This document shows, piece after piece, positions 1 to 64,000 of a DNA stretch of 64,000 nt. The stretch lies in NCBI GenBank assembly GCA_965219325.1, contig OZ244723.1:1130158-1194157 (forward strand). Direction: 5' to 3'. Source of the DNA: Dehalococcoidia bacterium. GTDB lineage: Bacteria; Chloroflexota; Dehalococcoidia; Lucifugimonadales; UBA2962. Positions within the stretch are counted from its first letter, which is position 1. Each line of letters starts with the position of its first letter. The notes under the pieces were generated by a model that saw only the letters and a program-made list of their open reading frames with translations, did not search any database and was not told the origin of the DNA. The position numbers and the translations under genes were made by a program.

Positions 1-2
1 CG

Positions 3-407
3 ACCGTGATAGTCCATGCCAGGAGCGTTGGCCGGGAACTGGTCAAGATTGGGGAGTCAGAGCCCGGTACGGATAAGGGCGAACCGATCTGCGAATGGGT
101 GGTCTTCGCGGATGTGGAGGTGGGCGAGTACCTGAAGGGTGAAGGACCGGACACCCTGCGGGTCGCCCTGCCGGTGGCCGAGTTCCCCGTGGCAGATCGT
201 TCGGCCGCTGCGGTGGGGGAAATCCACGATGTTGAGGTCGGCTCCGAATACGTGCTCTTTCTGGACGACAGCCGGTTCACCAGGACGTGGGATCCGATCG
301 GACGGACCTGGATCGTCCTGTTCGAGTCCCATGGTCGCTGGGAGGTCCAGGCCGAGAGGCTGATGACCCGGCTTGAGCCGCCCGGGGAGGAGATGACGCT
401 CGACTAG
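3..407 (+). CDS. hypothetical protein, 5'-partial at window edge; tandem paralog of 441..1028
   Basis: Frame is open from base 3. Shares the blocks GEPICEWVVFADVEVGEYLKGEGPDTLRVAL, SEYVLFL and GRTWIVL..HGRW with the next ORF. Confidence 0.5.
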   Translation, partial: TVIVHARSVGRELVKIGESEPGTDKGEPICEWVVFADVEVGEYLKGEGPDTLRVALPVAEFPVADRSAAAVGEIHDVEVGSEYVLFLDDSRFTRTWDPIGRTWIVLFESHGRWEVQAERLMTRLEPPGEEMTLD

Positions 408-440
408 CTCAGAACGGCCATCTTCCCCCTCGGTCCTGGG

Positions 441-1028
441 GTGCTGCCGACGGTGGGACCGCTGGGTCGCTCCGTCGGTGAGGCGACGGAGTGCTCGTCT
501 GACCTGGCCGAGATATTCGCTTCCGATGAGGAGCGCATTGAGTTGGATACGACCGTCTCATACGTGCAATTTTCCCTGGAAGATCTGATAGACGAAGCGA
601 CCTTGATCGTGCATGTCAGGGGTGGTCCCCGTGAGCAGGTAAGCGTCCCGGGCGGGGACTCGCCCTTCTTCGAGGGTAAGCCCGTCTGCGAGTGGATGGC
701 GTTCGCGGAGGTGGAGGTGAAGGAGTACCTGAAGGGTGAGGGACCGGACAAGATTCGCGTAGCCCTGAAAGTGTCCAGCGGCCCCCGGCCTGACCGGCCG
801 CTCGTCAGGGTGGAACATGCTCAGAATGTCAGGGAGGGGCTTGAATACGTACTCTTCCTGCGGGGTCGACAGTTGCCGGACGAATGGGGACTGGACGGTC
901 GGACCTGGGCAATCTTGGGAGGCTCACAGGGCCGCTGGCCGGTGGCGGATGAGATATCCCGGACGCGCCTTGCGCCGCCTCTGGACGAGATTACTCTGAA
1001 CCAACTCCGGGAGGCCATCCCCCGTTAG
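441..1028 (+). CDS. hypothetical protein, tandem paralog of 3..407
   Basis: 195-aa ORF with the blocks GKPVCEWMAFAEVEVKEYLKGEGPDKIRVAL, LEYVLFL and GRTWAILGGSQGRW matching the upstream ORF. No family recognised. Confidence 0.55.
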   Translation: MLPTVGPLGRSVGEATECSSDLAEIFASDEERIELDTTVSYVQFSLEDLIDEATLIVHVRGGPREQVSVPGGDSPFFEGKPVCEWMAFAEVEVKEYLKGEGPDKIRVALKVSSGPRPDRPLVRVEHAQNVREGLEYVLFLRGRQLPDEWGLDGRTWAILGGSQGRWPVADEISRTRLAPPLDEITLNQLREAIPR

Positions 1029-1660
1029 CCAGTCGTCCCCACGGGTGGGAGAAGGAGTCAGGACAGCTGAAGTTTCTAGTATCGAAGCCGCCAGGCCTGC
1101 GAATGAGATGTGGCCTTTGTTGGGGATGAGGTTCAATTCGCTGCAGCACCCGTCACCTCTGAGGAGGTTAAGGCGCAGGGCGGGATAGAGGTGGAGGGAT
1201 TGGCCTGCGGGATTCGACTGGGTGCTTGGAGATGACCTGGCTGCCGTGCAGGAATCCAAGTCGCCTTGAGCCGTAGAATCAACGGACCCCTTGGTTTCTG
1301 CGGAGACCTGGACTGCGAGTTCAGGTCACACTTTTGGCCAGTCTTATTGGATGAAGCGCACGTGAATGGGTTGTCCAACGCACAGATTCATCGTGACGTT
1401 AGATTCGGTCTTTAGCTTTTTCATTAGCAGGTAGAAGGGGCTGAGTGATGAGTGGAGACACGGCGCCAGAATATGCAGCCTCAGCAGAACGAACTCCACA
1501 GGGGAAAACGGCGTCGGCCGCGGCGCCGCGGCCTCGTTGCGATGGCCTCAGGGCCCATTCGCGTCGACACGGGTACGGAAGCTACCTGTGTACATGGCGT
1601 TCCGAGCATGCGGCCACCTGAATCACTCGCAGAGTCGTCCCCGGGGGTGGATGTGCCCTA

Positions 1661-3337
1661 GTGAGATCTGCCGCCCTTATCGCCTCGATCGCCATGGTCC
1701 CACTTCTCGCGGGGGCCTGCGCCACCTCCACACCAACGGCGACACCCTCGCCGCCCGAAGACTTGGTCAACGACTGCAGCTACCGTGTTCCCGAGGCGAC
1801 GCCCACGCCGGACCTGACGGCGCACGCGGAAGATACGCCCGCAAGCACTGAGCCCGTCGTTTCGCCGGCGGAATCTCCGCCGGGGGATGTCATGGTCTTC
1901 CCCGACCTGCCGACGCCCGCGCTACCGCCGTCCGTCGAAGCCTGGCAGGAGGCTGTGGTGCGTGTGAGCGTCGAACTGGCCGGCGGCCGAGTTCGGAACC
2001 AGCAGGGTCTGATCGTCGCCGACAGAACCGTCCTCACCGTGCTCGACCTGACAGAGGAGATCGCATCTTTGTCTGTCGGTGTTTCAGGTCGGGGCGCCCT
2101 CGCCGCCGAGCTTGAGCGCTTCGATCCCCGAACTGGCGCCGCACTTCTGACCGTTGACATTGCCGACTTGCCCATTGCCCCTGGTGCGCGGGCGACCGTA
2201 TCGAACGGCGAGCCCGTGCTGCTCCTGAGCCGCGGTCTGGATGGTGATGGGTTGGCAGTGAAGGAGACATACGCCAGTCCCAGCCGCAATGCACCCAACC
2301 ATATCCTTGCGCTGCGGGCGAACTACACGACCCGCACCGATCGAGGCACATTGGTGTTGGCTTCTGACGGAACGCCAATTGGTCTTGCCGGTCACGGGCG
2401 AAGTTGGTACGGCCGACGGATCGTTTTTGGGATGATCGGCGGTACGGATCTTCCGGCCGTACTGTTGGCCTCCGCGCTCCAACTGCTTGAGTCCGCCCCG
2501 CGAAATGCCGACGCTACTCCGGCCGCAGTCACTTACAGCGGACCGGGTCTGAGACGGCACGTGGACGGACCGGAGACTAGGCAGCTGGTCGCGGCGCCAA
2601 TCCGTGCGAAGCTAGGGATTCTTGCGGAGGCGGTTCCACTCGAGGATCTGGGCCGGCACCCACGATACGTGCTCACACCCAATTCAGGCACGATGCTGGA
2701 GGTGCTCTACGCTGAGCCTCATGATCTGCTTCGGGCCGATGGCGAACTGCTGGGCAGTGCCCGGTACATCGTGCTGTGGTGGGACAGGGAGGACGGCGCG
2801 CCCGATCTCGTCCTGTGCGGCGAGGACAGGGAACACCTTGGTGCCGCCTTTGCCACGGACGGCCTGGACTCGCTCGAGGCGCTCATGGAGAGTGTGCCAT
2901 CCAGTTCGCCGCACTCGATGGTATCTGCCCGGCCTCTTCCCACCGCGGGGGATGTAAACGGCCCTGAGGACTACCAGTACCCTTATGTGTGGGAATTGAG
3001 GCCCGACAGGTCCGTGTACCACCGGGACGAGCTGGTGACTCTGACCTTCAAGATCGCCAACATCAGCGATTGGCCTGTTTCGTTGGCCTACGTGCCCCCT
3101 AGGGTAACGATTTACAGCGTTCAGGAAGGCCGCGAAGTTGCTGTCCTGCGCTACGGCGAGGGTCACCTCACCCTGCAACCCGGGGAGTCCACTTCCTTCA
3201 GCATGGAGTGGGACCAACTGCACTTCGAGGGTGGTCGGGCCGAGCCCGGTCAATACATTGCAAGTGTCCAACTGGCCAGCCTCGTTACCAAGCCGTTGCT
3301 GGATTGGGGCCCCCAGGCCGATGTGGTTCTGGAGTGA
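1661..3337 (+). CDS. putative secreted lipoprotein, function unknown
   Basis: GTG start. The N-terminus MRSAALIASIAMVPLLAGAC carries a lipobox-like LAGAC followed by a Thr/Pro-rich linker. 558-aa ORF. Confidence 0.6.
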   Translation: MRSAALIASIAMVPLLAGACATSTPTATPSPPEDLVNDCSYRVPEATPTPDLTAHAEDTPASTEPVVSPAESPPGDVMVFPDLPTPALPPSVEAWQEAVVRVSVELAGGRVRNQQGLIVADRTVLTVLDLTEEIASLSVGVSGRGALAAELERFDPRTGAALLTVDIADLPIAPGARATVSNGEPVLLLSRGLDGDGLAVKETYASPSRNAPNHILALRANYTTRTDRGTLVLASDGTPIGLAGHGRSWYGRRIVFGMIGGTDLPAVLLASALQLLESAPRNADATPAAVTYSGPGLRRHVDGPETRQLVAAPIRAKLGILAEAVPLEDLGRHPRYVLTPNSGTMLEVLYAEPHDLLRADGELLGSARYIVLWWDREDGAPDLVLCGEDREHLGAAFATDGLDSLEALMESVPSSSPHSMVSARPLPTAGDVNGPEDYQYPYVWELRPDRSVYHRDELVTLTFKIANISDWPVSLAYVPPRVTIYSVQEGREVAVLRYGEGHLTLQPGESTSFSMEWDQLHFEGGRAEPGQYIASVQLASLVTKPLLDWGPQADVVLE

Positions 3338-3748
3338 ACGCGATTGGGCAAAAAAGCCGGCGATGACCGCAGGGCCAGAGGTAGTCCGGCAGGTCCTCTA
3401 CCGGCTAATGGCCGGTGGCGGGCCGGATTTCAAGTACGAATTACTCAGGCTGGCGCCCTCCGAAGATAGTGTGGCAGATTTGAGAGCGGGTATCGAAAGG
3501 TACTATCTTCAGTCACCGAAAGCCGAAAATGTGGGCTGTGGGTGACTGAACGCAGAACCTTTCAATACGTAGTCTCAATTTAGTGCAAATGCACATGGAC
3601 CCGATGGTGGACTGATGGACGGCATTTGGAAGGCACGTAGGTGGCATCGAGCAGGCCACTAGAGCGACCTGACTCGTGCCCTATTACAGATTTCGTTTAC
3701 GGCCACAGAAGCCCTCGTCAAGTCAAACTGGCAACTAATACCAATTGA

Positions 3749-4854
3749 CTAAGAGGCGGCCGCCAAGTATGCGGGCAGGCGTCGGATGTTGTCGTCGATC
3801 CAGGTCCAGCCGGCGAGTGAGCGCACGCGGACGGGGTCAGATTCCAGTTCCCGCAGGTAGGCGTTGACGGCCTCCATCTTGTCCTCGATGGTCGGGTAGA
3901 TCCTGCCCTCCACCCATCGGCGGACCTCCTCAAACACGCGCTCGGCGGGGTTCAGCTCAGGACTGTACGGCGGCTGCACTATCGTCGGCAGTCCCACTCT
4001 CGCCACCTCCTCACCCCGGTGCCCCCGCGCTCCGTCCCACACCAGCGCACCCACATCGGTCTGCAGCCTCAAGCCCCTGACCGCCGACGCTATCGCCTCC
4101 GACCTCATCGAGTCGATCCACGTCCACAGCAGCCTTCCCCTGCGCCCGTCCACCACCAGGAAAAGGTACATCCACCGGTACGCCAGCTGCACTCGCTGGA
4201 CCACCTTCACACCGCGGCGGCCCCACACCCTGCGCACCATACCCCGCAGACCCACTCGCATCTCGTCGGCAAAGCCCAACTCCATCGCCGATGTCACCCC
4301 CGACTCTGCGAGCGCACTGGTGAGCCCCCTTTTTTCCAGGTCCTCTGCCTGGCTGCGTCCGACTTCTCGTGACGGGGCCTCGGCACCCTGCGGCTGCATC
4401 CCAGACGATTCAGCAAGTAGTACACGCTGTTGGGCGCGTAGCTGACTTCCCACTCGGACTCTATCCAGTCCCTGATCTCTCCCGCCGTGCGGAATCGACC
4501 CGTGGATACCTGCTCGACCAGCTCACGCTGCTGCTCTGCGCTCAGGAAGCTCGGCTGCCCCTTGCCCGCCTGCTTGTGGGCGGCCACCTCCTCCAGTCCT
4601 CCTCGCCTGTACCACCTCACCCACTCACCAACGGTGTCCTTGTGAACTCCCACCACCTCTGCCGCCTTCACTATCGGCCAGCCGTCTCGCACCAGCCACA
4701 ATCCTTGCAGACGGCTTCGCAGCCTGACGTCCCGTTCCGAAAGGTATCTTGCCCTCAGCGCCTCCGGTGTGTCCTCGGCACGCCACTCGATTCGAAGCGG
4801 TCTACCCTGCATCTGTGCTGACCTCCAACATCCCGTGTCGGACTCAGCTTCCAC
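3749..4854 (-). CDS. IS630-family transposase, two overlapping frames (4294..4854 and 3749..4453) probably joined by -1 frameshifting into about 368 aa
   Basis: The N-terminal frame has a wHTH-like region (VGVHKDTVGEWVRWYRRGG). The C-terminal frame has the DDE region ending ..QPPYSPELNPAERVFEEVRR. The frames overlap at an A6G5 run. Confidence 0.85.
4325..4337 (-). promoter_or_regulatory. putative programmed -1 frameshift site (GGAAAAAAGGGGG on the minus strand)
   Basis: In frame A the run reads W-K-K-G-G. The -1 frame reads E-K-R-G-L and continues into the DDE domain. A-rich slippery runs are typical of IS630/IS3 transposases. Confidence 0.55.
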
Positions 4855-4872
4855 CCATGCACTATCCCGCTC

Positions 4873-5814
4873 CTATACCTTTCTCGGCCTATTTACCTCT
4901 AATTGGTATAATTCACTTGTGCCCTCGACAGCGATTTGGACGTTAAATGCCGTGCCGCCGCCGGAGTTGCGCAGTGCTAGTCGGATTTCGATGTCCGCCT
5001 CGGCAGCGTGGAGCGGGTACTTCTTGTCGATCGGAGTTAAGCTGAGGGTGGCTGGCTGGGCCAGGTCCAATTTGCCGATTTCGAGATCAAGTGCCTTTTC
5101 TAGAGCGTGCGGAACTGACGCGATCAGAGAAGTGGAATAGGTTGTGCCGTGTTTGCGCAGTTCAGCCTGGACATCTGTGCATGCGTTCTTGGCATGGCGG
5201 TAGGTTTCAAGTATCGAGAGGTCATCTGCGTCCCGGAAGGCGTCTACCGAATCTAGCGATCTCTTGAGGGCTTCGTTCACAAGCGAGCGACTGGCAAATG
5301 CGTATAGAAGGCCAGCATTGCGAGGCGCATTAATGGTTGAGAGGAGAGTCTTCCGAAATTGGGCCAGAGTGTCGAAGGTGCGAAAGGTCACTGCTCCTTC
5401 AATTTCGAGTTCGATAGAAGGGACTACCTGGCTGAGAGCACTTTCTAGATCATGCGATTGGGAGTCAAAGTCAATTCGATGTACCTGGAGATCGTGCCCT
5501 ATTTGGGTCCGGATGAAAGTCAAGGCCTGCGGCCGGAGTTCGCGTGGCTCAGTAGGAAAGCCGCCGCAGCTTCCCAGAAATCTCATGAGTGCCCAGGCAA
5601 TGAGACGACGATATTCGGGGGCTATCGCTTCGCTTAGCGGGCCGAGTTCAATGGCGGTTTCAGGAGCAGCAAGGTTCCCATGCACTGCAGCTAGCAAGTT
5701 GAGCGAGAACTGAGTGTAGGATTCCTCGTCAGTCGCGTCCTGCGAAACAACCTTCCGCACAGCTTGGTCGATAAGCACTTGGACTGTCGGCACTTGCTGA
5801 CTTACCTCTGGCAA
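4873..5814 (-). CDS. hypothetical protein (313 aa), visibly lower G+C than neighbours; extreme 3' end replaced by IS630 sequence
   Basis: Long ORF with no recognisable motif. The last 11 codons (YQLEVNRPRKV) lie inside the IS630 right end. Confidence 0.5.
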   Translation of the reverse strand: MPEVSQQVPTVQVLIDQAVRKVVSQDATDEESYTQFSLNLLAAVHGNLAAPETAIELGPLSEAIAPEYRRLIAWALMRFLGSCGGFPTEPRELRPQALTFIRTQIGHDLQVHRIDFDSQSHDLESALSQVVPSIELEIEGAVTFRTFDTLAQFRKTLLSTINAPRNAGLLYAFASRSLVNEALKRSLDSVDAFRDADDLSILETYRHAKNACTDVQAELRKHGTTYSTSLIASVPHALEKALDLEIGKLDLAQPATLSLTPIDKKYPLHAAEADIEIRLALRNSGGGTAFNVQIAVEGTSELYQLEVNRPRKV

Positions 5815-5989
5815 GGAGTTTAACGCAGACGGGGCACGACGGGCAGCGGCGTGGACAACTTTGTGAGTTCAACTGGCGGTTTGGACGAGGGGTTGAGTCT
5901 GAGGTCGGTCCTTGCATGAAAGGAATGTAAATTGCTCGATGGCTTAGGGTTGCCAGAGGAGTGGTGAAGGACAAGCACTTTTAGCTTGT

Positions 5990-6200
5990 CGTGCACGAGG
6001 GACTGAAGGTCGGCCTCGGCTGGCACCACGATGAGCCGGGGGGCTGATCCAGGGGTCGTCGCCCGGCACGAATCTCCCCAAATGCAAGAAAGCCGCACAC
6101 ATGGAAGTCTGAGGGTGTGACCCCAACATGGAGCACATGATGACCCTGCTCCAAGTGGCCGAAGACCTTGGCCTCGCCCACATCTTCACCGAGTGGGAGA
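5990..6200 (+). pseudogene. decayed remnant of the small HTH paralog family (see 30981..31226, 53444..53704)
   Basis: MEHMMTLLQVAEDLGLAHIFTE aligns with PHLLALLDLAEGLGLAHTLP. An adjacent frame reads ARISPNARKPHTWKSEGV, resembling ARLIGSTELALWRWRNGV. Stops and frame changes interrupt it. Confidence 0.35.
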
Positions 6201-6251
6201 CTGCGAGAGCGCACGGGCCTGAACGCAAGAAAGACCCAATACATGGATGGC

Positions 6252-6290
6252 AGGGGGGAGGCTGTCGCACATTGGGCGACAGCCTCCCCC
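6252..6290. terminator. 16-bp perfect GC-rich hairpin (GGGGGGAGGCTGTCGC / GCGACAGCCTCCCCCC) just downstream of the helicase gene
   Basis: Inverted repeat read directly, with a 7-nt loop. It lies between the convergent HTH remnant and the stop of 6307..8700. Confidence 0.5.
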
Positions 6291-6306
6291 CTCGTATCTC
6301 TGCGGT

Positions 6307-8700
6307 CTAGCGTCCCGCGCCGACCGTCTCCTTCTCCCGCTCAAGCTCCATCGCCCACTCGAACATCGAGAGGGTCGAGGGCTGAGGCTTGCCCTTGCGA
6401 GCCTTCGGCTTCACCGGCTCCTCGGCCATGAACTCGGCCCAGGAGAACAGCGACTGCTGCGGCTCCTTGGCGTCTTCGTGGTGACCGTTGCCATTGCCGT
6501 TGGCGGGCGCGTGCCCGTTGACCGGGACCAACTCGACGGTTGGCACGATGCCGAGCAGATCGTCATTGCCGTTGCCGTTTGTTCCATTCCCGTTGGCCGA
6601 GACGATTTCCGGCTCGACCTCGACCGTCCTCCAGTCCACGTCCACCAGCAGTTCCTCGGCCTCGCTCTCGGCGTCCTTGGCCTGTGCGAAGACCGCCTCC
6701 ACCGCCTCCACCGCCTCCGCCTCGTCCTCCTCGCCGCTGACGATCTTCCTTGCCAGGGCCATCATCAGGTCGTCGCCGTCGTCTCCATAGGCGGCGAGTC
6801 CGTCCTCGGGCAACTCGCCCTCGACGGCCAGCGAGCTCTGGAGCTTTTTCGCCACCAGCTTCAGGGCGTCGGCCTGGAGGGTATTTCGGTAGCTCATGAA
6901 CACGACCCTGACGGGTTGCGTCTGCCCGATGCGCCAAGACCTGCGCGATGCCTGTCTCATCGTGTAGACGGAGTAGTCTGTTTCGTACCAGGCGATTGTT
7001 GGGAACTCCACGAGATCGAGGCCGGTCTGCACCAGCCGCGGGTGGCAGATCAGGACATCTATGCCCTCTTCCACCCTGTCCGCGACCCAGGCCTCGCGCC
7101 GGTCCGGGGGCACGGCGTCGGCCTTCATGACCGCGACGCGGAACCCGTGCCGGGTGAGGATGTCGCCCATGCGCCCTGTGATGTCGCGCGTGCCGGTGTG
7201 GGTGACGTAGACCAGCACCCTGCGTCCGGCCATGCGCTCGGCCGCGACGAGGTCGATCAATGCCCTTTCCTTTGGGTACAGCTTCTCTTCCGACAGCGGC
7301 GGTACCTGCGCGAGCACCTCTCCGGTCTCCGGATCCAGCACGGTCTCGCCCCTGGTGCACCCGTCCGGGAACGCGAGGAGGGTCTGAAGGTAGGCGGCGA
7401 GGAGTCGCCTCGAGCCCCTTGCGAGGGCGTCCGCCAGTGCGGCCCTGAGGGTCTCGAACAACGCCTCGTAGGCACTGCGCTGGGAGAGGCCGGTGGCGTC
7501 GGGTTCTGCGTCCATGCCCGATACCAGCACCTCCTCCGTGTAGGGAGGCAGGCCTGATGCGACGTCGGAGAGCCGCAGGAAGATTGACTGGCCTATCAAA
7601 TGGAAAAGCGCCGCCGGTGCGAGGCCGGGCCGTTCGCGGACGACCTTTCGGTAGCGCCTCCTTCGGCTGGCGCGTCCGTCCTCGTCGTGGCAGTCGCTGG
7701 GTTTGCCGATGGTGTGCTCTACGAAGCCGTAGCGTTCGACCCATCGGTGCTCGTCGGAGCGCCCGAACTCGCTGCGAATCTGCGGGCTGAACCTGTAGAG
7801 CAGGTGGAAGAGCGTGCTGGCGTACCCCCCGGACAGAGTGCCGGACAGGCTGAGTGTCCTGCCGCAGACGTCGGCGAGGATGCCTGCGGCGATGCCCTGG
7901 GCGGAGCCGCGCGATTTGTGCTCGTGGATCTCGTCTCCGATGAGCAAGTCGAAGAAGCCACTCATCCTGTGCTTTATGTAGTCGGCGAGAGGATATCGCC
8001 TGGGACCGGAGTTGTCGGCCTGCCACAGGGCGGATCCGCACGCGTTGCAGGTGCGCCGCCTGCGCGACAGGTCGCGGTCGGTGAGCGGCACGCCGTCGGT
8101 GTCCAGGACCATGGCGTAGCAGTCCGGGCAGCACGGGACCCGGAAGGGCTCCCCGGTCGCATCGTCCAGGAAGAGCCTGCCTCGCGCGGAGGCCCAGCGC
8201 TCGACAATGGCGGGCTGCCACCGGAACGACAGCTTCGCGCGTTCTCGACTCATCACTGCGAAGAGCGGCCCGTCGCCGCTGACCATGCGCAGTCGCTCGA
8301 GGTCGGTGATTGAGGTGACGATGGCGGCATGGGCGCCGGGAACGGTCTCCTTGATCTCCCTCTTCCATTTGCGCACCAGGTGCGGGGGAACAAGCACCAG
8401 CACCCTTCTGAAGCCGGCCACGTGCGCGGCGGCGGTTGCGATATAGGTCTTGCCTGTACCCATCTCGCCGACGACGGTGGTGCCGCGGTTGGCCCTGAGT
8501 GAGAGGGCGGCGCCCCTGATGGCGTCTGCCTGTGCCCCGAGCGGTGAGCGCAGGAGCTGGGGCAGGCGGAGTCCGTTTTCGGACGGCCTGTAGAGGGGCG
8601 GATAGGACTCGACCACCCGGTGGGCGATCGCTTCTCGGAAGTTGTCTATGAATTCAGCCAGGTTCACCGTGGAGTCTCCCGATTGTCGGAGAGGCCCCAC
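6307..8700 (-). CDS. SNF2/DEAD-like superfamily 2 helicase (797 aa)
   Basis: Walker A GEMGTGKT, motif II LLIGDEIHEHK, and a C-terminal helicase block ..QASRRSWRIGQTQPVRVVF. Acidic, Asn/Gly-rich low-complexity tail. Confidence 0.9.
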   Translation of the reverse strand: MGPLRQSGDSTVNLAEFIDNFREAIAHRVVESYPPLYRPSENGLRLPQLLRSPLGAQADAIRGAALSLRANRGTTVVGEMGTGKTYIATAAAHVAGFRRVLVLVPPHLVRKWKREIKETVPGAHAAIVTSITDLERLRMVSGDGPLFAVMSRERAKLSFRWQPAIVERWASARGRLFLDDATGEPFRVPCCPDCYAMVLDTDGVPLTDRDLSRRRRTCNACGSALWQADNSGPRRYPLADYIKHRMSGFFDLLIGDEIHEHKSRGSAQGIAAGILADVCGRTLSLSGTLSGGYASTLFHLLYRFSPQIRSEFGRSDEHRWVERYGFVEHTIGKPSDCHDEDGRASRRRRYRKVVRERPGLAPAALFHLIGQSIFLRLSDVASGLPPYTEEVLVSGMDAEPDATGLSQRSAYEALFETLRAALADALARGSRRLLAAYLQTLLAFPDGCTRGETVLDPETGEVLAQVPPLSEEKLYPKERALIDLVAAERMAGRRVLVYVTHTGTRDITGRMGDILTRHGFRVAVMKADAVPPDRREAWVADRVEEGIDVLICHPRLVQTGLDLVEFPTIAWYETDYSVYTMRQASRRSWRIGQTQPVRVVFMSYRNTLQADALKLVAKKLQSSLAVEGELPEDGLAAYGDDGDDLMMALARKIVSGEEDEAEAVEAVEAVFAQAKDAESEAEELLVDVDWRTVEVEPEIVSANGNGTNGNGNDDLLGIVPTVELVPVNGHAPANGNGNGHHEDAKEPQQSLFSWAEFMAEEPVKPKARKGKPQPSTLSMFEWAMELEREKETVGAGR

Positions 8701-8923
8701 GGCGTCTCAGGGCACTCCCGTGGCGGGAGACGCACCTCGCCCGTACAACCCTGTCCCCGCGGGAGTGGTGTGTGTCGGAGGGTGCGGGGTATGCCCTGGG
8801 GGAGTGCCGTGAGGCACCCTCCACTGATTTGTGTTGCGAGCGTTCACTGGGCGTGTGGGTTGCAGGGCCCCGCAGGTCGTCGCGATCGGCGAGGCCCCGT
8901 GTAGCGGCACTGCCGCAGGTCGC

Positions 8924-9118
8924 CTAAGCGACGATGGTGGCCGTCAAGGTCTGGTAGCCGCTTGCCCGCCACGCGTCCCGGCATGCACCGCCGGTGTGGT
9001 AGGAGCGTCCCGGCAGGGTGACGATCCGGCCGTCGCGAAGGTCGATGGGAGTCGTGTGGGCGGCCGGCTGGCCGGACCTTATGGGCAGGTTGCAGAGCGT
9101 GCATGTACTGGGGTTCAT
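8924..9118 (-). CDS. small Cys-containing hypothetical protein (64 aa)
   Basis: ATG preceded by AAGGAAGGGA. Has a CTLC motif near the N-terminus. Sits between the methyltransferase and helicase genes. Confidence 0.4.
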   Translation of the reverse strand: MNPSTCTLCNLPIRSGQPAAHTTPIDLRDGRIVTLPGRSYHTGGACRDAWRASGYQTLTATIVA

Positions 9119-9164
9119 AAGTGTGTCCCTTCCTTATACGTAGGTGTGCATGTCCTTGCTTCGG

Positions 9165-9212
9165 TCTGAGAAAGAGAGCGGGGCCCCTCCAGGTCTTGTC
9201 CGGAGGGGCCCC
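9165..9212 (-). terminator. hairpin GGGGCCCCTCC / GGAGGGGCCCC followed by a T-rich stretch on the minus strand
   Basis: 11-bp perfect stem read directly, located just after the methyltransferase stop codon. Confidence 0.45.
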
Positions 9213-9238
9213 GTGGGTGCGGCTGCGGCGAGAGCCGT

Positions 9239-10276
9239 CTATGCGGCGATGTCGGTGATCTGTCCGTCTTCGAGGTCGAGGGAGACGACGGTGGTGCGGA
9301 GTCTCTCGCGGTAGGTCTCCTTGTCCTCGGTGGCCTCGACGAGCACGAACTCCTTTGAGGTCCGGCCCTTTACGAGGATCCTTCGCCCCTCCGATTCCAG
9401 GCAGAGGTTGTCGAGGAATCCGGCGGCTACCAGCATGGCCATGTGCCCCTTGCGCAGGGGCATGAGCGGGCGTGTGCGCAGGTCACCCGCGGGCCACAGG
9501 GAGTCCGTGACCGCGGGGCTTGTCCACAGGCCGGAGCGCCGTGCCTCTGCGGCGGCGGCGACGGGATCCACTGTGCGGGTTGCGAACAGGACGTCCCCGG
9601 CGGGTGTGGTCGCTGCCGTGTAGATCGGGTAACGGTGGGCCGAGAGCGTCTCGGGCTCGCCGTCGGCCCACTCCCTTACCTGCTCCTCTGCATGCGGGTC
9701 GGAGTGCGGCTCGGCTTTTCTGTATCCGATGAGCATGACCTGGTCGAAGGCCTCGCGCTCGGGCTCGGGGAACGCCCAGCACCTGATCCTTCGGTAGTGG
9801 GAGGCGAGGTACCGCGCCGAGACGGCGAGGCGTTTTCGGGGGACGATGAAGATGAGCAGGCCGCCCTCTGCCAGGTACCTGGTGGTGTGCAGGAGAAAAC
9901 GGTGCTCGACCCGCTTCTCTTCACCTGGGTCCCAATCATACGGCGGGTTGAGAAGCAGCACGCCGAAGGCGCCGTTGGCTATGGAGGTGCCGAAGAGGTC
10001 GACGGCGAGGGTGCGGTCGAGCCGCTCCCGTGCCTGCTCGGCGCGTTCTGTGTGCAGCTCGACGCCGAAAGTTTCGACGGGCACTGCGCCGGGTTCGCCG
10101 AGCCGGTCGGCGAGCCGCGTCAGCGCCTCCCCGGCCCCGCAGCACGGGTCCAGGATGCGTACCGTCTCGCGGCAGCCGTAGTAGCTGGAGGGTACGTGGA
10201 CCAGTCCGGCGATAAGGTCCACGACGTTGATGGGGGTGGGATAGAACCCTCCTTTATATTGGGCGGCCAGTCTCAT
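9239..10276 (-). CDS. SAM-dependent DNA methyltransferase, probably N6-adenine type
   Basis: SAM-binding motif ILDPCCGAGE and catalytic-type motif LLLNPPYDW (NPPY). Confidence 0.8.
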   Translation of the reverse strand: MRLAAQYKGGFYPTPINVVDLIAGLVHVPSSYYGCRETVRILDPCCGAGEALTRLADRLGEPGAVPVETFGVELHTERAEQARERLDRTLAVDLFGTSIANGAFGVLLLNPPYDWDPGEEKRVEHRFLLHTTRYLAEGGLLIFIVPRKRLAVSARYLASHYRRIRCWAFPEPEREAFDQVMLIGYRKAEPHSDPHAEEQVREWADGEPETLSAHRYPIYTAATTPAGDVLFATRTVDPVAAAAEARRSGLWTSPAVTDSLWPAGDLRTRPLMPLRKGHMAMLVAAGFLDNLCLESEGRRILVKGRTSKEFVLVEATEDKETYRERLRTTVVSLDLEDGQITDIAA

Positions 10277-10331
10277 GCGTCATCTCCTTTTTGCTTGCTT
10301 AGTCTCCGACCGCGCCAATCTGCTCCGGTCG

Positions 10332-10718
10332 CTAGGCTGCCATCCTCGACGACTCTCTCCTGATCGCCCCGAGGGTCTTCGGCTTCCAGTACAGGTCGCG
10401 CTCGACGGCGGGAACGCCGCCGAACACGGTCGCCTCCGCCAGTTCGGTCAGGTCGAAATACCCCAACTCAACGGCGAACCCCTCGACGAGGCCGAAGCAC
10501 AGTCCGGTTTCGCGGTCCCACTCGGTCAAGTACCAGCGCCAGCCGTTGTAGGGCGAAAAGAGCTTGGCGTGCGCCAGGACCGAGTCGTAGTCCTTTACGT
10601 TCTCGTTTGCGTAGAGGGCGGGAATCGTGTCCCCGATCTCCTTCGTCATGAGCCTGTGCCTGCGGAGCCTGCTGTTTGGGTCCTGCCAGGTCGCGGCGGC
10701 TGTCTCTGCGCTGGTCAT
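10332..10718 (-). CDS. DUF2958-family protein (plasmid/ICE-associated)
   Basis: Motif ..LFSPYNGWRWYLTEWDRETGLCFGLVEGFAVELGYFDLTELA is characteristic of DUF2958. Internal ATG at 10718 is preceded by GGAAGGGAGAAACC. Confidence 0.7.
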   Translation of the reverse strand: MTSAETAAATWQDPNSRLRRHRLMTKEIGDTIPALYANENVKDYDSVLAHAKLFSPYNGWRWYLTEWDRETGLCFGLVEGFAVELGYFDLTELAEATVFGGVPAVERDLYWKPKTLGAIRRESSRMAA

Positions 10719-11113
10719 GGTTTCTCCCTTCCGTTTGGACTGATGCCGACGACCTCGCCGACGGCGGTGTTTCGCTGGTAGCACGCCACCTGGCGCGTGT
10801 TCATCTCCCGGGCGCATTCGGTGCAGAAGACGGTGATGAGTTCGGCGGCCCTTGCGACGACCATGCGCCTTAGCAGGACCTGTCCGTTCTCCGGTGTCTC
10901 GTGCCGGTAGAGCCTTACCGAGCGGCTGTGTCTCTCGGCGTCGGTTGCGGGCCGGTAAAAGATGGGTTGAGCTGAGGTACAGAGATGGGAAGGACCGCTA
11001 TGGGGGCAATACCTGCAGGTGTCACCGTCGGGTGAGAAGCCCTGCCACGCCGTGAGGTTTCGCTCCTGCCGCCGCCTGTTGCCGCGTCTGGATTTCCGCA
11101 GCGTTCTATCCAT
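10715..11113 (-). CDS. hypothetical Cys-rich protein, possible zinc-binding
   Basis: 132-aa ORF whose end overlaps the next start by 4 nt (ATGA). Contains CRYCPH and CTEC motifs. Confidence 0.45.
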   Translation of the reverse strand: MDRTLRKSRRGNRRRQERNLTAWQGFSPDGDTCRYCPHSGPSHLCTSAQPIFYRPATDAERHSRSVRLYRHETPENGQVLLRRMVVARAAELITVFCTECAREMNTRQVACYQRNTAVGEVVGISPNGREKP

Positions 11114-11735
11114 CCCCGCCTCCTTCGGCTAGCGTGAGAGCCCCTGCAGCGACCGCCTCCGACAGGTCGCTTCGGAGCCGCTCGCCGTCGGGCTGGCACA
11201 GGTACGCCACGATGCCCGCCGACTGCAGGGGAGCTATCTCGCCGTTTGCGATGCCCCTGTCCCAGAGCCAGTCCGCCCAGGAGCGATGGAGGGGCAGAGG
11301 GCTTCGGCGGTCCATGAATCGGTGGTGAAGCGCTGGCGCCTCGCGCTCGTCACCGGCCAGCAACAGGAACGAATCGGAGTCGTGGGAGAACTCGGCGAGT
11401 TTCGTGTACAGGAAGGCATGCCACCCTCCGGTCACCTGCAGGCGTGAGATCTTCGTGGTCCACGTTCCGACGGTCTGAGGCGGGATGGTGCAGCGTTGGT
11501 AGCCGCCCGAAAGGGCGGTGCCGTCTGCGCCTCGCATCAGGTGTGCGGCCTCGGGAGGCTGCTTGAGCAGAGCGGCCCATATGGCCTTGAGGGCAGTCTG
11601 TGAGCCGACCATGGAAAGGAACCAGAGGGTCTGGTCGCGGTCGTCCCGGGCGAAGGCGTCGACCGTGGCGGAAAATCCTCCGGCGCTGATCGTGTGAAGG
11701 TCCGCCGCGCCCGGCGGATCGCAGCTTGCTGTCAT
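11106..11735 (-). CDS. hypothetical protein (209 aa)
   Basis: ORF in the same operon-like minus-strand series. No motif recognised. Confidence 0.45.
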   Translation of the reverse strand: MTASCDPPGAADLHTISAGGFSATVDAFARDDRDQTLWFLSMVGSQTALKAIWAALLKQPPEAAHLMRGADGTALSGGYQRCTIPPQTVGTWTTKISRLQVTGGWHAFLYTKLAEFSHDSDSFLLLAGDEREAPALHHRFMDRRSPLPLHRSWADWLWDRGIANGEIAPLQSAGIVAYLCQPDGERLRSDLSEAVAAGALTLAEGGGDG

Positions 11736-11769
11736 GTGATATCTCCTGGGTGAGAGTTTCGGCGGTGTG

Positions 11770-12273
11770 CTAGGCCGGTATGTGGCCGCGGTCCCTGAGG
11801 CTGACGAAGTCGTCCGGGCCGCCGATAACTATGTGGTCGAGCAGGTCGATGCGAAGGAGCTTCGCGGCGTCGACCAGGTCCTGTGTGACGGCGATGTCCT
11901 CCGGGCTCGGAGTGGGGTCTTGTGAGGGATGATTATGCAGAACTATGACGTGGGGGACGGCCTCGACGACGGCGGGGCGGAAGACCTCTGCGGGCCTCAC
12001 GATCGCCGAGTACGCGTTGCCCATGTAGATCGTTCTCTGGCCGACGACGTGGTTCTTTCTGTCGAGGAGCAGGACGCGGACCTGCTCCTGTGCGAGCTGG
12101 GACATCTCGGGTCCGACGAGCCGGCACACGTCCTCGGGAGAGGAGACGGTGGGCGGGTCGGCCTCGCGCTCGGGGAGGGTCTCGACGTCGTACCGGATGG
12201 ACAGCTCGCTGAGCAGGTCGAGGTTGCGGCGCAGGGCGTCGAGCAGGGTGTCGGTGTGGGCTATCGTGGTCAT
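11770..12273 (-). CDS. radC: RadC-like JAB/MPN domain protein
   Basis: JAMM-type motif VLHNHPSQDPTPSPEDIAVT and the C-terminal block LLDHIVIG. Confidence 0.85.
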   Translation of the reverse strand: MTTIAHTDTLLDALRRNLDLLSELSIRYDVETLPEREADPPTVSSPEDVCRLVGPEMSQLAQEQVRVLLLDRKNHVVGQRTIYMGNAYSAIVRPAEVFRPAVVEAVPHVIVLHNHPSQDPTPSPEDIAVTQDLVDAAKLLRIDLLDHIVIGGPDDFVSLRDRGHIPA

Positions 12274-12317
12274 GTCTGTACTCCTGTAGCGGGTGTGCGA
12301 TGGGTCGGATAAGAAGG

Positions 12318-12357
12318 CGGGGCCGCTCCCTCATTCGGTCTGAGGCGAGCGGCCCCG
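12318..12357 (-). terminator. long GC-rich hairpin after ssb (CGGGGCCGCTCCCTCA / TGAGGCGAGCGGCCCCG)
   Basis: About 16-bp stem with one bulge and a 7-nt loop, read directly. Confidence 0.45.
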
Positions 12358-12399
12358 TGATGCGCCCGGAGATACCGGGCGGCGGAGTGCGGGCGGCTG

Positions 12400-12780
12400 C
12401 TAGAAGGGCGAGCTCTCGGCCTCTGCCTGCTCCACCTCGGCGCTCTTGCCGCTGCCGTTGCGCGAGTCGAGGAAGATGACCTCGTTTGCGTGGATCTCGG
12501 TGCGGAAGCGTCGCTGTCCGTCGGAGCCTTCGTAGGAGCTGTAGGAGATCCGTCCGGCGACGAAGATCCGGTCGCCCTTGCCGACGAACTGGTTGACGAC
12601 CTCGGCCGTCTTTCCCCAGCACGTGACTCCGTGCCAGTCGGTCTCCGTTTCGCCGTTCTGCCGTCGCCGGTCGGTGGCGACCCGCAGCTGCGTCACGGCG
12701 GTGCCGGACTGCGTGTACTTCATCTCGGGCTCGATTCCCACGCGTCCCAGCAGTTCTACCCTGTTGATTGTCCTTGCCAT
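12400..12780 (-). CDS. ssb: single-stranded DNA-binding protein
   Basis: MARTINRVELLGRVG..EMKYTQSG..V..L.VAT OB-fold N-terminus and an acidic tail ending ..SPF. ATG at 12780 is preceded by AAGGAGG. Confidence 0.9.
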   Translation of the reverse strand: MARTINRVELLGRVGIEPEMKYTQSGTAVTQLRVATDRRRQNGETETDWHGVTCWGKTAEVVNQFVGKGDRIFVAGRISYSSYEGSDGQRRFRTEIHANEVIFLDSRNGSGKSAEVEQAEAESSPF

Positions 12781-12884
12781 TTGTTTCCTCCTTACAGGTC
12801 CTTCGGTGCGGTCCGTCCGCACCCGGCGTATAGAAAGCGGGGCCGTGTTGGCGGCCCCGTCCGGCGCTCCGGCAATCGGAGCGG

Positions 12885-13907
12885 CTATGTCACGCGCACG
12901 TGCTCCGAGGTGTTTTCCGAAACGACCTCGGCCCGAGTCTCCGGGTCCAGCAATGCGCTGAGACGCCGGTGGTTGACGGTGAACCTGGTGGTCCGAACGA
13001 GGCTGACCGTCCGGCCCCCGATGCTCTCCTTTCCGTTGTTCCTTCCTCGCATCCACTCCTTCAGCGTTTCCAGCGCGGCCCGTTTGGCCCGCTCGGGCTC
13101 TCGCATCGCCTCCTGTGCCGCTGTGTATGAGGCCACCGCGGCGTGCGCCTCCTCATCCGTCACCTCGCTTTGCTGCACATCCGGCACGTCAGGTCCCGGC
13201 TCCGCGGGTTGGCAGACGGTCAGGAACGGGCAGGCGCCACAGCGCCAGCTTCCCGCAGTGAAGTCCCGCTCGGGCAGGGCGTCCGGGTCCGGCCCTGTGG
13301 CAGCGAGGTGCTCGGCCAGCGGAGCCAGCCATGACCGCGTCTTCTCCAGCGCCGCGGTCACCCGGGGAGACGGGATCACCTCGAAATCCCAGCCGCGGGA
13401 TCCCGTCTCCATGGTGGCGATGACGACGGGCCGGGCCTCGCCGAATCTCCCGTGGGAGTAGACTGCTGCCTGAGCGACCGAGTCCGGGTGGCTGATCTCG
13501 GCGCCCATCGCCTGCCAGCGCTTGAACGCGGCGGGTCCGCGGGTCTTGACCTCGACGATGAGCTCGTCCCCGCCGAAGACGGGTATGCGTCCGGTGGCGT
13601 CGGGGTGGCCGGACACGGTCAGGTTGGGGGCGAGCCTGACCGATACCCGCTCCGGGTTCTCCGGATCGCTGGGAGAGATCTCCCACCCGGCCCTTTCCAT
13701 GGCCCTCAGGACCACCGGTTCGAGTGCTCTGCCCGCCTCCATGATGGTTACGGGCTGGTCGGTCGGCTCGTTCGTGGGCGCGTGGCCGGTGGCCGCGTAC
13801 CACAGGGCCCTTCGGCAGCCCATCGCCGCCGAGGCCCTGACCTCGAGCCCGCCGCCATCGTCGATGCGTGCGGCGGGACGCGAGTATGCCCGGTCCATGT
13901 CGTTCAT
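12885..13907 (-). CDS. PD-(D/E)XK exonuclease, Cas4/RecB-like with a four-Cys cluster
   Basis: GHPDATG...DELIVEVKT (D..ExK), an N-terminal Cys (AMGCRRA), and a C-terminal CGACPFLTVC (C-x2-C-x5-C). Confidence 0.7.
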   Translation of the reverse strand: MNDMDRAYSRPAARIDDGGGLEVRASAAMGCRRALWYAATGHAPTNEPTDQPVTIMEAGRALEPVVLRAMERAGWEISPSDPENPERVSVRLAPNLTVSGHPDATGRIPVFGGDELIVEVKTRGPAAFKRWQAMGAEISHPDSVAQAAVYSHGRFGEARPVVIATMETGSRGWDFEVIPSPRVTAALEKTRSWLAPLAEHLAATGPDPDALPERDFTAGSWRCGACPFLTVCQPAEPGPDVPDVQQSEVTDEEAHAAVASYTAAQEAMREPERAKRAALETLKEWMRGRNNGKESIGGRTVSLVRTTRFTVNHRRLSALLDPETRAEVVSENTSEHVRVT

Positions 13908-13940
13908 CTCGTCTCCTTCCTTTTCCTGTAGCGGAGCGGC

Positions 13941-14321
13941 TCATGCGGCGATCGCGTGGACCCGCTCTCCGTCGTCCCCGGCGTACTCCCGCAGCACGTG
14001 CGCAATGCCGTCGGCGACTCCCCTGACCTGGACCGTCCTGCCACCTGGCATCCGGTTCGGCCATGGCTGCATCTCCCCGATCCCACGGCACTGGCCGACG
14101 ATCTCGGCAAGGGGCGTGCCGCGGCGAAGGTGCAGCGATATGAGCCTGCAGGCCGTCTCGACCATGCCGTGCTCGGGGCTGCCCGCCTTGCCGAGCGAGC
14201 CGAGGACCTCCACGGGCCGACCGTCGTCGTCGACGCAGACGGTGACGAAGAGGCTTCCGCGGTCGGTGGCCAGCCGTGTGGTGGTGCTCCGCAGCGTCCT
14301 GGGCCTGCCCTGCGCCGTCAT
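13941..14321 (-). CDS. stand-alone TSCPD-domain protein (resembles the class II ribonucleotide reductase C-terminal domain)
   Basis: GSLFVTVCVDDDGRPVEVLGSLGKAGS...RLISLHLRRGTPLAEIVGQCRGI... matches the pattern I know for NrdJ C-terminal/TSCPD domains. Confidence 0.6.
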   Translation of the reverse strand: MTAQGRPRTLRSTTTRLATDRGSLFVTVCVDDDGRPVEVLGSLGKAGSPEHGMVETACRLISLHLRRGTPLAEIVGQCRGIGEMQPWPNRMPGGRTVQVRGVADGIAHVLREYAGDDGERVHAIAA

Positions 14322-15082
14322 GACCCCTTGCCCTCACCGCCGGCCTGCCCGAGCTTGTCCGCTGCGCCCTCGATGAGGGGCGTCAGTTCTGCAGCGGTGA
14401 CCTCTTCGAGGTCCCTGCCGGTCTTGGCCCTGACCGCCGCCCGCACCTGCGCCTCGTCGAATCCCTGCATGATGCCGAGCCGCACCAACGTGGCGCGAAG
14501 CGACGGTGCCAGCGAGTCGGCCGAGCCCGCCCGGACGGGCGCCGGGTGCTCACCGTAGAGGCCATTGCCGAAACGGTCTCCGAAGCTGCGCAGCGCCCGC
14601 TTCATGCCGTCGGTGACGCAGCCCTTTATCGCCGTTTCGTGGCCGTCCGCCGTGTCGTCGGCCACAGCGTGGAAGCCGATGTCGGTCCGAGGCGGAGCAC
14701 CCGGTACGGTCACCCGGACTGGCGCCGAGTATGCGAGGATCCGCGTCACCTCGCCGGTGCCGCGGTCGACGGTCTCGATCTCGCGGAGAGTAACGTTCCC
14801 GGCGAGCTCATATGCCCATCCACCAAAGCCGAAAATCCTGTTGGCTTCGGCGATCGCAACGTGCCCTTCGATGTATGAGAAAGTCTTCCCGCCGCGGCCC
14901 CTGCGCTGCGATACGAGCGCCGGGTCGAGGGGGCGTGCAAGCTCCGCCGTGACTACCGGGGGCAGGGCGTCCCAGCCCAGGTCATGGTCGCCGGCGACCG
15001 GCGCGGTTTCTCTGTGGGTACCGTTGGTGCCGTTCTTCGCAGCGCCGTTTACGCTGCCGTTTCTTCGTGTTCCGTTGAGCAT
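14318..15082 (-). CDS. Rad52/22-family single-strand annealing protein
   Basis: KTFSYIEGHVAIAEANRIFGFGGW ... KGCVTDGMKRALRSFGDRFGNGLY, which are typical Rad52-family blocks. Confidence 0.75.
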   Translation of the reverse strand: MLNGTRRNGSVNGAAKNGTNGTHRETAPVAGDHDLGWDALPPVVTAELARPLDPALVSQRRGRGGKTFSYIEGHVAIAEANRIFGFGGWAYELAGNVTLREIETVDRGTGEVTRILAYSAPVRVTVPGAPPRTDIGFHAVADDTADGHETAIKGCVTDGMKRALRSFGDRFGNGLYGEHPAPVRAGSADSLAPSLRATLVRLGIMQGFDEAQVRAAVRAKTGRDLEEVTAAELTPLIEGAADKLGQAGGEGKGS

Positions 15083-15304
15083 GTCTGTCTCCTTCAGTCA
15101 TTCGCTGGAGATCGATGATCGATGCGGTTTCCGGTAGGAGGAAGCCGTGAGTGAACAGGGCCCCGGACGCGTGGATGGGCCCCTGGGGCCATGCACGCAG
15201 TGGAAGGGCGGGAGTGTGGGTCCGGGGTCCGCCGGTGGGGTTGAGGGTCCCGCATCACCGCCCGGGGTTCGGGCGGCCGGGACCTGTGGGGTGGGGGAGC
15301 GCCG

Positions 15305-16342
15305 CTACCGTGCGGCGCGGGCGGCTGCGCGGAGCGCATGCATGAAGGCGGTCCTGCCTCTGGGGAGGGACGCGAGCTCGGAGGCGTCCGATATGCCACC
15401 CGGAAGGGTGACGGACGCCGCCCTCCTACCGAGCAGCCCCTGGAGTTGCTCGGCGGCCTCACGGCCTGCTTCGTCCGCGTCGAAGGCGAGGAAGACGCGA
15501 CCGCAGCCCCGCAGGGACGCGGCGATGCGCTCTGCGCCCTGTATGCCGAGCGCGCTGCAGGCCGGGAGGCCCCACCCGGCGAGCGCGACCCAGTCGAACA
15601 GGCCCTCAGTGAGGACCACGAACGAGGGGGCGGCGCTGAGCCTTGCGAGACCGAGCACCGGCTTCGTACCAGGCAGAGCCTGGAACCGGTGCGAGGTGCC
15701 GGGATCGATGGCCCTTCCTGCAATCCAGCGCGCGAGCCCGCCGGCGGCGTCTGGGACGACGATCATGCCGGCGAAGCGTTCACCGCGGGCGGTCAGCAGA
15801 CCCGAGCGGCTGAGACGCTCGGCGCCGAAACCTGCGGACTCCAGGTGGGCCCGCAGTCCCTCTCCCGGCGCGTAGCCGAGCCCGAGACGGGCGGCCGCGC
15901 CGGCGCCGATGCCCCGCCACGCAAGGTACTTCCTCGCCTCCGGACAGCGCCTGAGCTGCCCTGCGTAGAACCTCATCGCCGCGGTGAGCGCTGCGGGATC
16001 GCAGGCGTATCCGCCGGCCGGGGTGCGGTCCCACGGGACGGCCCGAGGTCTCACGGCGCATCCACCATCGGACTGCAGCCTGCGAATCGCCTCCGGCAGC
16101 CCGACCCCCTGGGTGCGCTGGACGAAGTCCAGGACATCGCCTCCTGAGCCACAGCCGAAGCAGTACCACCTTTCGGTATCGCCGTACACGGTGAACGACC
16201 CCTCCGCCTCGGAGTGGAAGGGGCAGACGCCCTGCCGGACCCTGCCCCTCCCGGAAAGCTCGACCCCCGCCGCCTCGACGGTATCGCCGAGCGGGTGCCG
16301 GCACTTGAGCGCAGCCAGGTCTACCGGCGCCGAGGCTGTCAT
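15305..16342 (-). CDS. DNA primase, CHC2 zinc finger plus TOPRIM (DnaG-like, element-encoded)
   Basis: CPFHSEAEGSFTVY..WYCFGCG zinc finger. TOPRIM block VVLTEGLFD...FLAFDADEAG. The ATG at 16342 overlaps the upstream stop (ATGA). Confidence 0.85.
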   Translation of the reverse strand: MTASAPVDLAALKCRHPLGDTVEAAGVELSGRGRVRQGVCPFHSEAEGSFTVYGDTERWYCFGCGSGGDVLDFVQRTQGVGLPEAIRRLQSDGGCAVRPRAVPWDRTPAGGYACDPAALTAAMRFYAGQLRRCPEARKYLAWRGIGAGAAARLGLGYAPGEGLRAHLESAGFGAERLSRSGLLTARGERFAGMIVVPDAAGGLARWIAGRAIDPGTSHRFQALPGTKPVLGLARLSAAPSFVVLTEGLFDWVALAGWGLPACSALGIQGAERIAASLRGCGRVFLAFDADEAGREAAEQLQGLLGRRAASVTLPGGISDASELASLPRGRTAFMHALRAAARAAR

Positions 16343-16788
16343 CGAACGCCCCCGTCCAGCGGCCGGAGCCCCCGGACCGAGCGCCGCGAGACGAGCCGAC
16401 CGGGCTTCCACCGCATCCCTATCGCCGCCGCCACCTCGAGCATGCCGTCCGCAGTGGGGCGCAGCACCGCACCGCGGCCCGTGCCCTGGCCGTAGAGCAG
16501 GGCGCCGGAGCCGGCGAACCTCCTTCGCGCGAGCCCGAGCCACTCGGAGTACGCCCACCGGACCTCTCCGTCCGTGGCCCTGCGGATGTCCACACCACCC
16601 AGCACCGCCAGTGCGCCGTCCGTGTCCCCGGTCCGCCGCAGCCGCCGCGCGTCGTGGACGCTGCGCGCAACGCTCTGCGCCTCCCGGCAGGTCTGCCCGA
16701 GCAGGGCGTCCATCACCCGGTCGATCAGCTCCTCGATGCTGTGCCGGCTGCCACTCGTCGCCTGGTTCGTCACTGTCATCGTCGTCAT
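16339..16788 (-). CDS. hypothetical protein (149 aa)
   Basis: ORF translationally coupled to the primase gene. No motif recognised. Confidence 0.45.
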   Translation of the reverse strand: MTTMTVTNQATSGSRHSIEELIDRVMDALLGQTCREAQSVARSVHDARRLRRTGDTDGALAVLGGVDIRRATDGEVRWAYSEWLGLARRRFAGSGALLYGQGTGRGAVLRPTADGMLEVAAAIGMRWKPGRLVSRRSVRGLRPLDGGVR

Positions 16789-16827
16789 CGTTATCTCCTT
16801 CTCGGCAGTCCCGGCCGCCGTCTCTGA

Positions 16828-17010
16828 TTACTTGCCCTTGAGAGCCTTCAAAACCATGAATCCCAGGAACCCGATCGCCAGCCCGTTCACCGCGAACAGC
16901 GACAGCGAGCCTGTCAGCACCAGCGGCGCCACCAGCACCGCGACCGCTGCCGATCTCCTGTGTCTCCAGAGGAATCCCGGAACCCTGAGGGCCAAATTCA
17001 AAACCAGCAA
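16828..17010 (-). CDS. small two-helix membrane protein (about 60 aa)
   Basis: TTG start 7 nt after AAGGAGG. Has two hydrophobic segments. Confidence 0.35.
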   Translation of the reverse strand: MLVLNLALRVPGFLWRHRRSAAVAVLVAPLVLTGSLSLFAVNGLAIGFLGFMVLKALKGK

Positions 17011-17672
17011 AGTGCGCACCTCCTTATGCGTATGCGTGTGTCGCCCAGGTCGTCGATCAATAGATGGGGAAAGACACACCTCGCCCGATGCCGGATGCCA
17101 TGCACGGGGGCCGAGGTGTGGTGGGGGAAGATGAGGGGAGGCGGCCGGCCTATGACGCGGTCACAGGTCGGCGCGGATGGGGAAGGGAAGCCGTTGCCCG
17201 CCTGAGCATATGTCCCGGGAGACACGGTGGACCGGCGCCGGGACGTAGGGAACCAACGGACCAGCTCGGGGAGCCAGACCGCGGGCATGCGGGACCGGCG
17301 GCAGGGCGGTGGGCGCTCAGCCGGCGGCGTCTATGGGGCGATGCGCAACACGCGCGTTCGCCGTGGTGTCCGGGCCGCGAAAGACTCGGTCGACTCCGCA
17401 TACCGGACGGGGCCGCGGGCGAAGGACTGAGTCACTCCGTCACTGCGACGATGTTCCCCTTGGAAGCGGTTCAGGAGAGCAGAGCTCGATCCCTACTAAC
17501 GCTCCCGGGCACGGGAACAGGACCCCCAGGTTTCATTAATGGCGAAACTTGGAAAGCCGAACAACGAACTCAGTATTGGGGTGCCGGATGGGCCGACGCA
17601 AGGGTTTCGGGGCCAGGGACGCAGGATCATGAACTCCGGTTGACCGGGACTTGTACGGGACCCTAAGTGGCG

Positions 17673-18509
17673 GGTAGTGTCTGAGTTTGACTCTGCAAAC
17701 TTGGCTAGCCATTCGAGGTCGCGAGGTCGTAAGGTTCGGTCGTCAGGCTGGCAGCCAACGCTAGAGTCTTCCGGATGCTGACATGTGGCCTCACGAAGTT
17801 GTAGTAGGCGAGGTATAGGGCCAGCCCGTGGCTGTGGTTCTCAAAGCGCTTCGAGAAGGCGTTGGTCCTGGGGATGAACCGCTTCATGCTGGTCCCCATG
17901 GTTATGTTCTGGCGCTCAACGCAGGGGTTGGTGACGCCTTACCTGGTGTTCTGCAGAGAGTCGAGTTCATTCCCGAACGCGGCCTCGACCGCCAAGGGAT
18001 GGGACTTAAAGGCCCTGGCCGTCAGGACGACCCGTCCTGCGAGCCGCGCCGGAGGTCGTCTATAGACCTGATGACCGCCTCGGTGTCACGATTTCCCGCG
18101 TTCCAAGTTACGACGAGCCTGAAGCGGTAGGCGTATGACCTGGGCGACAACGTTTTTCCTGCTCGGGCTGTGGTGCGCATTCACTCTGGCGGCAGCGATC
18201 CTGGTGCTGGTCGGATTTGAGGGATCGCGGCTCTTCGGTTTCGTCGATCCCGATCTGATCGAGACCGAGACGGTTGGCGTGTGGGTCGAGACTTTCAAGG
18301 TGACATGGGCCGACGTGGTGGTGGGCCTCTCGGCCTGGCGCTATCATTTTCTGGAGACTTCCAATGCCATTGTGGGCGTCAGGATGATTACCCTCTGGCC
18401 GCTGACGGGCGCGGCCGTACTCGCGCTGGCGAGACTGGCGGTGACCGGTTTGACCATCGCAGTCTCGAGGGTCCGATCTAAGCTTGCAGAGTCAAACTGA
18501 GACACTACC
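17673..18509 (-). mobile_element. decayed IS (IS1595/IS1-like) with intact 26-bp terminal inverted repeats
   Basis: GGTAGTGTCTGAGTTTGACTCTGCAA at 17673-17698 versus the reverse complement of 18484-18509 (25 of 26 match). Transposase remnants lie inside in several frames. Confidence 0.6.
17705..17899 (-). pseudogene. transposase C-terminal fragment
   Basis: ..TNAFSKRFENHSHGLALYLAYYNFVRPH.. is the conserved C-terminal block of IS1/IS1595-type DDE transposases. An upstream GIDETE block (within 18108..18347) lies in a different frame. Confidence 0.55.
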
Positions 18510-18624
18510 AAGCTGCGAGGCTGGAGCTGCCCTCATCTCCTCGATCCCGCCAGCAATGTTCCTCCGAGCTACACCCAGCGGCCCAGGGTTTCTGGGCTAG
18601 CCGGCCCCACCGGCGCCGTACCCC

Positions 18625-19080
18625 CTAGCTTTTCCACACCCCGAACGTTAGCGCCCGCCGAAGCCGGCTGAGCAACTGAAGCCTCCTGCGCTCGGCCCTT
18701 ATGTCGTCCAGTTCCCGCATCCGCCAGTCGAGCTGGACGGCGCGTCTCGACGGGTGCAGCGGCTCGGTCTCCGGAGGCAGCGTGAGGTCGTGCTCGCCGA
18801 GCATGGCCACCTCCAGCTCCATGACCCTCTCCCTGTCGACCGCCTGCTCCAGCCTGGTCCCCTCGCCCCGTCGGTCCCTGAGGTCCCTCCACTCGGCGAC
18901 CAGCGCCATGCCCGCCCCGTAGGACTCCTCCTCGCCCGGGTGTGGCTCTTCGGTCACAAGGCCCGGCCTGACATCGCCGTGAGGGTGGCGCCCCCGGTCT
19001 CCGGTCGCCGGGGCGGCGTCTAACCGCAGCCCGCCGCCGCTGCGCTCCAGCACGGCGACCCTGCGCGCAAGCTCCCGCAC
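18625..19080 (-). CDS. coiled-coil protein; same reading frame as 19132..19446, separated from it by a single TAG
   Basis: GTG start, Glu/Arg/Leu-rich, third codon positions mostly G/C. See findings. Confidence 0.4.
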   Translation of the reverse strand: MRELARRVAVLERSGGGLRLDAAPATGDRGRHPHGDVRPGLVTEEPHPGEEESYGAGMALVAEWRDLRDRRGEGTRLEQAVDRERVMELEVAMLGEHDLTLPPETEPLHPSRRAVQLDWRMRELDDIRAERRRLQLLSRLRRALTFGVWKS

Positions 19081-19131
19081 CCGCCCCCCTCCGGTCCGCC
19101 CCTGACCTGCCTGCTCGACCGCGGCGCGGAT

Positions 19132-19446
19132 CTAGCCGAGCCCGCCGCGCACCTCCTTCTCCAGGGCGCCCACGCGGACATCCAGTGCCCTCACCCCCTT
19201 CTCCAGCGCCGCAAAGCGCTCGCGCTGCCTCGCCGCCGCGGACCCGCCGCCGACAAGCATCACCTTCTCCAGCGCGTCCGCCAGCCTTCGCGACAGCTCC
19301 CCGCGCTCCATGCTCCGCCACAGCGTCTTGCGGTCGACCTCAAGTACCTCGGCGGCTCCCCGCTGTCCGTGCCTGCGCACAAGGTCGTTGAGCAGCGACA
19401 TCAGCCGCACCCGGTGAAGGTCCACCTCGATCCCTGACGTTTCCAT
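19132..19446 (-). CDS. HTH-type regulator with coiled-coil tail (104 aa)
   Basis: ATG at 19446 is preceded by GGGAGGGAGG. HTH-like segment GAAEVLEVDRKTLWRSMERGE. Transcribed divergently from the T4SS operon. Confidence 0.6.
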   Translation of the reverse strand: METSGIEVDLHRVRLMSLLNDLVRRHGQRGAAEVLEVDRKTLWRSMERGELSRRLADALEKVMLVGGGSAAARQRERFAALEKGVRALDVRVGALEKEVRGGLG

Positions 19447-19468
19447 AAGTGCGCCTCCCTCCCGCAGG

Positions 19469-19559
19469 TGTTCCACGTGGAACATTCTGGGGGTTTTTGG
19501 AACACAACCCGCCGATTTGGAGTGTTCCAGATGGGCCATATGCGGGGGTTTTTGGAACG
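19469..19559. promoter_or_regulatory. operator-like array: 16-bp perfect palindrome plus repeated TGGAAC/GTTCCA half-sites
   Basis: TGTTCCACGTGGAACA at 19469-19484. GGGGGTTTTTGGAAC at 19489-19503 and 19544-19558. TGTTCCA at 19523-19529. Confidence 0.5.
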
Positions 19560-19824
19560 CCGCCCCGCAGCCGGGCCTTAAGAAAGATCGTTCACACATA
19601 GGGGGTCTGCCTGCCCGCTGCAGTCCTGTAGGGCCGCCTTCCGGGTCCTGCCTGGGCCCTCTTCGCAGGTACCGGATTCCTGTACACCCCTGCGGCATAG
19701 GAAGGGCCTGCCGTTCATTGGTGAACGCCCCCATGTGGCCTTGGCGGGATCTGGCCGGCACACGAGACTCGACCTCTACCGCAGAGCCCGAAAGGGCACA
19801 TATGTTCTGCAGGAGGAGGCGAGA

Positions 19825-20454
19825 GTGCCGCTTGAATCGACCATCGGGGCCGCAGGGATCACCGCAAGCAGGAGTGCCAGGCGACTGGCGCCGCTCGCTG
19901 CAGCGCTGGCCCTGGCGGCCCTCCTGGTCTTTCCCTCCGCCGGGGTAGCCCACGCGCAGGCCCCGCCGGACGGGATCGTCCTGGTGAACGCGTCCGACGG
20001 GGCCGTCGAGCGAAAGAAGGACGGGCGGTTCGTGGCAAGACCCATCTTCGACCGCAGGTTGGAGGGGCTCTTCTTCGGCATCCGTCACCCGGACACGGGT
20101 GATTGGCTGACGGCCGTCTACCGGGTGATCGGCGGGGAGACCCGGCTGATCGACGGCTGGCAGTACGAGTGGGAGTACCCCGTTCTCGCAGAGCAGCCCG
20201 ACCTTGAGCCCGACCGGGCCTACGTGCTGGTGATGCTCGCCGCCGAGACGCTGCCCGGTGATCCCCAGACGATCCGCGCGCTGGTGCCGGTGCATGAGCC
20301 GGGGAGCCTGTGGGAGCGGGTGATCAGGGCGATGGAACCCGCCCGCTGGGCGAGGGCCTTCGCACGGTGGGTGGTCGAGGGCGTTCACGGGACTCTGTGC
20401 GCCGTGCTCGAACGGGCGAGCGGGGCGGTCGCCGCCAACTGCGGCGGGGGCTGA
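19825..20454 (+). CDS. secreted hypothetical protein, first gene of the T4SS operon
   Basis: GTG start after AGGAGGAGG. Signal-peptide-like RRLAPLAAALALAALLVFPSAGVAHAQ. Confidence 0.5.
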   Translation: MPLESTIGAAGITASRSARRLAPLAAALALAALLVFPSAGVAHAQAPPDGIVLVNASDGAVERKKDGRFVARPIFDRRLEGLFFGIRHPDTGDWLTAVYRVIGGETRLIDGWQYEWEYPVLAEQPDLEPDRAYVLVMLAAETLPGDPQTIRALVPVHEPGSLWERVIRAMEPARWARAFARWVVEGVHGTLCAVLERASGAVAANCGGG

Positions 20455-21446
20455 TGGGCATGGGCGACATCATCACCGGGACCCCGGCGCACCTGACCTA
20501 CGAGCACGAGCTGGTCAGGCAGGCCTGGATCGTGGTCTGGGCCATCGCGTCCGGGGCGCTGGTGGTGGTGCTGGGCTGGATGGGGCTGACGATGATCGTT
20601 TCCGAGCACCTCGGGCGGCCGCAGGCGGGGTGGCGCGAGCTGGTGCCGCGCCTTGTGCTCGGTCTCGTTGCCGCGGCGACGTCGCTGTGGTGGTGCGCGC
20701 TGGTGATCGATGTGGCGGACGCGGTGTCCGGGTTCATCGCGGCGACGCTCGGGGTAACACCCGGTGACCTGCTGCGCTCCTCGATCCAGACCCTGATAAC
20801 GGCAGTGACCGCAGGGAGCGTGGGCATGGCGCTGCTGCTGGCTTTTTTGTACCTCGTCTACGGTTTCTTCGTCCTCTATGTCCTGGTGCAGATGCTGGTG
20901 CGGCTGGCGCTGATTGATCTCTTGCTGGCGCTGGCCCCCATCGCGCTCGGGCTGTGGATCCTGCCGCACACGGCGGGTTGGGGCAGGCACTGGCTGAAGC
21001 TCTTCATGACCACCGTGTTCCAGCAGGCGGTGCAGCTCATCGCGCTGGCGCTTGCGTTCGGGTTCCTGGCGGACTTTGCGGACATAGGCGAGTTCGAGCC
21101 GGTGCGGGACCTGGTGTGGAAGCTGCTGATGTCACTCGCGTTCGTGTACCTGACGACACGTGTGCCGTCGCTGATGGGCAACCCGGGCACGTTCGACGCG
21201 TGGCTTCACACGATGTACTTCGGGATGTCGCTCCCCGGTTCGATCGTGCGGTCGGCGAAGTCGATAGGGACGGTGGTTGGAGGAGCGATGGGTGGCGGTC
21301 CGGTCGGAGCCGGGGTGGCGGCGGCAGTTGCCGGCACGGGCATAGCGGCTGGAGCGACGGCCGCCATCCGTTCGATGGCCGACATGTCGACGCCCTCGTA
21401 CGCCGCCGCCAGCGATGCGCCCGCCCCGAGGAGCTCCAGCGAGTGA
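20454..21446 (+). CDS. polytopic membrane protein, TrbL/VirB6-like
   Basis: ATG overlaps the upstream stop (TGATG). At least six hydrophobic helices and an Ala/Gly-rich tail. Position is between the pilin-like genes and the first operon gene. Confidence 0.55.
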   Translation: MGMGDIITGTPAHLTYEHELVRQAWIVVWAIASGALVVVLGWMGLTMIVSEHLGRPQAGWRELVPRLVLGLVAAATSLWWCALVIDVADAVSGFIAATLGVTPGDLLRSSIQTLITAVTAGSVGMALLLAFLYLVYGFFVLYVLVQMLVRLALIDLLLALAPIALGLWILPHTAGWGRHWLKLFMTTVFQQAVQLIALALAFGFLADFADIGEFEPVRDLVWKLLMSLAFVYLTTRVPSLMGNPGTFDAWLHTMYFGMSLPGSIVRSAKSIGTVVGGAMGGGPVGAGVAAAVAGTGIAAGATAAIRSMADMSTPSYAAASDAPAPRSSSE

Positions 21447-21597
21447 ATGCGAAGGAGCGAGCCGACGTGATCAGGACCCACAGGGGTGAAGGGGGAGAGG
21501 CGATGTGCGGTTAGAGACGGGTCATGAGCGAAAGCAAGGAACGGAAAAGCGATGAAACGCCGGGCGGGGAGACCGCCCGGGGAGAGGAGAACAAGTT

Positions 21598-21891
21598 ATG
21601 GGTGATCTTACGCAGACGATCTCGAACATAGTCGGGATCCTCCTGGGCCTTGTGGGAGCGGTCGGAGTCGGGTTCTTTATCTACGGGGCCTACTTGTATC
21701 TGACCGCCTCCGGTGCGCCGCACCAGATGGAGCGCGGGAAGAGCGCGATGATGACGGCCCTGGCCGGCATCGTTCTCGCGATGGTCGGGTATGGAGTTGT
21801 CGAGCTGGTGATGAACGCCGTCGTCAACCCGGTGGTGGACATCGATTCGATACCGACCCCGGCCACTCCCACGACCACTCCGAGCGGTTGA
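21598..21891 (+). CDS. small two-TM protein, VirB2/TrbC pilin-like
   Basis: 97 aa with two hydrophobic helices separated by a short polar loop (TASGAPHQMERGKS) and a Thr/Pro tail. Confidence 0.5.
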   Translation: MGDLTQTISNIVGILLGLVGAVGVGFFIYGAYLYLTASGAPHQMERGKSAMMTALAGIVLAMVGYGVVELVMNAVVNPVVDIDSIPTPATPTTTPSG

Positions 21892-23585
21892 TGGGAGGTG
21901 GTGGCATGACGGAGCACGAGGTGCCGACGCACGTTCAGGCGGAGGACAGGGTGATCCTATGGTTCACGTTTCCGCAGATAGTCGCGATGACCGCTGTGTG
22001 CGCGCTGTCCTATGGCGCGTACCGCTACTCCCCGGTGGGGCCGTCCGAGGTCCGGATGGGCCTGGCGGTGATCCTGGCGCTGTTCGGAATGGCAATGGTG
22101 GTGGGCAAGGTGGGAGGCAGGCGGCTGCCGGTGGTGGCGGCCGACCTGCTGAGGTTCGGTCTCGGTCCCCGGCGCTACGCCGGGCCCGCGTCCGACCTGG
22201 TGCGCAGCGAGGCGCCCGCGCCACCGCCGATGCCCGAGAAGGACAGGCGTTCGGAGAGGTGGAGCCGCAGGCGTTCCCGGAGCCGGTCCCGGCGGACGTT
22301 CCGGCCGCACGGGTGGTTCGGAAAGCGGCGAAGGCGTCGCAGGCGAGACCGCGGGGTACGCAGGGTCGGGGAAGAAAGGCCCGGGCGAAGGTGGAAGTGG
22401 CTGATGGTAGCGGGGGTCGCCGCCGTTTCGGCGGCGGCCCTCGCGGCCATGTCGCTCACCGCCCCGGTCTCGGGACAGGAGCCCGAATTCGAAGACATCG
22501 GCCTGTGGGACATCGAGTCCGAGATCGATTTCGAGCCCCGCGAGCCGGTCCCGGGACGAAGGCTGTACTACGAGGAACTTCGGGTCGCGGGCGACCGTGC
22601 ACACGTCACGCTGCGCGCGGCGACCGACCTGGAGATACGGGTGAGGGCGTTCGGGGGCCTTGGGGGAAGAGAGCTGAGGTTCTGGAGCGCTGCGGCGCTG
22701 GATGAGGGCGAGACGGTCTCCTACTCCCTGCCGCTGGCTGGCGACGAGCCGTCGCTGACGTTCTCCTGGGAGGACGGGATAGGGCAGGGCGGGGCGGTGA
22801 CGGTCCGGGCGGAGCAGATCCCGTACCCGCTTCCGTCGGCAGGCGGCGAGCTGTGCGACCTGGAGGTTACATCCCTTGGCTGGACCCCGGGGGTCGTGGA
22901 GGGCGCCATCTTCTCTGACTGCGTGTCGAGGATAGACGAGGTGGCGAAGGTGTGGACGGCGGTGGGCCACGACCTGATCGGGGTGGACGCGGTGATCGAG
23001 TCAAAGGTGACAGCCATCACCGGGACCCTCGGTGTGACCGACGGCGGGTTCAGCCTGGCCGTGCCGTTCGTGCCGGACGGGGAGACGACCTTCCGTTTCC
23101 CGGTCGCCCGGGGCGAGGTCATCCGGACCGTGGAGATCGGGGCGGACCTTGAGGCGACGCTCCAGGTGCCCATGCCGGACATGGTGAGGCTGACGCACCA
23201 CCCGGCGCGGACCGAGCGGCGCACCGAGAGTGTGAGGCTGTGGCGTCCGGGCACCGGGAGGACCGTGTCCAGGACGGTCTCCATCACGCACGGCGACGGG
23301 ACGACCACCTCGCACACGATCTCGGCATACCTGTCGGTCCCGGGCGCGACGGTCACCAGGAACGTGACGCTGACGATCGAGCACGAGGAGCACGTGCGGG
23401 CGGTGGTGGAGAGCCAGGAGCCGATCGAGCGCACGAGGACGGAATCGCTGGCCCTCCCGGCGAGCCTGGGTGCCGATGCGGCGTTCCGCGTCATGGTCTA
23501 CCCGGAGACGGAGCCCGAGGTGCGGCCTGCCGAGCAGAGGCAGGTGTCCGCGGAGCAGATGGAGGACCTGTTCGGGTGGCGCTGA
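21888..23585 (+). CDS. PrgI/VirB3-like N-terminal domain fused to an Arg-rich linker, a third TM helix and a roughly 370-aa extracytoplasmic domain
   Basis: N-terminus AEDRVILWFTFPQIVAMTAVCAL.. with two TM helices. Then RRSERWSRRRSRSRSRR...KRRRRRRRDRG, a TM segment and a large C-terminal region. Confidence 0.55.
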   Translation: MMGGGGMTEHEVPTHVQAEDRVILWFTFPQIVAMTAVCALSYGAYRYSPVGPSEVRMGLAVILALFGMAMVVGKVGGRRLPVVAADLLRFGLGPRRYAGPASDLVRSEAPAPPPMPEKDRRSERWSRRRSRSRSRRTFRPHGWFGKRRRRRRRDRGVRRVGEERPGRRWKWLMVAGVAAVSAAALAAMSLTAPVSGQEPEFEDIGLWDIESEIDFEPREPVPGRRLYYEELRVAGDRAHVTLRAATDLEIRVRAFGGLGGRELRFWSAAALDEGETVSYSLPLAGDEPSLTFSWEDGIGQGGAVTVRAEQIPYPLPSAGGELCDLEVTSLGWTPGVVEGAIFSDCVSRIDEVAKVWTAVGHDLIGVDAVIESKVTAITGTLGVTDGGFSLAVPFVPDGETTFRFPVARGEVIRTVEIGADLEATLQVPMPDMVRLTHHPARTERRTESVRLWRPGTGRTVSRTVSITHGDGTTTSHTISAYLSVPGATVTRNVTLTIEHEEHVRAVVESQEPIERTRTESLALPASLGADAAFRVMVYPETEPEVRPAEQRQVSAEQMEDLFGWR

Positions 23586-23893
23586 GGAGGTTTGCGGCCA
23601 TCGTTCCGGTCACCCTTGCCGCCCTGGCGTCGATGGCTGCCGAGCCGCCGGGCGACGCGGAGATGATCTATCAGTTCGACCGTGTGCTCACGGCGATGGC
23701 CTACGCGGCCGGCGGCCTTGCGCTCTTCTCGATCGTGTGGGCCGGGTTCGTGCTGATGGCCGAGGGGAGCGAGGAGCGAGGCGGGGGTCGGGCGCGTGCC
23801 GCCGTGATGGGCTCGGTCATCGGCCTTGTGCTGGTGCTGTCCGCCAAGGGCGTGGCGTTCGCGCTCACGAAGGCCGTCGGCACGGTCCCGTAG
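23576..23893 (+). CDS. second small two-TM protein, VirB2-like
   Basis: GTG start overlapping the previous gene. Signal-like RRFAAIVPVTLAALASMAA followed by two hydrophobic helices. Confidence 0.4.
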   Translation: MALRRFAAIVPVTLAALASMAAEPPGDAEMIYQFDRVLTAMAYAAGGLALFSIVWAGFVLMAEGSEERGGGRARAAVMGSVIGLVLVLSAKGVAFALTKAVGTVP

Positions 23894-23911
23894 GAGAAGG
23901 AGAACCCCAGA

Positions 23912-26194
23912 GTGAAGATCCCGTTTCGATTAAGAACTGGGCCAGGCCCAGGAGAAGGGAAGGGGCAGCCCGACCAGGAGATCGGACCGCCCCAGAGCAC
24001 CCAGGCTAGTCACCCGGACGCAGGTTGGCACACGTCATCGGCACCGGCGGAGAGGCCGCCTGCTCCGCTGCCGTTCTTGTTCCTGCTCTCGCACCTGGAG
24101 GACGACGGCCCGGTGCGCATCGACGGCGTGAAGGTCGGGGTGTGCGAGGTGATGGGACTGGAGCTCGACGGGCCGAAGCTCGGGGCGTTCGCCGGCGCGC
24201 TCAACGCGCTCGACTTTCCGCTTCAGCTGCTGGTGCGCCAGCACCCTCCGGGCCTTTCGGGTATGCGCGCAAGGCTCGGCGAGGAGCAGCCTGATGGACT
24301 ACCGGACAGGACGCGAGAGGCGGCCGAGTCCCTGCTGCGGCTACTCACTGACCTTGAGACGAGGGACGGAATCCTGGACCGTCGCTTCTACGCCGTGTGC
24401 GCGGCGGACCGGCTCGACGACCTGTGCGGGCTGCTGGCGAGGGCGGGACTGTCGGTGCATATCCTGGGGGGACGCCAACTCAGGATGCTGCTGCTTGCCT
24501 CGGCGCTGGGCGGCTCGCCGAGGGAGATGGACGAGGCAGAGCCGGTGGAGATCGAGGTCGGCCGCCGCGACATACGCATCGGCGATCGCCTTACTCGCTC
24601 GCTGCACCTTGGCAACTGGCCGCGCTCCCTTTCGCCGGGCTTCCTGCAGGGGCTGATGGCCGCGGGAGCTCCGATGGACCTTTCGATCCACCTCGGGGCG
24701 ATACCCGCAGAGCAGGCTGCGCGGACGCTGGAGTGGCAGAAGGTGCGCTTCGAGTCTGCGCAGAGCCTGTCGCTGCGGCGCGGCAAGACCATGTCGCCGG
24801 AGGCGGAGATCGCCCTGGAGGACGTGTCGCGCCTGAGAGATGAGGTGCAGCGCGGGCGCGAGAGGCTGTTCCACGCCTCGCTGTCGGTGAGGCTGCACGC
24901 CAGGGACGAGGGGTCCCTGAAGGAGATGACGCAGCGTGCCCGGGCGCACTTCGGGGCGACGCTCGGCAAGCTCGATGCTCTTTCGTTCCGACAGCGCGAG
25001 GGACTGGTCTCGACGCTGCCGCTGGGACTGAACGCGGTTGGTGTCTGGAGAACGCTGGACACCTCGTCGGTGGCCAGGCTGTTCCCGTTCTCACCGCCGG
25101 ACATGGATACCCGCAGCGGTACGTTGTACGGGATAGACCTGCGGGCGTGCTCGCCCGTGGTCTACGACCCATTCGACGGCACGCACCTCAACGCGAACAC
25201 GGCGGTGCTGGCCCGGTCGGGCAGCGGCAAGTCCTTTTCAACCAAGCTCGGCGTGCTGCGCGGCCTGTGCCGCGGGGTGACCGCGTACGTGATCGACCCG
25301 GAGGGGGAGTATGCGGACATGGCAAGGGCCGCCGGCGGGCGCGTGCTGTCCCCGGGTGTGCCGGGTCAGGGCATGAACCCGTTCGTGATCGACAGGGGCG
25401 ACTCTGAGGAGCTTCTCCAGCGCATAGGGAGCCTGCGGCGGCTGATCGAGGTGATGGTGGGCGAGCGGCTCAGCGCCGAGCGCAGGGCCTTGCTCGACCA
25501 CTTCCTGGCCACCTATTACGCCCGGCCCCGCGAGCGGACGGGTTTTCGCGACTTCTACGCATTCCTTACAGAGGAGGGGGACAGTGACCTCGCCATGCTG
25601 CTGCGGCCATTCGCTACGGGAAGCCTGAGACACCTGCTGACCGACGAGGGCGACGACCTGCTGGGCAAAGAGGCGCTGGTCACCGTCTTTGATCTGCGGC
25701 TGCTGGAGCCCGAGCTTCGTCCGGCCGCGGCGATGGTGTGCACCGAGACGGTGTGGGCGGCCGCGGCGCGTGATCCACGGCCCCGCCTGCTGGTGGTCGA
25801 CGAGGTGTGGAGCATCATGCAGCACCCCGAGGGAGCGGCGTTCATGGTCAGCATGGCCAAGCGCGCCCGCAAGCACAGGTTGGGTCTTCAGTTCATCACC
25901 CAGGACGTTCAGGACCTGCTCAGCGAGGACACCTCGCGTGCGATCACCGGCCACTCGGGAAGGGCGCTGCTGCAGAACGCCGCCTTCAAGCTGCTGCTCC
26001 AGCAGGACGCGGCGGCCATATCCACGGTGTGCGACGCGTTCGACCTGCCGGACGAGCTTGGCCGGTGGCTGCTGTCGTGCCCGCGGGGCGACGGGCTGCT
26101 GCTGGCCCGCGGCAACCGCATCCCGATACGCATCGAGGCGACGGCCGAGGAGAAGGACGTGGTCGATTGGCGGCCTGTGAGCCACGGGAAGTGA
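23912..26194 (+). CDS. VirB4/TraC/PrgJ-type conjugative transfer ATPase
   Basis: Walker A ARSGSGKSF, Walker B LLVVDEVWSIM, and the downstream block RKHRLGLQFITQDVQDL. Confidence 0.85.
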   Translation: MKIPFRLRTGPGPGEGKGQPDQEIGPPQSTQASHPDAGWHTSSAPAERPPAPLPFLFLLSHLEDDGPVRIDGVKVGVCEVMGLELDGPKLGAFAGALNALDFPLQLLVRQHPPGLSGMRARLGEEQPDGLPDRTREAAESLLRLLTDLETRDGILDRRFYAVCAADRLDDLCGLLARAGLSVHILGGRQLRMLLLASALGGSPREMDEAEPVEIEVGRRDIRIGDRLTRSLHLGNWPRSLSPGFLQGLMAAGAPMDLSIHLGAIPAEQAARTLEWQKVRFESAQSLSLRRGKTMSPEAEIALEDVSRLRDEVQRGRERLFHASLSVRLHARDEGSLKEMTQRARAHFGATLGKLDALSFRQREGLVSTLPLGLNAVGVWRTLDTSSVARLFPFSPPDMDTRSGTLYGIDLRACSPVVYDPFDGTHLNANTAVLARSGSGKSFSTKLGVLRGLCRGVTAYVIDPEGEYADMARAAGGRVLSPGVPGQGMNPFVIDRGDSEELLQRIGSLRRLIEVMVGERLSAERRALLDHFLATYYARPRERTGFRDFYAFLTEEGDSDLAMLLRPFATGSLRHLLTDEGDDLLGKEALVTVFDLRLLEPELRPAAAMVCTETVWAAAARDPRPRLLVVDEVWSIMQHPEGAAFMVSMAKRARKHRLGLQFITQDVQDLLSEDTSRAITGHSGRALLQNAAFKLLLQQDAAAISTVCDAFDLPDELGRWLLSCPRGDGLLLARGNRIPIRIEATAEEKDVVDWRPVSHGK

Positions 26195-26241
26195 ACGGAT
26201 GCCGGTCGGCCCCAGGACCGTCCGGAGAGGAGGTGCGAACG

Positions 26242-28833
26242 ATGAAACTTGATCCGAGGAAGATATTCTCCGGCGGAGAGCGGCGCAGGCGTGTCCCGGT
26301 CCTGCTCGCGGTGACGCCCCCGCGCAAGGGCGAGCGAACGCTGCTGGGCGTCGAGAACCTGCTGGGTTCGATCGCCATCCCCGAGCCCTTCTCGCTGGAG
26401 ATGGCCGGCGATGCCGACGGGGTGACGCTGATGGCCCGGTGCATCGACAGGGAGGTGGTGCGGGGGCAAATAGCCGTGCGCTACCCGCAGGCCCGGATCA
26501 GCGAGTTGACGGAGGCGGATGACCCCCTGCGGGTCCGGGAAGGCGAGCAGGCCTGGGGCATGACGCTCCGGTCGGAGGGGCCCGACGAGGCCCCGCTGCG
26601 CACCTTTCGCGACGACGACCTGCTCGATCCCGGCTCCGACCCCCTGATGGCCATCATCGGGGCGCTGTCCTCTCTGCATCCCGGCGAACGGGTGGTGGCC
26701 CGGCTGCTGCTGCGGTCCCTGGGGCCGGACTGGGCCGAGGGCCACCGGGAGCAACCCCAGAAGGGCGGCACGCGGCAGCCGGACACCGGGGCTCCGGCTG
26801 AACAGCCGGCCAGCCACGGGGCCGAGGGCCTGAAGATGGCGGTGCTGGCCCTGGGCGGGCTGGCGGCCCTGAAGGGCTATTTCTGGGTACGGGACGGCGA
26901 GGTCTGGAAGGCCGTGCTGCTCGGACTCGGGTTGACGGCCGTCCTGGCCATCGGCGGCTGGGCGTGGGCGCGGTGGAAGAGGTCGCGCGACCGGGTGTGC
27001 GACCCGCTGCAGATCAGGGAGAAGGTGTCGCGTATCGCCTTTGACGCCGAGGTCCAGGTCACCGCGATCCTTCCGGCGGGAGACCAGCGCCGGCGCGCGG
27101 GGGACCTGCTCGGGAAGATCGAGGCTGCGTACCGCCACTACGACAACCCTGCCGGAGCCAGGCTGCGGGCGAGCAGGATACGACCGGTCCAGCCTGCCGC
27201 CTCCCTGCATCCGTCCGGCCCCGGGCTGTTCGGGCGGCGCAGCATCCTGGGCGTTCGCGAGGCTGCGGCGCTGTGGCACCCGCCCGGGGCGGCCGACGAG
27301 ACGCCGCTGGTGGCGAGGTCGGGTGCGAAGGTGCTGCTCCCCTCCGCCGCCAGCGTCAGGGGCGGGGCCCACGTCGGGGACACGACGACGGGGACTCCCA
27401 GCGAGATCCGCTTCCCGGCGGACCTGCTGCGGCGCCACCACCTGTACGTTGCCCGCACGCGTATGGGCAAGTCCACGCTCATGCACCACATAGTCGCCCA
27501 CAAGATGCGCGAGAAGGCGGCGGGAAGGGACACCGACGCCATAGTGGTGATCGATCCCCACGCGGACCTGGTGGAAGGACTGCTGGAGCACGTGCCCGAA
27601 TCCCTGGCGGGCCGGGTGCGCCTCATAGACCTTGCCGACGACGACAGGGCCCCGGGCATCAACCTGCTCGATACGAGGATCTTCGCCGACAGGGACCGGA
27701 CCGCCGATTCGGTGGTGCGGGTGGCAAAGGGGCTGTGGGAGCAGTGGGGTCCCAGGATGCAGTCGATCCTTGAGCACACGGTAAAGAGCCTGCACGAGGC
27801 GAACGAGGAGCTGGACGAGCGAGACCAGTACACGATCCTTGACGGTCTGCCGCTGCTCACCGACGAGGTGTTCCGGGCCGAGGTGCTAGGCAAGGTGGAT
27901 GACCCGTACCTGATTCGCTGGTGGGCCAGGGTATTCGGCAACTGGCATGAGAACCAGCACGCAGAGGCGATCGCCCCGGTGCAGACGCGCCTTTCGTACT
28001 ATGCGTCCTCGCGGCGGGCCCGCGCCATCCTGGGCCAGCCGCGCTCGACGATCGACGTGCGCCGGACGATCCTTGACGGGGGCGTGCTGCTGGTCTCCAC
28101 GGCGCAGGGAAGTGCGGGAAGGGATGTCGCGGCGCTGGTCGGTGCATCGCTGCTGAACCTGGTTGACGCGGTGATACGCGAGCAGGGGGCCCTGCCTGCC
28201 GGACGTCGTCGGGGCGTGCTCGTGGTCGTCGACGAGATGCAGTCGATGCCCGGTGTGGCCTACGAGTCGATGCTGAGCGAGCTCGGAAAGTTCGGTGCGA
28301 ACTTCATCCTGGCGACCCAGAGCCTGGCAAAGCTCGGGGACCTCTCGCTCACGATGCGCGACACGGTGCTGGCGAACGTCGGGTGCCTGGCGGTGTTCCA
28401 GGTGGCGGGCGCGGACGCGAGGGACCTTGTGTGGGAGCTGGGTCGCGAGCGCGTGACCGAGGACGACATCACCTCGCTGCCGGTGCACCACTGCTACGTC
28501 CGTGCGACGGTGGGCGCTGAGCGCATGCCGACGTTCTCGATGATGGTCAGGAAGCCGGAACCGGGTGATCCGGGCGTAGCCGCACGCATCGTGGGGGAGA
28601 CCGAGGGTTACACGACCTCGGCCGGGGACCTTGCCGCCCTCAGCGAGGAGACCGAGAAGATGGTCGCCGAGTACCGGGAGAAGCTGGCCGAGATCAGGAA
28701 GAGGGGGGCCTCGACCACTCAGAGGAAGAAACGCCGGGGCAGGCGCGGCAGGGCCGGGAAGGGGAGCGCCGCAGGGGCGGGATCCGGGCAGGCGGGCCAG
28801 GCATCTCCGGGCCACGGCGGAGGGGCCACATGA
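26242..28833 (+). CDS. type IV coupling-protein-like ATPase (VirD4/TraD/FtsK-HerA superfamily)
   Basis: ATG after GGAGAGGAGG. Two TM helices (residues about 200-250 of this CDS). Walker A ARTRMGKST, Walker B VLVVVDEMQSM, and GANFILATQS. Confidence 0.7.
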   Translation: MKLDPRKIFSGGERRRRVPVLLAVTPPRKGERTLLGVENLLGSIAIPEPFSLEMAGDADGVTLMARCIDREVVRGQIAVRYPQARISELTEADDPLRVREGEQAWGMTLRSEGPDEAPLRTFRDDDLLDPGSDPLMAIIGALSSLHPGERVVARLLLRSLGPDWAEGHREQPQKGGTRQPDTGAPAEQPASHGAEGLKMAVLALGGLAALKGYFWVRDGEVWKAVLLGLGLTAVLAIGGWAWARWKRSRDRVCDPLQIREKVSRIAFDAEVQVTAILPAGDQRRRAGDLLGKIEAAYRHYDNPAGARLRASRIRPVQPAASLHPSGPGLFGRRSILGVREAAALWHPPGAADETPLVARSGAKVLLPSAASVRGGAHVGDTTTGTPSEIRFPADLLRRHHLYVARTRMGKSTLMHHIVAHKMREKAAGRDTDAIVVIDPHADLVEGLLEHVPESLAGRVRLIDLADDDRAPGINLLDTRIFADRDRTADSVVRVAKGLWEQWGPRMQSILEHTVKSLHEANEELDERDQYTILDGLPLLTDEVFRAEVLGKVDDPYLIRWWARVFGNWHENQHAEAIAPVQTRLSYYASSRRARAILGQPRSTIDVRRTILDGGVLLVSTAQGSAGRDVAALVGASLLNLVDAVIREQGALPAGRRRGVLVVVDEMQSMPGVAYESMLSELGKFGANFILATQSLAKLGDLSLTMRDTVLANVGCLAVFQVAGADARDLVWELGRERVTEDDITSLPVHHCYVRATVGAERMPTFSMMVRKPEPGDPGVAARIVGETEGYTTSAGDLAALSEETEKMVAEYREKLAEIRKRGASTTQRKKRRGRRGRAGKGSAAGAGSGQAGQASPGHGGGAT

Positions 28834-30479
28834 GCACCGGGAGCCGGTCCCGGGCGATGCTGGCGCTGGCCGAGATGCCCCTGATCGATTGCCCGTCGCT
28901 GGCCGCAGTGTGCGGCATGGCTGAGCGCTCTGCCTACGAGGCCGTCGCCGGTCTCGAGCGGATCGGACTCGCCGCGCACGTCCCGCACACCACGAGCCTC
29001 CTCAACCCGACGCGGCGGTTCCATCTCACCGGCGCGGGGCTGAGGCTGCTGGCGCTGGAGCGGGATATTGCGCTTGACGAGGTGCTCGGGGCATACCCGG
29101 TCTCCCGCGCGTGGCGGCGGATCCTGCTCGAGAGACTCGATGCCGTGGCCGTCATATACAGGCTGGCGGCCGCGATCGCCGGGGAGCAGGGGCCGGTGGG
29201 GCTGCGCTGGTACAGGGCGCTCCCGCTGGACGCCGCGATCGTGCTCCCCGGAGGCCGGCCGGTCGGGGTGGTCAGGCAGGGACCGACCGCAGATCGGACG
29301 GGGTTTGCCAGGCGGCTGTGGAGGCTGCGCGAATTGCCGCGCATGAGTGGGGTACTGGTGCTCGCCTCCGACGAGATGCGTCTGCGCCACTCGATCAGGC
29401 TGCTCGCCGGCACGCCCCTGGTCTCCCTGGTCGCCCTGGAGAGGGACGCCGCAGGGGTGGGGCCGGGTGACCCGGTCTGGAAGCTGCCCTCGACCGCGGC
29501 CGCCATGGACCTTCGGCGCATGCTCTCTCACATCGAGAGGGCCGGTTCGCTTCCGGAGGAGAGGAGACTCTCACGGGCCTCCATGCCCGGGGACATCGCG
29601 GCCGACGGACCCGGGGATGACTTTCCCGCCTGCGTCCTGCCCGCGCTCCTTGGGTCCGCCGAGAAGCGCACGCTCGACATCCTGTTCGACTGGCCCTGGA
29701 TGGCGCAGAAGGACATGGCGGGTCTGCTGGGCGTCTCGGCCGCGCGCGCGTCCCAGCTCACGGCGTCCCTGGAGAGATTCGGCCTGGTCTCCCGCGCTCC
29801 CGACGCGGGTCGCCGCCTGGCGCTCACCGACCGTGGCCTCGGTCTGCTGGTCCGCAGGGACCGCGCGTCCTGGGGCGTTGCCAGGGGACGCTGGAGCATC
29901 TCGCCCGTCGACCCGGGCGAGCCGTTCTCCTGGCGCAATGTGTCCGGGGCCAGGAGCCGGCAGCTGCTCAGGAACCTTGCGCACACGGCAGCGGTACACG
30001 GCTTCATGGCCGCGCTGGCCGGACAGGCCCGGTCGTCCGGCTGGGAGGTGGTGCAGGTCGACCCGCCCACCCGGGCGTCGAGGTACTTCTGGCATGGGGG
30101 AACCCTGCGGTCCGTGCATCCCGACGCGTTCGGCATCCTGCGCAGGGGAGCCGAGACGTGGCCGTTCTTCCTGGAGTGGGAGCGGCGTGCGGTGAGGCCG
30201 GTCACGATGGCGGCGCGGCTCGCGCCCTATGTCCGTTACTACTCGACCCGCCGGCCCATCGACGACCACGGCGTGCGTCCCGCAGTCATGATCGTGTTCG
30301 ACGACGACCTGGCCGCTGCGGGCTTCCTCAGGGTGGCCCGCCGGGAGATCGAGGGGGCCGGGGTTTCGGTGCCCATCCTTGTTTCCGACAGGAGCACTGT
30401 GGACAGACTGGGGCCACTGGGTCCGGCGTGGCGCAAGGTTGGGGAGTGGTCATCCTGCCACGCTCTCCCCGCTGTTTAG
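28830..30479 (+). CDS. Replic_Relax (replication-relaxation) family protein with N-terminal wHTH repeats; putative relaxase
   Basis: ATGA overlap with the coupling-protein gene. C-terminal block ..LAHTAAVHGF...HPDAFGIL......WPFFLEWERR.. is as I know it for the replication-relaxation family. Confidence 0.7.
   Translation: MSTGSRSRAMLALAEMPLIDCPSLAAVCGMAERSAYEAVAGLERIGLAAHVPHTTSLLNPTRRFHLTGAGLRLLALERDIALDEVLGAYPVSRAWRRILLERLDAVAVIYRLAAAIAGEQGPVGLRWYRALPLDAAIVLPGGRPVGVVRQGPTADRTGFARRLWRLRELPRMSGVLVLASDEMRLRHSIRLLAGTPLVSLVALERDAAGVGPGDPVWKLPSTAAAMDLRRMLSHIERAGSLPEERRLSRASMPGDIAADGPGDDFPACVLPALLGSAEKRTLDILFDWPWMAQKDMAGLLGVSAARASQLTASLERFGLVSRAPDAGRRLALTDRGLGLLVRRDRASWGVARGRWSISPVDPGEPFSWRNVSGARSRQLLRNLAHTAAVHGFMAALAGQARSSGWEVVQVDPPTRASRYFWHGGTLRSVHPDAFGILRRGAETWPFFLEWERRAVRPVTMAARLAPYVRYYSTRRPIDDHGVRPAVMIVFDDDLAAAGFLRVARREIEGAGVSVPILVSDRSTVDRLGPLGPAWRKVGEWSSCHALPAV
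29962..30479 (+). repeat. direct repeat copy 1 (3' end of the relaxase gene); diverged copy at 49399..49915
   Basis: Encoded peptides are about 90% identical (..GWEVVQVDPPTRASRYFWHGG.. versus ..GWDVVQVDPPTRASRYFRHGG..). Confidence 0.8.
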
Positions 30480-30483
30480 GCTG

Positions 30484-30894
30484 TCAGCCGGGTATGGAAG
30501 CCACCGCGAGGAGGCCGCCGAGCCGGCTAGGCCCAGAGGCCGCAGGCCCAGGCCCGCCGCCCCGTCTCTGTTCGATTGGGCGCTCAGCCTGGAGCAGGAG
30601 AGGGAGCTGGTCGACGTGCCTGATGATGAACAGGTCGTCAAAGTTGGCCACGCGGAGCACCTGCTGAAGACGCCTCCGCATCTGAGGCGAGGGACTGCGC
30701 TTGCCGGACACAAGGTTGGACATGTAGCCCGACGAGGTGCCGACCAGCCGCGCCAGTGCGTTCTGGGAGATCTCGCGCCGGTCGAGAAGCCGCCACAGGG
30801 CTACGGCGTTCAACACGACGCGCGAGGACTGTTGCCTGCGCTCCTCTCCCGACTCACCGGACTCCGTTGGGAACAGACCGTCGAGTGAGCACAT
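30484..30894 (-). CDS. XRE-family HTH regulator
   Basis: ..LLDRREISQNALARLVGTSSGYMSNLVSGKRSPS..RRRLQQVL...FDDLF. Paralog of 52844..53119. Confidence 0.7.
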   Translation of the reverse strand: MCSLDGLFPTESGESGEERRQQSSRVVLNAVALWRLLDRREISQNALARLVGTSSGYMSNLVSGKRSPSPQMRRRLQQVLRVANFDDLFIIRHVDQLPLLLQAERPIEQRRGGGPGPAASGPSRLGGLLAVASIPG

Positions 30895-30980
30895 ACCATT
30901 TCCCCCTGCACGGCCATGTATGCGGCCCCTTTTTGCGTTTTCGGCCCTGCGGTCGTGGGCGCTGCCTGAGCGCCGACTCC

Positions 30981-31226
30981 CTAGTCGGTGAACAGGTGGG
31001 CGAGGCCCAGGGGTCTCGCCAGGGCCACCAGCGCCATCATGTTCCGCATGCTGGGGCGAGCCCGTCCCTTCCTCCAGCGCCGCAGCGTCTCGTGGTGGAC
31101 GTCGAGACGACGGGCGATCTCCGCCCACGACAGGCCCGACTCCTCCTTGAACCGCTCCAGCCGCTCCGGGAAGTCGTGGGGGACCTGGTAGGTAACTCTG
31201 CTGTGATAAATGCGCTGTCGCGGCAT
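30981..31226 (-). CDS. small HTH protein (81 aa), member of a five-copy family in this window
   Basis: MPRQRIYHS..VPHDFPERLERFKEESGLSWAEIARRLDVHHETLRRWRKG...LGLAHLF. Confidence 0.65.
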   Translation of the reverse strand: MPRQRIYHSRVTYQVPHDFPERLERFKEESGLSWAEIARRLDVHHETLRRWRKGRARPSMRNMMALVALARPLGLAHLFTD

Positions 31227-32306
31227 CGGTCCTTCCGGAAGACGGCTGCAAGCTCCCTCCTACGGGGATGTCCGGGGCCGTCCGATATCCCCAGGCAGGA
31301 CGGTATGCGGAACGCAAGCTCACGCGGTCAGCCCGTCCCGGAGTCCTGTGGGAGGCCGCCGCTCTGCTTGTCGGAGGGCTGGGGCGGCCTCCCCCAGCTT
31401 CATCCATGTGTGCGGGCTTTCTTGTTGCCCTTCCTGCGGGCGGGGTCCGCGCGGGTACGCGTACACCCGCGCGGACCTTCCTCTCCTCCCGACGCCACAT
31501 GCCATCAGGAATTATCCGGCGGATCGGGCCCTTCCACGCATGGCCCCTCACCGAGTTCGTTGACCGCCGCCACACCGAATTTGACGGGTCCCACATAGAC
31601 GATCTTGAAGTATTTGAAACCCGTCGGGGTGCCGTCGGGGTGCTCTGGTGGCGTGGTGGATCCAGGGTGCTCCACCTCGTATTCGTCCAGCAGGTAGCCG
31701 CCGCAGCCCTCGCTGGCTGAGCCGTAGATGCGGAACTCCGTGATCCATTGCGCGCCGGTTCCGGTCTCGTCCGGCGCGTCCCACGACACGATTTGCCCAC
31801 CAATGCCGCTGACGGGCGAGTAGGACACAGACACATTGCGGACCGCGCCCGGGATCTCCGAGGGGCCCAGACCACCGGGCGGAACGGCAACTGCCAGCAA
31901 AATTTCACGCACCGACAGCGTGTAGGTGCCTGGGTCCAAGCCCGCTACTTCCAGGTGGTAGATGCCGGTCGCGGTCGCCGTGTAGGTCAGTCGGCTGTTA
32001 AGTCCCTCGCCGCCGTCGTCGTCCTCACTGATGTAGTGGGAGACGTTGAAGGAGTCGCCGTAGAGCGCCAGGATCGGGTCCGCCTGGGAGCCGCGGCCGG
32101 TGTCCGCGCCCTCCAGGTCGAACCGGTATCGCTTGCCCGCCTCCAGATTGACACGGAACCCGTCCAAATCCTCGCCAGGGTCGATGTTGCCCGTGGCCGA
32201 GGCCCCGACCTCGACCCGGCCGGTGGTGGTGGTGTCTCTGGGAAAGTCCGTGTCGGCCTCCGAGGCGCCGTTCGCGCCCAGCACGATCACCGACAGCGTG
32301 TAGGTG
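31197..32306. repeat. about 1.1-kb near-identical direct repeat, copy 1 (HTH 5' end, 279-bp spacer, last 267 codons of the giant gene)
   Basis: Matches 40309..41418 at a constant offset of 9112 nt, with only a handful of mismatches read by eye. Confidence 0.85.
31444..31477 (-). terminator. 12-bp GC hairpin GGTCCGCGCGGG / CCCGCGCGGACC 30 nt downstream of the giant gene 1 stop; identical copy at 40556..40589
   Basis: Perfect inverted repeat read directly. There is no clear U-tract, so terminator function is uncertain. Confidence 0.4.
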
Positions 32307-35300
32307 CCGGTCATGGTGGCTGTGCCGGCCGCAGCTATGTAGTAGGTCCCGTCCGCCGTGGGCGTGTAGATAACCCGGCCGTTTTTGCCCACACCGCCAT
32401 CGTTGCTCCTCGCATCGGATATCGCCTGTCCTCCCGCATCATACAACCCCCAAAGAAACGGATCCGCCAAGTTGCCTCGGCCGGTATCCGCCCCCTCCAC
32501 GTCGAACTGGTATCGCTTGCCCTTCTTCAGCTCGACCGCGAACCAGTCGACGTCGGCGTCCCTATCGACGTTCCCCGTGACCGAGCCGCCCACCTCGACC
32601 TCGCCGGTGGTGGTGGTGTCGGCGGGCAGGTCTTCGCCGTCGGGCTCCGAGACGTTGGTGGGCAGGTCCGTGGCGCCCTCGGCGACCCCTTGCGCGGGGA
32701 CGGCCGCGCCGCTGACGCTGAACTTCGTATACTCGCCGCTTTCTCCCGACCAATCGCCTAGGTCGGTGTGACTACGGGTTAGCCGCGCACCGGCGACGCT
32801 CCATCCCGTCGAATCGTCGTCAGCGGACCCTGAAGCCGTTACGCGTAGGGTGAGATGCGCCCGAGCGCCGCTGTAGGACTGAACCACAAAGTACGTCGTG
32901 CCGGGGTCCAGTACCGTGCCCCCTGGGGCGTTGAACGTGTTGACGCCGGTGGCCCAGGTATCCGTGGAATGCGTCAGCGTGGCGACCGGGGCGTCGGGCG
33001 TCGGTGGGGAGTCGCTGGTCGCGGACCACAGCGAGACCGTGACGTCGGCCGGGGTTTTGGGGACCGTGTCCACATCCAAGCTGATGCTGGCCAGGAAGTA
33101 TCCGTAGCGATCTGAGCCGGTGGTGAACCCCTGGGCGTTCTCAAAATCGCCAACGATTATTGCAAAATTCAGGTTGTTGGCTTGCCCGAGGTTGGTCAGG
33201 AGGTCGGTGACGGAATCCGGGACATTGCCGGAATCGTCCGGGGGATCGTCGGGCGTCATCTCCGCCGCCCGCGTCACGGTCACCGTGTAGGTCTGCGTCG
33301 AGGTGTCGTCCTCGGCCGTCACCTTCACCTTGATGACGGTGTCGCCCACCTCCAGCGCCACCTGGAAGTCGTCCTCCATGTCGTCCGCGTCGTCGAGCTC
33401 GTTGTCGTCCGTGTCTAGAATCTCGACCGTCGCGCTGGCGTGGTTCGTGGTCGGCGTCACCGTCACCTCGTCGACGCTGTTGGCGACCGACGCCGTGTAG
33501 ATGGCCGTGCCCGAGGCGAAGGCCGGGCTCAGCGTCACCCCCATGCCCAGCGACAGCCCGCTCAGCGTCGCGTCCGTCGAGAGCGCCGTCGCGTCGTCGT
33601 CCTCGATGGTTCCCGTCGCGGTCGGGTCCGTCTCCAGCTTCGCGTTCGACGACGGGCTCGACAGCGTCACCGTGAAGGTCTCGTCGCCCTCCTCGGTGGC
33701 GTCGTTCACCACCGGCACCTCGAACGTTCCCGTCGTGTCGCCGATCGCGACGGTCACCGTCCCCGTCTTCGTCGCCCCGAGGTCCGCCGCGACCGCCGTG
33801 TCGCCGGCCTCGATCGACGCCGTCCAGGTCGCCGTCACGGCCGTCGCGGCCGCTTCCGACAGCGTCACCGTGAACTCCACTTCCCCATCGTTCTCGGCGT
33901 CCGAGGCATCCGCGACGCTCAGCGTCCGCGGGCGCACACGAATCGTGACGGTGTCCCCCGCAGACCAGGTCAGGCCCGACAGACCCCAAGAGTAGAGGCC
34001 GGTGGTGCTTTTCGTGGCACCGCTGAACTCGAATGGGGTGGCGGCGCCGTCGACCGTGAGCAGCAGGCCCGCCTTGTCATCGTCGGTGAGATCGGCGGTG
34101 AGCAAGACGTACAGGGTGCCCGTGGGGGTGGTCCCAGTTGGGACTTGGACGTAAGCGCCTTGGATCGTGTAGTCGTTGTCCCCGACCGAGAACACCGTTT
34201 CGTCAGGGTTGCCGGCAAGGCTGCCCGCGCTGAGGCCAGCTCCATCAGCAAAACCGTGTCCGACAAGCGCGTCGGCGGGGCTGGTCTTGATCTCTGCCAC
34301 CGTCACCGCGCCGCACCAGATGTCGCCGGTGTTCAGCGTGCACGGCGGCGGCTGCGTGATTTCACGCACCGACAGCGTGTAGGTGCCAGTAGTGGGGGCC
34401 GCGGTCTCGACAACCAGGTAGTAGGCGCCGGCCGCGGTCGGCGTGAAGACCAACTGGCTGTTTAGGTTCGCGGTGCTGATGTCGTCGTCTTCAGCAAGTT
34501 TGTTACTTCCAGACGCGTCGAAGATCTGTAGGAACGGGTCTCCCAGGGAGCCGCGGCCGGTCGGCGAACCCTCCAGGTCGAACTGGTAGGTCTTGCCGGC
34601 CTCCAGATCGACGCGGAACCAGTCTTTATCCGATGTGCTGGCGATGTTGCCCGTGGCCGAGGCCCCGACCTCGACGCGGCCAGAGGTCGTGTTGTCGGCG
34701 GGAAAGTCCGTGTCGGCCTCCGAGGCGCCGTTCGCGCCCAGCACGATCACCGACACCGTGTAGGTGCCGGTATCACTGGTTGCTGAGTCCGCGACCACGT
34801 AGTAGGTGCCGGTCGCCGTGGGCGTGTTGATAATCCGGGCGTTCTTGCCCACGCCCGCGTCATCGTTACCACTAATCAGGCTAGTCGCGTAGAGGCTTGC
34901 GGCCGGGTCCGGCAAGGTGCCGCGCCCGGTATCCGCCCCCTCCACGTCGAACTGGTATCTCGTGCCCGCCTCCAGTTCGACCTTGAACCAGTCTTTGTCC
35001 GTGCTAGGTTTGATGGCGCCCGTGACCGAGCCGCCCACCTCGACCTCGCCGGTGGTGGTGTTGTCGTTGGGAAAGTCGTCGCGCGTCACGGTCACCGTGT
35101 AGGTCTGCGTCGCGGTGCTGTCCTCGGCCGTCACCTTCACCTTGATGACGGTGTCGCCCACCGACAGCGCCACCTGGAAGTCGTCCTCCATGTCGTCCGC
35201 GTCGTCGAGCTCGTTGTCGTCCGTGTCCAGAATCTCGACCGTCGCGCTGGCGTGGTTCGTCGTCGGCGTCACCGTCACCTCGTCGACGCTGTTGGCGACC

Positions 35301-38300
35301 GACGCCGTGTAGGTGACCGTGCCCGAGGCGAAGGCCGGGCTCAGCGTCACCCCCGTGCCCAGCGACAGCCCGCTCAGCGTCGTTGGGCCGGTCGAGAGAG
35401 GTATCGCTTCGGTGCGCTGTTTGCCGTAAACGAGCATCTTCACCACCCAATTCTCGCCACTCCAGTTTGTTCCGTCCCTGGACTTCTGTGACTCATTGGC
35501 CACAAAGATGTTACTGTTCCCATCCTGGTCGTTGCTTGCTGTGTTCCGGAGTCGTATCCAACCGCCACTGAGACGTTGGATTACGATCGCATATCTCCCC
35601 TGTGGTCTGAGCGTCGTTCCTTCCGGCGCCGTGAATGCGTTGTCATGGCCTTCCCTGAACGCCGGTGGATCGCGAAAGTCGAACAGTTTTTCGTCGGGAA
35701 CCGGATCGCCGCCTCCTTCTTGTTTTCCGGTGTAAAGCGACACGATGATTTCGTCCGGGCTGTCCGGTATACCTGAGTCGGCGGATGCAATGTATTCAAG
35801 GGCCAATGCAACGCTGTGCAGTTTGAAGCCGATGAAGCTGTCAGCCCCCTGGATGACATTAAAACTCTGAGCCCACCAGTTATAGTTGTCTTCACCCACC
35901 TTAAAGTTGTCCTGATCACTCTCACTGGTGGTGTAGGTAAGCCGGTCGAGATCGTAGCCGTGGATCGTGAAGACAGGAATCCGCGTCGGGGTTTGCGTGA
36001 CGGAGTCCGGCCACGGGTCGTCGGGGTTGCTTAGATCCTGGTATCGCACGGCTGAGTTAAGGATCCACCAGTTGCTGTCAACGCGGCTTTGACCGTCCGC
36101 GTCAGTGTTCGTTATGTAATATTCCGTGCTGCCCGAGCCATCTGATTCGATGACCACGAAGTAGACCCTATCGTCGTGCAGGTAAAAGGGCTCGGGCGGA
36201 GTGAAGGTGTTGATTTGGTTGTTACCGTCTTTGAATGCCGATGGATTATCGAACTCGAAATATTTATTATTCGGTCGCCAATCATCATCTCCATCATCAT
36301 TACCACCTGGTCTATACCCGTCCCAAAGAGACACCGTAACGGGAACGACCGGCTTGGCGCTAAACATCAAATCGAGCGCGGTGAGCGCGTAGCCGCCAGT
36401 GTCATCGCCAATCTGAAAACCGACAGCGAAGCTGATTGATCCAACGGTGGTCTGCTCGAAGGTAGTGGTTTGCGTAGTGTTGCCCACCATTGCCGCCGCC
36501 GCCGTCGCCCGGTTGTTGATCGTGCCCGTCGCGGTGGTGTCCGTGGTCAGCGTCGCGTTATTCGGGTTTGAAATCGTCAGCGTGAAGGTCTCGGCGCTCT
36601 CGCTCGCGTCGTCCTCCGTCGTCTGGACCTCGATCGTCCCGGTGGCGGTATTGTCGGCCGCCGCGATGGTCAGCGTGCCGCTCTTCGTCGTGAAGTCCAC
36701 GCCCGAGGTGGCGTCGTCTCCGGTCGCCACCGACGTCGCGTAGTCCACCATCACGTCGCGGCCGCTCACCGCCGACAGCGTCACCACGAACTCCACCGCG
36801 TCACCCTCGGTCGCCGCCGCGTTGGCCACCGTCACGGTCGGCGTCGGGTCGTCGTCCTCGATGGTTCCCTTCGCCGTCGGGTCCGTCTCCAGCTTGGCGT
36901 TCGACGACGGGCTCGACAGCGTCACCGTGAAGGTCTCGTCGCCCTCGTCGGTGGCGTCGTTCACCACCGGCACCGTAAACGTTTCCGTCGTGTCGCCGAT
37001 CGCGACGGTCACCGTCCCCGTCTTCATCGACCCGAGGTCCGCCGCGGCCGCCGTGTCGCCGGTCTTGATCGAGGCCGTCCAGGTCGCCGTCACCTCCTCT
37101 GTGGCCGCTTCCGACAGCGTCACCGTGAATTCCACTTCCCCATCGTTCTCGGCGTCCGAGGCATCCGCGACGCTCAGCGTCCGCGGGCGCCGCACACGAA
37201 TCGTGACGGTGTCCCCCGCAGACCAGCTCAGGCCCGACAGACCCCAAGAGTAGAGGCCGGTGGTGCCTTTCGTGGCACCGCTGAATGCGAACGTGGTGGC
37301 GGCGCCGTCGACCGTGAGCACCAGGCCCGCCTTGTCATCGTCGGTGAGGTCGGCGCTGAGCAAGACGTACAGGGTGCCCGTGAGGGTGGTCCCAGTTGGG
37401 ACTTGGATATAAGCGGCACTGATCGTGTAGTCGTTGTCCCCGACCGAGAACATCGTGGCGTCAGGGTAGCCGGCAAGGCCGCCCGCGCTGAGGCCAGCTC
37501 CATCAGCAAAACCGTGTCCGACAAGCATGTCGGCGCTAGACTTGAGCTCTCCCACCGTCACCACGCCGCACCAGATGTCTCCGGTGTTCAGCGTGCATGG
37601 CGGCGTCGTGATGTCACGCACCGACAGCGTGTAGGTGCCCGTCCCCCCGGTGACCCCGCTAACCGCTACCAGGTAGTAGGTGCCGGCCGCGGTCGGCGTG
37701 TAGACGGTCTGGCTGTCGTAGATGTCGTTAGAGGGGTCGACATCGTCATTCTCGGTGCCGTCAATCTCGGTGCCGGATGAGTCGCGGATATTGAGCAGAT
37801 AAGGGTTTTCCAAGGTGCCGCCGCCGCCACCAATGCCCTTCAGGTCGATCTGGTAGGTCTTGCCCGCCTCCAGATCGACGCGGAACCAGTCATAGTCATT
37901 GGCGATGCCGATGTTGCCCGTGGCCGATGCGCCGACCTCGACGCGGCCAGAGGTCGTGTTGTCGGCGGGAAAGTCCGTGTCGGCCTCCGAGGCGCCGTTC
38001 GCGCCCAGGAGGATCACCGACAGCGTGTAGGTGCCTGTAAGATTGTCATTGATTTCGGTCACCACTGGGTAGAAGTCGCCGGACGCGGCCGGGGTGTAGA
38101 TCATCCGGGCGTTGGCGCCCACGCCGCTGTTGTCGTCGCCCTGTTGGCCGTTGTCACCCTGAAGCTGGCTCCCGATATTGTCGTAGAGGCCCAGGTGCGG
38201 GTCCGCCAGGGTGCCCCGGCCGGTGTCCGCGCCCTCCAGATCCAACTGGTATCGCGTGCCCGCCTCCAGTTCCACTTTGAACCGGTCGTAGTCGCCGACC

Positions 38301-40249
38301 GTCCCGATGTTGCCCGTTACTGTGCCGCCCACCTCGACCTCGCCGGTGGTGGTGTTGTCGTTGGGAAAGTCGTCGCGCGTCACGGTCACCGTGTAGGTCT
38401 GCGTCGAGGTGCCGTCCGCGGCCGTCACCTTCACCTTGATGACGGTGTCGCCCACCGACAGCGCCACCTGGAAGTCGGCCGCATTGTCGTCCGCGTCCGC
38501 GAGCGCATTGCCGTCCGCGTCCTGAATTTCGGAATCGGCGCTGGCGTGGTTCTCCGTCACCGTCACTGTCACCTCGTCGACGCTGTTGGCGACCGACGCC
38601 GTGTAGGTGACCGTGCCCGAGGCGAAGGCCGGGCTCAGCGTCACCCCCGGGCCCAGCGACAGCGCGCTCAGCGTCGCGTCCGTCGAGAGCATGGGCGTGA
38701 TGTCACGCACCGACAGCGTGTAGGTGCCCGTGAGGTTGGCAGCACCAGTGGTGGCCCTGAGGTAGTGGGCGCCGGCCGAGGCCGCAGTGTAGACCATCTG
38801 GCTGTTGAGGTCCGTGCCGCTGTCGTCGTCTACGAGAAGGAAGGTTGCGGACCCGTCATAGAGCGACAGGAACGGGTCTACCAAGGTGCCGCGGCCGGAA
38901 TCCGCCCCTTCCAGGTCGAACTGGTAGGTCTTGCCCGCCTCCAGATCGACGCGGAAATAGTCTTTATCCGATGTGCTGGCGATGTTGCCCGTGGCCGAGG
39001 CCCCGACGTCGACGCGGCCGGTGGTGGTGGCGGTGGCGGGGAAGTCCGTGTCGGCCTCCGAGACGCCGTTTGCGCCCAGCACGATCACCGACAGCGTGTA
39101 GGTGCCGGTCGTGGTGGCTGTGCCGGACGCAGCTATGTAGTAGGTGCCGTCCGCCGTGGGCGTGTAGATAACGCGGCCGTTTTTGCCCACACCGCCATCG
39201 TTGCTCCTCGCACCGGATATCGCCTGTCCTCCCGCATCATACAACCCCCAAAGAAACGGATCCGCCAAGTTGCCGCGGCCGGTATCCGCCCCCTCCACGT
39301 CGAACTGGTATCTCGTGTCCGCCTCCAACTCGACGCGGAACCAGTCGACGTCGGCGTCCCTATCGACGTTCCCCGTGACCGAGCCACCGACGTCCACCTC
39401 GCCGGTGGTGGCGGTGCCTTCGGGCAGGTCTTCGCCGTCGCCCTCCGAGACGTTCGCCCGCCCGCCGGGACCGGGCGGCGTGGCATGGCCGGGCGCTCCG
39501 CCGCCGTCCTCCCCGTCCTGGTCGTCGCCTTCGACGGCCTCCGGCGCGGTCGGCGTGTCGATGTGGAACCAGCGGGAGCGCGGGCTCACCCCGTGCTCGT
39601 TGATGGCCTTGATGCGGTAGGTGTAGGTGGTCTCAGCAACCACTGTGTCGTCGGTATAGGTGGTGGCGGCGGTGCCCGTGTCCGCGACCAATTCTCTGAA
39701 CTCGCCCTTTCTGTCGGTATCCCGGTTACGGCGCAGGATCACGTAGCCGGTGATGGTGTCGTCGCCCGGCTCGTCCCAGGTGAGGACCACCTGGTCGTGG
39801 GTCGCCGTGGCGTCCAGGCCCCTGGGCTTGTCGGGCCGCTCGGGGGCCGCCGGTATGTCGATGTGGAACCAGCGGGAGCGCTCGCTCACCCCGTGCTCGT
39901 TGGTCGCCTTGATGCGGTAGGTGTAGGTAGTATTGGCCTTTACGCTGTCGTCGGTATAGGTGGTCGCCGCCGTCCCAGTGTCCGCCACGAGCTCACTGAA
40001 CTCGCCCCCGGTATCGTTCACGCGGACGCGCCGCAGGATCACGTAGCCGGTGATGGTGTCGTCGCCCGGGTCGTCCCAGGTCAGCACCACCGAGTCGTGG
40101 GTCGCCGTGGCGGAAAGGCCCGTGGGCTTGTCGGGCGCCGAGCCCTCCTGGGCCTGCACCGTGGAGAACAGCAGGGCCATCGCCAGGGCCAGGGCCGCTA
40201 TGGCGGCGAACAGGATGGGGAATCGTCGTCTATCGGTGCGAGTCATCAT
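31505..40249 (-). CDS. giant secreted repeat protein (2914 aa): signal peptide, 2 FN3-like domains, 8 PPC-type repeats in 4 pairs, 3 cadherin-like beta-sandwich repeats, Calx-beta-like repeats, unknown domains, C-terminal FN3-like domain
   Basis: N-terminus MMTRTDRRRFPILFAAIAALALAMALLF..VQAQ. FN3-like P.GL.A.A....V.L.WD.P...ITGY...R. PPC-type D.DWFRV.LEAG..YQFD.EG....GTL.DP.L.LYD......TYTLSV. Calx-like LSVADASDAENDGEVEFTVTLS. Confidence 0.9.
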   Translation of the reverse strand: MMTRTDRRRFPILFAAIAALALAMALLFSTVQAQEGSAPDKPTGLSATATHDSVVLTWDDPGDDTITGYVILRRVRVNDTGGEFSELVADTGTAATTYTDDSVKANTTYTYRIKATNEHGVSERSRWFHIDIPAAPERPDKPRGLDATATHDQVVLTWDEPGDDTITGYVILRRNRDTDRKGEFRELVADTGTAATTYTDDTVVAETTYTYRIKAINEHGVSPRSRWFHIDTPTAPEAVEGDDQDGEDGGGAPGHATPPGPGGRANVSEGDGEDLPEGTATTGEVDVGGSVTGNVDRDADVDWFRVELEADTRYQFDVEGADTGRGNLADPFLWGLYDAGGQAISGARSNDGGVGKNGRVIYTPTADGTYYIAASGTATTTGTYTLSVIVLGANGVSEADTDFPATATTTGRVDVGASATGNIASTSDKDYFRVDLEAGKTYQFDLEGADSGRGTLVDPFLSLYDGSATFLLVDDDSGTDLNSQMVYTAASAGAHYLRATTGAANLTGTYTLSVRDITPMLSTDATLSALSLGPGVTLSPAFASGTVTYTASVANSVDEVTVTVTENHASADSEIQDADGNALADADDNAADFQVALSVGDTVIKVKVTAADGTSTQTYTVTVTRDDFPNDNTTTGEVEVGGTVTGNIGTVGDYDRFKVELEAGTRYQLDLEGADTGRGTLADPHLGLYDNIGSQLQGDNGQQGDDNSGVGANARMIYTPAASGDFYPVVTEINDNLTGTYTLSVILLGANGASEADTDFPADNTTSGRVEVGASATGNIGIANDYDWFRVDLEAGKTYQIDLKGIGGGGGTLENPYLLNIRDSSGTEIDGTENDDVDPSNDIYDSQTVYTPTAAGTYYLVAVSGVTGGTGTYTLSVRDITTPPCTLNTGDIWCGVVTVGELKSSADMLVGHGFADGAGLSAGGLAGYPDATMFSVGDNDYTISAAYIQVPTGTTLTGTLYVLLSADLTDDDKAGLVLTVDGAATTFAFSGATKGTTGLYSWGLSGLSWSAGDTVTIRVRRPRTLSVADASDAENDGEVEFTVTLSEAATEEVTATWTASIKTGDTAAAADLGSMKTGTVTVAIGDTTETFTVPVVNDATDEGDETFTVTLSSPSSNAKLETDPTAKGTIEDDDPTPTVTVANAAATEGDAVEFVVTLSAVSGRDVMVDYATSVATGDDATSGVDFTTKSGTLTIAAADNTATGTIEVQTTEDDASESAETFTLTISNPNNATLTTDTTATGTINNRATAAAAMVGNTTQTTTFEQTTVGSISFAVGFQIGDDTGGYALTALDLMFSAKPVVPVTVSLWDGYRPGGNDDGDDDWRPNNKYFEFDNPSAFKDGNNQINTFTPPEPFYLHDDRVYFVVIESDGSGSTEYYITNTDADGQSRVDSNWWILNSAVRYQDLSNPDDPWPDSVTQTPTRIPVFTIHGYDLDRLTYTTSESDQDNFKVGEDNYNWWAQSFNVIQGADSFIGFKLHSVALALEYIASADSGIPDSPDEIIVSLYTGKQEGGGDPVPDEKLFDFRDPPAFREGHDNAFTAPEGTTLRPQGRYAIVIQRLSGGWIRLRNTASNDQDGNSNIFVANESQKSRDGTNWSGENWVVKMLVYGKQRTEAIPLSTGPTTLSGLSLGTGVTLSPAFASGTVTYTASVANSVDEVTVTPTTNHASATVEILDTDDNELDDADDMEDDFQVALSVGDTVIKVKVTAEDSTATQTYTVTVTRDDFPNDNTTTGEVEVGGSVTGAIKPSTDKDWFKVELEAGTRYQFDVEGADTGRGTLPDPAASLYATSLISGNDDAGVGKNARIINTPTATGTYYVVADSATSDTGTYTVSVIVLGANGASEADTDFPADNTTSGRVEVGASATGNIASTSDKDWFRVDLEAGKTYQFDLEGSPTGRGSLGDPFLQIFDASGSNKLAEDDDISTANLNSQLVFTPTAAGAYYLVVETAAPTTGTYTLSVREITQPPPCTLNTGDIWCGAVTVAEIKTSPADALVGHGFADGAGLSAGSLAGNPDETVFSVGDNDYTIQGAYVQVPTGTTPTGTLYVLLTADLTDDDKAGLLLTVDGAATPFEFSGATKSTTGLYSWGLSGLTWSAGDTVTIRVRPRTLSVADASDAENDGEVEFTVTLSEAAATAVTATWTASIEAGDTAVAADLGATKTGTVTVAIGDTTGTFEVPVVNDATEEGDETFTVTLSSPSSNAKLETDPTATGTIEDDDATALSTDATLSGLSLGMGVTLSPAFASGTAIYTASVANSVDEVTVTPTTNHASATVEILDTDDNELDDADDMEDDFQVALEVGDTVIKVKVTAEDDTSTQTYTVTVTRAAEMTPDDPPDDSGNVPDSVTDLLTNLGQANNLNFAIIVGDFENAQGFTTGSDRYGYFLASISLDVDTVPKTPADVTVSLWSATSDSPPTPDAPVATLTHSTDTWATGVNTFNAPGGTVLDPGTTYFVVQSYSGARAHLTLRVTASGSADDDSTGWSVAGARLTRSHTDLGDWSGESGEYTKFSVSGAAVPAQGVAEGATDLPTNVSEPDGEDLPADTTTTGEVEVGGSVTGNVDRDADVDWFAVELKKGKRYQFDVEGADTGRGNLADPFLWGLYDAGGQAISDARSNDGGVGKNGRVIYTPTADGTYYIAAAGTATMTGTYTLSVIVLGANGASEADTDFPRDTTTTGRVEVGASATGNIDPGEDLDGFRVNLEAGKRYRFDLEGADTGRGSQADPILALYGDSFNVSHYISEDDDGGEGLNSRLTYTATATGIYHLEVAGLDPGTYTLSVREILLAVAVPPGGLGPSEIPGAVRNVSVSYSPVSGIGGQIVSWDAPDETGTGAQWITEFRIYGSASEGCGGYLLDEYEVEHPGSTTPPEHPDGTPTGFKYFKIVYVGPVKFGVAAVNELGEGPCVEGPDPPDNS

Positions 40250-40338
40250 GGTTCCTCCTTGAACCGCACCAGCCGCTCAGGAAAGTCGGCTGGGAAGCCA
40301 GGGGGTCTTCTGCTGTGATAAATGCGCTGTCGCGGCAT
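40246..40338 (-). pseudogene. 30-codon 5' fragment of the small HTH gene, fused to and overlapping the giant gene 1 start
   Basis: MPRQRIYHSRRPPGFPADFPERLVRFKEEP*. Its AAGGAGGAA codons double as the RBS of the ATG at 40249. Confidence 0.7.
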
Positions 40339-41418
40339 CGGTCCTTCCGGAAGACGGCTGCAAGCTCCCTCCTACGGGGATGTCCGGGGCCGTCCGATAT
40401 CCCCAGGCAGGACGGTATGCGGAACGCAAGCTCACGCGGTCAGCCCGTCCCGGAGTCCTGTGGGAGGCCGCCGCTCTGCTTGTCGGAGGGCTGGGGCGGC
40501 CTCCCCCAGCTTTATCCATGTGTGCGGGCTTTCTTGTTGCCCTTCCTGCGGGCGGGGTCCGCGCGGGTACGCGTACACCCGCGCGGACCTTCCTCTCCTC
40601 CCGACGCCACATGCCATCAGGAATTATCCGGCGGATCGGGCCCTTCCACGCATGGCCCCTCACCGAGTTCGTTGACCGCCGCCACACCGAATTTGACGGG
40701 TCCCACATAGACGATCTTGAAGTATTTGAAACCCGTCGGGGTGCCGTCGGGGTGCTCTGGTGGCGTGGTGGATCCAGGGTGCTCCACCTCGTATTCGTCC
40801 AGCAGGTAGCCGCCGCAGCCCTCGCTGGCTGAGCCGTAGATGCGGAACTCCGTGATCCATTGCGCGCCGGTTCCGGTCTCGTCCGGCGCGTCCCACGACA
40901 CGATTTGCCCACCAATGCCGCTGACGGGCGAGTAGGACACAGACACATTGCGGACCGCGCCCGGGATCTCCGAGGGGCCCAGACCACCGGGCGGAACGGC
41001 AACTGCCAGCAAAATTTCACGCACCGACAGCGTGTAGGTGCCTGGGTCCAAGCCCGCTACTTCCAGGTGGTAGATGCCGGTCGCGGTCGCTGTGTAGGTC
41101 AGTCGGCTGTTAAGTCCCTCGCCGCCGTCGTCGTCCTCACTGATGTAGTCGGAGACGTTGAAGGAGTCGCCGTAGAGCGCCAGGATCGGGTCCGCCTGGG
41201 AGCCGCGGCCGGTGTCCGCGCCCTCCAGGTCGAACCGGTATCGCTTGCCCGCCTCCAGATCGACACGGAACCCGTCCAAATCCTCGCCAGGGTCGATGTT
41301 GCCCGTGGCCGAGGCCCCGACCTCGACCCGGCCGGTGGTGGTGGTGTCTCTGGGAAAGTCCGTGTCGGCCTCCGAGGCGCCGTTCGCGCCCAGCACGATC
41401 ACCGACAGCGTGTAGGTG
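40309..41418. repeat. about 1.1-kb near-identical direct repeat, copy 2
   Basis: See 31197..32306. Confidence 0.85.
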
Positions 41419-44400
41419 CCCGTCGTGCTGTCTGCGCCGGCCACAGCTATGTAGTAGGTGCCTTCCGCGTCGGGCGTGTTGATGACCCGGCCGTTCTTCC
41501 CCACACCGCCGTCGTTACTCCTCGCACCGGAGACCGCCTGTCCTCCCGCATCCTGCAACCCCCAAAGATGCGGATCCGCCAAGTTGCCTCGGCCGGTATC
41601 CGCCCCCTCCACGTCGAACTGGTATCGCTTGCCCTTCTTCAGCTCGACCGCGAACCAGTCGACGTCGAGAGCTGGGGCGATTTCGCCCGTGACCGAACCG
41701 CCGACCTCAACTCTACCGGTGGTGGTGATGCCTTCGGGCAGGTCTTCGCCGTCGGGCTCCGAGACGTTGGTGGAATCGGCTGGCGGGTCGGCGGAATCGT
41801 CGGGCGGCGGCGTGATGTCGCGCACCGACAGCGTGTAGGTGCCGGTGTCGGTTTCATCAAAATCTGCCACACGTAGGTAGTACGTGCCAGCCGTGGTCGG
41901 AGTGAATATCCCCCGGCTGTTCGCACCAATACCGCTGTTGACATCATCCAGAAGGTTGTCCTCGGACTCGTCGTAGAGTGTTAGCGCCGGGTCCGCCAGG
42001 GTACCGCGGCCGGTCGGCGCCCCCTCCAGGTCGATCTGGTAGCGCGTGCCCGCCTCCAGGACGACGCGGAAATAGTCTCGGTCGGCGAAGGAGCCGATGT
42101 TGCCCGTGACCGAGGCCCCGACGTCGACCCGGCCGGTGGTGGCGGTGGTGGCGGGCAGGTCCGTGTCGGCCTCCGAGACGCCGTTCGCGCCCAGCACGAT
42201 CACCGACAGCGTGTAGGTGCCTGTCACGCCGTTCGAGGAGGCGACTACGTAGTGAGAGCCGTCCGCGGGCGCCGTGAAGATCCTCCGGGCGTTGTTCCCT
42301 ATGCCGCTGTCAAGCGCGTCGGTGACTACATTGCCCAACGCATCGCGCATCCTGCTAAGAACCGGGTCTGTCAGGGTGCCCCGGTTGGTGTCCGCGCCCT
42401 CCAGGTCGATCTGGTATCGCTTGTCCTTCTTCAGATCGACGCGGAACCAGTCAATGTCGAAGACGCTGTCCATGTTGCCCGTGACCGAGCCGCCGACGTC
42501 GACCTGGCCGGTGGTGGTGTTGTCGGAGGGAAAGTCGTCGGGCGTCGTCGACCCCGACAGACGGACCGTGACCGTGGTCGTCGACGACCAGTCCAGGCCC
42601 GTATTCGCCCAAGAGTAGAGGCCGGTGCTCAATCTACTGGCATCGCTGAGCGCGCGGTCGGTAGTGACGCCGTCGATCTTGAAAACCAGGTTCTCCTTGT
42701 CATCGTCGGAGAGATCGGCGGTGAGCAATAAGAACAGGGAGCCATCGTTGTTGCCCCCTGGGGCTCCGACATAAAGGCCCCTGATCGTGTAGTCGTTGTC
42801 CCCGACCGAGAACATCGTGTCGCCGGGGTTGCCGACAAGACCGCCCGCGCTGAGACTACTGGTATCCGCAAACCCGTGTGAGACAAGCACGTCGGCGCTA
42901 GTCTTGAGCTCTCCCACCGTCACCACGCCGCACCAGAGGTCGCCGATGTTCAGCGTGCACGGTGGCGGGATCTCACGCACCGACAGCGTGTAGGTGCCCG
43001 TCCCCCCGGTCTCTGTCGTACTCGGTTCCAAGGTGTAGGTGCCGGTCGTGGTCGGCGTGTAGACTATCTGACTGTTTTTGTTCGTGCTGCTGATGTTCTC
43101 GTTGAACCCCACGACCGTTACGAATCGGTAGAGTTTTAGGTACGGATTCTCCAGGGTGCCGCGGCCGTTATGCGATCCTTCCAGGTCGAACTGGTAGGTC
43201 TTGCCCGCCTCCAGAGCGACATTGAACAAGTCCGTATCGCCGTTGAACCCGATCGTCCCCGTGACCGAGGCCCCGACGTCGACAGTGCTAACGTTGGTGT
43301 TGGAAAAGTCCGTGTCGGCCTCCGAGGCGCCGTTCGCGCCCAGCACGATCACCGACAGCGTGTAGGTGCCCGTCACGCCGTTCGAGGCGGCGACTACGTA
43401 GTGAGTGCCGTCCGCGGTCGCCGTGAAGATCGTCCGGGCGTTGTTCCCCACGCCGCTGTCATCGTTCTGCGTGCCCGTGATCGTATTGCCCCCCGCATCA
43501 CGCACTGCGTTGATAGTCGGGTCCGACACTGTGCCGCGGCCGGTAGGCGCACCCTCCAGGTCGATCTGGTATCGCGTGGTCTCCTCCAGCTCGACGAGGA
43601 ACCAGTCCGCGTCGCCGACGGACTCGATGTTGCCCGTGACCGAGCCGCCGATGTCGACCTTGCCGGTGGTGGTGGTGCCGGCGGGAAAGTCGTCGGGCGG
43701 CGACAGACGAACCGTAACCGTGGTCGTCGCAGACCAGTCCAGGCCCGACAGACCCCAAGAGTAGAGGCCGGTGGTGCCTTTCGTGGCGCCGCTGAACGCG
43801 AACGTGAGGGTGGTGTCGTCGACCGTGAGCACCAGGCCCGCCTTGTCATCCTCGCTGAGATCGGCGCTGAGCAAGACGTACAGGGTGCCCGTGACGGTGG
43901 ACCCAGTTGGGACTTGGATATAAGCGGCACTGATCGTGTAGTCGTTGTCCCCGACCGAGAACATCGTGTCGTCAGGGTAGCCGGCAAGGCTGCCCGCGCT
44001 GAGGCCAGCTCCATCAGCAAAACCGTGTGCGACAAGCACGTCGGCGTTAGTCTTGACCTCTGCCACCGTCACCACGCCGCACCAGACGTCGCCCGTGTTC
44101 AGCGTACACGGCGGCGGCGTGATGTCACGCACCGACAGCGTGTAGGTGCCGGCCGCGCTATTCGAGGCTGCCACCAGGTAGTAGACGCCGGCCGCGGTCG
44201 GCGTGAAGGTTATCTGGCTTTCGTAGATGTCGTTGTCCGGATCGACGTCGTCATTCTCGGTGCCGCTAATCGCGTTGCCGGATGAGTTGCGGATATTGAG
44301 CAGATAAGGGTCTTCCAAGGTGCCGCCGCCGCTATCTTCGCCCTTCTGGTCGATCTGGTAGGTCTTGCCCGCCTCCAGATCGACCTTGAACCAGTCCGCG

Positions 44401-45662
44401 TCGGTATCGGGGTCGATGTTGCCCGTGACCGAGCCGCCCACGTCCACCTCGCCGATGGTGGCGGTGGTGGCGGGAAAGTCCGTGTCGGCCTCCGAGGCGC
44501 CGTTCGCGCCCAGCAGGATCACCGACAGCGTGTAGGTGCCGGTATCTGACCCATTGGCATTCTGTGCCCGCACGTAGTAGGCGCCGGCCGCGGTCGGCGT
44601 GTAAATCCGCCGGGCGTTTTTGCCCACGCCCTCGTCGTTGCTCAAAGAACCGACAACTGCGTTGCTATAGTAGAGAGCCATCCTCGGGTCCGGTAGGGTA
44701 CCGCGGCTGGTATCCGCACCTTCAAGATCGATCTGGTATCTCGTGCCCGCCTCCAGCACGACCTTGAACCAGTCCCCGTCCGTCCCGGTTCCGATGTTGC
44801 CCGTGACCGAGCCGCCGACGTCCACCTCGCCGGTGGTGGTGTCGTCGGTCGGCAGGTCTTCGCCGTCGGGCTCGGAGACGTTGGCCCGCTTGCCGGGACC
44901 GCCGGGCGCGCCGTCGTCGTCCTCCCCGTCCTGGTCGTCGCCTTCGACGGCCTCCGGCGCGGCCGGCGTGTCGATGTGGAACCAGCGGGAGCGCTCGCTC
45001 ACACCGTGCTCGTTGATCGCCTTGATGCGGTAGGTGTAGGTAGTATTGGCCTGTACGCTGTCGTCGGTGTAGGTGGTCGCCGCCGCCCCCGTGTCCGCCA
45101 CCAGCACACTGAACTCGCCCCCGGTATCGTTCACGCGGACGCGCCGCAGGATGACGTAGCCGGTGATGGTGTCGTCGTCAGGGTCGTCCCAGGTGAGGAC
45201 CACCTGGTCGTGGGTCGCCGTGGCGTCCAGGCCCGTGGGCTTGTCGGGCCGCTCGGGGGCCGCCGGAATGTCGATGTGGGACCAGCGCGAGCGTTCGCTC
45301 ACCCCGTGCTCGTTGATCGCCTTGATGCGGTAGGTGTAGGTAGTGTTGGCCTTTACGGTAGCGTCGGTGTAGGTGGTCGCCGCTGTGCCCGTGTCCGCCA
45401 CGAGCTCACTGAACTCGCCCCCGGTATTGTTCACGCGCACGCGCCGCAGGATGACGTAGCCGGTGATGCTGGCGTCGCCCGGGTCGTCCCAGGTGAGGAC
45501 CACCTGGTCGTGGGTCGCCGTGGCGGAGAGGCCCGTGGGCTTGTCGGGCACCGAGCCCTCCTGGGCCTGGACCGGAGAGAACAGCAGGGTCATCGCCAGG
45601 GCCAGCGCCGCTATGGCGGCAATCAGGATGGGGAATCGTCGTCTATCGGTGCGAGTCATCAT
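40617..45662 (-). CDS. giant secreted repeat protein (1681 aa): signal peptide, 2 FN3-like domains, 8 PPC-type repeats in 4 pairs, two copies of the CTLNxGDxWCG domain, C-terminal FN3-like domain
   Basis: The first roughly 270 aa and last roughly 270 aa are highly similar or near-identical to giant protein 1. It has the same RBS context, AAGGAGGAACCATGATG. Confidence 0.9.
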   Translation of the reverse strand: MMTRTDRRRFPILIAAIAALALAMTLLFSPVQAQEGSVPDKPTGLSATATHDQVVLTWDDPGDASITGYVILRRVRVNNTGGEFSELVADTGTAATTYTDATVKANTTYTYRIKAINEHGVSERSRWSHIDIPAAPERPDKPTGLDATATHDQVVLTWDDPDDDTITGYVILRRVRVNDTGGEFSVLVADTGAAATTYTDDSVQANTTYTYRIKAINEHGVSERSRWFHIDTPAAPEAVEGDDQDGEDDDGAPGGPGKRANVSEPDGEDLPTDDTTTGEVDVGGSVTGNIGTGTDGDWFKVVLEAGTRYQIDLEGADTSRGTLPDPRMALYYSNAVVGSLSNDEGVGKNARRIYTPTAAGAYYVRAQNANGSDTGTYTLSVILLGANGASEADTDFPATTATIGEVDVGGSVTGNIDPDTDADWFKVDLEAGKTYQIDQKGEDSGGGTLEDPYLLNIRNSSGNAISGTENDDVDPDNDIYESQITFTPTAAGVYYLVAASNSAAGTYTLSVRDITPPPCTLNTGDVWCGVVTVAEVKTNADVLVAHGFADGAGLSAGSLAGYPDDTMFSVGDNDYTISAAYIQVPTGSTVTGTLYVLLSADLSEDDKAGLVLTVDDTTLTFAFSGATKGTTGLYSWGLSGLDWSATTTVTVRLSPPDDFPAGTTTTGKVDIGGSVTGNIESVGDADWFLVELEETTRYQIDLEGAPTGRGTVSDPTINAVRDAGGNTITGTQNDDSGVGNNARTIFTATADGTHYVVAASNGVTGTYTLSVIVLGANGASEADTDFSNTNVSTVDVGASVTGTIGFNGDTDLFNVALEAGKTYQFDLEGSHNGRGTLENPYLKLYRFVTVVGFNENISSTNKNSQIVYTPTTTGTYTLEPSTTETGGTGTYTLSVREIPPPCTLNIGDLWCGVVTVGELKTSADVLVSHGFADTSSLSAGGLVGNPGDTMFSVGDNDYTIRGLYVGAPGGNNDGSLFLLLTADLSDDDKENLVFKIDGVTTDRALSDASRLSTGLYSWANTGLDWSSTTTVTVRLSGSTTPDDFPSDNTTTGQVDVGGSVTGNMDSVFDIDWFRVDLKKDKRYQIDLEGADTNRGTLTDPVLSRMRDALGNVVTDALDSGIGNNARRIFTAPADGSHYVVASSNGVTGTYTLSVIVLGANGVSEADTDLPATTATTGRVDVGASVTGNIGSFADRDYFRVVLEAGTRYQIDLEGAPTGRGTLADPALTLYDESEDNLLDDVNSGIGANSRGIFTPTTAGTYYLRVADFDETDTGTYTLSVRDITPPPDDSADPPADSTNVSEPDGEDLPEGITTTGRVEVGGSVTGEIAPALDVDWFAVELKKGKRYQFDVEGADTGRGNLADPHLWGLQDAGGQAVSGARSNDGGVGKNGRVINTPDAEGTYYIAVAGADSTTGTYTLSVIVLGANGASEADTDFPRDTTTTGRVEVGASATGNIDPGEDLDGFRVDLEAGKRYRFDLEGADTGRGSQADPILALYGDSFNVSDYISEDDDGGEGLNSRLTYTATATGIYHLEVAGLDPGTYTLSVREILLAVAVPPGGLGPSEIPGAVRNVSVSYSPVSGIGGQIVSWDAPDETGTGAQWITEFRIYGSASEGCGGYLLDEYEVEHPGSTTPPEHPDGTPTGFKYFKIVYVGPVKFGVAAVNELGEGPCVEGPDPPDNS

Positions 45663-45923
45663 GGTTCCTCCTTGTGCTTGTGCGGGGATACGGGACGCAG
45701 CCCGTCCCGTCCCCAGGCGTCAGCGGACGCGGAGGACGCGGGCGTCGGGCGTTGCATGGTCGAAGGCTGTTTCGGGTGAGTGCGGGACGTGCGAAGCCCG
45801 CCGCAAGGCGTCCTTCAAGGACACTGAGAACTTCGGGCGCACGCAGAGAGAGCGGCGATGGGAGAGGATCGGGCCTGCCGGTATGAGCCGGAGGCGGCGA
45901 GGGGGCCAGAGCGGAGGGAAATC

Positions 45924-45936
45924 GGGGGGGGGGGGG
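45924..45936. repeat. homopolymeric G13 (C13 on the minus strand) tract in the divergent intergenic region
   Basis: Read directly. Lies 262 nt upstream of the giant gene 2 ATG and 324 nt upstream of the kinase-regulator ATG. Confidence 0.9.
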
Positions 45937-46139
45937 TGAACGTCTGTGCTAGACCGCGACGGAGGACGGACCGGGTCGCGGAGACCACGTCAACACGGGC
46001 CGCTGCGACCAGTTTCTCCACTCCGTCTATCGGCCTGTCGAATCCCACGTTAAACCCTCCCCGCCGTACGTTGGGGCAAAGTGCCCATCAGTATGACGGA
46101 CAAAGTTGTGGAAAGTCAGTGTAATATCTGCATTTTAGC

Positions 46140-46158
46140 GACCAATCGAGGACCAATC
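46140..46158 (+). promoter_or_regulatory. direct repeat GACCAATC-N3-GACCAATC (11-bp phasing), candidate OmpR/PhoB-type response-regulator box
   Basis: Two perfect 8-mers at 46140-46147 and 46151-46158, 4 nt upstream of a -35-like hexamer. Confidence 0.4.
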
Positions 46159-46162
46159 CTGC

Positions 46163-46192
46163 TTGTGTAATGTGCCGTATGGCCTCTATAAT
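46163..46192 (+). promoter_or_regulatory. sigma-70-like promoter candidate for 46260..48641
   Basis: TTGTGT (46163-46168), an 18-nt spacer, then TATAAT (46187-46192), about 68 nt upstream of the ATG. Confidence 0.4.
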
Positions 46193-46259
46193 GGGCGCGC
46201 CGGGCCGTGTGGGACTAGGGGGGCCGCGGGCCGTCCATGCCTGAACGGAGGTCGAGAGG

Positions 46260-48641
46260 ATGAAGAACGCCGGGGAGCTTGAGCGGGAGAACGAGGCCCT
46301 TCGCGACCGCCTCTCCAGGCTGAGCCAGGCCAGCCTGCGCATCAACGAGAGCCTGGACTTCGATGGCGTCCTTCAGGAGGTGGTGGACAGCGCCCGCGCC
46401 ATCACGGACGCCCGCTTCGGAGGGCTCACCACCGTGGACGGCTCGGGGCAGCTGGAGAGTTTCCTGAGCTCCGGCCTGACGCCCGAGCAACACGAGGCGC
46501 TGTACACCCCGGAGGGTCCGGCCATCTACGACCTCTTCCTGAATATGAAAGAGCCGCTGCGAGTCGACGACCTCACCGCCTACGTCAAGTCACTCGGCTA
46601 CCCCGGCAACTCGGCGTATCTGAAGAGCTTTCTGGGGACGCCGATCCTGCATCGCGGCGTGCCCGTTGGCCTGTGCTGTGTCGCCAACAAAGAGGGTGGG
46701 GGCGGGTTCACCCCCGAGGACGAGGCGACCCTGGTGATGTTCGCCTCCCAGGCGGCGCTGGTCATCGCCAACGCCCGCAGGCACCGGGAGGAGCAGCGGG
46801 CCAGGACCGACCTGGAGACCCTGGTGAACACCACACCTGTGGGCGTCTTGGTGTTCGACGCCAAGACGGGCGGCGTGACGTCGGTCAACCGGGAGGCCAG
46901 GAGGATCGTCAGCGACCTGTGTGCGCCCGGCGGCTCGGCGGAGCAGCTGCTGGAGGTGCTGACCTTCCGGCGGTTCGACGGGAGGGATGTCTCTCTGGAG
47001 GAGTTCCCCCTGGCCCTGGCGCTGAGCACGGGGGAGACGGTGCGAGCGGAGGAGATCGTCCTGCAGGGTCCCGAGGGTCGCAGCGTCACCACCCTGATCA
47101 ACGCCACGCCCATCTTCTCCGAGGAGGGCGAGGTCGAGTCGGTGGTCGTGACCCTACAGGACATGACGCCGATGGAGGAGCTTGAGCGGCTGCGGGCCGA
47201 GTTCCTGGGCATGGTGAGCCACGAGTTGCGGACGCCCCTGGCCGCCGTCAAGGGATCGGTGGATACCCTTCTGGAATCCGCCTCCGACCTGGACTCTGCC
47301 GAGATGACGCAGTTCTTCAGGATCATCCGCGACCAGTCGGAGAACATGCGTTACCTGATAGGCGACCTGCTGGACGTGGCCCGCATCGAGACGGGCACCC
47401 TGCCGGTTTCCCCCGAACCCGTAGAGGCGGGCGTCCTGGTGGACGAGGCCAGGAGCAGGTTCCAGAGCGGGGGCGGAAGGAGCAACCTCGTTATCGACCT
47501 GCCGCCGGATCTGCCCCGGGTCATGGCGGACCGGCGGCGCATCGTCCAGGCACTGGGCAACCTGCTCTCCAACGCGGCCCACCACTCGAACGAACTGTCC
47601 CCCATCCGGGTGGCCGCAGTGCGGGATGGCGTCCACGTCGCCTTCTCGGTGGCGGACGACGGCGTGGGCGTGCCCGCCGAGCGGCTGCCGCACCTGTTCC
47701 GCAAGTTCTCCCGGCTCGACGGCGAGGAGCGGGGACGTGAGATAGCCGGGTCGGGCCTGGGACTCGCCATCTGCAAGGGGATCGTGGAGGCCCACGGCGG
47801 CCGCATTCGGGCCGAGAGCGACGGGCTTGGTCTGGGAAGCCGGTTCACCTTCACCGTTCCGGCGGTGGAGGAGGCCGTCGCCCTTCCCCCTCCACGGTCA
47901 CGCCGGCGCAGGAGCAAGACCGCGGAGCGGCCCCGCGTCCTGTGCGTGGACGACGACCCGCAGACGCTCCGGTACGTGCGGGACGCCCTCACCAAGGCGG
48001 GCTACACGCCCGTCGTGACCGGAGACCCGGAGGAGGTCTCCCGGCTCATGGCGGAGGAAGCGCCCCGCCTGGTCCTGCTGGACATGATGCTGCCGGGCAG
48101 CGACGGCATGGAGCTGATGAAGGACATCCGGGAAGTCTCCGACGTGCCGGTCATCTTCCTGTCCGTCAACGGCCAGGAGGAGGTCGTCGCCCGGGCCTTC
48201 GACATGGGAGCGGCCGACTACGTGGTCAAGCCCTTCTCGCCGACGGAGCTTGCGGCCAGGATCAGGGCGGCCCTGCGCAAGCTGCGCAAGCGCGCGGCGC
48301 CGGAGCTGGCCCAGCCCTCCGAGCCCTACGTGCGTGGAGACCTGACCATCGACTATGCCCAGCGCAGGGTTACGGTGGCCGGCCGCCCGGTCGAGCTCAC
48401 CTACACCGAGTACCGGATGCTGGTCGAGCTTTCGGTGAACGCGGGGCGGGCGCTGACCCACGTGCACCTGCTGCAACGGGTCTGGGGACCGGACAAGGGC
48501 GAAGACACCGGGCCGGTGAGGAACATCGTCAAGAGGCTGCGCCGCAAGCTGGGCGAGGACGCGTCCAACCCGGCCTTCATCTTCGCCGTGCCCAGGGTCG
48601 GCTATCGGATGGAGAAGGGGGAGGGGCAGGAGGATGCGTGA
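46260..48641 (+). CDS. single-polypeptide two-component system: coiled coil, GAF, PAS, HisKA, HATPase_c, REC, OmpR/PhoB-type winged-helix DNA-binding domain
   Basis: H-box FLGMVSHELRTPL, N-box LGNLLSNAAHH, G-boxes VADDGVGV and GSGLGLAICKGIVEAHGG. REC: VLCVDDD...LVLLDMMLPGSDG...KPF. wHTH: ELTYTEYRMLVEL...VRNIVKRLRRKL...VGYRM. No TM segment seen. Confidence 0.9.
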   Translation: MKNAGELERENEALRDRLSRLSQASLRINESLDFDGVLQEVVDSARAITDARFGGLTTVDGSGQLESFLSSGLTPEQHEALYTPEGPAIYDLFLNMKEPLRVDDLTAYVKSLGYPGNSAYLKSFLGTPILHRGVPVGLCCVANKEGGGGFTPEDEATLVMFASQAALVIANARRHREEQRARTDLETLVNTTPVGVLVFDAKTGGVTSVNREARRIVSDLCAPGGSAEQLLEVLTFRRFDGRDVSLEEFPLALALSTGETVRAEEIVLQGPEGRSVTTLINATPIFSEEGEVESVVVTLQDMTPMEELERLRAEFLGMVSHELRTPLAAVKGSVDTLLESASDLDSAEMTQFFRIIRDQSENMRYLIGDLLDVARIETGTLPVSPEPVEAGVLVDEARSRFQSGGGRSNLVIDLPPDLPRVMADRRRIVQALGNLLSNAAHHSNELSPIRVAAVRDGVHVAFSVADDGVGVPAERLPHLFRKFSRLDGEERGREIAGSGLGLAICKGIVEAHGGRIRAESDGLGLGSRFTFTVPAVEEAVALPPPRSRRRRSKTAERPRVLCVDDDPQTLRYVRDALTKAGYTPVVTGDPEEVSRLMAEEAPRLVLLDMMLPGSDGMELMKDIREVSDVPVIFLSVNGQEEVVARAFDMGAADYVVKPFSPTELAARIRAALRKLRKRAAPELAQPSEPYVRGDLTIDYAQRRVTVAGRPVELTYTEYRMLVELSVNAGRALTHVHLLQRVWGPDKGEDTGPVRNIVKRLRRKLGEDASNPAFIFAVPRVGYRMEKGEGQEDA

Positions 48642-49099
48642 CAGAGCCGAAAGAGGAAACGGAGCCACTGTGTTCCCTCTTTGCGGCCCTCAGCCCTGTC
48701 ACGCCATAATAGTCAAGCCCCGGTTAGGCTCCGGGCTTTGGTAGGTGCCCCGAGCCACATCTCGAAGATAGTGCCATCTACCGTCCACTTAGGCCCACCT
48801 ATGGGGACTCGAACCGCATTTCATCCACGGCGAGCTACCCCACAACGACCAAGGATCCTCCCTAACTTGCCAAATGGTCTACGACCGCAAAGTGCCAACG
48901 GCGATGAGACGCCCGTATTGGGGAAACTCTGCAAGCTGATAGGCAACAAGCTCAAAGACCGCAGTCGGTTTGCCACCAAATCCCTTTTGGCCCAGTAGCT
49001 AACTCATTTGACTCGTGTTGAGCGTCGTCATGAGATGCTCCCGCCGGGTTGAACTATCTTAGGCCGAGATGAATATCGAGATCGGAGGAATCACTACCC

Positions 49100-49390
49100 A
49101 TGCCACAGTTCACTACGACAACTCTGGAAGAAGCGCAGAGGCTCACGGGCGGCGGAAAGAGGGAGAAGGAACTGGCCGCATACCTTGAGAGCGTCAACGG
49201 CCTGTCCGCTGGAACTGCGGGCAAAGTGGTCCCGTCGGAGGGCGAGAGCCTATCGACGGTGAGGCGCAGGCTGGGCGACGCTGTGCGCAGGTCGGGTCGG
49301 GACATCGAGATAAGACGAACGGATGACGCCGTCCATTTCTGGATCAAGGAGGGGCGTCGCCGGGGTCGCCCGAGGTCCCGTCGCGAATAG
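49100..49390 (+). CDS. small AT-hook-like DNA-binding protein (96 aa), copy 1
   Basis: ATG after GGAGGAA. C-terminus RRRGRPRSRRE (RGRP core). About 90% identical to 51508..51798. Confidence 0.6.
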   Translation: MPQFTTTTLEEAQRLTGGGKREKELAAYLESVNGLSAGTAGKVVPSEGESLSTVRRRLGDAVRRSGRDIEIRRTDDAVHFWIKEGRRRGRPRSRRE

Positions 49391-49398
49391 AGCCGCCA

Positions 49399-49915
49399 AC
49401 TGCCAAGGAACCTTGCGCACACGACGGCGGTAGACGGTTTCGTCGCGGCGCTGGCCGTGCAGGCCCGATCGACCGGCTGGGATGTGGTGCAAGTCGACCC
49501 TCCCACCCGTGCGTCCAGGTACTTTCGGCACGGGGGGATCCTGCGGTCCGTGCACCCGGACGCGTTCTGCATCCTGCGCAGGGGAGCCGTGACGTGGCCG
49601 TTCTTCCTGGAGTGGGAGCGGCGAGCGGTACGGCCGGTCACCATGGCGGCGCGGCTCGCGCCCTACGTGCGTTACTACTCGACCCGCCGTCCCATCGACG
49701 ACCACGGCGTGCGGCCCACGGTTATGATCGTGTTCGACGACGACCTGGCCGCCGCGGGCTTTCTTCGGGTGGCCCGCCGGGAGATGGAGAGGGCCCGGGC
49801 TGTGGTACCCCTCCTTGTCTCGGACAGGGGAACGGTGCACAGGCTGGGGCCGCTGGGACCGGCGTGGCGCAAGGCTGGGGAGTGGTCGTCCTGCCATGCT
49901 CTACCCGCGGCCTGA
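49399..49915 (+). pseudogene. 3' fragment (last roughly 170 codons) of a second, diverged Replic_Relax relaxase gene
   Basis: ..RNLAHTTAVDGFVAALAVQARSTGWDVVQVDPPTRASRYF... is collinear with residues about 378-549 of 28830..30479. It has no N-terminal part and starts directly after the stop of 49100..49390. Confidence 0.75.
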
Positions 49916-49918
49916 GCA

Positions 49919-51301
49919 TTAGGATTCTCCCGGGTCATCGTAACTCTCATCCAATGCGACCTCCTGTTCGGGCCAAACAAATGGAGAGTACGTGTAGTCT
50001 TCTTCCCGCGTTTCGCCAACCGACCAAGTGTCGAATACTACGTCGAGTAGCCAAATCAGCGCAGATTCCAGATCGAGAGGTCCGGATTCCGGGTCATACT
50101 TCTCGTCCCAGCCAAGCAGTTCCTCCAGCTTCTCACTCAGGTGCAGTGCTGACCGGTATACATTCCCGACACTCTCCGCAGATCCGTCCACCAAAGAGTA
50201 AATGTGTCGATCGTAAGCGGTGCTGAGTTCGTCGTATCTCTCTGCCTCCTCTAGGCTCAGTTTGCGTTTGTGAACTTCCGCTCGGGGACCAAAGGGTTCA
50301 CTCTTGAACCAGTACATGACTGTAGCCCAGTGAAACTCGAAGCGCAGGGCTGTTCGGGGTGTCTGCAGATGCTTTTCCTCATAGGCTCCCTCCAGCATGC
50401 GGCAAACGAGGCGTTTAACTGCGTCCGGGATTTTCTCTTCCGCGCCCATGAAATCTACGTTCTCCAAAGGCATGACAGCGTATTCAGCATCTTCGTCTAT
50501 GACTTCGGTCCACAGATTCTTATATGCCGCCAAGTTCCTGTACGGGAACGTCCATCGGAACGGGAATCGCGTCGCGTCGTACCTGAGGTGTCCCGACCCA
50601 CGTGCAACGAAGTCCTGTCCTTCGCTGCTGAGCGCTTCTAGCTTCATCGCTATCTTTACAGGCCGTTCCACGTCGGTACCGATTTGCGCGCGAATGTGTT
50701 CAAAGATATCCGTGGCGGGCTCCGCACTTGTGCCAGATTGACGAAGTACCTTTTCCAACCTCTCACGTGACCTCAATTCTGAAAGCCGACAGACAGGAAT
50801 GCCCCTACTCCTAGCGGTATGTGAGAGGTCCCAATCTCTGGTAATGAGCAGGGTCGAGGTTTCAGGAAACGCTCGTGAACAGTCGTCTGCCAGCTTGAGC
50901 AGCGAAGTGTCGACCTTCCCTAAGATCATGCGGAACCGTTCATCCTCCAGCTTGCTGCCATTGGAGGGCTTTGCGGAGTCAACCGTGATCAAGAAATGTC
51001 CGTTGTTAAGCTCGATCCCGGTAGCTGCATTCCCTCGCTTGTAAATCCTGTCAGTCAAGCTGCAGGCCCTATAGGCTTTCTCCTGAGTCTCTTTGTCTTT
51101 GCCGCCTCGCTTCAGTTTCATTAGTTCACTGACCACCAGGACAGGAACAACCATCAGGAATTTGCCTTCTGTGTTTATCTCATACAAGTCCAACCTTGGG
51201 GCGTCCATTATCGTGTTGGTGTCCAAGAGCAATATCCCGCGCGGGTTCAAACGGCTAACGGCGTCCACAAGGTTGTCAGGTGATTCCATCTCAGGCTCCA
51301 A
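49919..51301 (-). CDS. PIN-domain protein (N-terminal about 190 aa) with a roughly 270-aa C-terminal domain of unknown function
   Basis: PIN acidic positions: ILLLDTN, VVSELMKLK, DTSLLKLA, LLITRDWDL. Markedly lower G+C than flanking DNA. Confidence 0.7.
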   Translation of the reverse strand: MEPEMESPDNLVDAVSRLNPRGILLLDTNTIMDAPRLDLYEINTEGKFLMVVPVLVVSELMKLKRGGKDKETQEKAYRACSLTDRIYKRGNAATGIELNNGHFLITVDSAKPSNGSKLEDERFRMILGKVDTSLLKLADDCSRAFPETSTLLITRDWDLSHTARSRGIPVCRLSELRSRERLEKVLRQSGTSAEPATDIFEHIRAQIGTDVERPVKIAMKLEALSSEGQDFVARGSGHLRYDATRFPFRWTFPYRNLAAYKNLWTEVIDEDAEYAVMPLENVDFMGAEEKIPDAVKRLVCRMLEGAYEEKHLQTPRTALRFEFHWATVMYWFKSEPFGPRAEVHKRKLSLEEAERYDELSTAYDRHIYSLVDGSAESVGNVYRSALHLSEKLEELLGWDEKYDPESGPLDLESALIWLLDVVFDTWSVGETREEDYTYSPFVWPEQEVALDESYDDPGES

Positions 51302-51507
51302 CTGTCGAAGATCTCAAGTTAAATCCGAATTCAGCCGTTTCTTGAAGGCTTCACTTCACTCACCTAAGTGTAAGGCAGTCTTTAATCATCTCTCTGTTTC
51401 TCGGGTAGCATGGCAGGTGGCCATCTGGAATCTCTTCCCGGTAGTCTCGAGGTCTTGTACAACGTACGCTCCGATACCTCATAATCTGATTGGAGGAACC
51501 ACTAACG

Positions 51508-51798
51508 ATGCCACAGTTCACGACGACGACCCTGGAGGAAGCGCTAAGGCTCACGGGCGGCGGCAAGAGGGAGAAGGACCTGGCCGCGTACCTTGAGAGC
51601 GTCAACGGCCTGTCCGCCGGGACCGCCGGCAAGGTGGTCCCGGCGGAGGGAGAGACCCTATCGACGGTCAGGCGCAGGCTGGGGGACGCCGTCCGCAGGT
51701 CGGGCCGGGACATCGAGATAAGGCGAACGGACGCCGCCGTCTTTTTTTGGGTCAAGGATGGCCGTCGCAGGGGTCGCCCGAGATCCCGCCGCGAATAG
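51508..51798 (+). CDS. small AT-hook-like DNA-binding protein (96 aa), copy 2
   Basis: MPQFTTTTLEEALRLTGGGKREKDLAAYLESVNGLSAGTAGKVV... with an RRRGRPRSRRE tail. RBS GGAGGAA. Confidence 0.6.
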   Translation: MPQFTTTTLEEALRLTGGGKREKDLAAYLESVNGLSAGTAGKVVPAEGETLSTVRRRLGDAVRRSGRDIEIRRTDAAVFFWVKDGRRRGRPRSRRE

Positions 51799-51938
51799 AA
51801 CCACCGGCTTCTCGTCCTAACGTGGGTGGCATTCCGGGCGGGTAGCCCGGGCGAGGGTAGGGGCTGGACGACTATAGTTCTCTTGCCGCTGGCCGGTTCA
51901 CCCGTCCCGCCGATGGGCATTGCGGCCAGCCGTTCGCG

Positions 51939-52367
51939 TCAATCCAACTTCAGTGGCACCTGGAGCCTTAAGACCTCTTCGGGCACCCCGAAGTGCTCGG
52001 CGACTTGCCAAGAGTGGGTGAATCCCCGCTCGACAACCTCGCGCACGTCCAGCAGAAGTGTGTGGGCAAAGTCCTCGGCCTCCCGCTCGAACTTGTGGGC
52101 GAGACCGGTGTGTTTGCGAATCCAGAGGTGGTTGCCCGGGTGCATGAGCAGGTGCCCGATGGCGTGAGCCATGCACCATCGCTTCCACTCCGGCTCAAGC
52201 CTGTGCGCGATGCATACGAATTCGCCGAGCTTAAGCTCCTTATGTTTGCGCAGGGGCCGCTGCCATATCTCCAGTTCCAGGATGTCGGCCACTCCCTTAG
52301 CGTCGACCCGGCCGTGGAGCCTGAGCATGCGGCGAAGCTCCACGGCCCTTCGCTGCGCACGGTTCAT
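51939..52367 (-). CDS. ImmA/IrrE-like metallopeptidase-fold protein with a variant zinc motif (HAIGH instead of HExxH)
   Basis: ..WCMAHAIGHLLMHPGNH.. aligns with the ..AHELGH..LH.. core of the family. Its ATG overlaps the stop of the upstream XRE gene. Confidence 0.6.
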   Translation of the reverse strand: MNRAQRRAVELRRMLRLHGRVDAKGVADILELEIWQRPLRKHKELKLGEFVCIAHRLEPEWKRWCMAHAIGHLLMHPGNHLWIRKHTGLAHKFEREAEDFAHTLLLDVREVVERGFTHSWQVAEHFGVPEEVLRLQVPLKLD

Positions 52368-52744
52368 CAGCCACCCTGCTTCTTCCTCCTCCGGCGCTCC
52401 CGCACGAATCGTATGAATTCCCGTATCTCCTCGAGGTCCTCGATCGGAAGGCCTGTGACGGAGTCCCTGAAGGAGACGTCGGCCTCCTTGAGAAGCTCGG
52501 CCTCGACGACGTCCATGCCAAACAGCGACTCGGTGCTGACCTCGAACAGATAGGCGAGCTCGAGCAGGTGGTCGGCGTTGGGCTTCATCTTCCCGGCCTC
52601 CCAGCACCAGACGGAGTGATTGCTGACGCCGACCAGCCTGGCGACCTGCTTCTGGGTCAGGCCGGCCCTGTTCCTGGCCTCCCTGATGCGGGCGCCGATG
52701 TCCTTCCACTTGTAGCCGTCGTCCTGCGGCGTGTTCGCGGTCAA
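52367..52744 (-). CDS. XRE-family HTH repressor (ImmR-like partner)
   Basis: IGARIREARNRAGLTQKQVARLVGVSNHSVWCWEAGKMKP. Confidence 0.8.
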   Translation of the reverse strand: MTANTPQDDGYKWKDIGARIREARNRAGLTQKQVARLVGVSNHSVWCWEAGKMKPNADHLLELAYLFEVSTESLFGMDVVEAELLKEADVSFRDSVTGLPIEDLEEIREFIRFVRERRRRKKQGG

Positions 52745-52804
52745 GGCTGACGATCGGCTCGGGGAAGGGATGTGGTCACGGGGAAAGGGTCAGCACGAAC
52801 GTTC

Positions 52805-52833
52805 TTGTGTTGCTGTCAATCCTATCATAGAAT
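52805..52833 (+). promoter_or_regulatory. sigma-70-like promoter candidate in the divergent XRE/XRE intergenic region
   Basis: TTGTGT (52805-52810), a 17-nt spacer, then TAGAAT (52828-52833). Confidence 0.35.
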
Positions 52834-52843
52834 GAAGCTCTAA

Positions 52844-53119
52844 GTGCACTTATGGTATCACCACGAGGAGCGAATTCACCGCATGGCGCGCACGGGACGG
52901 ACGGTCGTCCTACTGAAGAGACGGGTCCTCTGGGACCGGCTGGATCTGCTGAACAGGTCGCAGAGCTGGCTGGCCCGCGAGGTTGGGATCAGCCCCAGCT
53001 ACCTGTCGAGGCTGCTGCGGGACGGACGTGCTCCGTCCGGGCGCATCCGGCGCCGGTTGCAACACGTTCTGGGCTTCGACGGCTTCGACGACCTGTTCGA
53101 GCTGGAGCGCCCGGGTTGA
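52844..53119 (+). CDS. XRE-family HTH regulator (start uncertain: GTG 52844 or ATG 52883)
   Basis: ..LLNRSQSWLAREVGISPSYLSRLLRDGRAPS..RRRLQHVLG...FDDLF. Paralog of 30484..30894. Confidence 0.65.
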   Translation: MHLWYHHEERIHRMARTGRTVVLLKRRVLWDRLDLLNRSQSWLAREVGISPSYLSRLLRDGRAPSGRIRRRLQHVLGFDGFDDLFELERPG

Positions 53120-53439
53120 AGCGGCGCTGGCGCTTTCTTCCCCCCGCTTCCTGCTGCGGCGGGCTCAGGATCGATGACCGTCTGCTCGTCTATGCCACGG
53201 CCCAGTTGCCGGAGGACTTCCCCCAGCGTCTGTGCCGGTTCAAGGAGATGACCGGGCTGAGCTGGAACCAGCTCTGCGACGTCCTGGGGGTGAGCAGCAA
53301 GCAGATGCGCCGGTGGCGGAAGGGGATCGAGCCGTGCGGCGGTGCGATGCTGGCGATCATCTGGGTTGCATCCCAGGTTTCGGGCGGCCTGGACGTGATC
53401 ATGGGCGAGGGATTCGCGGCGTCCTTCGCGACGGTCTGA
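53116..53439 (+). CDS. small HTH protein, paralog family member (start uncertain; TTG overlapping the upstream stop is proposed)
   Basis: ..LPEDFPQRLCRFKEMTGLSWNQLCDVLGVSSKQMRRWRKG.. Confidence 0.45.
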   Translation: MKRRWRFLPPASCCGGLRIDDRLLVYATAQLPEDFPQRLCRFKEMTGLSWNQLCDVLGVSSKQMRRWRKGIEPCGGAMLAIIWVASQVSGGLDVIMGEGFAASFATV

Positions 53440-53443
53440 CAGC

Positions 53444-53704
53444 ATGCCCCGTCAGCGGAGGACATACAGGAAGCTGAGACACGTCGTTCCCGAGGAGTTC
53501 GGGGAGAGCCTTGTTCGCTTCAAGGAGGCCTCGGGCCTGCCGTGGGGAGAGATCGCGCGGCTCATCGGGAGCACCGAGTTGGCGCTGTGGCGGTGGCGGA
53601 ACGGGGTGCATCCCAACTGGCCGCACCTGCTTGCCCTGCTGGACCTTGCGGAGGGCCTGGGGCTGGCGCACACGCTTCCCATACGCAGGGTACGTCCCCG
53701 GTAG
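53444..53704 (+). CDS. small HTH protein, paralog family member (86 aa)
   Basis: MPRQRRTYRKLRHVVPEEFGESLVRFKEASGLPWGEIARLIGSTELALWRWRNG...LGLAHTL. Confidence 0.6.
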   Translation: MPRQRRTYRKLRHVVPEEFGESLVRFKEASGLPWGEIARLIGSTELALWRWRNGVHPNWPHLLALLDLAEGLGLAHTLPIRRVRPR

Positions 53705-53995
53705 GGCTCCGCAACCGAACCCCACCTCGCATGGATGGCTGCCGTCGCCGAACGGCCGGCGGCTTATGAGCTGACGTCCTTTCCCACATCGTCAGGCGCC
53801 TTCGCCCGTGGTCCGGGTGTGTCCCTTCGATCAACCGACCTCTCTCCAGGTGGACCGTTCATCGGTGAACGCGCCTAAGGGACCTTATCGCGGGGTTCTA
53901 CCGGGCGACACACTTGCCATACAGAACGGTAGTTCTTTCGTGCGTCCGGAGCAATTCGCCTCGGACGCCGGGTGGCCGGTGACGAGGAGGTTGTC

Positions 53996-54208
53996 ATGCA
54001 AGGCGGGAAGAGGCCGAACGAAACTAGAGCTAAACGCGGGCAGTCGCCGGAGCCGCATATAGGTACGGTCACCTTCAATCCCGGTCCCGACGCCGAGGAC
54101 CGGTTGCGCAGGCTGTTCATCCTGCTGCTGGGCTTGGCGAACGAGGCCCGGACACCTGGGGAGGGTAGGGACGGGGGTGCCTGTAGCGATGCCGGGGGAG
54201 GGGAATGA
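53996..54208 (+). CDS. small hypothetical protein (70 aa)
   Basis: ATG after GAGGAGG. ATGA overlap with the next gene. Confidence 0.4.
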   Translation: MQGGKRPNETRAKRGQSPEPHIGTVTFNPGPDAEDRLRRLFILLLGLANEARTPGEGRDGGACSDAGGGE

Positions 54209-55044
54209 CGGCGCCGGATCCTTCCCTCACGGTCATCAGCCTGGGCGGAGGCGTGCAGTCCTCTGTCATGGCCCTGATGGCAAGCGAAGGCGCATTCGAC
54301 AGGATTCCCGACTGCGCCATCTTCGCCGACACCGGGTGGGAGCCTCCCAGCATCTATGAACACCTCGACTGGCTCTCAGGCCGGCTCCGGTTTCCGCTCC
54401 ACATCGTGGACAATGGCCGGAGTCTGCGTGACGACACCAGGGCCCTCACCAACCACTCGGACTCTCTCAACTACGTAGACATCCCCGTGTATCTCAGGGG
54501 ACGCGACGGTCAGGCCGACGGCATAGGCAGGCGCCAGTGCACCCAGAACTACAAGATCAGGCCGGTCCGGACCATGATCCGCGAGCTGTTGGGGGTGGGG
54601 AAGGGAGAGCGGGTTCCGGCCGGCACCACTGTCGAGTTGTGGCTCGGCATTTCGACCGACGAGTTCAGCCGCACACGCCCATCTCGCGAGCGGTGGATGC
54701 ACAACCGCTATCCGCTGATCGAGGCGCGGATGTCGCGGCGGGACTGCACGGACTGGTGGGAGGCGCGTTACGACAGGCCGCTGGAGAGATCGGCATGCGT
54801 GGCCTGTCCCTACCAGTCACGCAAGCGGTGGGTGGAGACGATGCACAGATGGCCCGAGCTGTTCGCCGAGGCTGTGGAGATTGACGCCAGGATGCGTGGC
54901 AGGCTGGCGTTTGCGAAGGAGCCGTACCTTCATCCCCGCCGTATACCGCTGGCCGAGGCGGTGAAGCTTGACGAGGCGGAAGTCGGCGCAGGCGGGCAGG
55001 CCGACGGCTTTGGCAACGAGTGCGAGGGGCACTGCGGAGTCTGA
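54205..55044 (+). CDS. PAPS-reductase/PP-loop family protein (phage/ICE type)
   Basis: N-terminal PP-loop-like VISLGGGVQSSVMAL. C-terminal Cys pair CVACPYQS. Confidence 0.65.
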   Translation: MTAPDPSLTVISLGGGVQSSVMALMASEGAFDRIPDCAIFADTGWEPPSIYEHLDWLSGRLRFPLHIVDNGRSLRDDTRALTNHSDSLNYVDIPVYLRGRDGQADGIGRRQCTQNYKIRPVRTMIRELLGVGKGERVPAGTTVELWLGISTDEFSRTRPSRERWMHNRYPLIEARMSRRDCTDWWEARYDRPLERSACVACPYQSRKRWVETMHRWPELFAEAVEIDARMRGRLAFAKEPYLHPRRIPLAEAVKLDEAEVGAGGQADGFGNECEGHCGV

Positions 55045-55184
55045 AAGGTCCGACAGGGTTTTGACCTTCGTTCACGACCCCCGCTAAGATGCTGGGAGCA
55101 GGTGGCCCGGCGATGCGGCAAACATCCCGGGCCGTGACACCACCTGAAAGAGGCAGGTGATGCGAACGGGATTGTAATGCGCAA

Positions 55185-55220
55185 AGACCCGCTTCCGACA
55201 GGTGGCGGGTCTTTTTGTTT
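55185..55220 (+). terminator. rho-independent terminator
   Basis: AGACCCGC, a 12-nt loop, then GCGGGTCT followed by TTTTGTTT. Confidence 0.7.
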
Positions 55221-55251
55221 CGTGCGAATGTGAATCGGCAGGAGGCGAACC

Positions 55252-56865
55252 TTGACGGAAAAGGGAAAAGCGAACGCGGAGCCGAATCGCGCGGCGGTCT
55301 ACGCCCGGGTGTCGGACAAGAGCCAGGCTGCCGAGGACAGGACCTCCATCTCGGAGCAGGTCGCGGACATGGAGGCGTACTGCGAGCGCAGGGGGCTGAC
55401 CATCGTCGCGCGCTACCAGGAGGTGGGCAGGGGCTGGTCGAAGAAGCGTCCTGAGTTCCAGAGGATGCTCGAGGAAGCCCGCCAGGGGCGATTCGACACG
55501 ATCGTTTGCTGGAAGTCGGACCGTCTAAGTCGGGGAGTATACCCGGCCGCGGTGCTCATGGAGGTGGTCGAGGCCTACGGTATCACCATCGAGTCGGTGA
55601 TGGACTCCATGGACATGAAGTACTTCGGGCTGATGGCAGCGATCGGCAAGATCGAGATCGACAACTTTCGCGAGCGTGCGTCGATGGGCAAGCGGGGAGC
55701 GGCCAAGCGGGGGCGCATACCGATCGGGGGGTTGCCCTACGGATATCGCAACGGGGAGGACGGGAAGGCCGAGGTGGAGGAGACGGAGGCGGCCGTCGTC
55801 GGGCGCATCTTTCGCCAGTACGTGCATGAGGGCGTGGGTACGCGAACGATCGCCCGGATGCTGGAGGATGACGGAGTACGTCCTCACCAGGGCGGGAGGC
55901 GGTGGCACCAGTCCCATGTCTATCGCATCCTGGGGAACGAGACCTACAGGGGAGTGTGGAACTACGGCCAGACGCGTACGACGAGGACAGATCAGGGCAA
56001 GAAGGTTCGTAATCGGCCGCGCGAGACCTGGATATCGGTGGCGGTGCCGCCACTGGTGGACGAGGAGACATGGGACCGCGCCCAGAGGCTCAAGAAGGAA
56101 CGCCTGAGGGGCTCAAGGCGGAACACGAAGGTCTTCTATCTTCTACAGCACATGATGAGGTGCGCCGAGTGCGGGACGCTGCTTGGGGCCAGGTCCACCT
56201 GGACCACGACCAGAACGCGCAACGGCAAAAGGCAGCGCTACAGGATGCCCAGTCCCCGCCGGTACTACTGCTGCTACGGCTCGGCTCGACGTGTGACCTG
56301 TCGTGAGCGATCACACATCAGGGCGGAGCAGTTGGAGGGATTGGTGTGGCGCGAGGTGAGCGAGGTGCTGAGAAACCCCGAACTGATCCTGTCCGGCATC
56401 GATGTGGTTGATTCGGTGGCGGGCAACGGGGTGGCTGAGAAGGCGGTCAGCGTAGAGCGTGAGCTGCGGACGGTCCAGAGACAGGAGGACCGGGCGATCG
56501 ACCTGTATGTGGCGGGCAGGATAGACGAGCGGCAGTTCGAGCGGCAGCGTGGGCGGATCACCGAAAGGCTTGATGTCCTGCGGACGAAGCTGGAGCATAT
56601 CCGCGTCCAGGAGGCAACCGCCGCCGACAGGCGGCTGGCGGCGGAGAACATCATCGCCTGGATGGATAAGATCGGGAATGACCTGGACGAGCTTGCTCCC
56701 GAGGAGCGCAGAGAGATCCTGATGACGATCGTTGAGGGGATCACCGTGGACCGGCACAACAGGGTGGATATCGCCCTGGCCGTGCCGACCGGGGAGGCGT
56801 TGTCGATTGATTCTCAGTCATCGACATGTCCGGCTATTCGTTCACGCCCGACGAGGCCACCCTAA
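55252..56865 (+). CDS. large serine recombinase (integrase of the element)
   Basis: TTG start after GGAGG. Resolvase-type N-terminus AAVYARVSDKSQ...ICWKSDRLSRG, a recombinase domain, a Cys-rich zinc-ribbon region (CAECG...CCYG) and a coiled-coil tail. Confidence 0.9.
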   Translation: MTEKGKANAEPNRAAVYARVSDKSQAAEDRTSISEQVADMEAYCERRGLTIVARYQEVGRGWSKKRPEFQRMLEEARQGRFDTIVCWKSDRLSRGVYPAAVLMEVVEAYGITIESVMDSMDMKYFGLMAAIGKIEIDNFRERASMGKRGAAKRGRIPIGGLPYGYRNGEDGKAEVEETEAAVVGRIFRQYVHEGVGTRTIARMLEDDGVRPHQGGRRWHQSHVYRILGNETYRGVWNYGQTRTTRTDQGKKVRNRPRETWISVAVPPLVDEETWDRAQRLKKERLRGSRRNTKVFYLLQHMMRCAECGTLLGARSTWTTTRTRNGKRQRYRMPSPRRYYCCYGSARRVTCRERSHIRAEQLEGLVWREVSEVLRNPELILSGIDVVDSVAGNGVAEKAVSVERELRTVQRQEDRAIDLYVAGRIDERQFERQRGRITERLDVLRTKLEHIRVQEATAADRRLAAENIIAWMDKIGNDLDELAPEERREILMTIVEGITVDRHNRVDIALAVPTGEALSIDSQSSTCPAIRSRPTRPP

Positions 56866-57782
56866 GGGGCCTGTGGGACCGGCCCTACACGATGGACATG
56901 GTTGGAACCTACCAGCGCATCGTCTGGTTCAACCGCGATCTCATGCAGCTCTACAGCGAGCAGGAGGCCCTAGGCGAGGTGAGACGCTTCATGCTCGCCG
57001 GGGGTGGAACCGTGGTCGACACGACCAACTGGGACCTCGGGCGCAGCCCGGGGACCCTGGCCCGCATCTCCCGCGCGACCGGGCTGAACATCGTCATGGG
57101 CTGCAGCCACTACGTTCCCCTGCTGCGCCCGCCCGACATGGACGAGCGCACGGAGGAATCCATATGCGATCGCATCGTGGCCGACATCACCGTCGGAGTG
57201 GGTGATACGGGCATAAAGTCGGGGGTGATCGGCGAGGTCGGCAACGTGCACCCGCTGGACGACAATCAGCGCAAGGTCCTGCGTGCCTCCGCCCAGGCCC
57301 ATCTGGATACCGGCGCCCCGATCTCGATACACCCCGGCGGCGTGGACGAATCTCCCATGGCCATCTTGGAGGTCCTGGCTGAGGCGGGCGTCGACCTTAC
57401 ACGGGTGATCATGGGCCACCTCGATTTCGCGGTCCGCGATAACGCGGTCCTAAAGTCGGTCGCAGAGACCGGGTGCTTTCTGGAGTACGACACCGTCGGC
57501 GCGGAGGACAGCGGAATGAGCTACATGGGGGCCGAGCTCCGGATGCCCACCGACGGCGAGCGGCTCTCGGCACTGGACTTCCTGATGGAGGAGGGATACG
57601 GGGACCGAATACTGCTCGCCCAGGACGTGTGCTTTAAGAAGATGCACGTGGCCAGCGGCGGCAAGGGCTTTGCGCACATAGTCGAGTCGATCGTGCCGCG
57701 CCTGCGAAAGCGCGGCTATACCCAGGACCAGATCGACGGCTTTCTGGTAAGGAACCCCGCCGCTGCATTGGCCTTCAGCTAG
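56826..57782 (+). CDS. phosphotriesterase-family (PTE/PHP-like) hydrolase, apparently 5'-truncated
   Basis: Has GEVG, APISIHPGG, IMGHLD and LLAQDVC metal-ligand blocks but lacks the N-terminal HxH block. The frame is closed by a stop at 56808, inside the recombinase 3' end. Confidence 0.7.
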   Translation: MSGYSFTPDEATLRGLWDRPYTMDMVGTYQRIVWFNRDLMQLYSEQEALGEVRRFMLAGGGTVVDTTNWDLGRSPGTLARISRATGLNIVMGCSHYVPLLRPPDMDERTEESICDRIVADITVGVGDTGIKSGVIGEVGNVHPLDDNQRKVLRASAQAHLDTGAPISIHPGGVDESPMAILEVLAEAGVDLTRVIMGHLDFAVRDNAVLKSVAETGCFLEYDTVGAEDSGMSYMGAELRMPTDGERLSALDFLMEEGYGDRILLAQDVCFKKMHVASGGKGFAHIVESIVPRLRKRGYTQDQIDGFLVRNPAAALAFS

Positions 57783-58121
57783 AGATACCGGCCCCTGCTG
57801 TCGGTCTCCCACAGGCGAGCGGAGAACCCAGTTCGCCCGACCGCCTAGCGCCTGCTTCGCAAGACCTCCCGACTGTCGCGTCTACTCGACGATGGGTAAC
57901 CAATCGGCAAGCAAAGTGGCGATACTCGTGGCGTTCGAAACTTGGTGGATCTACTTAGGTAGTTGTGCCGATTCTTGCTTTCCAAGAGCTAGTGTGTGTC
58001 AGGACTAAGGATTCAAGATGCGCTGGAGTCAGCCCCGTTGCGTTGGAGGAACCGGTGGCGACGAACCTGGGTCGCCCTAGTAGCACCTAGTAAAGGGTGA
58101 GAGTAATTGATTAGCGGGGTG

Positions 58122-59640
58122 TTAGTACTACTTTGTTAGATCATGGTGGGCGGTTTCGAGGACGCATGAGATCTTCGATGACCTGGGAGAACATCCGCTC
58201 AAGTACCAGTCGTCTGATCGATGCCAGGCTCTGACGCTGCTGTGGGGGGGGAACCCCCGGGTCGGCCCCGGCACTTCCGTCGATCTGTGGTCCTCGCCGA
58301 GGCCGGAGGGTTCGTGCTCTTCGATGTCCGATCCGTAGTCCTGGAGGAGTGCCAGGTAACAGTGGGCCAGCATGCACAGCGCCACATGGCGGTGGAACCC
58401 GGACCATAGCCTGCCCTCGTAGTCGTCGAGTCCCACCTCACCCTTCGCGTCCTGGTAGAAGCGCTCGATTATCCAGCGGCTGTGAGCCAGCTCGACAATA
58501 TCCTCCAGGCCCACCCGGTCCATTCCCCAGGCGAAGTGGTACTTGACTTCTCCACGATCTCCATCCACGGGACGTTCGCCGATCAGCCACCCCACGGACG
58601 ACAGGTGTGTCCCGCGATACCCTGCTCGATACACTCTTGTCCTGGTGCACAGCTTGCGCAGAACGCCCCTGGTTCCCTTCCTCCAGGCGACGATGCGCCA
58701 ACTGTCCTGCTCAAGTCCTTCCAGTAAGGAACTGGCGTCTTTGACGGGTACCCTGTCCTCGAGCCGCTTCGCTTTTCTCGGGCGACCGATGCCACGATAC
58801 GGCGGAGGAGGTTCATCCCCCGGATACCGCTCAACTTGATCTGCGATACGGAACCGGGCGATGGATGGCACACCTACGACATACGGCAGCCGTCGATCTT
58901 CAAGGCCGTCCAAAAAGGGTGGCTGATCGCCATAGCCCGCATCCGCCACCACCGCCCTCGTCCGTACGCCGGCATCCATCCCGGCATCTATCAGTCCCAG
59001 GGCGATCTCACCCTTGGTCTCAAAGGCCAACCCCGCAGGCACCCCGGCCACAGACCTGCGCTCGCCATCCTCGACCCAGGACTGTGGAAGATACACCCGG
59101 GACGTGAGCGGCCAGTCATACACCCGGTCCACATAGTGGGTCGACACCAGCACCTCGCAGTTGTCCACACGACCCAGGGTTCCCGAGTACTGACGCGCTA
59201 CTCCAACCGACTGGCTCCCCTTCTTGGCGATGCCGGTGTCGTCCACGATCTGAACGCCCCCACCCACGCTGGCATGAACCATCATGTGCCCGATCCTGAG
59301 CCGGTCCATCTCCTGCGGGTCCCATCTCGTCCGGGTCAGAAACTCCTGCAGACGCTGCGAGTTGGTTCCCGCAACCGCCCTGCCAATCTCCGATGCGGTC
59401 TTGCGCCGAAGGTCTGACAGGAGCCCCGTCGTGTAGCGCTCCATCGCGTGCCGACTCTCCGCCCTGCGCACCAGCGAGCCGAACGGCCTCAGAAACTCGT
59501 CAAGGTCATCCAGGGGTGAGGCCGCAGCCTTCAAGATCGTCATCGCGCCTCTCCGTCAAATGGTGCGATAACAACCTGCCACCACGACTCTCACTATCAC
59601 CAGCTCTTCTGAGGTCTCTATCTAACAAAATAGTATTAGA
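58122..59640 (-). mobile_element. IS701-family insertion sequence (about 1.5 kb), apparently intact
   Basis: Imperfect terminal inverted repeats TTAGTACTACTTTGTTAGAT (58122-58141) and ATCTAACAAAATAGTATTAGA (59620-59640). Flanked on both sides by CGGGGTG (58115-58121 and 59641-59647). Confidence 0.8.
58128..59543 (-). CDS. IS701-family DDE transposase (471 aa)
   Basis: ..VQIVDDTGIAKKGSQSVGVARQYSGTLGRVDNCEVLV.. is the hallmark block of IS701/IS4-like transposases. Confidence 0.85.
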   Translation of the reverse strand: MTILKAAASPLDDLDEFLRPFGSLVRRAESRHAMERYTTGLLSDLRRKTASEIGRAVAGTNSQRLQEFLTRTRWDPQEMDRLRIGHMMVHASVGGGVQIVDDTGIAKKGSQSVGVARQYSGTLGRVDNCEVLVSTHYVDRVYDWPLTSRVYLPQSWVEDGERRSVAGVPAGLAFETKGEIALGLIDAGMDAGVRTRAVVADAGYGDQPPFLDGLEDRRLPYVVGVPSIARFRIADQVERYPGDEPPPPYRGIGRPRKAKRLEDRVPVKDASSLLEGLEQDSWRIVAWRKGTRGVLRKLCTRTRVYRAGYRGTHLSSVGWLIGERPVDGDRGEVKYHFAWGMDRVGLEDIVELAHSRWIIERFYQDAKGEVGLDDYEGRLWSGFHRHVALCMLAHCYLALLQDYGSDIEEHEPSGLGEDHRSTEVPGPTRGFPPHSSVRAWHRSDDWYLSGCSPRSSKISCVLETAHHDLTK

Positions 59641-59816
59641 CGGGGTGGCGGTGTCAGACTCGATGGTGAGGGTGCGAACGGGTCGGAGGACACCCGTATA
59701 GTTGGCCTGCTGTGGGCGCGCTGTGGGCGCGATGCCAATGGCAGGGATACGTGTGGATCTGAGCGATTCGATGCCCGTGTAGGGGTTGTGGTGGTGGATG
59801 GGAGATATCTTAGGCT

Positions 59817-60098
59817 TTGGGTATGTGTGAGGCCAAAGCCTTCCCTCCCTGTGAACGCGACGAGCTGATGGCGTTGGTCAAGAGGCTGCAGGGACAGAAC
59901 GCCCAGTTGCAACGGCAGGTTGCCCAGTTGGCGGCGGCCAACGAACGGTTGAGCAAGCAACTCGCAGAGCTGCAGCGAGCCGGAAAGCGTCAGGCGGCTC
60001 CGTTCTCCAAGGGCAGGCGGACCTCCAGCCCCAGGCGGCCTGGGCTCGGGCCAGATTGCCAAGCCGATGGGCGCTTGCGCGAAGACACCCAGGAGTGA
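59817..60098 (+). pseudogene. N-terminal coiled-coil fragment of an IS66-like transposase
   Basis: ..LQGQNAQLQRQVAQLAAANERLSKQLAELQRAGKRQAAPFSKG... then no catalytic domain. It runs into the SDR gene. Confidence 0.4.
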
Positions 60099-60103
60099 AG
60101 GAA

Positions 60104-60925
60104 GTGAGCGGTGAGCGGCTACCAGAGTTTTCACTCGACGGCCGCGTCGCCCTGGTTACCGGCGGGGGCCGGGGCATCGGACGTGCCATCGCCTCGACGC
60201 TGGCGGAGGCTGGCGCTGACGTCGCCGTGGCCGCCCGAACCCGCTCTGAGATAGATTCGGTGGCGGACGAGATACGGGCGCTCGGCCGCCGGTCCGTTGC
60301 CATTCCCACCGACGTCTGTGTCTCCTCCGAGGTGGACGCGATGGTGGCGATGGCGGAGCGTGAGCTAGGGCCGTTGGACATCCTCGTCAACAACGCCGGA
60401 GCCCACATCACGGTGCCCCTAGTACCGATACCCGGCCGTCCGCTGGGGCCGCCGCAAGTAAGCCGCGTCGCCGATCACCCGTTAACGAACGGGGAGTGGG
60501 ATTTGATCTACACCACCAACGTCAACTCCGTAATGTTCGGCTGCCGCGCCGTCGCGCCAGGCATGCTGGACAGGCGCTACGGCAAGATCATCAATATCTC
60601 GTCCAGAACCGCACAGCAGGCCGTCGAGTACGCGGCCCCGTACAACGCTTCCAAGGCCGCGGTCAACATGCTTACCCGGGTACTCGCGCTGGAGTGGGCA
60701 TCCTACGGCATCCGGGTAAACGCCATCGGCCCGGGCGATTTCAAGACCCAAATGAACCCCCTGGACGACCCCCGTGAGCGTGACCGCATGATGGCCCGCG
60801 TCCCCTTGGGCGTGGCGGGGAGCCTGCGGGACCTCGGCCTCTTGGCGGTCTACCTGGCCAGCCCCGCGTCCGACTACATGACCGGTCAGGTGGTCTACCT
60901 GGACGGCGGCGATACCGCAAGATGA
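60104..60925 (+). CDS. short-chain dehydrogenase/reductase (SDR)
   Basis: VALVTGGGRGIG, NNAG, YNASKAAV. GTG start after AGGAG is proposed. Confidence 0.85.
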   Translation: MSGERLPEFSLDGRVALVTGGGRGIGRAIASTLAEAGADVAVAARTRSEIDSVADEIRALGRRSVAIPTDVCVSSEVDAMVAMAERELGPLDILVNNAGAHITVPLVPIPGRPLGPPQVSRVADHPLTNGEWDLIYTTNVNSVMFGCRAVAPGMLDRRYGKIINISSRTAQQAVEYAAPYNASKAAVNMLTRVLALEWASYGIRVNAIGPGDFKTQMNPLDDPRERDRMMARVPLGVAGSLRDLGLLAVYLASPASDYMTGQVVYLDGGDTAR

Positions 60926-61082
60926 CTTACCTAGACCTGCTCAATACCGACCGAGTGCCAGGCGTGTCGACGACGGCATCGCCTCGCGTGCACGACCCAA
61001 AAGGGGACCGGCCTCGGCGTGTGGTACCGCATCGTCAAGCAGCAAAGCGGCGATCTGTGGGCCCGGCGCCGGTGGTGGGATA

Positions 61083-62159
61083 CTAGTCAACCTGCCCCCG
61101 CGACGGCGTACCGCCGGGGACGGGCGCCTGTGCGGAGATCAGACCTTCGACCTTCATCTCCGTCCACACGTCCGCCGGGATGGGAAGGGTCGCCATCACC
61201 GCGTTCTCCTCCGCCTCCGCCGCACTGCGAGCGCCCGGCACGGTGGACACGACCGCCGGGTGGGCGATGCCGAACTGGAGCGCTGCCGCCTTCAGCGGGA
61301 CGCCGTGCCGGTCACAAACGGCCTTAAGGGCACGCGCCCGGCCGACCACTTCACCGGATGCCCTCTGGTAGTTGTGTCGTGCGCCGACGTCCGTCTCGAC
61401 GTCTGGGTCGGAGGCCAGCAGCCCGCTGGCATAGGGAGCGCCGAGGAATACACCGATGTTCCGCTCGGTGCAGAACGGCAGCAGATCATTGAGCGCGCTG
61501 TGATCGAGCAGGTTGTACCGCATGGCTATGAGGACGCAGTCGTATTTGCCATGCTCCGCCATCTCGATGAACTTGTAACTGTTGTCTACGCCCGCGCCAA
61601 TGGCCCGCACCGTGCCGTCGGCGCGAAGCTCCTCGAGCGCAGCGTAGGCCTCGGTCGTGATCGTGTCTTTGACCTCTTTCCATTCTTTCGCCGGAGCGGG
61701 GTCGTGGACCAGGACGACATCGATACGGTCGAGGCCCAGGCGGCCCAAACTCTCTTCGATCGACCGGAGAACACCGTCACGCGAGTAGTCGAGGTGCTCG
61801 AACGCCGGAGGTAGGTCGGAGAAGGGGGGGGGGTAGTCGGTCCCCTCTCGCTCCGGCGCATCGACCAGTAGCCGCCCCACCTTGGTGGACAGCACGAACG
61901 AGTCGCGGTCGACCGTGCTCAGCACCGAGCCCACGACGGCCTCGCTGCGGCCGAAGCCATACCCGGGTGCGGTGTCAAAAAAGTTGACCCCGACGCCGAG
62001 GGCGGCACGTATGGCCCCCGCCGCCGCGTCAGGGTCGAAAGTCGTGTACATGCCGGCCAGGCCGGAGCCGCCCTGGCCCATGGCGGTTACGTCCAGGCCA
62101 GTGTTGCCGATACGCCGCTTCTCTAACTTCGACATTCGCCGCTCGATCGATTCGGTCAC
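61083..62159 (-). CDS. aldo/keto reductase family oxidoreductase
   Basis: ..IGNTGLDVTAMGQG...FFDTAPGYGFGRSE..VG....STKVGR.. Confidence 0.8.
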   Translation of the reverse strand: MTESIERRMSKLEKRRIGNTGLDVTAMGQGGSGLAGMYTTFDPDAAAGAIRAALGVGVNFFDTAPGYGFGRSEAVVGSVLSTVDRDSFVLSTKVGRLLVDAPEREGTDYPPPFSDLPPAFEHLDYSRDGVLRSIEESLGRLGLDRIDVVLVHDPAPAKEWKEVKDTITTEAYAALEELRADGTVRAIGAGVDNSYKFIEMAEHGKYDCVLIAMRYNLLDHSALNDLLPFCTERNIGVFLGAPYASGLLASDPDVETDVGARHNYQRASGEVVGRARALKAVCDRHGVPLKAAALQFGIAHPAVVSTVPGARSAAEAEENAVMATLPIPADVWTEMKVEGLISAQAPVPGGTPSRGQVD

Positions 62160-62173
62160 TTCACTTTGCGTGC

Positions 62174-63082
62174 ATGAATGGCAGTATATCGACTGTTATA
62201 GTGGCCGGGAACAGGGGGATTGAAGTGACCGAATCGATCGACATGACCGGGCAAGTGGCCCTGGTGACCGGCGCCAGCCGTGGGCTGGGCCGCGAGTTCG
62301 CCCAGGCGATAGCTGGAGCCGGAGCCACGGTGGCGCTGGTGGCCCGTTCGGAGTCGGGTCTAAAAGAGACGGCGGCGGCGATAGAGGCCGTCGGTGGCCG
62401 GACCATTGCCCTGGCCTGCGACGTGGCCGACCAAGACTCGGTGCGGGCGACCGCGCAAGAGGCCGAGCAACGGCTGGGCCCGCTTAACGTGCTGGTCAAC
62501 AACGCGGGCGTTGCGGGACCGACGGGCCATGACTGGGAGCTCGACCCGGCCGAGTGGTGGCGGGTATTCGAGGTCAACGTGCTGGGTCAGTTCTACTTCG
62601 CCCAGGCGGCCATGCCCGGCATGGTGGCTCGCGGCCGCGGCCGCGTGGTCAACGTCTCCAGCGCCGCGGCCGGATTCCCCAGCCCGGGTTACTCCGCCTA
62701 CTGCGCCGCCAAGGCCGCACTCACCTTTTGGACCGAGTGTTTGGCGGGCTCGGCTGCCCACTACGGTGTTACGGTCATGGCCTACCACCCCGGCACTGTG
62801 AGGACTGACATGACCGAGTACTCGGCGGCCCGGCCGGATACGAAAGTCGGCAACCCCATCGTCGACTACATACGCGACGCGTTCGCCGCCGGCACGGACG
62901 ACTCGATGGAGGACGCGGTGGAGCGGCTTTTGCAGGTTGCGGCCGGAGTCTATGACGCCCTCCCGGGCCGCCAGATCGGGGTCAACGACCCGCCCGAGTT
63001 GCTGCTGCCTAGGGCCGCCGAGATCGAGGAGCGCGGCCTCTACGCCGTCCGCATCAACGATCTCGAAGGAGGCTACGCGTGA
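62174..63082 (+). CDS. short-chain dehydrogenase/reductase (SDR); true start may be ATG 62243
   Basis: VALVTGASRGLG, NNAGV, YCAAKAAL. Confidence 0.8.
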   Translation: MNGSISTVIVAGNRGIEVTESIDMTGQVALVTGASRGLGREFAQAIAGAGATVALVARSESGLKETAAAIEAVGGRTIALACDVADQDSVRATAQEAEQRLGPLNVLVNNAGVAGPTGHDWELDPAEWWRVFEVNVLGQFYFAQAAMPGMVARGRGRVVNVSSAAAGFPSPGYSAYCAAKAALTFWTECLAGSAAHYGVTVMAYHPGTVRTDMTEYSAARPDTKVGNPIVDYIRDAFAAGTDDSMEDAVERLLQVAAGVYDALPGRQIGVNDPPELLLPRAAEIEERGLYAVRINDLEGGYA

Positions 63083-63182
63083 ACGTCAACCCGGAAGTCG
63101 GCTCCTGGTTCGCCGAAGCCGAGTTGGTGTTTCGGGAGTAGTTCGACCCTCACCGGTCTCCACTACTCTGTAACTGGACAGG

Positions 63183-63704
63183 CTAGGTGCCGAGCGGTCT
63201 GGTCAGCCACAGTTGGCGACCGCCGCTCAGTTCGGCAGCCGGGCCGCCGCCGCAGGAGAATCCTAGACTCTCGTAAAGGGCAATCGCTGGGCCGTTTCGC
63301 TCGTTGGTGTCGAGCGTTACGAGCGAGCATCCTCGGGCCCGGGCCCTCTCCACAGCCGCCTCTACCAGCCGTCCGCCAAGACCGCGGCGCCGACTCCCGC
63401 TTGCCACGAACAGATCCTCAATATACGCCTCGCCACCCGTGGTCCAGATGTCGCGGCGGTATCGCTGCTGCAGGAACCCGGCGCACGCCCCGCCCTCGTC
63501 GAAGGCCACCAGGTAGTCGGTGTCCGGGTCGTCGATCAGGCCGGCGATCCTCTCGGCGAACTCGGCCCGGGAGGGCTGCCGGCGCCCAAGTTCACGCCGA
63601 AACGCGTCGGCCATGGCCGAGATGCACGGCACGTCTGCCTCTGCGCCCAACCTGATGTGAAAGCCGTCGTCCAAGTTTCGATTCTGGCCTGCGTTTCTCT
63701 CCAT
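63183..63704 (-). CDS. GNAT-family N-acetyltransferase
   Basis: ..YIEDLFVASGSRRRGLGGRLVEAAVERARARGCSLVTLDTNERNGPAIALYESLGF.. Internal ATG at 63704 chosen as start. Confidence 0.8.
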   Translation of the reverse strand: MERNAGQNRNLDDGFHIRLGAEADVPCISAMADAFRRELGRRQPSRAEFAERIAGLIDDPDTDYLVAFDEGGACAGFLQQRYRRDIWTTGGEAYIEDLFVASGSRRRGLGGRLVEAAVERARARGCSLVTLDTNERNGPAIALYESLGFSCGGGPAAELSGGRQLWLTRPLGT

Positions 63705-63784
63705 TAGCCCTGCGGTCCGGCGGCTGTATAATAGCCGACCGCAGGCGACCTCGCCGTCGCCGCGGCAGACTGGAGGAGGGATGG

Positions 63785-64000
63785 TTGGAGAAGCTCGGGA
63801 CACACCTTCTGCTGGAGCTCGAGGGCTGCAGGTCTGATCTCCTTGACGACCTCGAACACATAAAGAGGTCGATGGTCAGTGCCGCCGAAGAGACCGGCGC
63901 GACCATCGTCGGGCAGACTTTTCACAAGTTCTCGCCCACAGGCGTTACCGGGGTCGTCGCCATCGCCGAGTCGCACCTGTGCATACACACCTGGCCCGAG
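63785..64000 (+). CDS. speH: S-adenosylmethionine decarboxylase proenzyme (small bacterial/archaeal type), 3'-partial at window edge
   Basis: TTG start after GGAGGAGGG. ..GTHLLLELEGC...ATIVGQTFHKFSPTGVTGVVAIAESHLCIHTWPE contains the ES processing site and the HTWPE block. Confidence 0.75.
   Translation, partial: MEKLGTHLLLELEGCRSDLLDDLEHIKRSMVSAAEETGATIVGQTFHKFSPTGVTGVVAIAESHLCIHTWPE

What the first reader, a model, noticed from the sequence alone, without database searches (positions are those of the whole stretch)
45924..45936. G13 homopolymer in the divergent control region between the giant gene operon and the kinase-regulator gene
A run of 13 G (C13 on the giant-gene strand) lies 262 nt upstream of the giant gene 2 start codon, in the only substantial intergenic region serving the 14-kb gene pair. 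Long homopolymers in promoter or leader regions of surface-protein genes are classic slipped-strand phase-variation switches. Even in G+C-rich DNA a 13-mer is conspicuous. It may lie in a promoter spacer or a long 5' leader; I cannot tell which.
Basis: partly seen in the sequence, partly recalled or inferred. Interest (0 to 1): 0.55.

Follow-up and report, generated by a model that had tools for sequence, protein, structure and literature searches.

The report
Hypervariable poly-G tract upstream of giant gene
The 13-G run is real and is one allele of a poly-G/C tract whose length changes between almost every related copy (9 to 31 bases), in the conserved control region between a sensor-regulator gene and giant secreted-protein genes of uncultured Dehalococcoidia; this is a likely slippage-driven expression switch or dial in a phylum where I found none reported.

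Summary
G13 lies exactly at 45924-45936. It is the longest homopolymer in the window (about 0.01-0.03 runs of this length expected). The ~0.6-kb region around it recurs in a family of cassettes in Dehalococcoidia metagenome assemblies. Each cassette has a GAF-PAS-kinase-receiver-wHTH gene facing a signal-peptide/FN3-first secreted protein whose body and size (262 to 6856 aa) differ between copies. In 14 of 16 related loci a G tract sits at the same position, between invariant GA(A)AATC and TGAACGTCTGTGCTAG. Lengths are 9, 11, 12, 12, 13, 14, 16, 16, 17, 20, 21, 21, 13+A+9 and 31. Four loci that are 99.8-99.9% identical over 6.7 kb carry G21, G16, G17 and G14. The window's own locus type occurs as G12, G13 and (inferred) G14. 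Hypermutability is therefore well supported. Any effect on expression is untested. The tract is probably not a core-promoter spacer. A truncated cassette places the leftward promoter in the AT-rich core about 150-190 nt away, so the tract is most likely transcribed as poly-C in a long leader. It also lies inside an upstream ORF with a conserved Shine-Dalgarno and start codon, so tract length would set that ORF's frame and stop position. Verdict: new member of the contingency-locus kind; mechanism inferred.

The parts
45924..45936 (.). G13 on the plus strand, C13 on the giant-gene strand: the hypervariable homopolymer
   Evidence: Homologous tracts of 9-31 nt sit at the same position in 13 other loci.
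45937..45952 (-). Conserved 16-nt box CTAGCACAGACGTTCA directly upstream of the C tract on the giant-gene strand
   Evidence: Identical or differing at only 1-3 positions, mostly where it abuts the tract, in all tract-bearing loci, although the next 40-60 nt are a swapped mosaic block. Single copy in the window.
45918..45923 (-). GATTTC directly downstream of the C tract (GATTTTC in most other loci). It is kept even where the rest of the leader is replaced.
   Evidence: L012 and L013 have a non-homologous 'type B' leader but retain GAAAATC-Gn.
45663..45917 (-). Giant-gene-proximal leader segment (type A). It is C-rich (C:G 52:28 in the first 120 nt) and ends in the Shine-Dalgarno AAGGAGGAA.
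   Evidence: 85% mean column identity across loci. No significant covariation.
45815..46048 (-). Upstream ORF of 77 codons with a GTG start. It reads through the box and the C tract (encoding PPPP). With G13 it stops 152 nt before the giant-gene start.
   Evidence: The same start is the called start of a 485-aa secreted protein in L018. The peptide sequence is not conserved.
46056..46062 (-). GGGGAGG Shine-Dalgarno-like motif, 7 nt before the upstream ORF start
   Evidence: Invariant in all 15 loci that include this stretch. The 7-nt spacer varies in sequence but not in length, and the start codon is always GTG or TTG.
46090..46119 (-). Candidate leftward promoter: -35 CTGACT (reverse complement of 46114-46119), 18-nt spacer, -10 CATACT (reverse complement of 46090-46095)
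   Evidence: By-eye assignment from blocks that are conserved in all but the most divergent or truncated loci (L016-L018). The consensus scan did not find it. Inferred only.
46140..46157 (+). Direct repeats GACCAAT-N4-GACCAAT with an 11-bp period: candidate operator for the OmpR/PhoB-type output domain of the kinase-regulator
   Evidence: The repeats are conserved while the spacer varies. This is the only perfect match in the window. Binding is not tested.
46163..46192 (+). Candidate kinase-gene promoter: TTGTGT, 18-nt spacer, TATAAT
   Evidence: TATAAT and CTTGTGTAATG are invariant in 13 aligned loci. Inferred only.
46260..48641 (+). Hybrid sensor kinase / response regulator / winged-helix DNA-binding protein (793 aa)
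   Evidence: Pfam GAF, PAS, HisKA, HATPase_c, Response_reg and Trans_reg_C. 120 listed homologues at 78-98% identity.
40617..45662 (-). Giant gene 2: secreted protein of 1681 aa with 2 FN3 domains and PPC repeats
31505..40249 (-). Giant gene 1: 2914 aa with FN3, cadherin-like, Calx-beta and PPC domains. Its first ~260 nt are 93% identical to gene 2. It has its own Shine-Dalgarno but no tract.

Best explanation
G13 is one allele of a slippage-prone poly(G.C) tract. The tract belongs to a conserved ~0.6-kb divergent control module shared by a multi-copy family of cassettes in uncultured Dehalococcoidia. Each cassette pairs a hybrid kinase-regulator gene with a giant secreted FN3/PPC/cadherin protein gene.

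Shown:
- The tract keeps its position between an invariant 16-nt box and GA(A)AATC.
- Its length differs between almost all copies (9-31), even when everything else is identical.

Inferred:
- The leftward promoter lies in the AT-rich core (about 46090-46130).
- The tract is therefore transcribed as poly-C roughly 150-190 nt into a ~420-450-nt leader.
- It lies inside a short upstream ORF with a conserved GGGGAGG-N7-GTG/TTG start.
- Slippage by one base changes the frame of that ORF and so where ribosomes stop. The three outcomes are: just after the tract; about 57-61 nt before the giant-gene start; or overlapping the giant-gene start. In the window itself the three stops fall at 152 nt before, 57 nt before and 20 nt past the start.
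- Slippage also changes the length of the poly-C / poly-Pro run.
- Giant-gene output would then be switched or tuned per copy and per cell lineage, by translational coupling and/or by exposure of a C-rich leader to premature termination.
- The kinase-regulator would supply signal-dependent control at the shared ACCAAT repeats.

With G13 the window's upstream ORF stops 152 nt short of the giant gene. G12 would give the read-through frame and G14 the -57 frame.
For: - Tract and statistics.
- Same architecture in 14 loci, with tract lengths 9-31.
- L008-L011 are 99.8-99.9% identical over 6.7 kb. There are about nine other variable sites, and the tract is the only site where all four differ (G21/16/17/14).
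- L012 has G9 and L013 has G31 at 97% identity.
- Window G13 versus OZ244718.1 G12, inside a 1.3-kb block that is 99.6% identical and in which the tract is the only indel.
- A called ORF (P0121) matching the window leader implies C14.
- No other homopolymer of 8 or more occurs in about 160 kb of related loci.
- Leftward expression signals lie in the AT-rich core. L018 keeps only that core plus about 130 nt and uses the conserved start for a 485-aa secreted protein.
- Conserved Shine-Dalgarno, spacer of fixed length but variable sequence, and GTG/TTG start.
- Frame outcomes per locus.
- Precedent for gradual control by a length-variable homopolymer in an mRNA leader: PMC8295292.
Against: - No expression data of any kind exist.
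- The promoter assignment is by eye. The consensus scan found no promoter in 45500-46400.
- Substitutions in the upstream ORF show no codon periodicity (10:14:11).
- At least one open frame through the leader is expected by chance in 53-78% of shuffles, so the 'read-through frame' is not evidence of selection.
- RNA folding is not exceptional (z = -1.17) and covariation is negligible.
- The C-richness after the tract is modest: C:G 1.86 in the window, about the 98th percentile, but only 1.4 in the type B leader.
- Lengths come from HiFi-type assembly consensus and may be off by about one base.
- Some loci may be paralogues rather than the same locus in different strains.
Confidence: 0.5

Rival explanations
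1. Bordetella fim-type promoter switch. The 16-nt box is an activator site, the C tract is the spacer, and GATTTT is a weak -10. Tract length would set the activator-to-(-10) distance and turn a second, tract-proximal promoter on or off, giving a ~250-nt 5' UTR.
For: The box, the tract and GATTTTC form an island of conservation. Homology between type A and type B leaders ends right after GATTTTC, and a mosaic block starts 16 nt on the other side. Bordetella fim genes form a paralogous surface-protein family. Their promoters combine a conserved fim box with a C-stretch of 7-22 nt under a two-component activator (PMC1891110).
Against: The hexamers are poor: TTCACC and GATTTT together give 7 of 12 matches. 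In the window the -10-like element is GATTTC, which loses the T at -7. The scan found no promoter. The box does not resemble the ACCAAT repeats. The tract lies 262 nt from the start codon, whereas the cited Bordetella screen treated tracts 21-80 nt upstream as the likeliest promoter tracts. Transcription from the AT-rich core would run through the site anyway.
Confidence: 0.2
2. Functionless mutational hot spot. A homopolymer arose once in the cassette ancestor and now drifts in length because long G.C runs slip. Expression of the neighbouring genes is indifferent to it.
For: Lengths span 9-31 with no preferred value or obvious class. The most distant cassette (L017) and one called ORF (P0126) lack the tract. 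There is no statistical signal for a selected frame or structure.
Against: The run has stayed long, and uninterrupted in 13 of the 14 tracts, across cassettes whose kinases are only 84-96% identical. Only L004 has an interruption. It persists in two non-homologous leader contexts. The immediately flanking 6-7 and 16 nt are the most conserved bases of the region. It is the only run of 8 or more in about 160 kb of loci.
Confidence: 0.2
3. Recombination element. The G-rich strand (GGG-AAATC-G13) forms a G-quadruplex or stalls replication forks. This would promote gene conversion or cassette exchange among the many giant-gene copies, as the pilE-linked G4 does in Neisseria gonorrhoeae (that comparison is from my own knowledge).
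For: Two module junctions lie within 25 nt of the tract: the type A/B leader swap and the 59- versus 41-nt block. The window and OZ244718.1 share a 99.6% block flanked by diverged sequence. Identical kinases sit next to different downstream genes.
Against: The junctions flank the conserved island rather than fall inside the tract. Mosaicism is not centred on the tract. No silent donor copies or dedicated recombinase are linked to it. G4 formation is not testable here.
Confidence: 0.07
4. Sequencing or assembly artefact at a homopolymer.
For: Contig names (ctgN_24x_l) suggest long-read metagenome assemblies. L010 shows three 1-nt insertions in short runs, so differences of one base (12 versus 13) could be noise.
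Against: The tract is present at the same site in 14 contigs or records drawn from several assemblies, and length differences reach 22 nt.
Confidence: 0.03

Closest known systems
Bordetella pertussis / B. bronchiseptica fim2, fim3, fimX, fimN promoter C-stretches (PMC1891110)
   Same: Both are long poly-C runs on the gene strand upstream of a paralogous family of surface-protein genes. Both sit next to a conserved box. Length differs between paralogues and strains (7-22 in Bordetella, 9-31 here). Both loci are linked to two-component regulation.
   Different: The Bordetella tract overlaps the functional promoter, close to the start codon. Here it lies 262 nt upstream, with no convincing -10 or -35, and is probably transcribed. 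The regulator here is a fused kinase-receiver-OmpR-type protein encoded divergently, not BvgAS.
Helicobacter pylori tlpB-hp0102 leader G-repeat targeted by the sRNA RepG (PMC8295292)
   Same: Both are length-variable homopolymers inside a 5' leader (inferred here). In H. pylori, length gives graded rather than on/off output.
   Different: Here the RNA would carry poly-C, not poly-G. No complementary sRNA was sought or is known. The tract here also lies in a putative upstream ORF.
Neisseria and Haemophilus simple-sequence contingency loci, such as the opc and porA promoter poly-C/G tracts (own knowledge)
   Same: Homopolymer slippage generates heritable, reversible variation in surface-protein expression. 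Many loci per genome carry such tracts.
   Different: Those tracts sit in promoter spacers or coding regions of small host-adapted proteobacterial genomes. This one is in an uncultured Chloroflexota lineage, in a shared multi-copy control module.
Neisseria gonorrhoeae pilE G4-forming sequence (own knowledge)
   Same: A G-rich element lies upstream of a variable surface-protein gene that has many related copies.
   Different: The pilE element is a fixed G3TG3TTG3TG3 motif, not a length-variable homopolymer. It drives gene conversion, not expression. There is no evidence for that role here.

Membership tests
Simple-sequence contingency locus (slipped-strand phase or rheostat variation) | Uninterrupted repeat long enough to slip (homopolymer of about 8 or more) | tested here: met
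   G13 in the window and 9-31 in homologous loci.
Simple-sequence contingency locus (slipped-strand phase or rheostat variation) | Length polymorphism between very closely related genomes while the flanks stay constant | tested here: met
   L008-L011 are 99.8-99.9% identical over 6.7 kb and carry G21/16/17/14. The window-type locus occurs as G12, G13 and an inferred G14.
Simple-sequence contingency locus (slipped-strand phase or rheostat variation) | Length heterogeneity within one population or clone (individual reads) | not testable with these tools
   Only assembly consensus sequences are available. L008 and L010 come from one sample (ERZ25072076) but lie on separate contigs.
Simple-sequence contingency locus (slipped-strand phase or rheostat variation) | Location in the promoter, leader or 5' coding region of a surface or host-interaction gene | tested here: met
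   The tract lies 262 nt upstream of a signal-peptide FN3/PPC giant protein. The same arrangement holds in 13 other loci.
Simple-sequence contingency locus (slipped-strand phase or rheostat variation) | Tract length changes expression of the linked gene | not testable with these tools
   This needs reporters, metatranscriptomes or proteomics.
Bordetella fim-type promoter (box, C-stretch, -10) | Functional -10 immediately downstream of the tract, and a transcription start just beyond it | tested here: inconclusive
   Only GATTTT is present (GATTTC in the window). No consensus promoter was detected.
Bordetella fim-type promoter (box, C-stretch, -10) | Activator-binding box directly upstream of the tract | tested here: inconclusive
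   A conserved 16-nt box exists. It is unlike the candidate ACCAAT operator. Binding cannot be tested.
Leader homopolymer targeted by an sRNA (H. pylori tlpB/RepG type) | Tract lies within the transcribed 5' leader | tested here: inconclusive
   This is inferred from L018 and from conserved expression signals in the AT-rich core. No start-site data exist.
Leader homopolymer targeted by an sRNA (H. pylori tlpB/RepG type) | A trans-acting RNA complementary to the tract | not tested
   No search for G-rich sRNAs was possible without the genome. Rfam found nothing in 45400-46500.

The most novel reading that the evidence does not exclude
The poly-C tract is a three-state frame switch inside a translated leader ORF. 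Tract length modulo 3 decides whether ribosomes stop right after the tract, about 60 nt short of the giant gene, or on top of its start codon. This would couple DNA slippage to translational coupling or Rho-type polarity on a C-rich leader, and the number of prolines would add a stalling dial. Repeated across many cassettes per genome, each under its own fused kinase-regulator, this would give combinatorial, heritable variation of giant surface proteins in an uncultured Chloroflexota lineage.
Probability: 0.2. Interest if true: 0.8.

Novelty: new member of a known kind. Interest (0 to 1): 0.6.

Why it matters
Slippage-driven contingency loci are known almost entirely from host-adapted pathogens and commensals. 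A full-text search for phase variation, homopolymeric and Chloroflexi returned nothing relevant, and none is known to me in that phylum.

This tract is a clear candidate in uncultured Dehalococcoidia. It is embedded in a reusable control module (sensor-regulator, operator, leader) that is attached to many different giant adhesin-like proteins.

If tract length controls expression, these organisms vary their surface by two routes: exchanging giant-gene bodies and switching each copy. That is what would be expected of bacteria living with a host or under phage or grazer pressure.

The idea is directly testable from existing long-read data and metatranscriptomes.

Tried and rejected
1. Rfam search of 45400-46500: only a sub-threshold chance hit to a viral RNA.
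2. Sigma-70 and terminator consensus scan: nothing found. Promoter positions in this report are therefore by-eye inferences.
3. Exact-protein look-up of the window's kinase: not on record.
4. JGI metagenome scan with an invariant 19-mer: two chance hits in unrelated AT-rich DNA.
5. Conserved RNA structure in either half of the leader: MFE z-score -1.17. The RNAalifold covariation term was +2.88 in one half and -1.88 in the other, with 1 and 3 compensatory pairs. This is not convincing.
6. The idea that one frame is kept open from the tract to the giant-gene start by selection: rejected as evidence. 53-78% of dinucleotide shuffles also have at least one open frame.
7. Coding constraint on the upstream ORF peptide: none. 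Variable sites fall 10:14:11 across codon positions.
8. The type B leader as an inversion of type A (an invertible promoter): no reverse-strand match.
9. ECF-type or sigma-54-type promoter readings of the box: the required downstream or upstream elements are not conserved (by eye).
10. Strong rut-like C>G bias: it weakens once the tract itself is excluded (1.86 in the window, 1.4 in type B).

Full report
**Observation.** The plus strand reads GGAGGGAAATC-G13-TGAACGTCTGTGCTAG, with the G run at 45924-45936. It is the longest homopolymer in the 64-kb window. The next longest are G10 and G8, and no C run exceeds 6. An independent-base model expects 0.03 runs of 13 or more; a first-order Markov model expects 0.009. 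The tract lies in the 597-nt gap between two genes:
- Giant gene 2 (40617-45662, minus strand; 1681 aa; signal peptide, two FN3 domains, PPC repeats).
- A 793-aa GAF-PAS-HisKA-HATPase-REC-Trans_reg_C protein (46260-48641, plus strand).

The stated 262-nt distance is correct. The claim that this is the only substantial intergenic region is not. The two giant genes are separated by 367 nt, and each is followed by the same 34-nt GC hairpin. Gene 1 therefore may not be co-transcribed with gene 2.

**Relatives.** A genome scan with the left flank found OZ244718.1, a 3.15-Mb Dehalococcoidia MAG chromosome.
- It is 99.6% identical to the window over 45548-46850 and much more diverged on both sides.
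- The only indel in that block is at the tract: ATC-G13-TG-AACG in the window versus ATC-G12-AACG in OZ244718.1.
- The kinase has at least 120 homologues of 78-98% identity, almost all from ENA long-read metagenome assemblies, and some contigs carry two copies.
- Twelve exact-protein look-ups returned 16 further loci.
- A JGI metagenome scan gave only chance hits.

**A cassette family.** In most informative loci the kinase gene faces a gene that begins with the same signal peptide and FN3 domain. The body of that gene differs between loci: 588 to 6856 aa, built from LRR, cadherin, Calx-beta, CARDB, S8 peptidase or PPC domains. The ~0.6-kb intergenic region is 79-88% identical by column. Transposase, integrase and recombinase genes are common nearby. 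The window itself carries a serine recombinase and a DDE transposase downstream.

**The tract across the family.** A G run occupies the same position in 14 of 16 informative loci:

| Locus | Tract |
|---|---|
| window | G13 |
| L001 (OZ244718.1) | G12 |
| L002 | G12 |
| L003 | G16 |
| L004 | G13-A-G9 |
| L005 | G20 |
| L008 | G21 |
| L009 | G16 |
| L010 | G17 |
| L011 | G14 |
| L012 | G9 |
| L013 | G31 |
| L014 | G21 |
| L015 | G11 |

- L008-L011 encode the identical kinase and are 99.8-99.9% identical over 6.7 kb. About nine other sites vary among them, and the tract is the only place where all four differ.
- L012 and L013 are 97% identical but carry G9 and G31.
- A database ORF (P0121) matches the window's leader in another frame and implies C14 for a near-identical locus. 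Other called ORFs imply about C6, C11, C17 and C20 (these are inferred from translations).
- The most distant cassette (L017; kinase 78% identical; giant gene reduced to an FN3 remnant) lacks both the tract and the adjacent AAAATC.
- L018 lacks the whole segment.
- No other homopolymer of 8 or more occurs in about 160 kb of these loci.

The tract is therefore a position-conserved, length-hypervariable element. One-base differences could be consensus noise in long-read assemblies, since L010 shows 1-nt insertions in short runs. The existence of the tract and differences of up to 22 nt cannot be noise.

**Local anatomy.** The tract is flanked by GA(A)AATC and by a 16-nt box (TGAACGTCTGTGCTAG). 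Together these form an island of conservation.
- On the giant-gene side, L012 and L013 carry a completely different 245-nt 'type B' leader. Homology resumes only at the Shine-Dalgarno and signal peptide.
- On the kinase side, a 59-nt block is replaced by an unrelated 41-nt block in half of the loci.
- Further towards the kinase lie about 130 highly conserved nt and then an AT-rich core.
- The AT-rich core holds GACCAAT-N4-GACCAAT (11-bp period, conserved repeats, variable spacer). This is a plausible site for the OmpR/PhoB-type output domain.
- It also holds an invariant TTGTGT-N17/18-TATAAT pointing at the kinase gene.

**Where is the giant-gene promoter?** The consensus scan finds nothing in the region, so this is inference.
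- On the giant-gene strand the best conserved candidates are CTGACT-N18-CATACT (46119-46090) and a PhoB-like arrangement of repeats, 11 nt and GATATT.
- L018 is informative. It retains only the AT-rich core and the first ~130 nt, then continues into an unrelated 485-aa secreted protein. That protein's called start is a conserved GTG/TTG preceded by an invariant GGGGAGG at a fixed 7-nt distance.
- Leftward transcription and translation signals therefore lie in the core. In full cassettes, that transcript would run through the box and the tract.
- No intrinsic terminator lies in between.
- I conclude, with moderate confidence, that the tract is transcribed as poly-C about 150-190 nt into a ~420-450-nt leader.

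**The upstream ORF.** The conserved start opens an ORF in every locus. In the window it is 45815-46048, 77 codons. It reads through the box and the tract, which encodes a proline run.
- Tract length therefore sets the downstream frame. One frame stops 15-20 nt after the tract. One stops 57-61 nt before the giant-gene start. One runs to a stop overlapping or just past the giant-gene start (+4 to +20).
- All three states occur among the near-identical L008-L011. G21 gives the early stop, G16 the stop at -61, and G17 and G14 the overlap.
- In the non-homologous type B leader, G9 gives the overlap and G31 the early stop.
- In the window, G13 gives a stop at -152. G12 would give read-through and G14 the -57 frame, which is the frame P0121 shows.

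Caveats tested here:
- Substitutions show no codon periodicity.
- An open frame through such C-rich sequence is expected by chance in 53-78% of shuffles.
- No RNA structure is supported by covariation.
- The C>G bias after the tract is only moderate.

The frame-switch model is mechanistically coherent but unproven.

**Comparison with known systems.**
- The closest match in architecture is the Bordetella fim family: a conserved box plus a C-stretch of 7-22 nt in the promoters of paralogous fimbrial genes under two-component control (PMC1891110).
- The closest match in inferred position is the H. pylori tlpB leader G-repeat, where length gives graded control (PMC8295292).
- Membership of the general class 'simple-sequence contingency locus' is met for tract length, inter-strain polymorphism and gene context. 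It is untestable here for within-population heterogeneity and for any effect on expression.
- A fim-type promoter reading is not excluded, but it suffers from a poor -10 (GATTTC in the window) and the 262-nt distance.
- Neutral drift, a recombination or G4 role, and artefact are the remaining rivals.

**Verdict.** I class it as a new member of a known kind, in a phylum and gene family where I found none reported in a full-text search and know of none. An unproven but testable variant mechanism is attached. Interest is 0.6.

Noticed in passing
window 45248-47482 vs L001; loci L002-L018: The kinase gene, the ~0.6-kb control region and the signal-peptide/FN3 start form a reusable module attached to very different giant-protein bodies (262 to 6856 aa). 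The module lies next to different downstream genes in different contigs. In L008-L011 the homology ends sharply about 350 nt after the kinase stop (locus position ~6729). Window versus OZ244718.1 is mosaic: a 99.6% core flanked by much more diverged sequence. This suggests duplication or gene conversion of the module.
   Followed up: partly
L012/L013 3409-3650 vs L005 3392-3658: The 245-270 nt between the tract and the giant-gene Shine-Dalgarno exists in two non-homologous versions (type A and type B). The giant genes (88.6%) and kinases (97.4%) on either side are homologous. The leader therefore behaves as a discrete swappable module bounded by the tract.
   Followed up: partly
window 31444-31477 and 40556-40589: The same 34-nt GC-rich hairpin (GGTCCGCGCGGGT...ACCCGCGCGGACC) follows each giant gene about 27 nt after its stop codon. 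It has no T run. It may be a terminator or a processing site, and it casts doubt on a single 14-kb operon.
   Followed up: no
window 39988-40261 vs 45401-45674: The two giant genes share their first ~260 nt plus 12 nt upstream at 93% identity. Gene 1 lacks the leader and the tract.
   Followed up: partly
window 61824-61833 and 58244-58251: G10 lies inside an apparently intact aldo/keto reductase ORF (61083-62159, minus strand; encodes a Pro run). G8 lies near the 3' end of a DDE transposase ORF (58128-59543, minus strand). These are the other unusually long G runs in the window. Their variability was not checked.
   Followed up: partly
window 46140-46157: Direct repeats GACCAAT-CGAG-GACCAAT (11-bp period) lie between the divergent candidate promoters. 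The repeats are conserved and the spacer varies across loci. This is a likely operator for the fused OmpR/PhoB-type domain and the only perfect match in the window.
   Followed up: partly
window 49919-59543: Mobile-element-like genes lie downstream of the kinase: a PIN-domain protein (49919-51301, minus strand), a large serine recombinase (55252-56865, plus strand) and a DDE transposase (58128-59543, minus strand). GC content dips to 56% at 50-52 kb.
   Followed up: no
L017 3134-3789; L018 2333-3790: Two derivative cassettes. In L017 the conserved upstream start reads in frame into an FN3 remnant (a deletion removes the tract and the signal peptide). In L018 the same start is fused to an unrelated 485-aa secreted protein with no Pfam match.
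   Followed up: partly
L010 ~470, ~1507, ~2629: Three single-base insertions in short C/G runs, relative to three otherwise identical loci, break the giant ORF into pieces. This is either assembly noise at 11x coverage or real pseudogenisation.
   Followed up: no

What the first reader, a model, noticed from the sequence alone, without database searches (positions are those of the whole stretch)
46260..48641. Complete two-component system in one cytoplasmic polypeptide (GAF-PAS-HisKA-HATPase-REC-OmpR wHTH), divergent from the giant genes
All kinase boxes (H, N, G1, G2), the receiver acidic pocket/phospho-Asp/Lys and a full OmpR/PhoB-type winged-helix output domain are readable in one 793-aa ORF with no transmembrane segment. 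Hybrid kinases usually carry REC only. Fusion to a complete DNA-binding response regulator is uncommon outside a few lineages. It would make sensing and transcriptional output an intramolecular, insulated circuit, which suits horizontally mobile cargo. Its position divergent from the giant gene pair suggests it controls them, but this is inference.
Basis: partly seen in the sequence, partly recalled or inferred. Interest (0 to 1): 0.6.

Follow-up and report, generated by a model that had tools for sequence, protein, structure and literature searches.

The report
Fused sensor kinase-regulator on mobile element
One intact 793-residue cytoplasmic protein combines a sensor, a histidine kinase, a receiver and an OmpR-type DNA-binding domain; it belongs to a large multi-copy family in Dehalococcoidia genomes that nearly always sits back-to-back with giant secreted adhesin-like genes, here inside a conjugative element.

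Summary
ORF 46260-48641(+) encodes GAF-PAS-HisKA-HATPase_c-REC-Trans_reg_C. All six domains exceed Pfam thresholds, all kinase and receiver catalytic residues are present, and there is no membrane segment. It is not an assembly artefact: over 120 close clusters and over 100 clusters at the 50% level share the fused architecture, often several copies per genome.

A ~600-bp intergenic region is conserved in about 30 loci. At least 20 of 47 loci have a giant secreted fn3/PPC gene 500-650 bp upstream on the opposite strand. The regulator's promoter carries 11-bp-phased direct repeats typical of OmpR/PhoB sites.

New findings:
- The module lies in an ICE-like conjugative element.
- The GAF sensor core is a hypervariable, discrete-type cassette on a nearly invariant chassis.
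- A conserved poly-G tract of 8-24 nt sits in the intergenic region.
- In the wider family about 45% of representatives have lost the phospho-acceptor His.

It works like a Bacteroides hybrid two-component system but is cytoplasmic and OmpR-type. It is a new variant of a known kind, of moderate interest. Regulation and DNA binding remain inferred.

The parts
46260..48641 (+). Gene for the fused sensor kinase / response regulator (793 aa): GAF-PAS-HisKA-HATPase_c-REC-Trans_reg_C
46353..46766 (+). GAF sensor domain (aa 32-169). Its core, aa 41-150 (46380-46709), is a hypervariable cassette of discrete types
46809..47168 (+). PAS domain (aa 184-303)
47193..47396 (+). HisKA/DHp domain (aa 312-379). 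Phospho-acceptor H321 codon at 47220-47222
47529..47864 (+). HATPase_c catalytic domain (aa 424-535) with N, G1, F and G2 boxes
47865..47936 (+). Pro/Arg-rich flexible linker between kinase and receiver (aa 536-559; AF2 pLDDT below 50 at 540-554)
47937..48266 (+). OmpR-type receiver domain (aa 560-669). D608 codon at 48081-48083, K657 codon at 48228-48230
48381..48611 (+). OmpR/PhoB-type winged-helix DNA-binding domain (aa 708-784). Recognition helix GPVRNIVKRLRRKL at 48510-48551
45663..46259 (.). Shared divergent intergenic region, conserved at 72-99% nucleotide identity in about 30 paralogous or orthologous loci
46187..46192 (+). Invariant TATAAT, the inferred -10 of the regulator's promoter. 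The -35 position is a poor TTGTGT
46108..46129 (+). Distal tandem direct repeats GTGGAAAGTCA|GTGTAATATCT with 11-bp phasing: candidate wHTH site
46140..46161 (+). Tandem GACCAATC repeats with 11-bp spacing. The unit count varies from 1 to 3 between loci
46163..46171 (+). Proximal box TTGTGTAAT overlapping the -35 position, 21-24 nt upstream of the -10 in every promoter subtype
45924..45936 (.). Poly-G tract (13 G here). Conserved in position in 27 of 49 loci, with lengths of 8-24
40617..45662 (-). Divergent giant gene (1681 aa): signal peptide MMTRTDRRRFPIL..., 2 fn3 and at least 6 PPC domains. Presumed target
31505..40249 (-). Second giant gene (2914 aa): fn3, Cadherin-like, Calx-beta and PPC domains. 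Tandem duplicate sharing its 3' end and downstream sequence with the first
30484..30894 (-). Small XRE-type HTH gene downstream of the giant genes (start uncertain). It recurs in related loci
20310..30479 (+). Conjugation genes: TrbL/VirB6, pilin-like ORF, orf565, VirB4/TraG-like ATPase, TrwB-like coupling protein, Replic_Relax protein
29954..30472 (+). Left copy of a 519-bp direct repeat (3' end of the Replic_Relax gene) flanking the module
49390..49908 (+). Right copy of the 519-bp direct repeat (87.5% identical; a Replic_Relax C-terminal fragment)
55252..56865 (+). Large serine recombinase, a possible integrase of the element

Best explanation
This is a genuine, catalytically intact, soluble 'one-polypeptide two-component system'. 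The proposed mechanism is as follows.
1. A cytoplasmic signal acts on the N-terminal GAF (and PAS) sensor.
2. This switches the dimeric HisKA/HATPase core, which autophosphorylates H321.
3. The phosphoryl group passes across a flexible 24-residue linker to D608 of the tethered OmpR-type receiver, within the same chain or the same dimer.
4. The activated receiver/winged-helix pair binds 11-bp-phased direct repeats lying about -92 to -28 from the inferred start of its own promoter, in the 597-bp divergent intergenic region.
5. Binding activates its own transcription and, most likely, the divergently transcribed giant secreted fn3/PPC/cadherin-like gene(s).

The regulator, the intergenic region and the giant gene form a conserved, multi-copy module. 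In this window the module is cargo of an ICE-like conjugative element. Different copies carry different GAF sensor cassettes on an almost identical transmitter and output.

Shown: the domains, the residues, the family, the synteny, the repeat architecture and the ICE context. Inferred: phosphotransfer, DNA binding, the identity of the operator, activation of the giant gene, and the signal sensed.
For: - Domain architecture and catalytic residues.
- AF2 model with confident domains and disordered linkers at 540-554 and 680-684.
- The REC+wHTH part aligns end-to-end with the MtrA, RpaB, PhoB and KdpE models and structures.
- Same architecture in over 120 close clusters, and in 43 of 43 sampled distant representatives.
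- Giant-gene homologues upstream on the opposite strand in 21 of 47 loci, against 4 downstream. At least 20 loci have a gene of 1,200 to over 3,100 aa with the same signal peptide starting 500-650 bp away.
- Independent gene calls show two such divergent pairs in L056.
- The whole intergenic region is conserved in about 30 loci.
- Invariant TATAAT with a poor -35, as expected for an activator-dependent promoter.
- A proximal box 21-24 nt upstream of the -10 in every subtype, plus a distal tandem pair 33 and 44 nt further upstream, or displaced by extra ~11-bp units.
- Box sequence mostly changes together with the recognition helix across subfamilies A-D.
- The box occurs nowhere else in the 64-kb window.
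- ICE genes in the window and beside the paralogue P0086.
Against: - There is no experimental evidence.
- Two different 11-bp-phased repeat families (GTGnAA-type and ACCAAT-type) compete as the operator.
- L009 and L015 pair a type-A promoter with a type-B recognition helix.
- No sigma-70-like promoter passes the scan on either strand, so the giant gene's promoter is undefined.
- Because the whole intergenic region is conserved, conservation alone does not single out the boxes.
- Roughly half of the loci lack an adjacent giant gene. Some have a smaller secreted, lipoprotein-like gene instead.
- About 45% of diverse family representatives have lost the His and the ATP-binding boxes, so phosphotransfer is not universal in the family.
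- With several paralogues per genome, cross-talk or heterodimers cannot be excluded.
Confidence: 0.6

Rival explanations
1. The protein regulates only itself or other functions of the mobile element (transfer, maintenance). The giant genes are linked merely because they travel on the same element, not because they are regulated by it.
For: The module sits among conjugation genes in the window and in L055. No promoter for the giant gene could be defined. The clearest repeats lie next to the regulator's own -10. Some loci lack a giant gene.
Against: The candidate box is absent from the rest of the window, including the T4SS region. The divergent pairing with the same 600-bp spacer recurs in loci where no ICE genes are seen within 10 kb. 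The intergenic conservation extends right up to the giant gene's start codon.
Confidence: 0.2
2. It acts as a phosphorylation-independent, one-component-like regulator. The kinase core would serve mainly as a dimerisation and signalling scaffold that positions two winged helices, with GAF ligand binding directly gating DNA binding.
For: 20 of 43 diverse family representatives lack the phospho-acceptor His, usually along with degenerate N, G1 and G2 boxes, yet retain REC and wHTH. Tethering DNA-binding domains to a dimeric kinase can itself promote dimerisation (PMC11253607).
Against: In this protein and its close subfamilies every catalytic residue of kinase and receiver is intact. This argues for maintained phosphotransfer.
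Confidence: 0.1
3. It is a conventional hybrid kinase in a multi-step relay or a cross-talking paralogue network. The receiver would pass phosphate to other proteins, or receive it from paralogous kinases, rather than forming a closed circuit.
For: There are several paralogues per genome with nearly identical transmitter and receiver parts. Kinase-dead relatives that keep D608 need a donor.
Against: No Hpt domain is found in the protein or in the annotated neighbours. The receiver is OmpR-type with its own output domain, not an intermediary type. PMC9981736 reports that OmpR-type Rec profiles did not retrieve C-terminal Rec domains of kinases.
Confidence: 0.07
4. The fusion is an assembly or frameshift artefact joining a kinase gene and a regulator gene.
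For: None found. Long-read MAG assemblies can carry indels.
Against: The same uninterrupted ORF is found in over 120 clusters from many assemblies and in 54 genome loci. Codon bias is uniform across the ORF.
Confidence: 0.01

Closest known systems
Bacteroides hybrid two-component systems (HTCS, e.g. BT4124; PMC11253607)
   Same: Kinase, receiver and DNA-binding output are in one polypeptide. The family is expanded into many paralogues per genome, each encoded next to the locus it presumably controls. The tethering logic gives insulation through high local concentration.
   Different: HTCS are transmembrane with a periplasmic glycan sensor and an AraC/XylS (HTH_18) output, and they control polysaccharide-utilisation loci. 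This protein is soluble, senses through GAF-PAS, has an OmpR/PhoB winged helix, pairs with giant secreted fn3/PPC genes, and is carried on an ICE-like element in Chloroflexota.
Classical OmpR/PhoB-family pairs (KdpD/KdpE, MtrB/MtrA, PhoR/PhoB; HK853 structure)
   Same: The HisKA-type kinase core is closest to HK853, and the REC+wHTH is closest to KdpE, BaeR and MtrA. Phased direct repeats next to a promoter with a weak -35 resemble pho boxes.
   Different: Those are two separate proteins, usually with a membrane kinase. All NCBIfam equivalog scores are far below their cut-offs, so this is not an orthologue of any named system.
Hybrid histidine kinases of phosphorelays (CckA, ArcB, TorS, RcsC; PDB 6qrj)
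   Same: The receiver domain follows the catalytic domain in the same chain.
   Different: Their receiver is an intermediary without an output domain and works with an Hpt step. Here the receiver is OmpR-type, carries a DNA-binding domain, and no Hpt was detected.
Soluble GAF/PAS sensor kinases (e.g. DosS/DosT of Mycobacterium; cytoplasmic kinases of Dehalococcoides) - from general knowledge
   Same: Cytoplasmic sensing through GAF and/or PAS domains coupled to a HisKA or related kinase.
   Different: Those phosphorylate a separate regulator. No hypervariable GAF cassette or mobile-element context has been described for them, to my knowledge.

Membership tests
HisKA-class sensor histidine kinase | H-box with phospho-acceptor His in a DHp helical hairpin | tested here: met
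   H321 in HELRTPL. The Pfam HisKA score is 60.2 bits against a 26.9 cut-off. AF2 helices span 303-339 and 346-377.
HisKA-class sensor histidine kinase | ATP-binding N, G1, F and G2 boxes in a HATPase_c domain | tested here: met
   N434/N438, D466xGxG, F480 and G497xGxG are present. HATPase_c scores 91.2 bits.
HisKA-class sensor histidine kinase | Autokinase activity | not testable with these tools
   This requires biochemistry.
OmpR/PhoB-subfamily response regulator | Receiver domain with acidic pocket, phospho-Asp, Ser/Thr and Lys | tested here: met
   D564/D565, D608, S635 and K657 are present. Response_reg scores 91.2 bits.
OmpR/PhoB-subfamily response regulator | C-terminal winged-helix Trans_reg_C domain | tested here: met
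   Trans_reg_C scores 60.3 bits against a 26.2 cut-off, covering 1-77 of 77 profile positions. MtrA, PhoB and KdpE models align end-to-end. R754 and R761 are invariant in 43 of 43 representatives.
OmpR/PhoB-subfamily response regulator | Binds tandem direct repeats with about 10-11 bp periodicity | tested here: inconclusive
   Phased repeats are present and conserved in architecture. Binding was not tested, and two repeat families compete as the operator.
OmpR/PhoB-subfamily response regulator | Stand-alone protein partnered with a separate kinase | tested here: not met
   It is fused to the kinase in one ORF.
Bacteroides-type HTCS | Kinase, receiver and DNA-binding domain in one polypeptide | tested here: met
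Bacteroides-type HTCS | Transmembrane protein with a periplasmic sensor domain | tested here: not met
   The maximum 19-residue hydropathy is 1.33. The N-terminus is a GAF domain preceded by a helix.
Bacteroides-type HTCS | AraC/XylS-type (HTH_18) output domain | tested here: not met
   The output is Trans_reg_C, and there is no HTH_18 hit.
Phosphorelay hybrid histidine kinase | C-terminal intermediary receiver without an output domain, working with an Hpt domain or protein | tested here: not met
   The receiver carries a wHTH. No Hpt was found in the protein or in the annotated neighbours.
Integrative conjugative element (as context of the module) | Type IV secretion and DNA-processing genes (VirB4, coupling protein, VirB6/TrbL, relaxase-like) | tested here: met
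   TrbL, a TraG/VirB4-like P-loop ATPase, TrwB_AAD_bind and Replic_Relax are present, plus primase, Rad52, helicase and a methyltransferase. The operon is 83% identical over 7.6 kb to the one beside paralogue P0086.
Integrative conjugative element (as context of the module) | Integrase and defined attachment-site boundaries | tested here: inconclusive
   A large serine recombinase lies at 55252-56865. The element ends and att sites were not determined. The 519-bp direct repeats flank the module, not the element.

The most novel reading that the evidence does not exclude
The regulator, its intergenic region and the giant gene(s) form a self-contained, horizontally mobile 'surface-protein expression cassette'. 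It would have four parts: a fixed kinase-receiver-wHTH chassis; a swappable GAF sensor cassette of about 5 discrete types; a homopolymeric G tract acting as a stochastic (phase-variable) switch; and recombining giant eukaryotic-like adhesins. The cassette would ride on conjugative elements and move between phyla (Chloroflexota and Acidimicrobiia) in what appear to be host-associated (sponge) communities. That would give the first regulatory handle on how such symbionts control their eukaryotic-like surface proteins, or alternatively on how monoderm ICEs control mating adhesins.
Probability: 0.3. Interest if true: 0.75.

Novelty: new variant of a known kind. Interest (0 to 1): 0.55.

Why it matters
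Fusing a kinase to its DNA-binding regulator is well studied only in Bacteroides HTCS. This family is an independent solution that is soluble and OmpR-type, and it has expanded greatly in an uncultured lineage.

- **Specificity and insulation.** The family offers a natural experiment. The transmitter and output are almost identical across copies, the GAF sensor cassettes fall into discrete swapped types, and many relatives have lost the phospho-acceptor His.
- **A testable link to eukaryotic-like proteins.** The tight pairing with giant fn3/cadherin-like/Calx-beta/PPC proteins matters because those domain classes are reported as enriched in sponge symbionts (PMC11706023). The pairing gives a testable regulatory link for proteins whose control is unknown.
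- **Spread.** The ICE context suggests how such cassettes move between genomes.
- **Synthetic biology.** A compact one-gene sensor-to-promoter device with its own operator is attractive.

Tried and rejected
- Rfam search of 45400-46500 gave only a spurious sub-threshold hit to EBV sisRNA-2 (24.5 bits against a 41.8 gathering score). No known riboswitch or leader is present.
- RNAalifold on the giant-gene leader (minus strand, 14 loci) gave a covariation term of -0.22 kcal/mol, with only 4 of 42 pairs showing compensatory changes. There is no support for a conserved RNA structure. A possible pairing between CCCTCC just after the poly-C tract and the giant gene's GGAGG rests on two closely related sequences only.
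- The sigma-70 promoter and intrinsic terminator scan of 45500-49200 found 0 sites. The TTGTGT-N-TATAAT promoter fails the scan's -35 criterion. My candidate divergent promoter (CTGACT-N18-CATACT on the minus strand near 46090-46125) also fails, and I do not rely on it.
- ARAGORN found no tRNA integration target in the window.
- The look-up of encoding contigs on the window protein itself returned nothing. I used the paralogue P0086 and cluster P0070 instead.
- Literature searches for an OmpR-type kinase-regulator fusion or for this family found nothing relevant. Galperin 2010 (PMC3086695) is not held in the library.
- The assembly-artefact hypothesis is rejected.
- The idea that GAF type tracks the type of giant gene is rejected. 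Type-1 GAF occurs with both MMTRTD-type (window, L037) and MTNIN-type (L001, L021, L031) giant genes.
- The box motif was searched for elsewhere in the window, for example upstream of the T4SS genes, and was not found.
Full report
**1. The observation**

It cannot extend upstream, because an in-frame TGA lies at 46242-46244. A GGAGG site at 46247-51 precedes the ATG by 8 nt. Codon-position GC of 0.70/0.45/0.91 marks it as a real gene in this ~65% GC genome.

Pfam finds six domains in the predicted order, all above gathering thresholds:

| Domain | Residues |
|---|---|
| GAF | 32-169 |
| PAS | 184-303 |
| HisKA | 312-379 |
| HATPase_c | 424-535 |
| Response_reg | 560-669 |
| Trans_reg_C | 708-784 |

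- The H box (H321, HELRTPL), N box, G1, F and G2 boxes are all present, as are the receiver residues D564/D565, D608, S635 and K657.
- No 19-residue window exceeds a Kyte-Doolittle mean of 1.33, so the protein is predicted to be soluble.
- An AlphaFold2 model built from a 43-sequence alignment has mean pLDDT 85 with every domain confident. Only the ATP lid (484-495), the kinase-receiver linker (540-554) and the receiver-wHTH linker (680-684) are disordered. pTM is 0.48, so the relative domain placement is not defined.
- In the PDB, residues 299-535 match HK853-type kinases and 557-786 match KdpE, BaeR, MtrA and RegX3. No solved chain spans kinase, receiver and wHTH together.
- NCBIfam models for PhoR, WalK, MtrA, PhoB and KdpE all match but fall far below their equivalog cut-offs. 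It is therefore not an orthologue of any named system.

**2. Not an artefact, and not a singleton**

- A search of 5.8 billion clustered proteins returned over 120 clusters at 78-96% identity with the same full architecture. Several pairs lie on the same multi-megabase contig.
- An exhaustive HMMER scan of 1.84 billion 50%-identity representatives listed over 100 full-length matches among its best 150, down to about 38-45% identity. Some carry extra N-terminal PAS, GAF, MEDS or HAMP domains.
- All 43 sampled representatives contain HisKA, Response_reg and Trans_reg_C.
- A scan of one genome per species returned 54 loci. Nearly all are labelled as Dehalococcoidia/Chloroflexota MAGs, with up to five or six copies per genome. 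For example, CBDCJA010000002.1 carries L006, L007 (two copies), L009, L033 and L039.
- The window's own genome carries a second copy, P0086, at 81% identity.
- By contrast, none of 72,556 plasmid records has one locus covering at least 80% of the protein. The best hits there are ordinary adjacent KdpD/KdpE-type gene pairs.

So the fusion is rare among cultured replicons, but it is a large lineage-specific expansion here.

**3. Link to the giant genes**

The two minus-strand genes upstream encode secreted proteins of 1681 and 2914 aa. They contain fn3, PPC, Cadherin-like and Calx-beta domains.

- Across the fetched loci, homologues of these proteins lie upstream on the opposite strand in 21 of 47 full-length loci, against 4 downstream. 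A sign test gives about 5e-4, although the loci are not independent.
- In at least 20 loci, an ORF of 1,200 to over 3,100 aa with the same N-terminus (MxTRTDRRRFPILLA or MTNINRRRFPILLA) starts 500-650 bp from the regulator. Several other loci have a 500-990-aa lipoprotein-like secreted protein at that position instead.
- Independent gene calls and precomputed Pfam hits show two such divergent pairs within 19 kb in L056.
- The entire 597-bp intergenic region (45663-46259) is conserved at 72-99% nucleotide identity in about 30 loci, right up to the giant gene's start codon.

**4. The promoter and candidate operator**

- All type-A loci share an invariant TATAAT (46187-46192). It is preceded at the -35 position by the poor match TTGTGT, and the consensus scan rejects the promoter for that reason. 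This fits an activator-dependent promoter.
- From 46108 to 46172 the sequence reads as six consecutive ~11-bp units: GTGGAAAGTCA | GTGTAATATCT | GCATTTTAGC | GACCAATCGAG | GACCAATCCTG | CTTGTGTAATG.
- Promoter subtypes from more distant subfamilies have diverged elsewhere but keep the same plan. A GTGnnn box lies 21-24 nt upstream of the -10, and a tandem pair spaced 11 nt apart lies 33 and 44 nt further upstream (types B, C, D). In type A the pair is pushed out by one or two additional ~11-bp ACCAAT units.
- Box sequence mostly changes together with the wHTH recognition helix:

| Type | Recognition helix | Boxes |
|---|---|---|
| A | GPVRNIVKRLRRKL | GTGGAAA / GTGTAAT |
| B | RRVRTAAKQLRRKL | TGTGAGG / TGTGAGA / TGTGAGT |
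| C | RPMRTAVSSLRRKL | CGTGAAG / CGTGAAA |
| D | RPMRTVIRSLRRKL | GTATGAT / CGTGAGA / GTATGAG |

- Two mosaic loci, L009 and L015, combine a type-A promoter with a type-B helix.
- The composite box GTGKAA-N5-GTGTAAT and the proximal TGTGTAAT occur nowhere else in the 64-kb window.

Phased direct repeats next to a weak -35 are what established knowledge of OmpR/PhoB regulators predicts for a binding site. Which repeat family is bound, and whether the giant gene's promoter is also served, remain inferred.

**5. Mobile-element context**

The window carries a conjugative-element gene set:
- helicase (6307-8700), DUF6094 methyltransferase, Rad52 and primase;
- TrbL/VirB6 (20310-21446), a pilin-like ORF, and a VirB4/TraG-like ATPase (23912-26194);
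- a TrwB-like coupling protein (25807-28833) and a Replic_Relax protein (28830-30479).

These are followed by a small HTH gene, the two giant genes, the intergenic region and the regulator. Beyond that lie a Replic_Relax fragment, a PIN protein in a GC-poor patch, an IrrE/M78 peptidase, a PAPS_reduct protein and a large serine recombinase at 55252-56865.

- The paralogue P0086 sits in the same kind of neighbourhood. Its T4SS operon is 83% identical over 7.6 kb but inverted relative to the module.
- ICE-type genes occur within 10 kb in about a dozen other loci.
- Nucleotide similarity to paralogous loci stops at the regulator's stop codon, at about 48,625-48,720.
- The segment 30.5-49.4 kb is bracketed by 519-bp direct repeats (87.5% identical) derived from the 3' end of the Replic_Relax gene.
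- One 68%-identical homologue (L014), whose intergenic region is 85% identical over 313 nt, lies on a 3.7-Mb contig labelled Candidatus Aldehydirespirator, which is Acidimicrobiia. This is consistent with cross-phylum transfer if the label is right.
- That family, and the domain classes fn3, cadherin and Calx-beta, are discussed as sponge-symbiont features in PMC11706023. The habitat of the window's own MAG is inferred, not shown.

**6. Unexpected family features**

*(a) Hypervariable GAF core.* Among 114 clusters that are at least 78% identical overall, residues 41-150 average only 41-58% identity to the window protein, while the rest is 85-100% identical. The GAF cores fall into about five discrete types. 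In 470 pairs the rest of the protein is at least 95% identical while the GAF core is under 60%. At the nucleotide level the alignable signal disappears over 46488-46705. This is cassette-like sensor swapping on a fixed chassis. The GAF type does not track the type of giant gene.

*(b) Loss of the phospho-acceptor His.* In the wider family only 23 of 43 representatives keep the His. Nearly all of the 20 that lack it also lack intact ATP-binding boxes. D608 is kept in 36 of 43 and K657 in 41 of 43. The window protein belongs to the fully intact class.

*(c) Conserved poly-G tract.* The tract has 13 G at 45924-45936. A tract at a conserved position is found in 27 of 49 loci, including distant subfamilies, with lengths of 8-24. 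Its persistence suggests function, and phase variation by slippage is the obvious hypothesis. The length differences could partly be long-read homopolymer error.

**7. Mechanism and comparison**

The best-supported reading is the one given under "best explanation". A soluble GAF/PAS-gated kinase phosphorylates its own tethered OmpR-type regulator. The regulator then binds phased repeats in the shared intergenic region and activates its own promoter, and probably the divergent giant gene.

Functionally this is the logic of Bacteroides HTCS (PMC11253607). It fails two defining HTCS features, the transmembrane periplasmic sensor and the AraC output, so it is an analogue and not a member. It also differs from phosphorelay hybrid kinases, whose C-terminal receivers are intermediaries. 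PMC9981736 notes that an OmpR-type Rec profile did not retrieve C-terminal receivers of kinases.

**8. Verdict**

I classify it as a new variant of a known kind and score interest at 0.55. The domain biochemistry is predictable. The combination of features is what merits follow-up: a large uncultured-lineage expansion, a swappable sensor, a fixed operator geometry, the poly-G tract, the giant eukaryotic-like surface proteins and carriage on an ICE.

Noticed in passing
window 45924-45936; equivalent position in L001-L056: A homopolymeric G tract (13 G here) lies in the divergent intergenic region. It is conserved in position in 27 of 49 loci, including distant subfamilies, with lengths of 8-24. 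It may be a slipped-strand phase-variation switch, but the length differences may partly be long-read homopolymer error.
   Followed up: partly
window 46380-46709 (aa 41-150 of the regulator): The GAF core is a hypervariable cassette with about 5 discrete types that are 30-60% identical to each other, on a chassis that is 85-100% identical. In 470 protein pairs the rest is at least 95% identical while the GAF core is under 60%.
   Followed up: yes
family representatives P0132-P0272 (alignment A2): 20 of 43 diverse full-length family members lack the phospho-acceptor His. They usually also have degenerate N, G1 and G2 boxes, but keep the receiver Asp/Lys and the wHTH. This points to repeated evolution of pseudo-kinase forms.
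   Followed up: partly
window 6307-30479 and 49457-56865: An ICE-like gene set is present: helicase, DUF6094 methyltransferase, Rad52, primase, TrbL, VirB4/TraG-like ATPase, coupling protein and Replic_Relax. Further along are a PIN protein, an IrrE peptidase, a PAPS_reduct protein and a large serine recombinase. The element boundaries were not determined.
   Followed up: partly
window 29954-30472 and 49390-49908: 519-bp direct repeats (87.5% identical) derived from the 3' end of the Replic_Relax gene bracket the segment containing the HTH gene, the giant genes and the regulator. This suggests insertion or exchange of the module by recombination, or tandem element accretion.
   Followed up: partly
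window 31141-32661 and 40253-41773: A 1.5-kb direct repeat (95.7% identical) shows that the two giant genes share their 3' ends and downstream sequence, so they are a tandem duplication. Giant genes in other loci show mosaic segments of 95-97% identity, which suggests recombination among them.
   Followed up: partly
window 49080-49397 and 51488-51805: A 318-bp direct repeat (87.4% identical) duplicates a small ORF of 96 and 102 aa with no Pfam match, on either side of the GC-poor PIN-domain gene.
   Followed up: no
L014 (CBDCMW010000002.1) and L050: Homologues at 68% and 61% identity lie on contigs labelled Acidimicrobiia (Actinomycetota). In L014 the intergenic region is 85% identical to the window's over 313 nt. 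This may be cross-phylum transfer or a taxonomic mislabel.
   Followed up: partly
L009 and L015: These are mosaic paralogues with a type-A promoter and N-terminus but a type-B wHTH recognition helix. They indicate recombination between subfamilies and break the helix/box correlation.
   Followed up: partly
L056, L007, L025/L030, L017/L026: Two regulator copies, each with its own divergent secreted-protein gene, lie within about 20 kb of each other in several genomes.
   Followed up: partly
window 45651-45920 (minus strand): A CCCTCC motif just downstream of the poly-C tract could pair with the giant gene's GGAGG ribosome-binding site about 270 nt away. The only compensatory change comes from two closely related loci, so this is a weak hint.
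   Followed up: partly
window 45662-45560 (minus strand), N-terminus of the 1681-aa protein: The signal peptide MMTRTDRRRFPILIAAIAALALA...VQAQE contains an RRxF motif reminiscent of twin-arginine export signals. It is conserved across many giant-gene paralogues.
   Followed up: no
plasmid hit H11 (NZ_CP129381.1, Rhizobium sp. SSA_523, 516359-517744): A single uninterrupted tblastn piece covers query residues 307-784, from the kinase core through the wHTH. This may be a sporadic independent kinase-regulator fusion in a cultured bacterium.
   Followed up: no

Follow-up and report, generated by a model that had tools for sequence, protein, structure and literature searches.

A gene encoding a PIN-domain protein with an orphan C-terminal domain is situated on the minus strand of the window, the 64-kb stretch of DNA that was analysed here. 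It is bracketed by two direct copies of a small gene coding for a 96-aa protein, with a relaxase stub between its 3' end and the first copy, and genes for an ImmR/ImmA-like pair, small helix-turn-helix (HTH) proteins and a large serine recombinase follow beyond the second copy (Table 1). The first-pass annotation had described this layout as two ~87%-identical copies of an AT-hook-tailed gene with their ribosome-binding sites, enclosing a relaxase fragment and an opposite-strand 460-aa ORF of lower G+C content near an ImmR/ImmA-like switch, and each of these elements was recovered in the present analysis, the switch at 51939..52744.

Table 1. Features of the PIN gene locus and of the comparator relaxase gene (window coordinates).
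Feature	Position	Strand	Remarks
Intact 549-aa relaxase gene of conjugation module ICE-1	28830..30479	plus	3' junction serves as the empty-site comparator
Direct repeat, copy 1	49080..49402	plus	Ribosome-binding site and 96-aa gene; CDS 49100-49390; RGRP (AT-hook-like) tail
Relaxase stub	49391..49915	plus	Called as ORF 49457-49915; 3'-terminal 173 codons of a Replic_Relax relaxase gene
Gene for PIN and orphan domains	49919..51289	minus	456 aa from ATG at 51289
Disordered acidic tail	49922..49978	minus	Last 25 residues: 7 D/E, no K/R
Orphan C-terminal domain	49979..50674	minus	Residues 210-441
Variable linker	50675..50731	minus	Residues 191-209; pLDDT 40-47; mean pairwise identity 26%
PIN_4 domain	50732..51289	minus	Residues 5-190 (460-aa numbering); predicted catalytic residues D27, E59, D131, D156
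5' leader of PIN gene	51290..51374	minus	Sole flanking DNA still similar to locus L016
Direct repeat, copy 2	51488..51802	plus	CDS 51508-51798
ImmA-like M78 peptidase gene	about 51939-52363	minus	
ImmR-like HTH repressor gene	52367-52744	minus	
Three small HTH genes	52844..53704	plus	Homologous to the HTH113/190/95 genes of intact element L011
PAPS-reductase-like gene	54205..55044	plus	Kind typical of mobile elements
Large serine recombinase gene	55252..56865	plus	

The longest ORF of the PIN gene (49919-51301, minus strand) encodes 460 aa from a TTG codon at 51301. The likely start is the ATG at 51289, which is backed by the consensus start of the family and a GGAG site, and the protein read from this codon has the same length as the database entry P0001 (456 aa). 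The gene is foreign in composition, with a G+C content of 0.531 versus 0.655 for the entire window and a third-position G+C of 0.61. Identity to L016, the homologue locus most similar to it, stands at 81% and is limited to the ORF and 73 nt, ending at the boundary of the leader. A 65-aa ORF on the minus strand (49722-49919), which overlaps the PIN stop codon and is antisense to the relaxase fragment, was rejected as spurious.

The N-terminal part of the protein matches the Pfam family PIN_4 along residues 25-171 (E 3.4e-10; 40.8 bits, with the cut-off at 21.9), corresponding to profile positions 2-129 of 132, and this domain is also precomputed for most of the homologues. In an alignment of 47 homologues, D27, E59, D131 and the T154-x-D156 motif are invariant or nearly so, with D27 and E59 conserved in at least 90% of the sequences, D131 and T154 invariant and either D or E at position 156. 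D27 and E59 align with the motifs of SMG6, while the last acidic site aligns with the 'LVTnD' motif of TTHA0540. The predicted structure has a pLDDT of 86-94 over most of the domain. Its nearest fold in a Foldseek search is SMG6 (2hww; E 1.2e-4, probability 1.0, target-normalised TM-score 0.57-0.61), with further matches to TTHA0540 (3ix7; TM 0.69) and the MJ structure 3i8o (TM 0.62; both target-normalised), and Nmd4 and the archaeal PIN-ATPase 5f4h are also found among the neighbours. A PHROG family annotated as 'PhoH-like' matches the PIN part only (E 2.7e-6, profile positions 6-130 of 443). On alignment and modelling, the N-terminus is thus an SMG6/PhoH-type PIN_4 domain with a complete active site and predicted nuclease activity, in line with the four acidic positions of a PhoH-associated PIN nuclease that had been noted from the ORF translation.

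The N-terminal 190 residues share their fold and four acidic residues with the SMG6/PhoH-associated PIN proteins (human SMG6 2hww, T. thermophilus TTHA0540 3ix7 and the PIN module of the PhoH2/YlaK-like proteins), to which they are also most similar in both sequence and structure. Unlike these, the protein carries no PhoH ATPase, TRAM or 14-3-3-like domain, and instead has an orphan domain of 230 residues and an acidic tail. The C-terminal PhoH-type P-loop ATPase of PhoH2/YlaK is absent; neither a PhoH ATPase nor any other P-loop domain was matched in Pfam or NCBIfam, and no homologue carries a fused PhoH ATPase.

The C-terminal ~270 residues, which the first-pass annotation could assign to nothing recognisable, likewise found no counterpart in the sequence, profile and fold libraries that were searched in response. 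Residues 210-441 have no match in Pfam, NCBIfam, PADLOC, PHROG or the PDB sequences, and a fold search against the PDB and BFVD returned nothing better than E 0.016, with query-normalised TM-scores below 0.25. The model of this domain is confident (pLDDT 87.8, pTM 0.81) and comprises three long strands that, together with a last one, pack against some six helices, with the conserved motifs GxG, FRWTFPY, MPLENVDFMG and TWSVGETRE. Three candidate relationships were dismissed: NurA, the top Foldseek match, is considered noise (E 0.065-0.3, query-normalised TM 0.14-0.17, rmsd ~20 Å), the resemblance to an NTF2-like fold comprises only ~40 residues of long hairpins with a different topology, and the match to Fur in a profile comparison with PDB sequences is weak (E 1.1). 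When a profile of the orphan domain was run against 1.84 billion proteins, 32 proteins were retrieved, all of which consist of PIN plus the same domain or fragments thereof; among the proteins profiled, the domain occurs solely behind this PIN domain. The acidic tail is found in most homologues, where it contains 9-16 D/E residues. The full-length model has a pTM of only 0.52, so that the geometry between the domains is uncertain, which counts against the interpretation favoured below.

The direct repeats flanking the PIN gene (49080-49379 and 51488-51787) are 88% identical over 300 nt and lie 2408 nt apart, start to start. The aligned repeat begins ~20 nt before the ATG, takes in a GGAGG ribosome-binding site and stops ~12 nt past the stop codon, and matches other contigs in BLAST searches with E-values down to ~1e-110, far beyond chance. 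The two encoded proteins differ at eight of 96 residues and share the C-terminus GRRRGRPRSRRE, which holds the RGRP core of an AT-hook with basic residues on its flanks, as judged by eye. Homologues of the 96-aa protein form 51 clusters, mostly of 96-aa proteins; no Pfam domain was reported for the protein or for any of these clusters. Nor does it resemble the relaxase portion that is absent here, and no relatives were found among the IMG/VR viral contigs. The two gene copies differ by 24 synonymous and eight non-synonymous codon changes (dN/dS 0.10), which marks them as two diverged genes under selection rather than a fresh duplication.

Direct repeats of ~315 bp bracketing a 2.1-kb segment could also be read as functional termini, between which the PIN gene and relaxase stub travel as one block in a composite mobile unit. 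This is very unlikely given that the copies are 12% diverged with the substitution pattern of selected genes, each copy is about as distant from that of locus L019 as from its partner, the repeat corresponds exactly to a gene and its ribosome-binding site, and such bracketing occurs at no other PIN locus. Furthermore, the junction between the 96-aa gene and the relaxase stub is also present in L019 and L020 (87-88% nucleotide identity), where the PIN gene is lacking. The stub is in frame with the 96-aa ORF, from which it is separated by a single TAG codon, and is 87.5% identical at the DNA level to the 3' end (29954-30472) of the intact relaxase gene in the same window; the called ORF itself matches Replic_Relax over profile positions 133-189 of 191 (E 8e-4, under the gathering score). 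The 96-aa genes represent a small backbone gene of the element family, left in two copies by recombination or accretion between related elements, and together with the relaxase stub they are the remains of two recombined element backbones, outside the nuclease system.

The locus as a whole is what decay has left of an integrative conjugative element. It includes an ImmR/ImmA pair and a large serine recombinase, the latter probably marking the right end of the remnant. An intact element, L011, encodes a serine recombinase, ImmA/ImmR, the HTH genes, a PIN gene, a relaxase, a coupling protein and VirB4. In both L011 and the remnant the PIN gene lies directly beyond the relaxase stop codon, and within 3 nt of this codon the sequence of the remnant departs from the backbone, where ICE-1 and L019 run on together with the PIN site empty. 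An integron cassette was considered for this insertion and discarded, as the 3 nt between the two stop codons leave no space for an attC site. A homing-endonuclease reading was also dropped, and we know of no PIN homing endonuclease. These comparisons show the PIN gene to be cargo, carried both by related conjugative elements of Dehalococcoidia and at chromosomal hotspots.

This cargo might serve the element itself, through addiction (post-segregational killing), exclusion or competition against rival elements, rather than anti-phage defence of the host. The shared post-relaxase position in L011 and the remnant, despite only 42% identity between their PIN proteins, points in this direction, as do the adjoining ImmR/ImmA switch and serine recombinase and the presence of two copies in one genome (L006 and L011), one of which is within an element. 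Conjugation genes, however, are found at only two of the ~17 distinct loci, in addition to L004 with a homologue of the 96-aa gene nearby; ICE-1 of the same window and the L019 backbone do without the PIN gene at that site, and chromosomal hotspots hold most of the copies. Service to the element is therefore considered unlikely as the principal role.

Every homologue that can be assigned to an organism comes from Dehalococcoidia metagenome-assembled genomes (MAGs), and none of the sources gives a name for the proteins. Sets of long-read soil MAGs account for most of the homologues. A pattern-limited scan of 185,579 species genomes yielded only ten loci, a scan of JGI metagenomes only four, and no relative of the PIN protein was found among the IMG/VR viral contigs. 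In the long-form loci examined (L001-L014), the G+C content of the PIN gene is 7-13 points under that of its flanks. Two chromosomal hotspots, VWA|pepP and Fic...Uma2, have flanks of 82-98% identity and mosaic PIN alleles; in the VWA|pepP hotspot the neighbouring proteins share 84-98% identity but the PIN proteins only 47-52%. Between the PIN proteins of L001 and L008, identity is 79-95% for residues 1-240 and 31-56% thereafter. In that of L026, the PIN domain is L012-like and the C-terminal domain L010-like. Pairwise dN/dS values of 0.19-0.27 denote purifying selection with no signal of positive selection, which counts against a conflict role, and a value of ~0.2 implies that function is maintained. 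As far as the alleles compared reveal, the family evolves by swapping PIN and C-terminal modules under purifying selection.

The maintained function, the PhoH/SMG6 type of the PIN domain and the purely metabolic surroundings at some loci (L002 and L017) would also suit a nuclease with an ordinary role in RNA processing or regulation, related to PIN proteins of the PhoH2/YlaK type and equipped with an RNA-binding domain specific to the lineage. A sister subfamily of ~400 aa occurs in low-G+C hosts at native G+C, does not have the acidic tail and has ordinary neighbours, among them rsgA and a YqeY-like gene; like the metabolic surroundings, this weighs against a conflict function. The protein, however, has neither a PhoH ATPase nor another known RNA-binding domain, and the rarity of the family, its low G+C in the long-form loci, the divergence of its alleles between conserved flanking proteins, the reassortment of its modules and a truncated copy (L014) in one genome make an ordinary nuclease rather improbable. 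Homologues in housekeeping contexts were proposed at the outset as a sign of such a role; the long-form family displays none, being low in G+C, rare and hypervariable, with mosaic alleles at syntenic sites. This rare, hypervariable family of soil Dehalococcoidia, shuffled by recombination, is a credible candidate for a new one-protein toxin or defence system.

The neighbours of the PIN gene vary by locus, and neither a conserved partner gene nor a small antitoxin-sized neighbour was observed in about 17 loci, in agreement with the solitary gene first perceived in the window. ORFs overlapping the PIN stop codon downstream in L001, L004 and L018 were evaluated as antitoxins and rejected, as they look like the leftover 5' end of pepP; they occupy the position of the pepP start in L008, the ORF of L001 resembles the N-terminus of the L008 pepP product by eye and that of L004 has a Creatinase_N match. 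Searches for tandem repeats around the PIN gene in the window and for Rfam matches in 48000-57500 (none at E <= 0.1) did not detect an RNA antitoxin or structured RNA near the gene. Visual inspection of 13 homologue loci identified no conserved upstream sequence, promoter or operator. Many homologues are located 10-50 nt downstream of a co-oriented gene in these 13 upstream regions.

Among the neighbours are a type IV restriction enzyme and Vsr (L016), PDC-M02A/B (L018), a type I restriction-modification system, HicB and Fic (L004), and SoFic, DUF3800 and Uma2 proteins (L010, L012 and L026), as well as transposases. These six loci are clear cases of a neighbourhood with known defence genes. 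Matches to PADLOC families are present both among the 99 ORFs within 4.5 kb of a PIN homologue and among the 96 ORFs beyond 5.5 kb, so that the counts do not demonstrate enrichment of defence genes close to the homologues, which weighs against the conflict reading. In PADLOC-DB 2.0 itself, zero families matched the PIN protein of the window at E <= 1 or the L012 homologue at E <= 0.01.

Mosaic alleles and domain swapping are also what would be expected of a toxin of a polymorphic-toxin or contact-dependent system accompanied by an unrecognised immunity gene. The nuclease is, however, N-terminal, the reverse of the order in known polymorphic toxins, the Pfam search revealed no trafficking domain, and a conserved small gene downstream is lacking, which together make this possibility extremely improbable.

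Like VapBC, the gene codes for a PIN-fold ribonuclease, as predicted here, of a kind often carried as a toxin on mobile elements. Unlike VapC, its domain is PIN_4 rather than the VapC-type PF01850, which is absent from the matches, the 456-aa protein is three times larger than VapC proteins of about 130-150 aa, and an upstream antitoxin gene is not found at any locus. It also differs from type III toxin-antitoxin systems such as ToxIN, as no tandem repeat array lies around the gene and no Rfam match is seen in 48000-57500. A validated one-protein PIN defence system, DS-3, requires its PIN catalytic activity, has no cognate antitoxin and has been proposed by its authors to be auto-inhibited until infection (PMC13092281). 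In the same DefensePredictor study, gene G+C was the most important non-embedding predictor, with defence genes tending to be lower (PMC13092281). DS-3 resembles the window protein in being a single polypeptide with a PIN ribonuclease and no antitoxin, a likeness by description with no claim of homology; it differs in having its PIN domain divided into an N-terminal and a C-terminal part and in its E. coli origin, while the window family lies outside PADLOC. In CapRel(SJ46), a fused toxin-antitoxin, the C-terminal domain restrains the N-terminal toxin, a RelA/SpoT-like pyrophosphokinase, and senses the invader, and auto-inhibition has been demonstrated. The logic proposed for the window protein is shared with CapRel(SJ46), although the toxin of the latter is unrelated to PIN and auto-inhibition of the former is inferred only.

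The PIN gene is best interpreted as a self-contained, probably auto-inhibited PIN ribonuclease gene involved in conflict, a functional reading to which a probability of roughly 0.55 is assigned. Of the three parts of the protein, the N-terminal PIN domain would act as the effector, an Mg/Mn-dependent endoribonuclease, followed by a C-terminal domain restricted to the lineage and a tail that is acidic and disordered. The C-terminal domain, the tail or both may keep the nuclease inactive in cis, and the tail could do so as a nucleic-acid mimic. An encounter of the C-terminal domain with a phage or rival mobile-element trigger might then release the nuclease, which would cleave cellular RNA and lead to growth arrest, and the protein may function accordingly as a toxin, in abortive infection or in exclusion. 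A more specific version, a hitherto undescribed one-protein immune or conflict system confined to the Dehalococcoidia, made up of a PIN ribonuclease effector, a sensor of unseen fold and an auto-inhibitory acidic tail, with effector and sensor reassorted as modules between alleles kept at fixed hotspots and at the post-relaxase cargo site, is put forward tentatively, at somewhat short of even odds.

Should this reading be wrong, the protein would be just another uncharacterised PIN protein. As the gene is small and self-contained, it is directly testable in a heterologous host. If the interpretation is correct, the orphan domain would represent a new sensor or regulatory fold among the few single-polypeptide nuclease defence or toxin systems, and the reassortment of modules at syntenic sites would constitute a natural experiment marking the part of the protein that sets specificity. 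To our knowledge, hardly anything comparable has been reported from the soil Dehalococcoidia, a large uncultivated group, and the locus would then provide a first look at their conflict genes and conjugative elements.

The low-G+C gene on the minus strand of the window (G+C 0.50-0.54, against 0.65-0.70 in its flanks) encodes a PIN domain joined to an orphan C-terminal domain. Its likely start is the ATG at 51289, giving a protein of 456 aa, the length of its database entry P0001, since the family consensus begins MEAPxNLV and a GGAG site lies 8 nt upstream; residues are numbered here on the 460-aa version. The PIN_4 model of Pfam matches the N-terminal part above threshold, and D27, E59, D131 and T154-x-D156 are kept across 47 full-length homologues. 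Among solved structures, profile matches to this part are the SMG6 PIN domain and TTHA0540, and a PHROG of PhoH-like proteins aligns to it as well, while Foldseek with the full model matched SMG6, MJ 3i8o, TTHA0540, Nmd4, the Rrp44 PIN domain and an archaeal PIN-ATPase. The AlphaFold2 model, built with the family alignment, contains two well-defined domains (mean pLDDT 84), with a disordered linker and tail (Table). The PIN part has a pI of 7.7 and the C-terminal domain one of 4.75.

Modelled alone (residues 205-445; pLDDT 87.8, pTM 0.81), the C-terminal domain consists of three long antiparallel strands, about six helices and one closing strand. It has no match in Pfam, NCBIfam, PADLOC or PHROGs, no profile match among PDB sequences and no weighty Foldseek match in PDB or BFVD. 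A search of its profile against 1.84 billion representative proteins yielded 32 proteins, in which the domain begins near residue 200 after a PIN domain, or which are fragments. The residues conserved in both subfamilies of the protein are mostly glycines and aromatics (GxG, F248, W250, F284, W426 and G429), together with D283, E304 and T431, and look like those of a scaffold or binding domain rather than a second active site. In the acidic tail, composition is conserved and sequence is not; the final 25 residues of most homologues include 9-16 D/E and almost no K/R.

Table. Positions of features in the window, in the PIN protein and at loci on other contigs (L handles)
Feature	Location	Strand	Remark
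Intact conjugation module (ICE-1)	window 21888-31908		HTH genes on minus strand
VirB4/TraC-like ATPase	window 23912-26194		in ICE-1
TrwB-like coupling protein	window about 26242-28833		in ICE-1
Replic_Relax relaxase	window 28830-30479		549 aa, in ICE-1
Two giant ORFs	window 31505-45662	minus	2914 aa and 1681 aa
Direct repeat	window 49080-49379 and 51488-51787		300 nt, 88% identical
96-aa ORF and relaxase C-terminal fragment	window 49100-49915		one reading frame
PIN gene, longest ORF	window 49919-51301	minus	
Phosphotriesterase-family gene region	window 56826-59543		
DDE_5 transposase	window 58128-59543	minus	next after phosphotriesterase-family gene
PIN_4 domain	residues 25-171		
Disordered linker	residues 190-209		AlphaFold2 model
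Disordered tail	residues 442-460		AlphaFold2 model
Sister-subfamily loci	L023 405-1592; L024 1405-2598; L025; L015		
Shortened homologue	L014 10001-10540		179 aa
PIN and TPR-repeat two-gene unit	L006 10001-13059; L027 10001-13446		TPR gene 3' of PIN gene
DUF3800 gene	L010 9204-9965; L012 9203-9949		directly upstream of PIN gene
L001 vs L008	residues 1-240		79-95% identity
L001 vs L008	residue 241 to end		31-56% identity
L026 vs L012	residues 1-160		72-90% identity
L026 vs L012	residue 201 to end		11-55% identity
L026 vs L010	residues 41-200		32-50% identity
L026 vs L010	residues 201-320		72-90% identity
~130-bp repeat, examples	L010 3363-3498, 15634-15764		
~130-bp repeat, examples	L012 996-1129, 7248-7376, 13112-13243, 18522-18653, 20391-20526		
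~700-bp sequence	window 6239-6978; L004 5834-6498; L019 5313-5502		
~700-bp sequence	L021 9129-9809, 12755-13366, 17512-17713		three copies

A word-indexed search identified 54 clusters sharing the PIN and C-domain architecture, none of which bears a name. Ten loci were found in GTDB (one genome per species), every one from Dehalococcoidia MAGs, and only four in JGI metagenomes; no homologue was found in IMG/VR. About 41 clusters (395-413 aa, 24-26% identical) form a sister branch, which retains the sheet, the PIN domain and both the DFxG and WSxG motifs; its helical part is shorter and it lacks the acidic tail. The four sister loci seen are in hosts of lower G+C (0.39-0.50), the gene lying within about 3 points of its flanks in three of them and exceeding its flanks by about 5 points in L015, and their neighbours are ordinary (a YqeY-like gene, rsgA and membrane proteins). 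These ordinary contexts leave some room for a housekeeping RNA-processing nuclease, but such a role is disfavoured by the rarity, atypical composition and hypervariability of the family. At the long-form loci L001-L014, the gene lies 7-13 G+C points under its flanks. At third codon positions the window gene has a G+C of 0.61, and the five full-length homologues that were checked have 0.53-0.59, suggesting that the low G+C is not merely an effect of amino-acid composition. The L014 genome has as its only copy a shortened homologue, 50% identical to query residues 5-123.

The similarity between the window and its closest homologue locus, L016 (81% DNA identity), is confined to the ORF and 73 nt upstream. 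In four related genomes the PIN gene lies between a VWA-domain gene and pepP, where the neighbouring proteins are 84-98% identical and the PIN proteins 47-52%. At a second hotspot, between Fic and Uma2 genes (L010, L012 and L026), the flanks share 82-96% DNA identity and the PIN gene is far more diverged. Hotspot alleles have reached saturation in synonymous divergence despite the closeness of the host genomes, indicating that the alleles are older than the divergence of their hosts and have been exchanged or replaced. Identity in 40-residue windows (Table) reveals that in L026 the PIN domain is L012-like and the C-terminal domain L010-like, and thus that the two modules reassort. Pairwise dN/dS values of 0.19-0.27 point to purifying selection on both domains. 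Around the Fic-Uma2 hotspot in L010 and L012 there are also many copies of a ~130-bp dispersed repeat (90-98% identity), which resembles a miniature inverted-repeat element.

No constant neighbour of the PIN gene was found across the loci examined. Nearby genes include a type IV methyl-directed restriction enzyme, DUF7662 and Vsr (L016), the candidate defence pair PDC-M02A/B (L018), a type I R-M system with HicB and Fic (L004), HicB (L005), Uma2, Fic and a Y1 transposase (L026), a DUF3800 gene, SoFic and Uma2 (L010 and L012), and transposases (L006, L009 and L010), with metabolic genes only in L002 and L017. A PADLOC scan gave matches in both sets of ORFs, the 99 within 4.5 kb and the 96 beyond 5.5 kb; an enrichment of defence genes near the PIN gene is at most suggested. 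The DUF3800 gene has the same low G+C (0.53) as the PIN gene, and in L011 its place is taken by a 236-aa gene that is unrelated to it and matches no family. A low-G+C TPR gene (0.50) travels with the PIN gene in L006 and L027; it may be a partner in this subclade, since the DNA similarity between the two loci spans only the two-gene unit.

At ~48.7-56.9 kb the window contains the stump of an integrative conjugative element, made up of a 96-aa gene, the last 173 relaxase codons, the PIN gene, the other 96-aa gene, genes of ImmA-like and ImmR-like type, three small HTH genes, a PAPS-reductase-like gene and a large serine recombinase. The relaxase fragment between the repeat copies matches the C-terminal third of the Replic_Relax model, and its DNA is 87.5% identical to the 3' end of the 549-aa relaxase gene of ICE-1, the intact conjugation module in the same window, which has no PIN gene after its relaxase. 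The whole arrangement is present at L011, in another Dehalococcoidia genome, with a serine recombinase, ImmA/ImmR, three HTH genes, the 236-aa gene and a PIN homologue, then a convergent relaxase, coupling protein and VirB4; ICE-1 and this element share 66-75% DNA identity. In a three-way alignment, the intact relaxase end, the related backbone L019 and the stump are concordant up to the relaxase stop codon, past which ICE-1 and L019 stay together, while within 3 nt the sequence of the stump passes to that of the PIN gene, at its 3' end. This break right at the stop identifies the site just past the relaxase as a cargo site, occupied in two elements, whose PIN proteins share only 42% identity, and vacant in two others. 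It is possible that the PIN gene serves the conjugative element itself, in addiction or exclusion. Between the conjugation module and the stump lie two giant ORFs, the second with seven PPC and two fn3 domains, and L019 carries cadherin/fn3/Calx-beta giants at a comparable position. The end of the serine recombinase gene adjoins a phosphotriesterase-family gene, whose longest ORF overlaps the recombinase gene by 40 nt; integration of the recombinase may have taken place at or close to the 5' end of the phosphotriesterase gene.

The repeats flanking the PIN gene align from about 20 nt 5' of each ATG, including a GGAGG ribosome-binding site, to about 12 nt past each stop, so that each copy is a single 96-aa gene and nothing else. 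The encoded proteins differ from each other at 8 of their 96 residues, end in GRRRGRPRSRRE, in which an AT-hook RGRP core was recognised by eye, and contain no Pfam domain. Copies 1 and 2 have 24 synonymous and 8 non-synonymous codon differences (dN/dS 0.10), and both are nearly equidistant from each other and from the L019 copy (dS 0.33-0.43, dN/dS 0.10-0.20). A junction between the 96-aa gene and relaxase codon 377 also occurs, at 87-88% identity and without a PIN gene, in L019 and L020. Because of this PIN-less junction and the near-equal distances, the repeats are old copies, maintained by selection, of a small backbone gene and were juxtaposed by recombination or accretion of related elements. 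A composite-transposon reading, with the repeats as ends of a unit moving the PIN gene, was rejected on the age and selection of the copies, the recurrence of the PIN-less junction and the absence of such bracketing at any other PIN locus. The first-pass annotation, which proposed a solitary PIN and unknown-domain protein, was borne out on all computationally checkable points, with a correction concerning these repeats. The 96-aa ORF and the relaxase fragment share a frame with a single TAG between them ('...GRPRSRRE*SRQLPRNL...'), which could be chance (1 in 3) or could mean that read-through joins an AT-hook module to the C-terminal domain of the relaxase. A ~700-bp sequence encoding a 190-220-aa protein lies immediately 5' of the 96-aa gene, or of a homologue of it, in L021 and L004, and appears to travel with that gene.

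On this evidence, the PIN gene fits a self-contained conflict gene. The PIN RNase would be the effector, the C-terminal domain, on the simplest reading, would be a regulatory or sensing module, and the acidic tail may fill the nucleic-acid groove of the PIN domain; from the nuclease and its orphan domain we infer an auto-inhibited defence system or toxin. The closest functional precedent found for such a protein is DS-3, a validated, antitoxin-less one-protein PIN defence for which the authors propose auto-inhibition (PMC13092281). The gene is a putative PIN-based one-protein system carrying a domain found nowhere else, in a narrow family with a predicted function.
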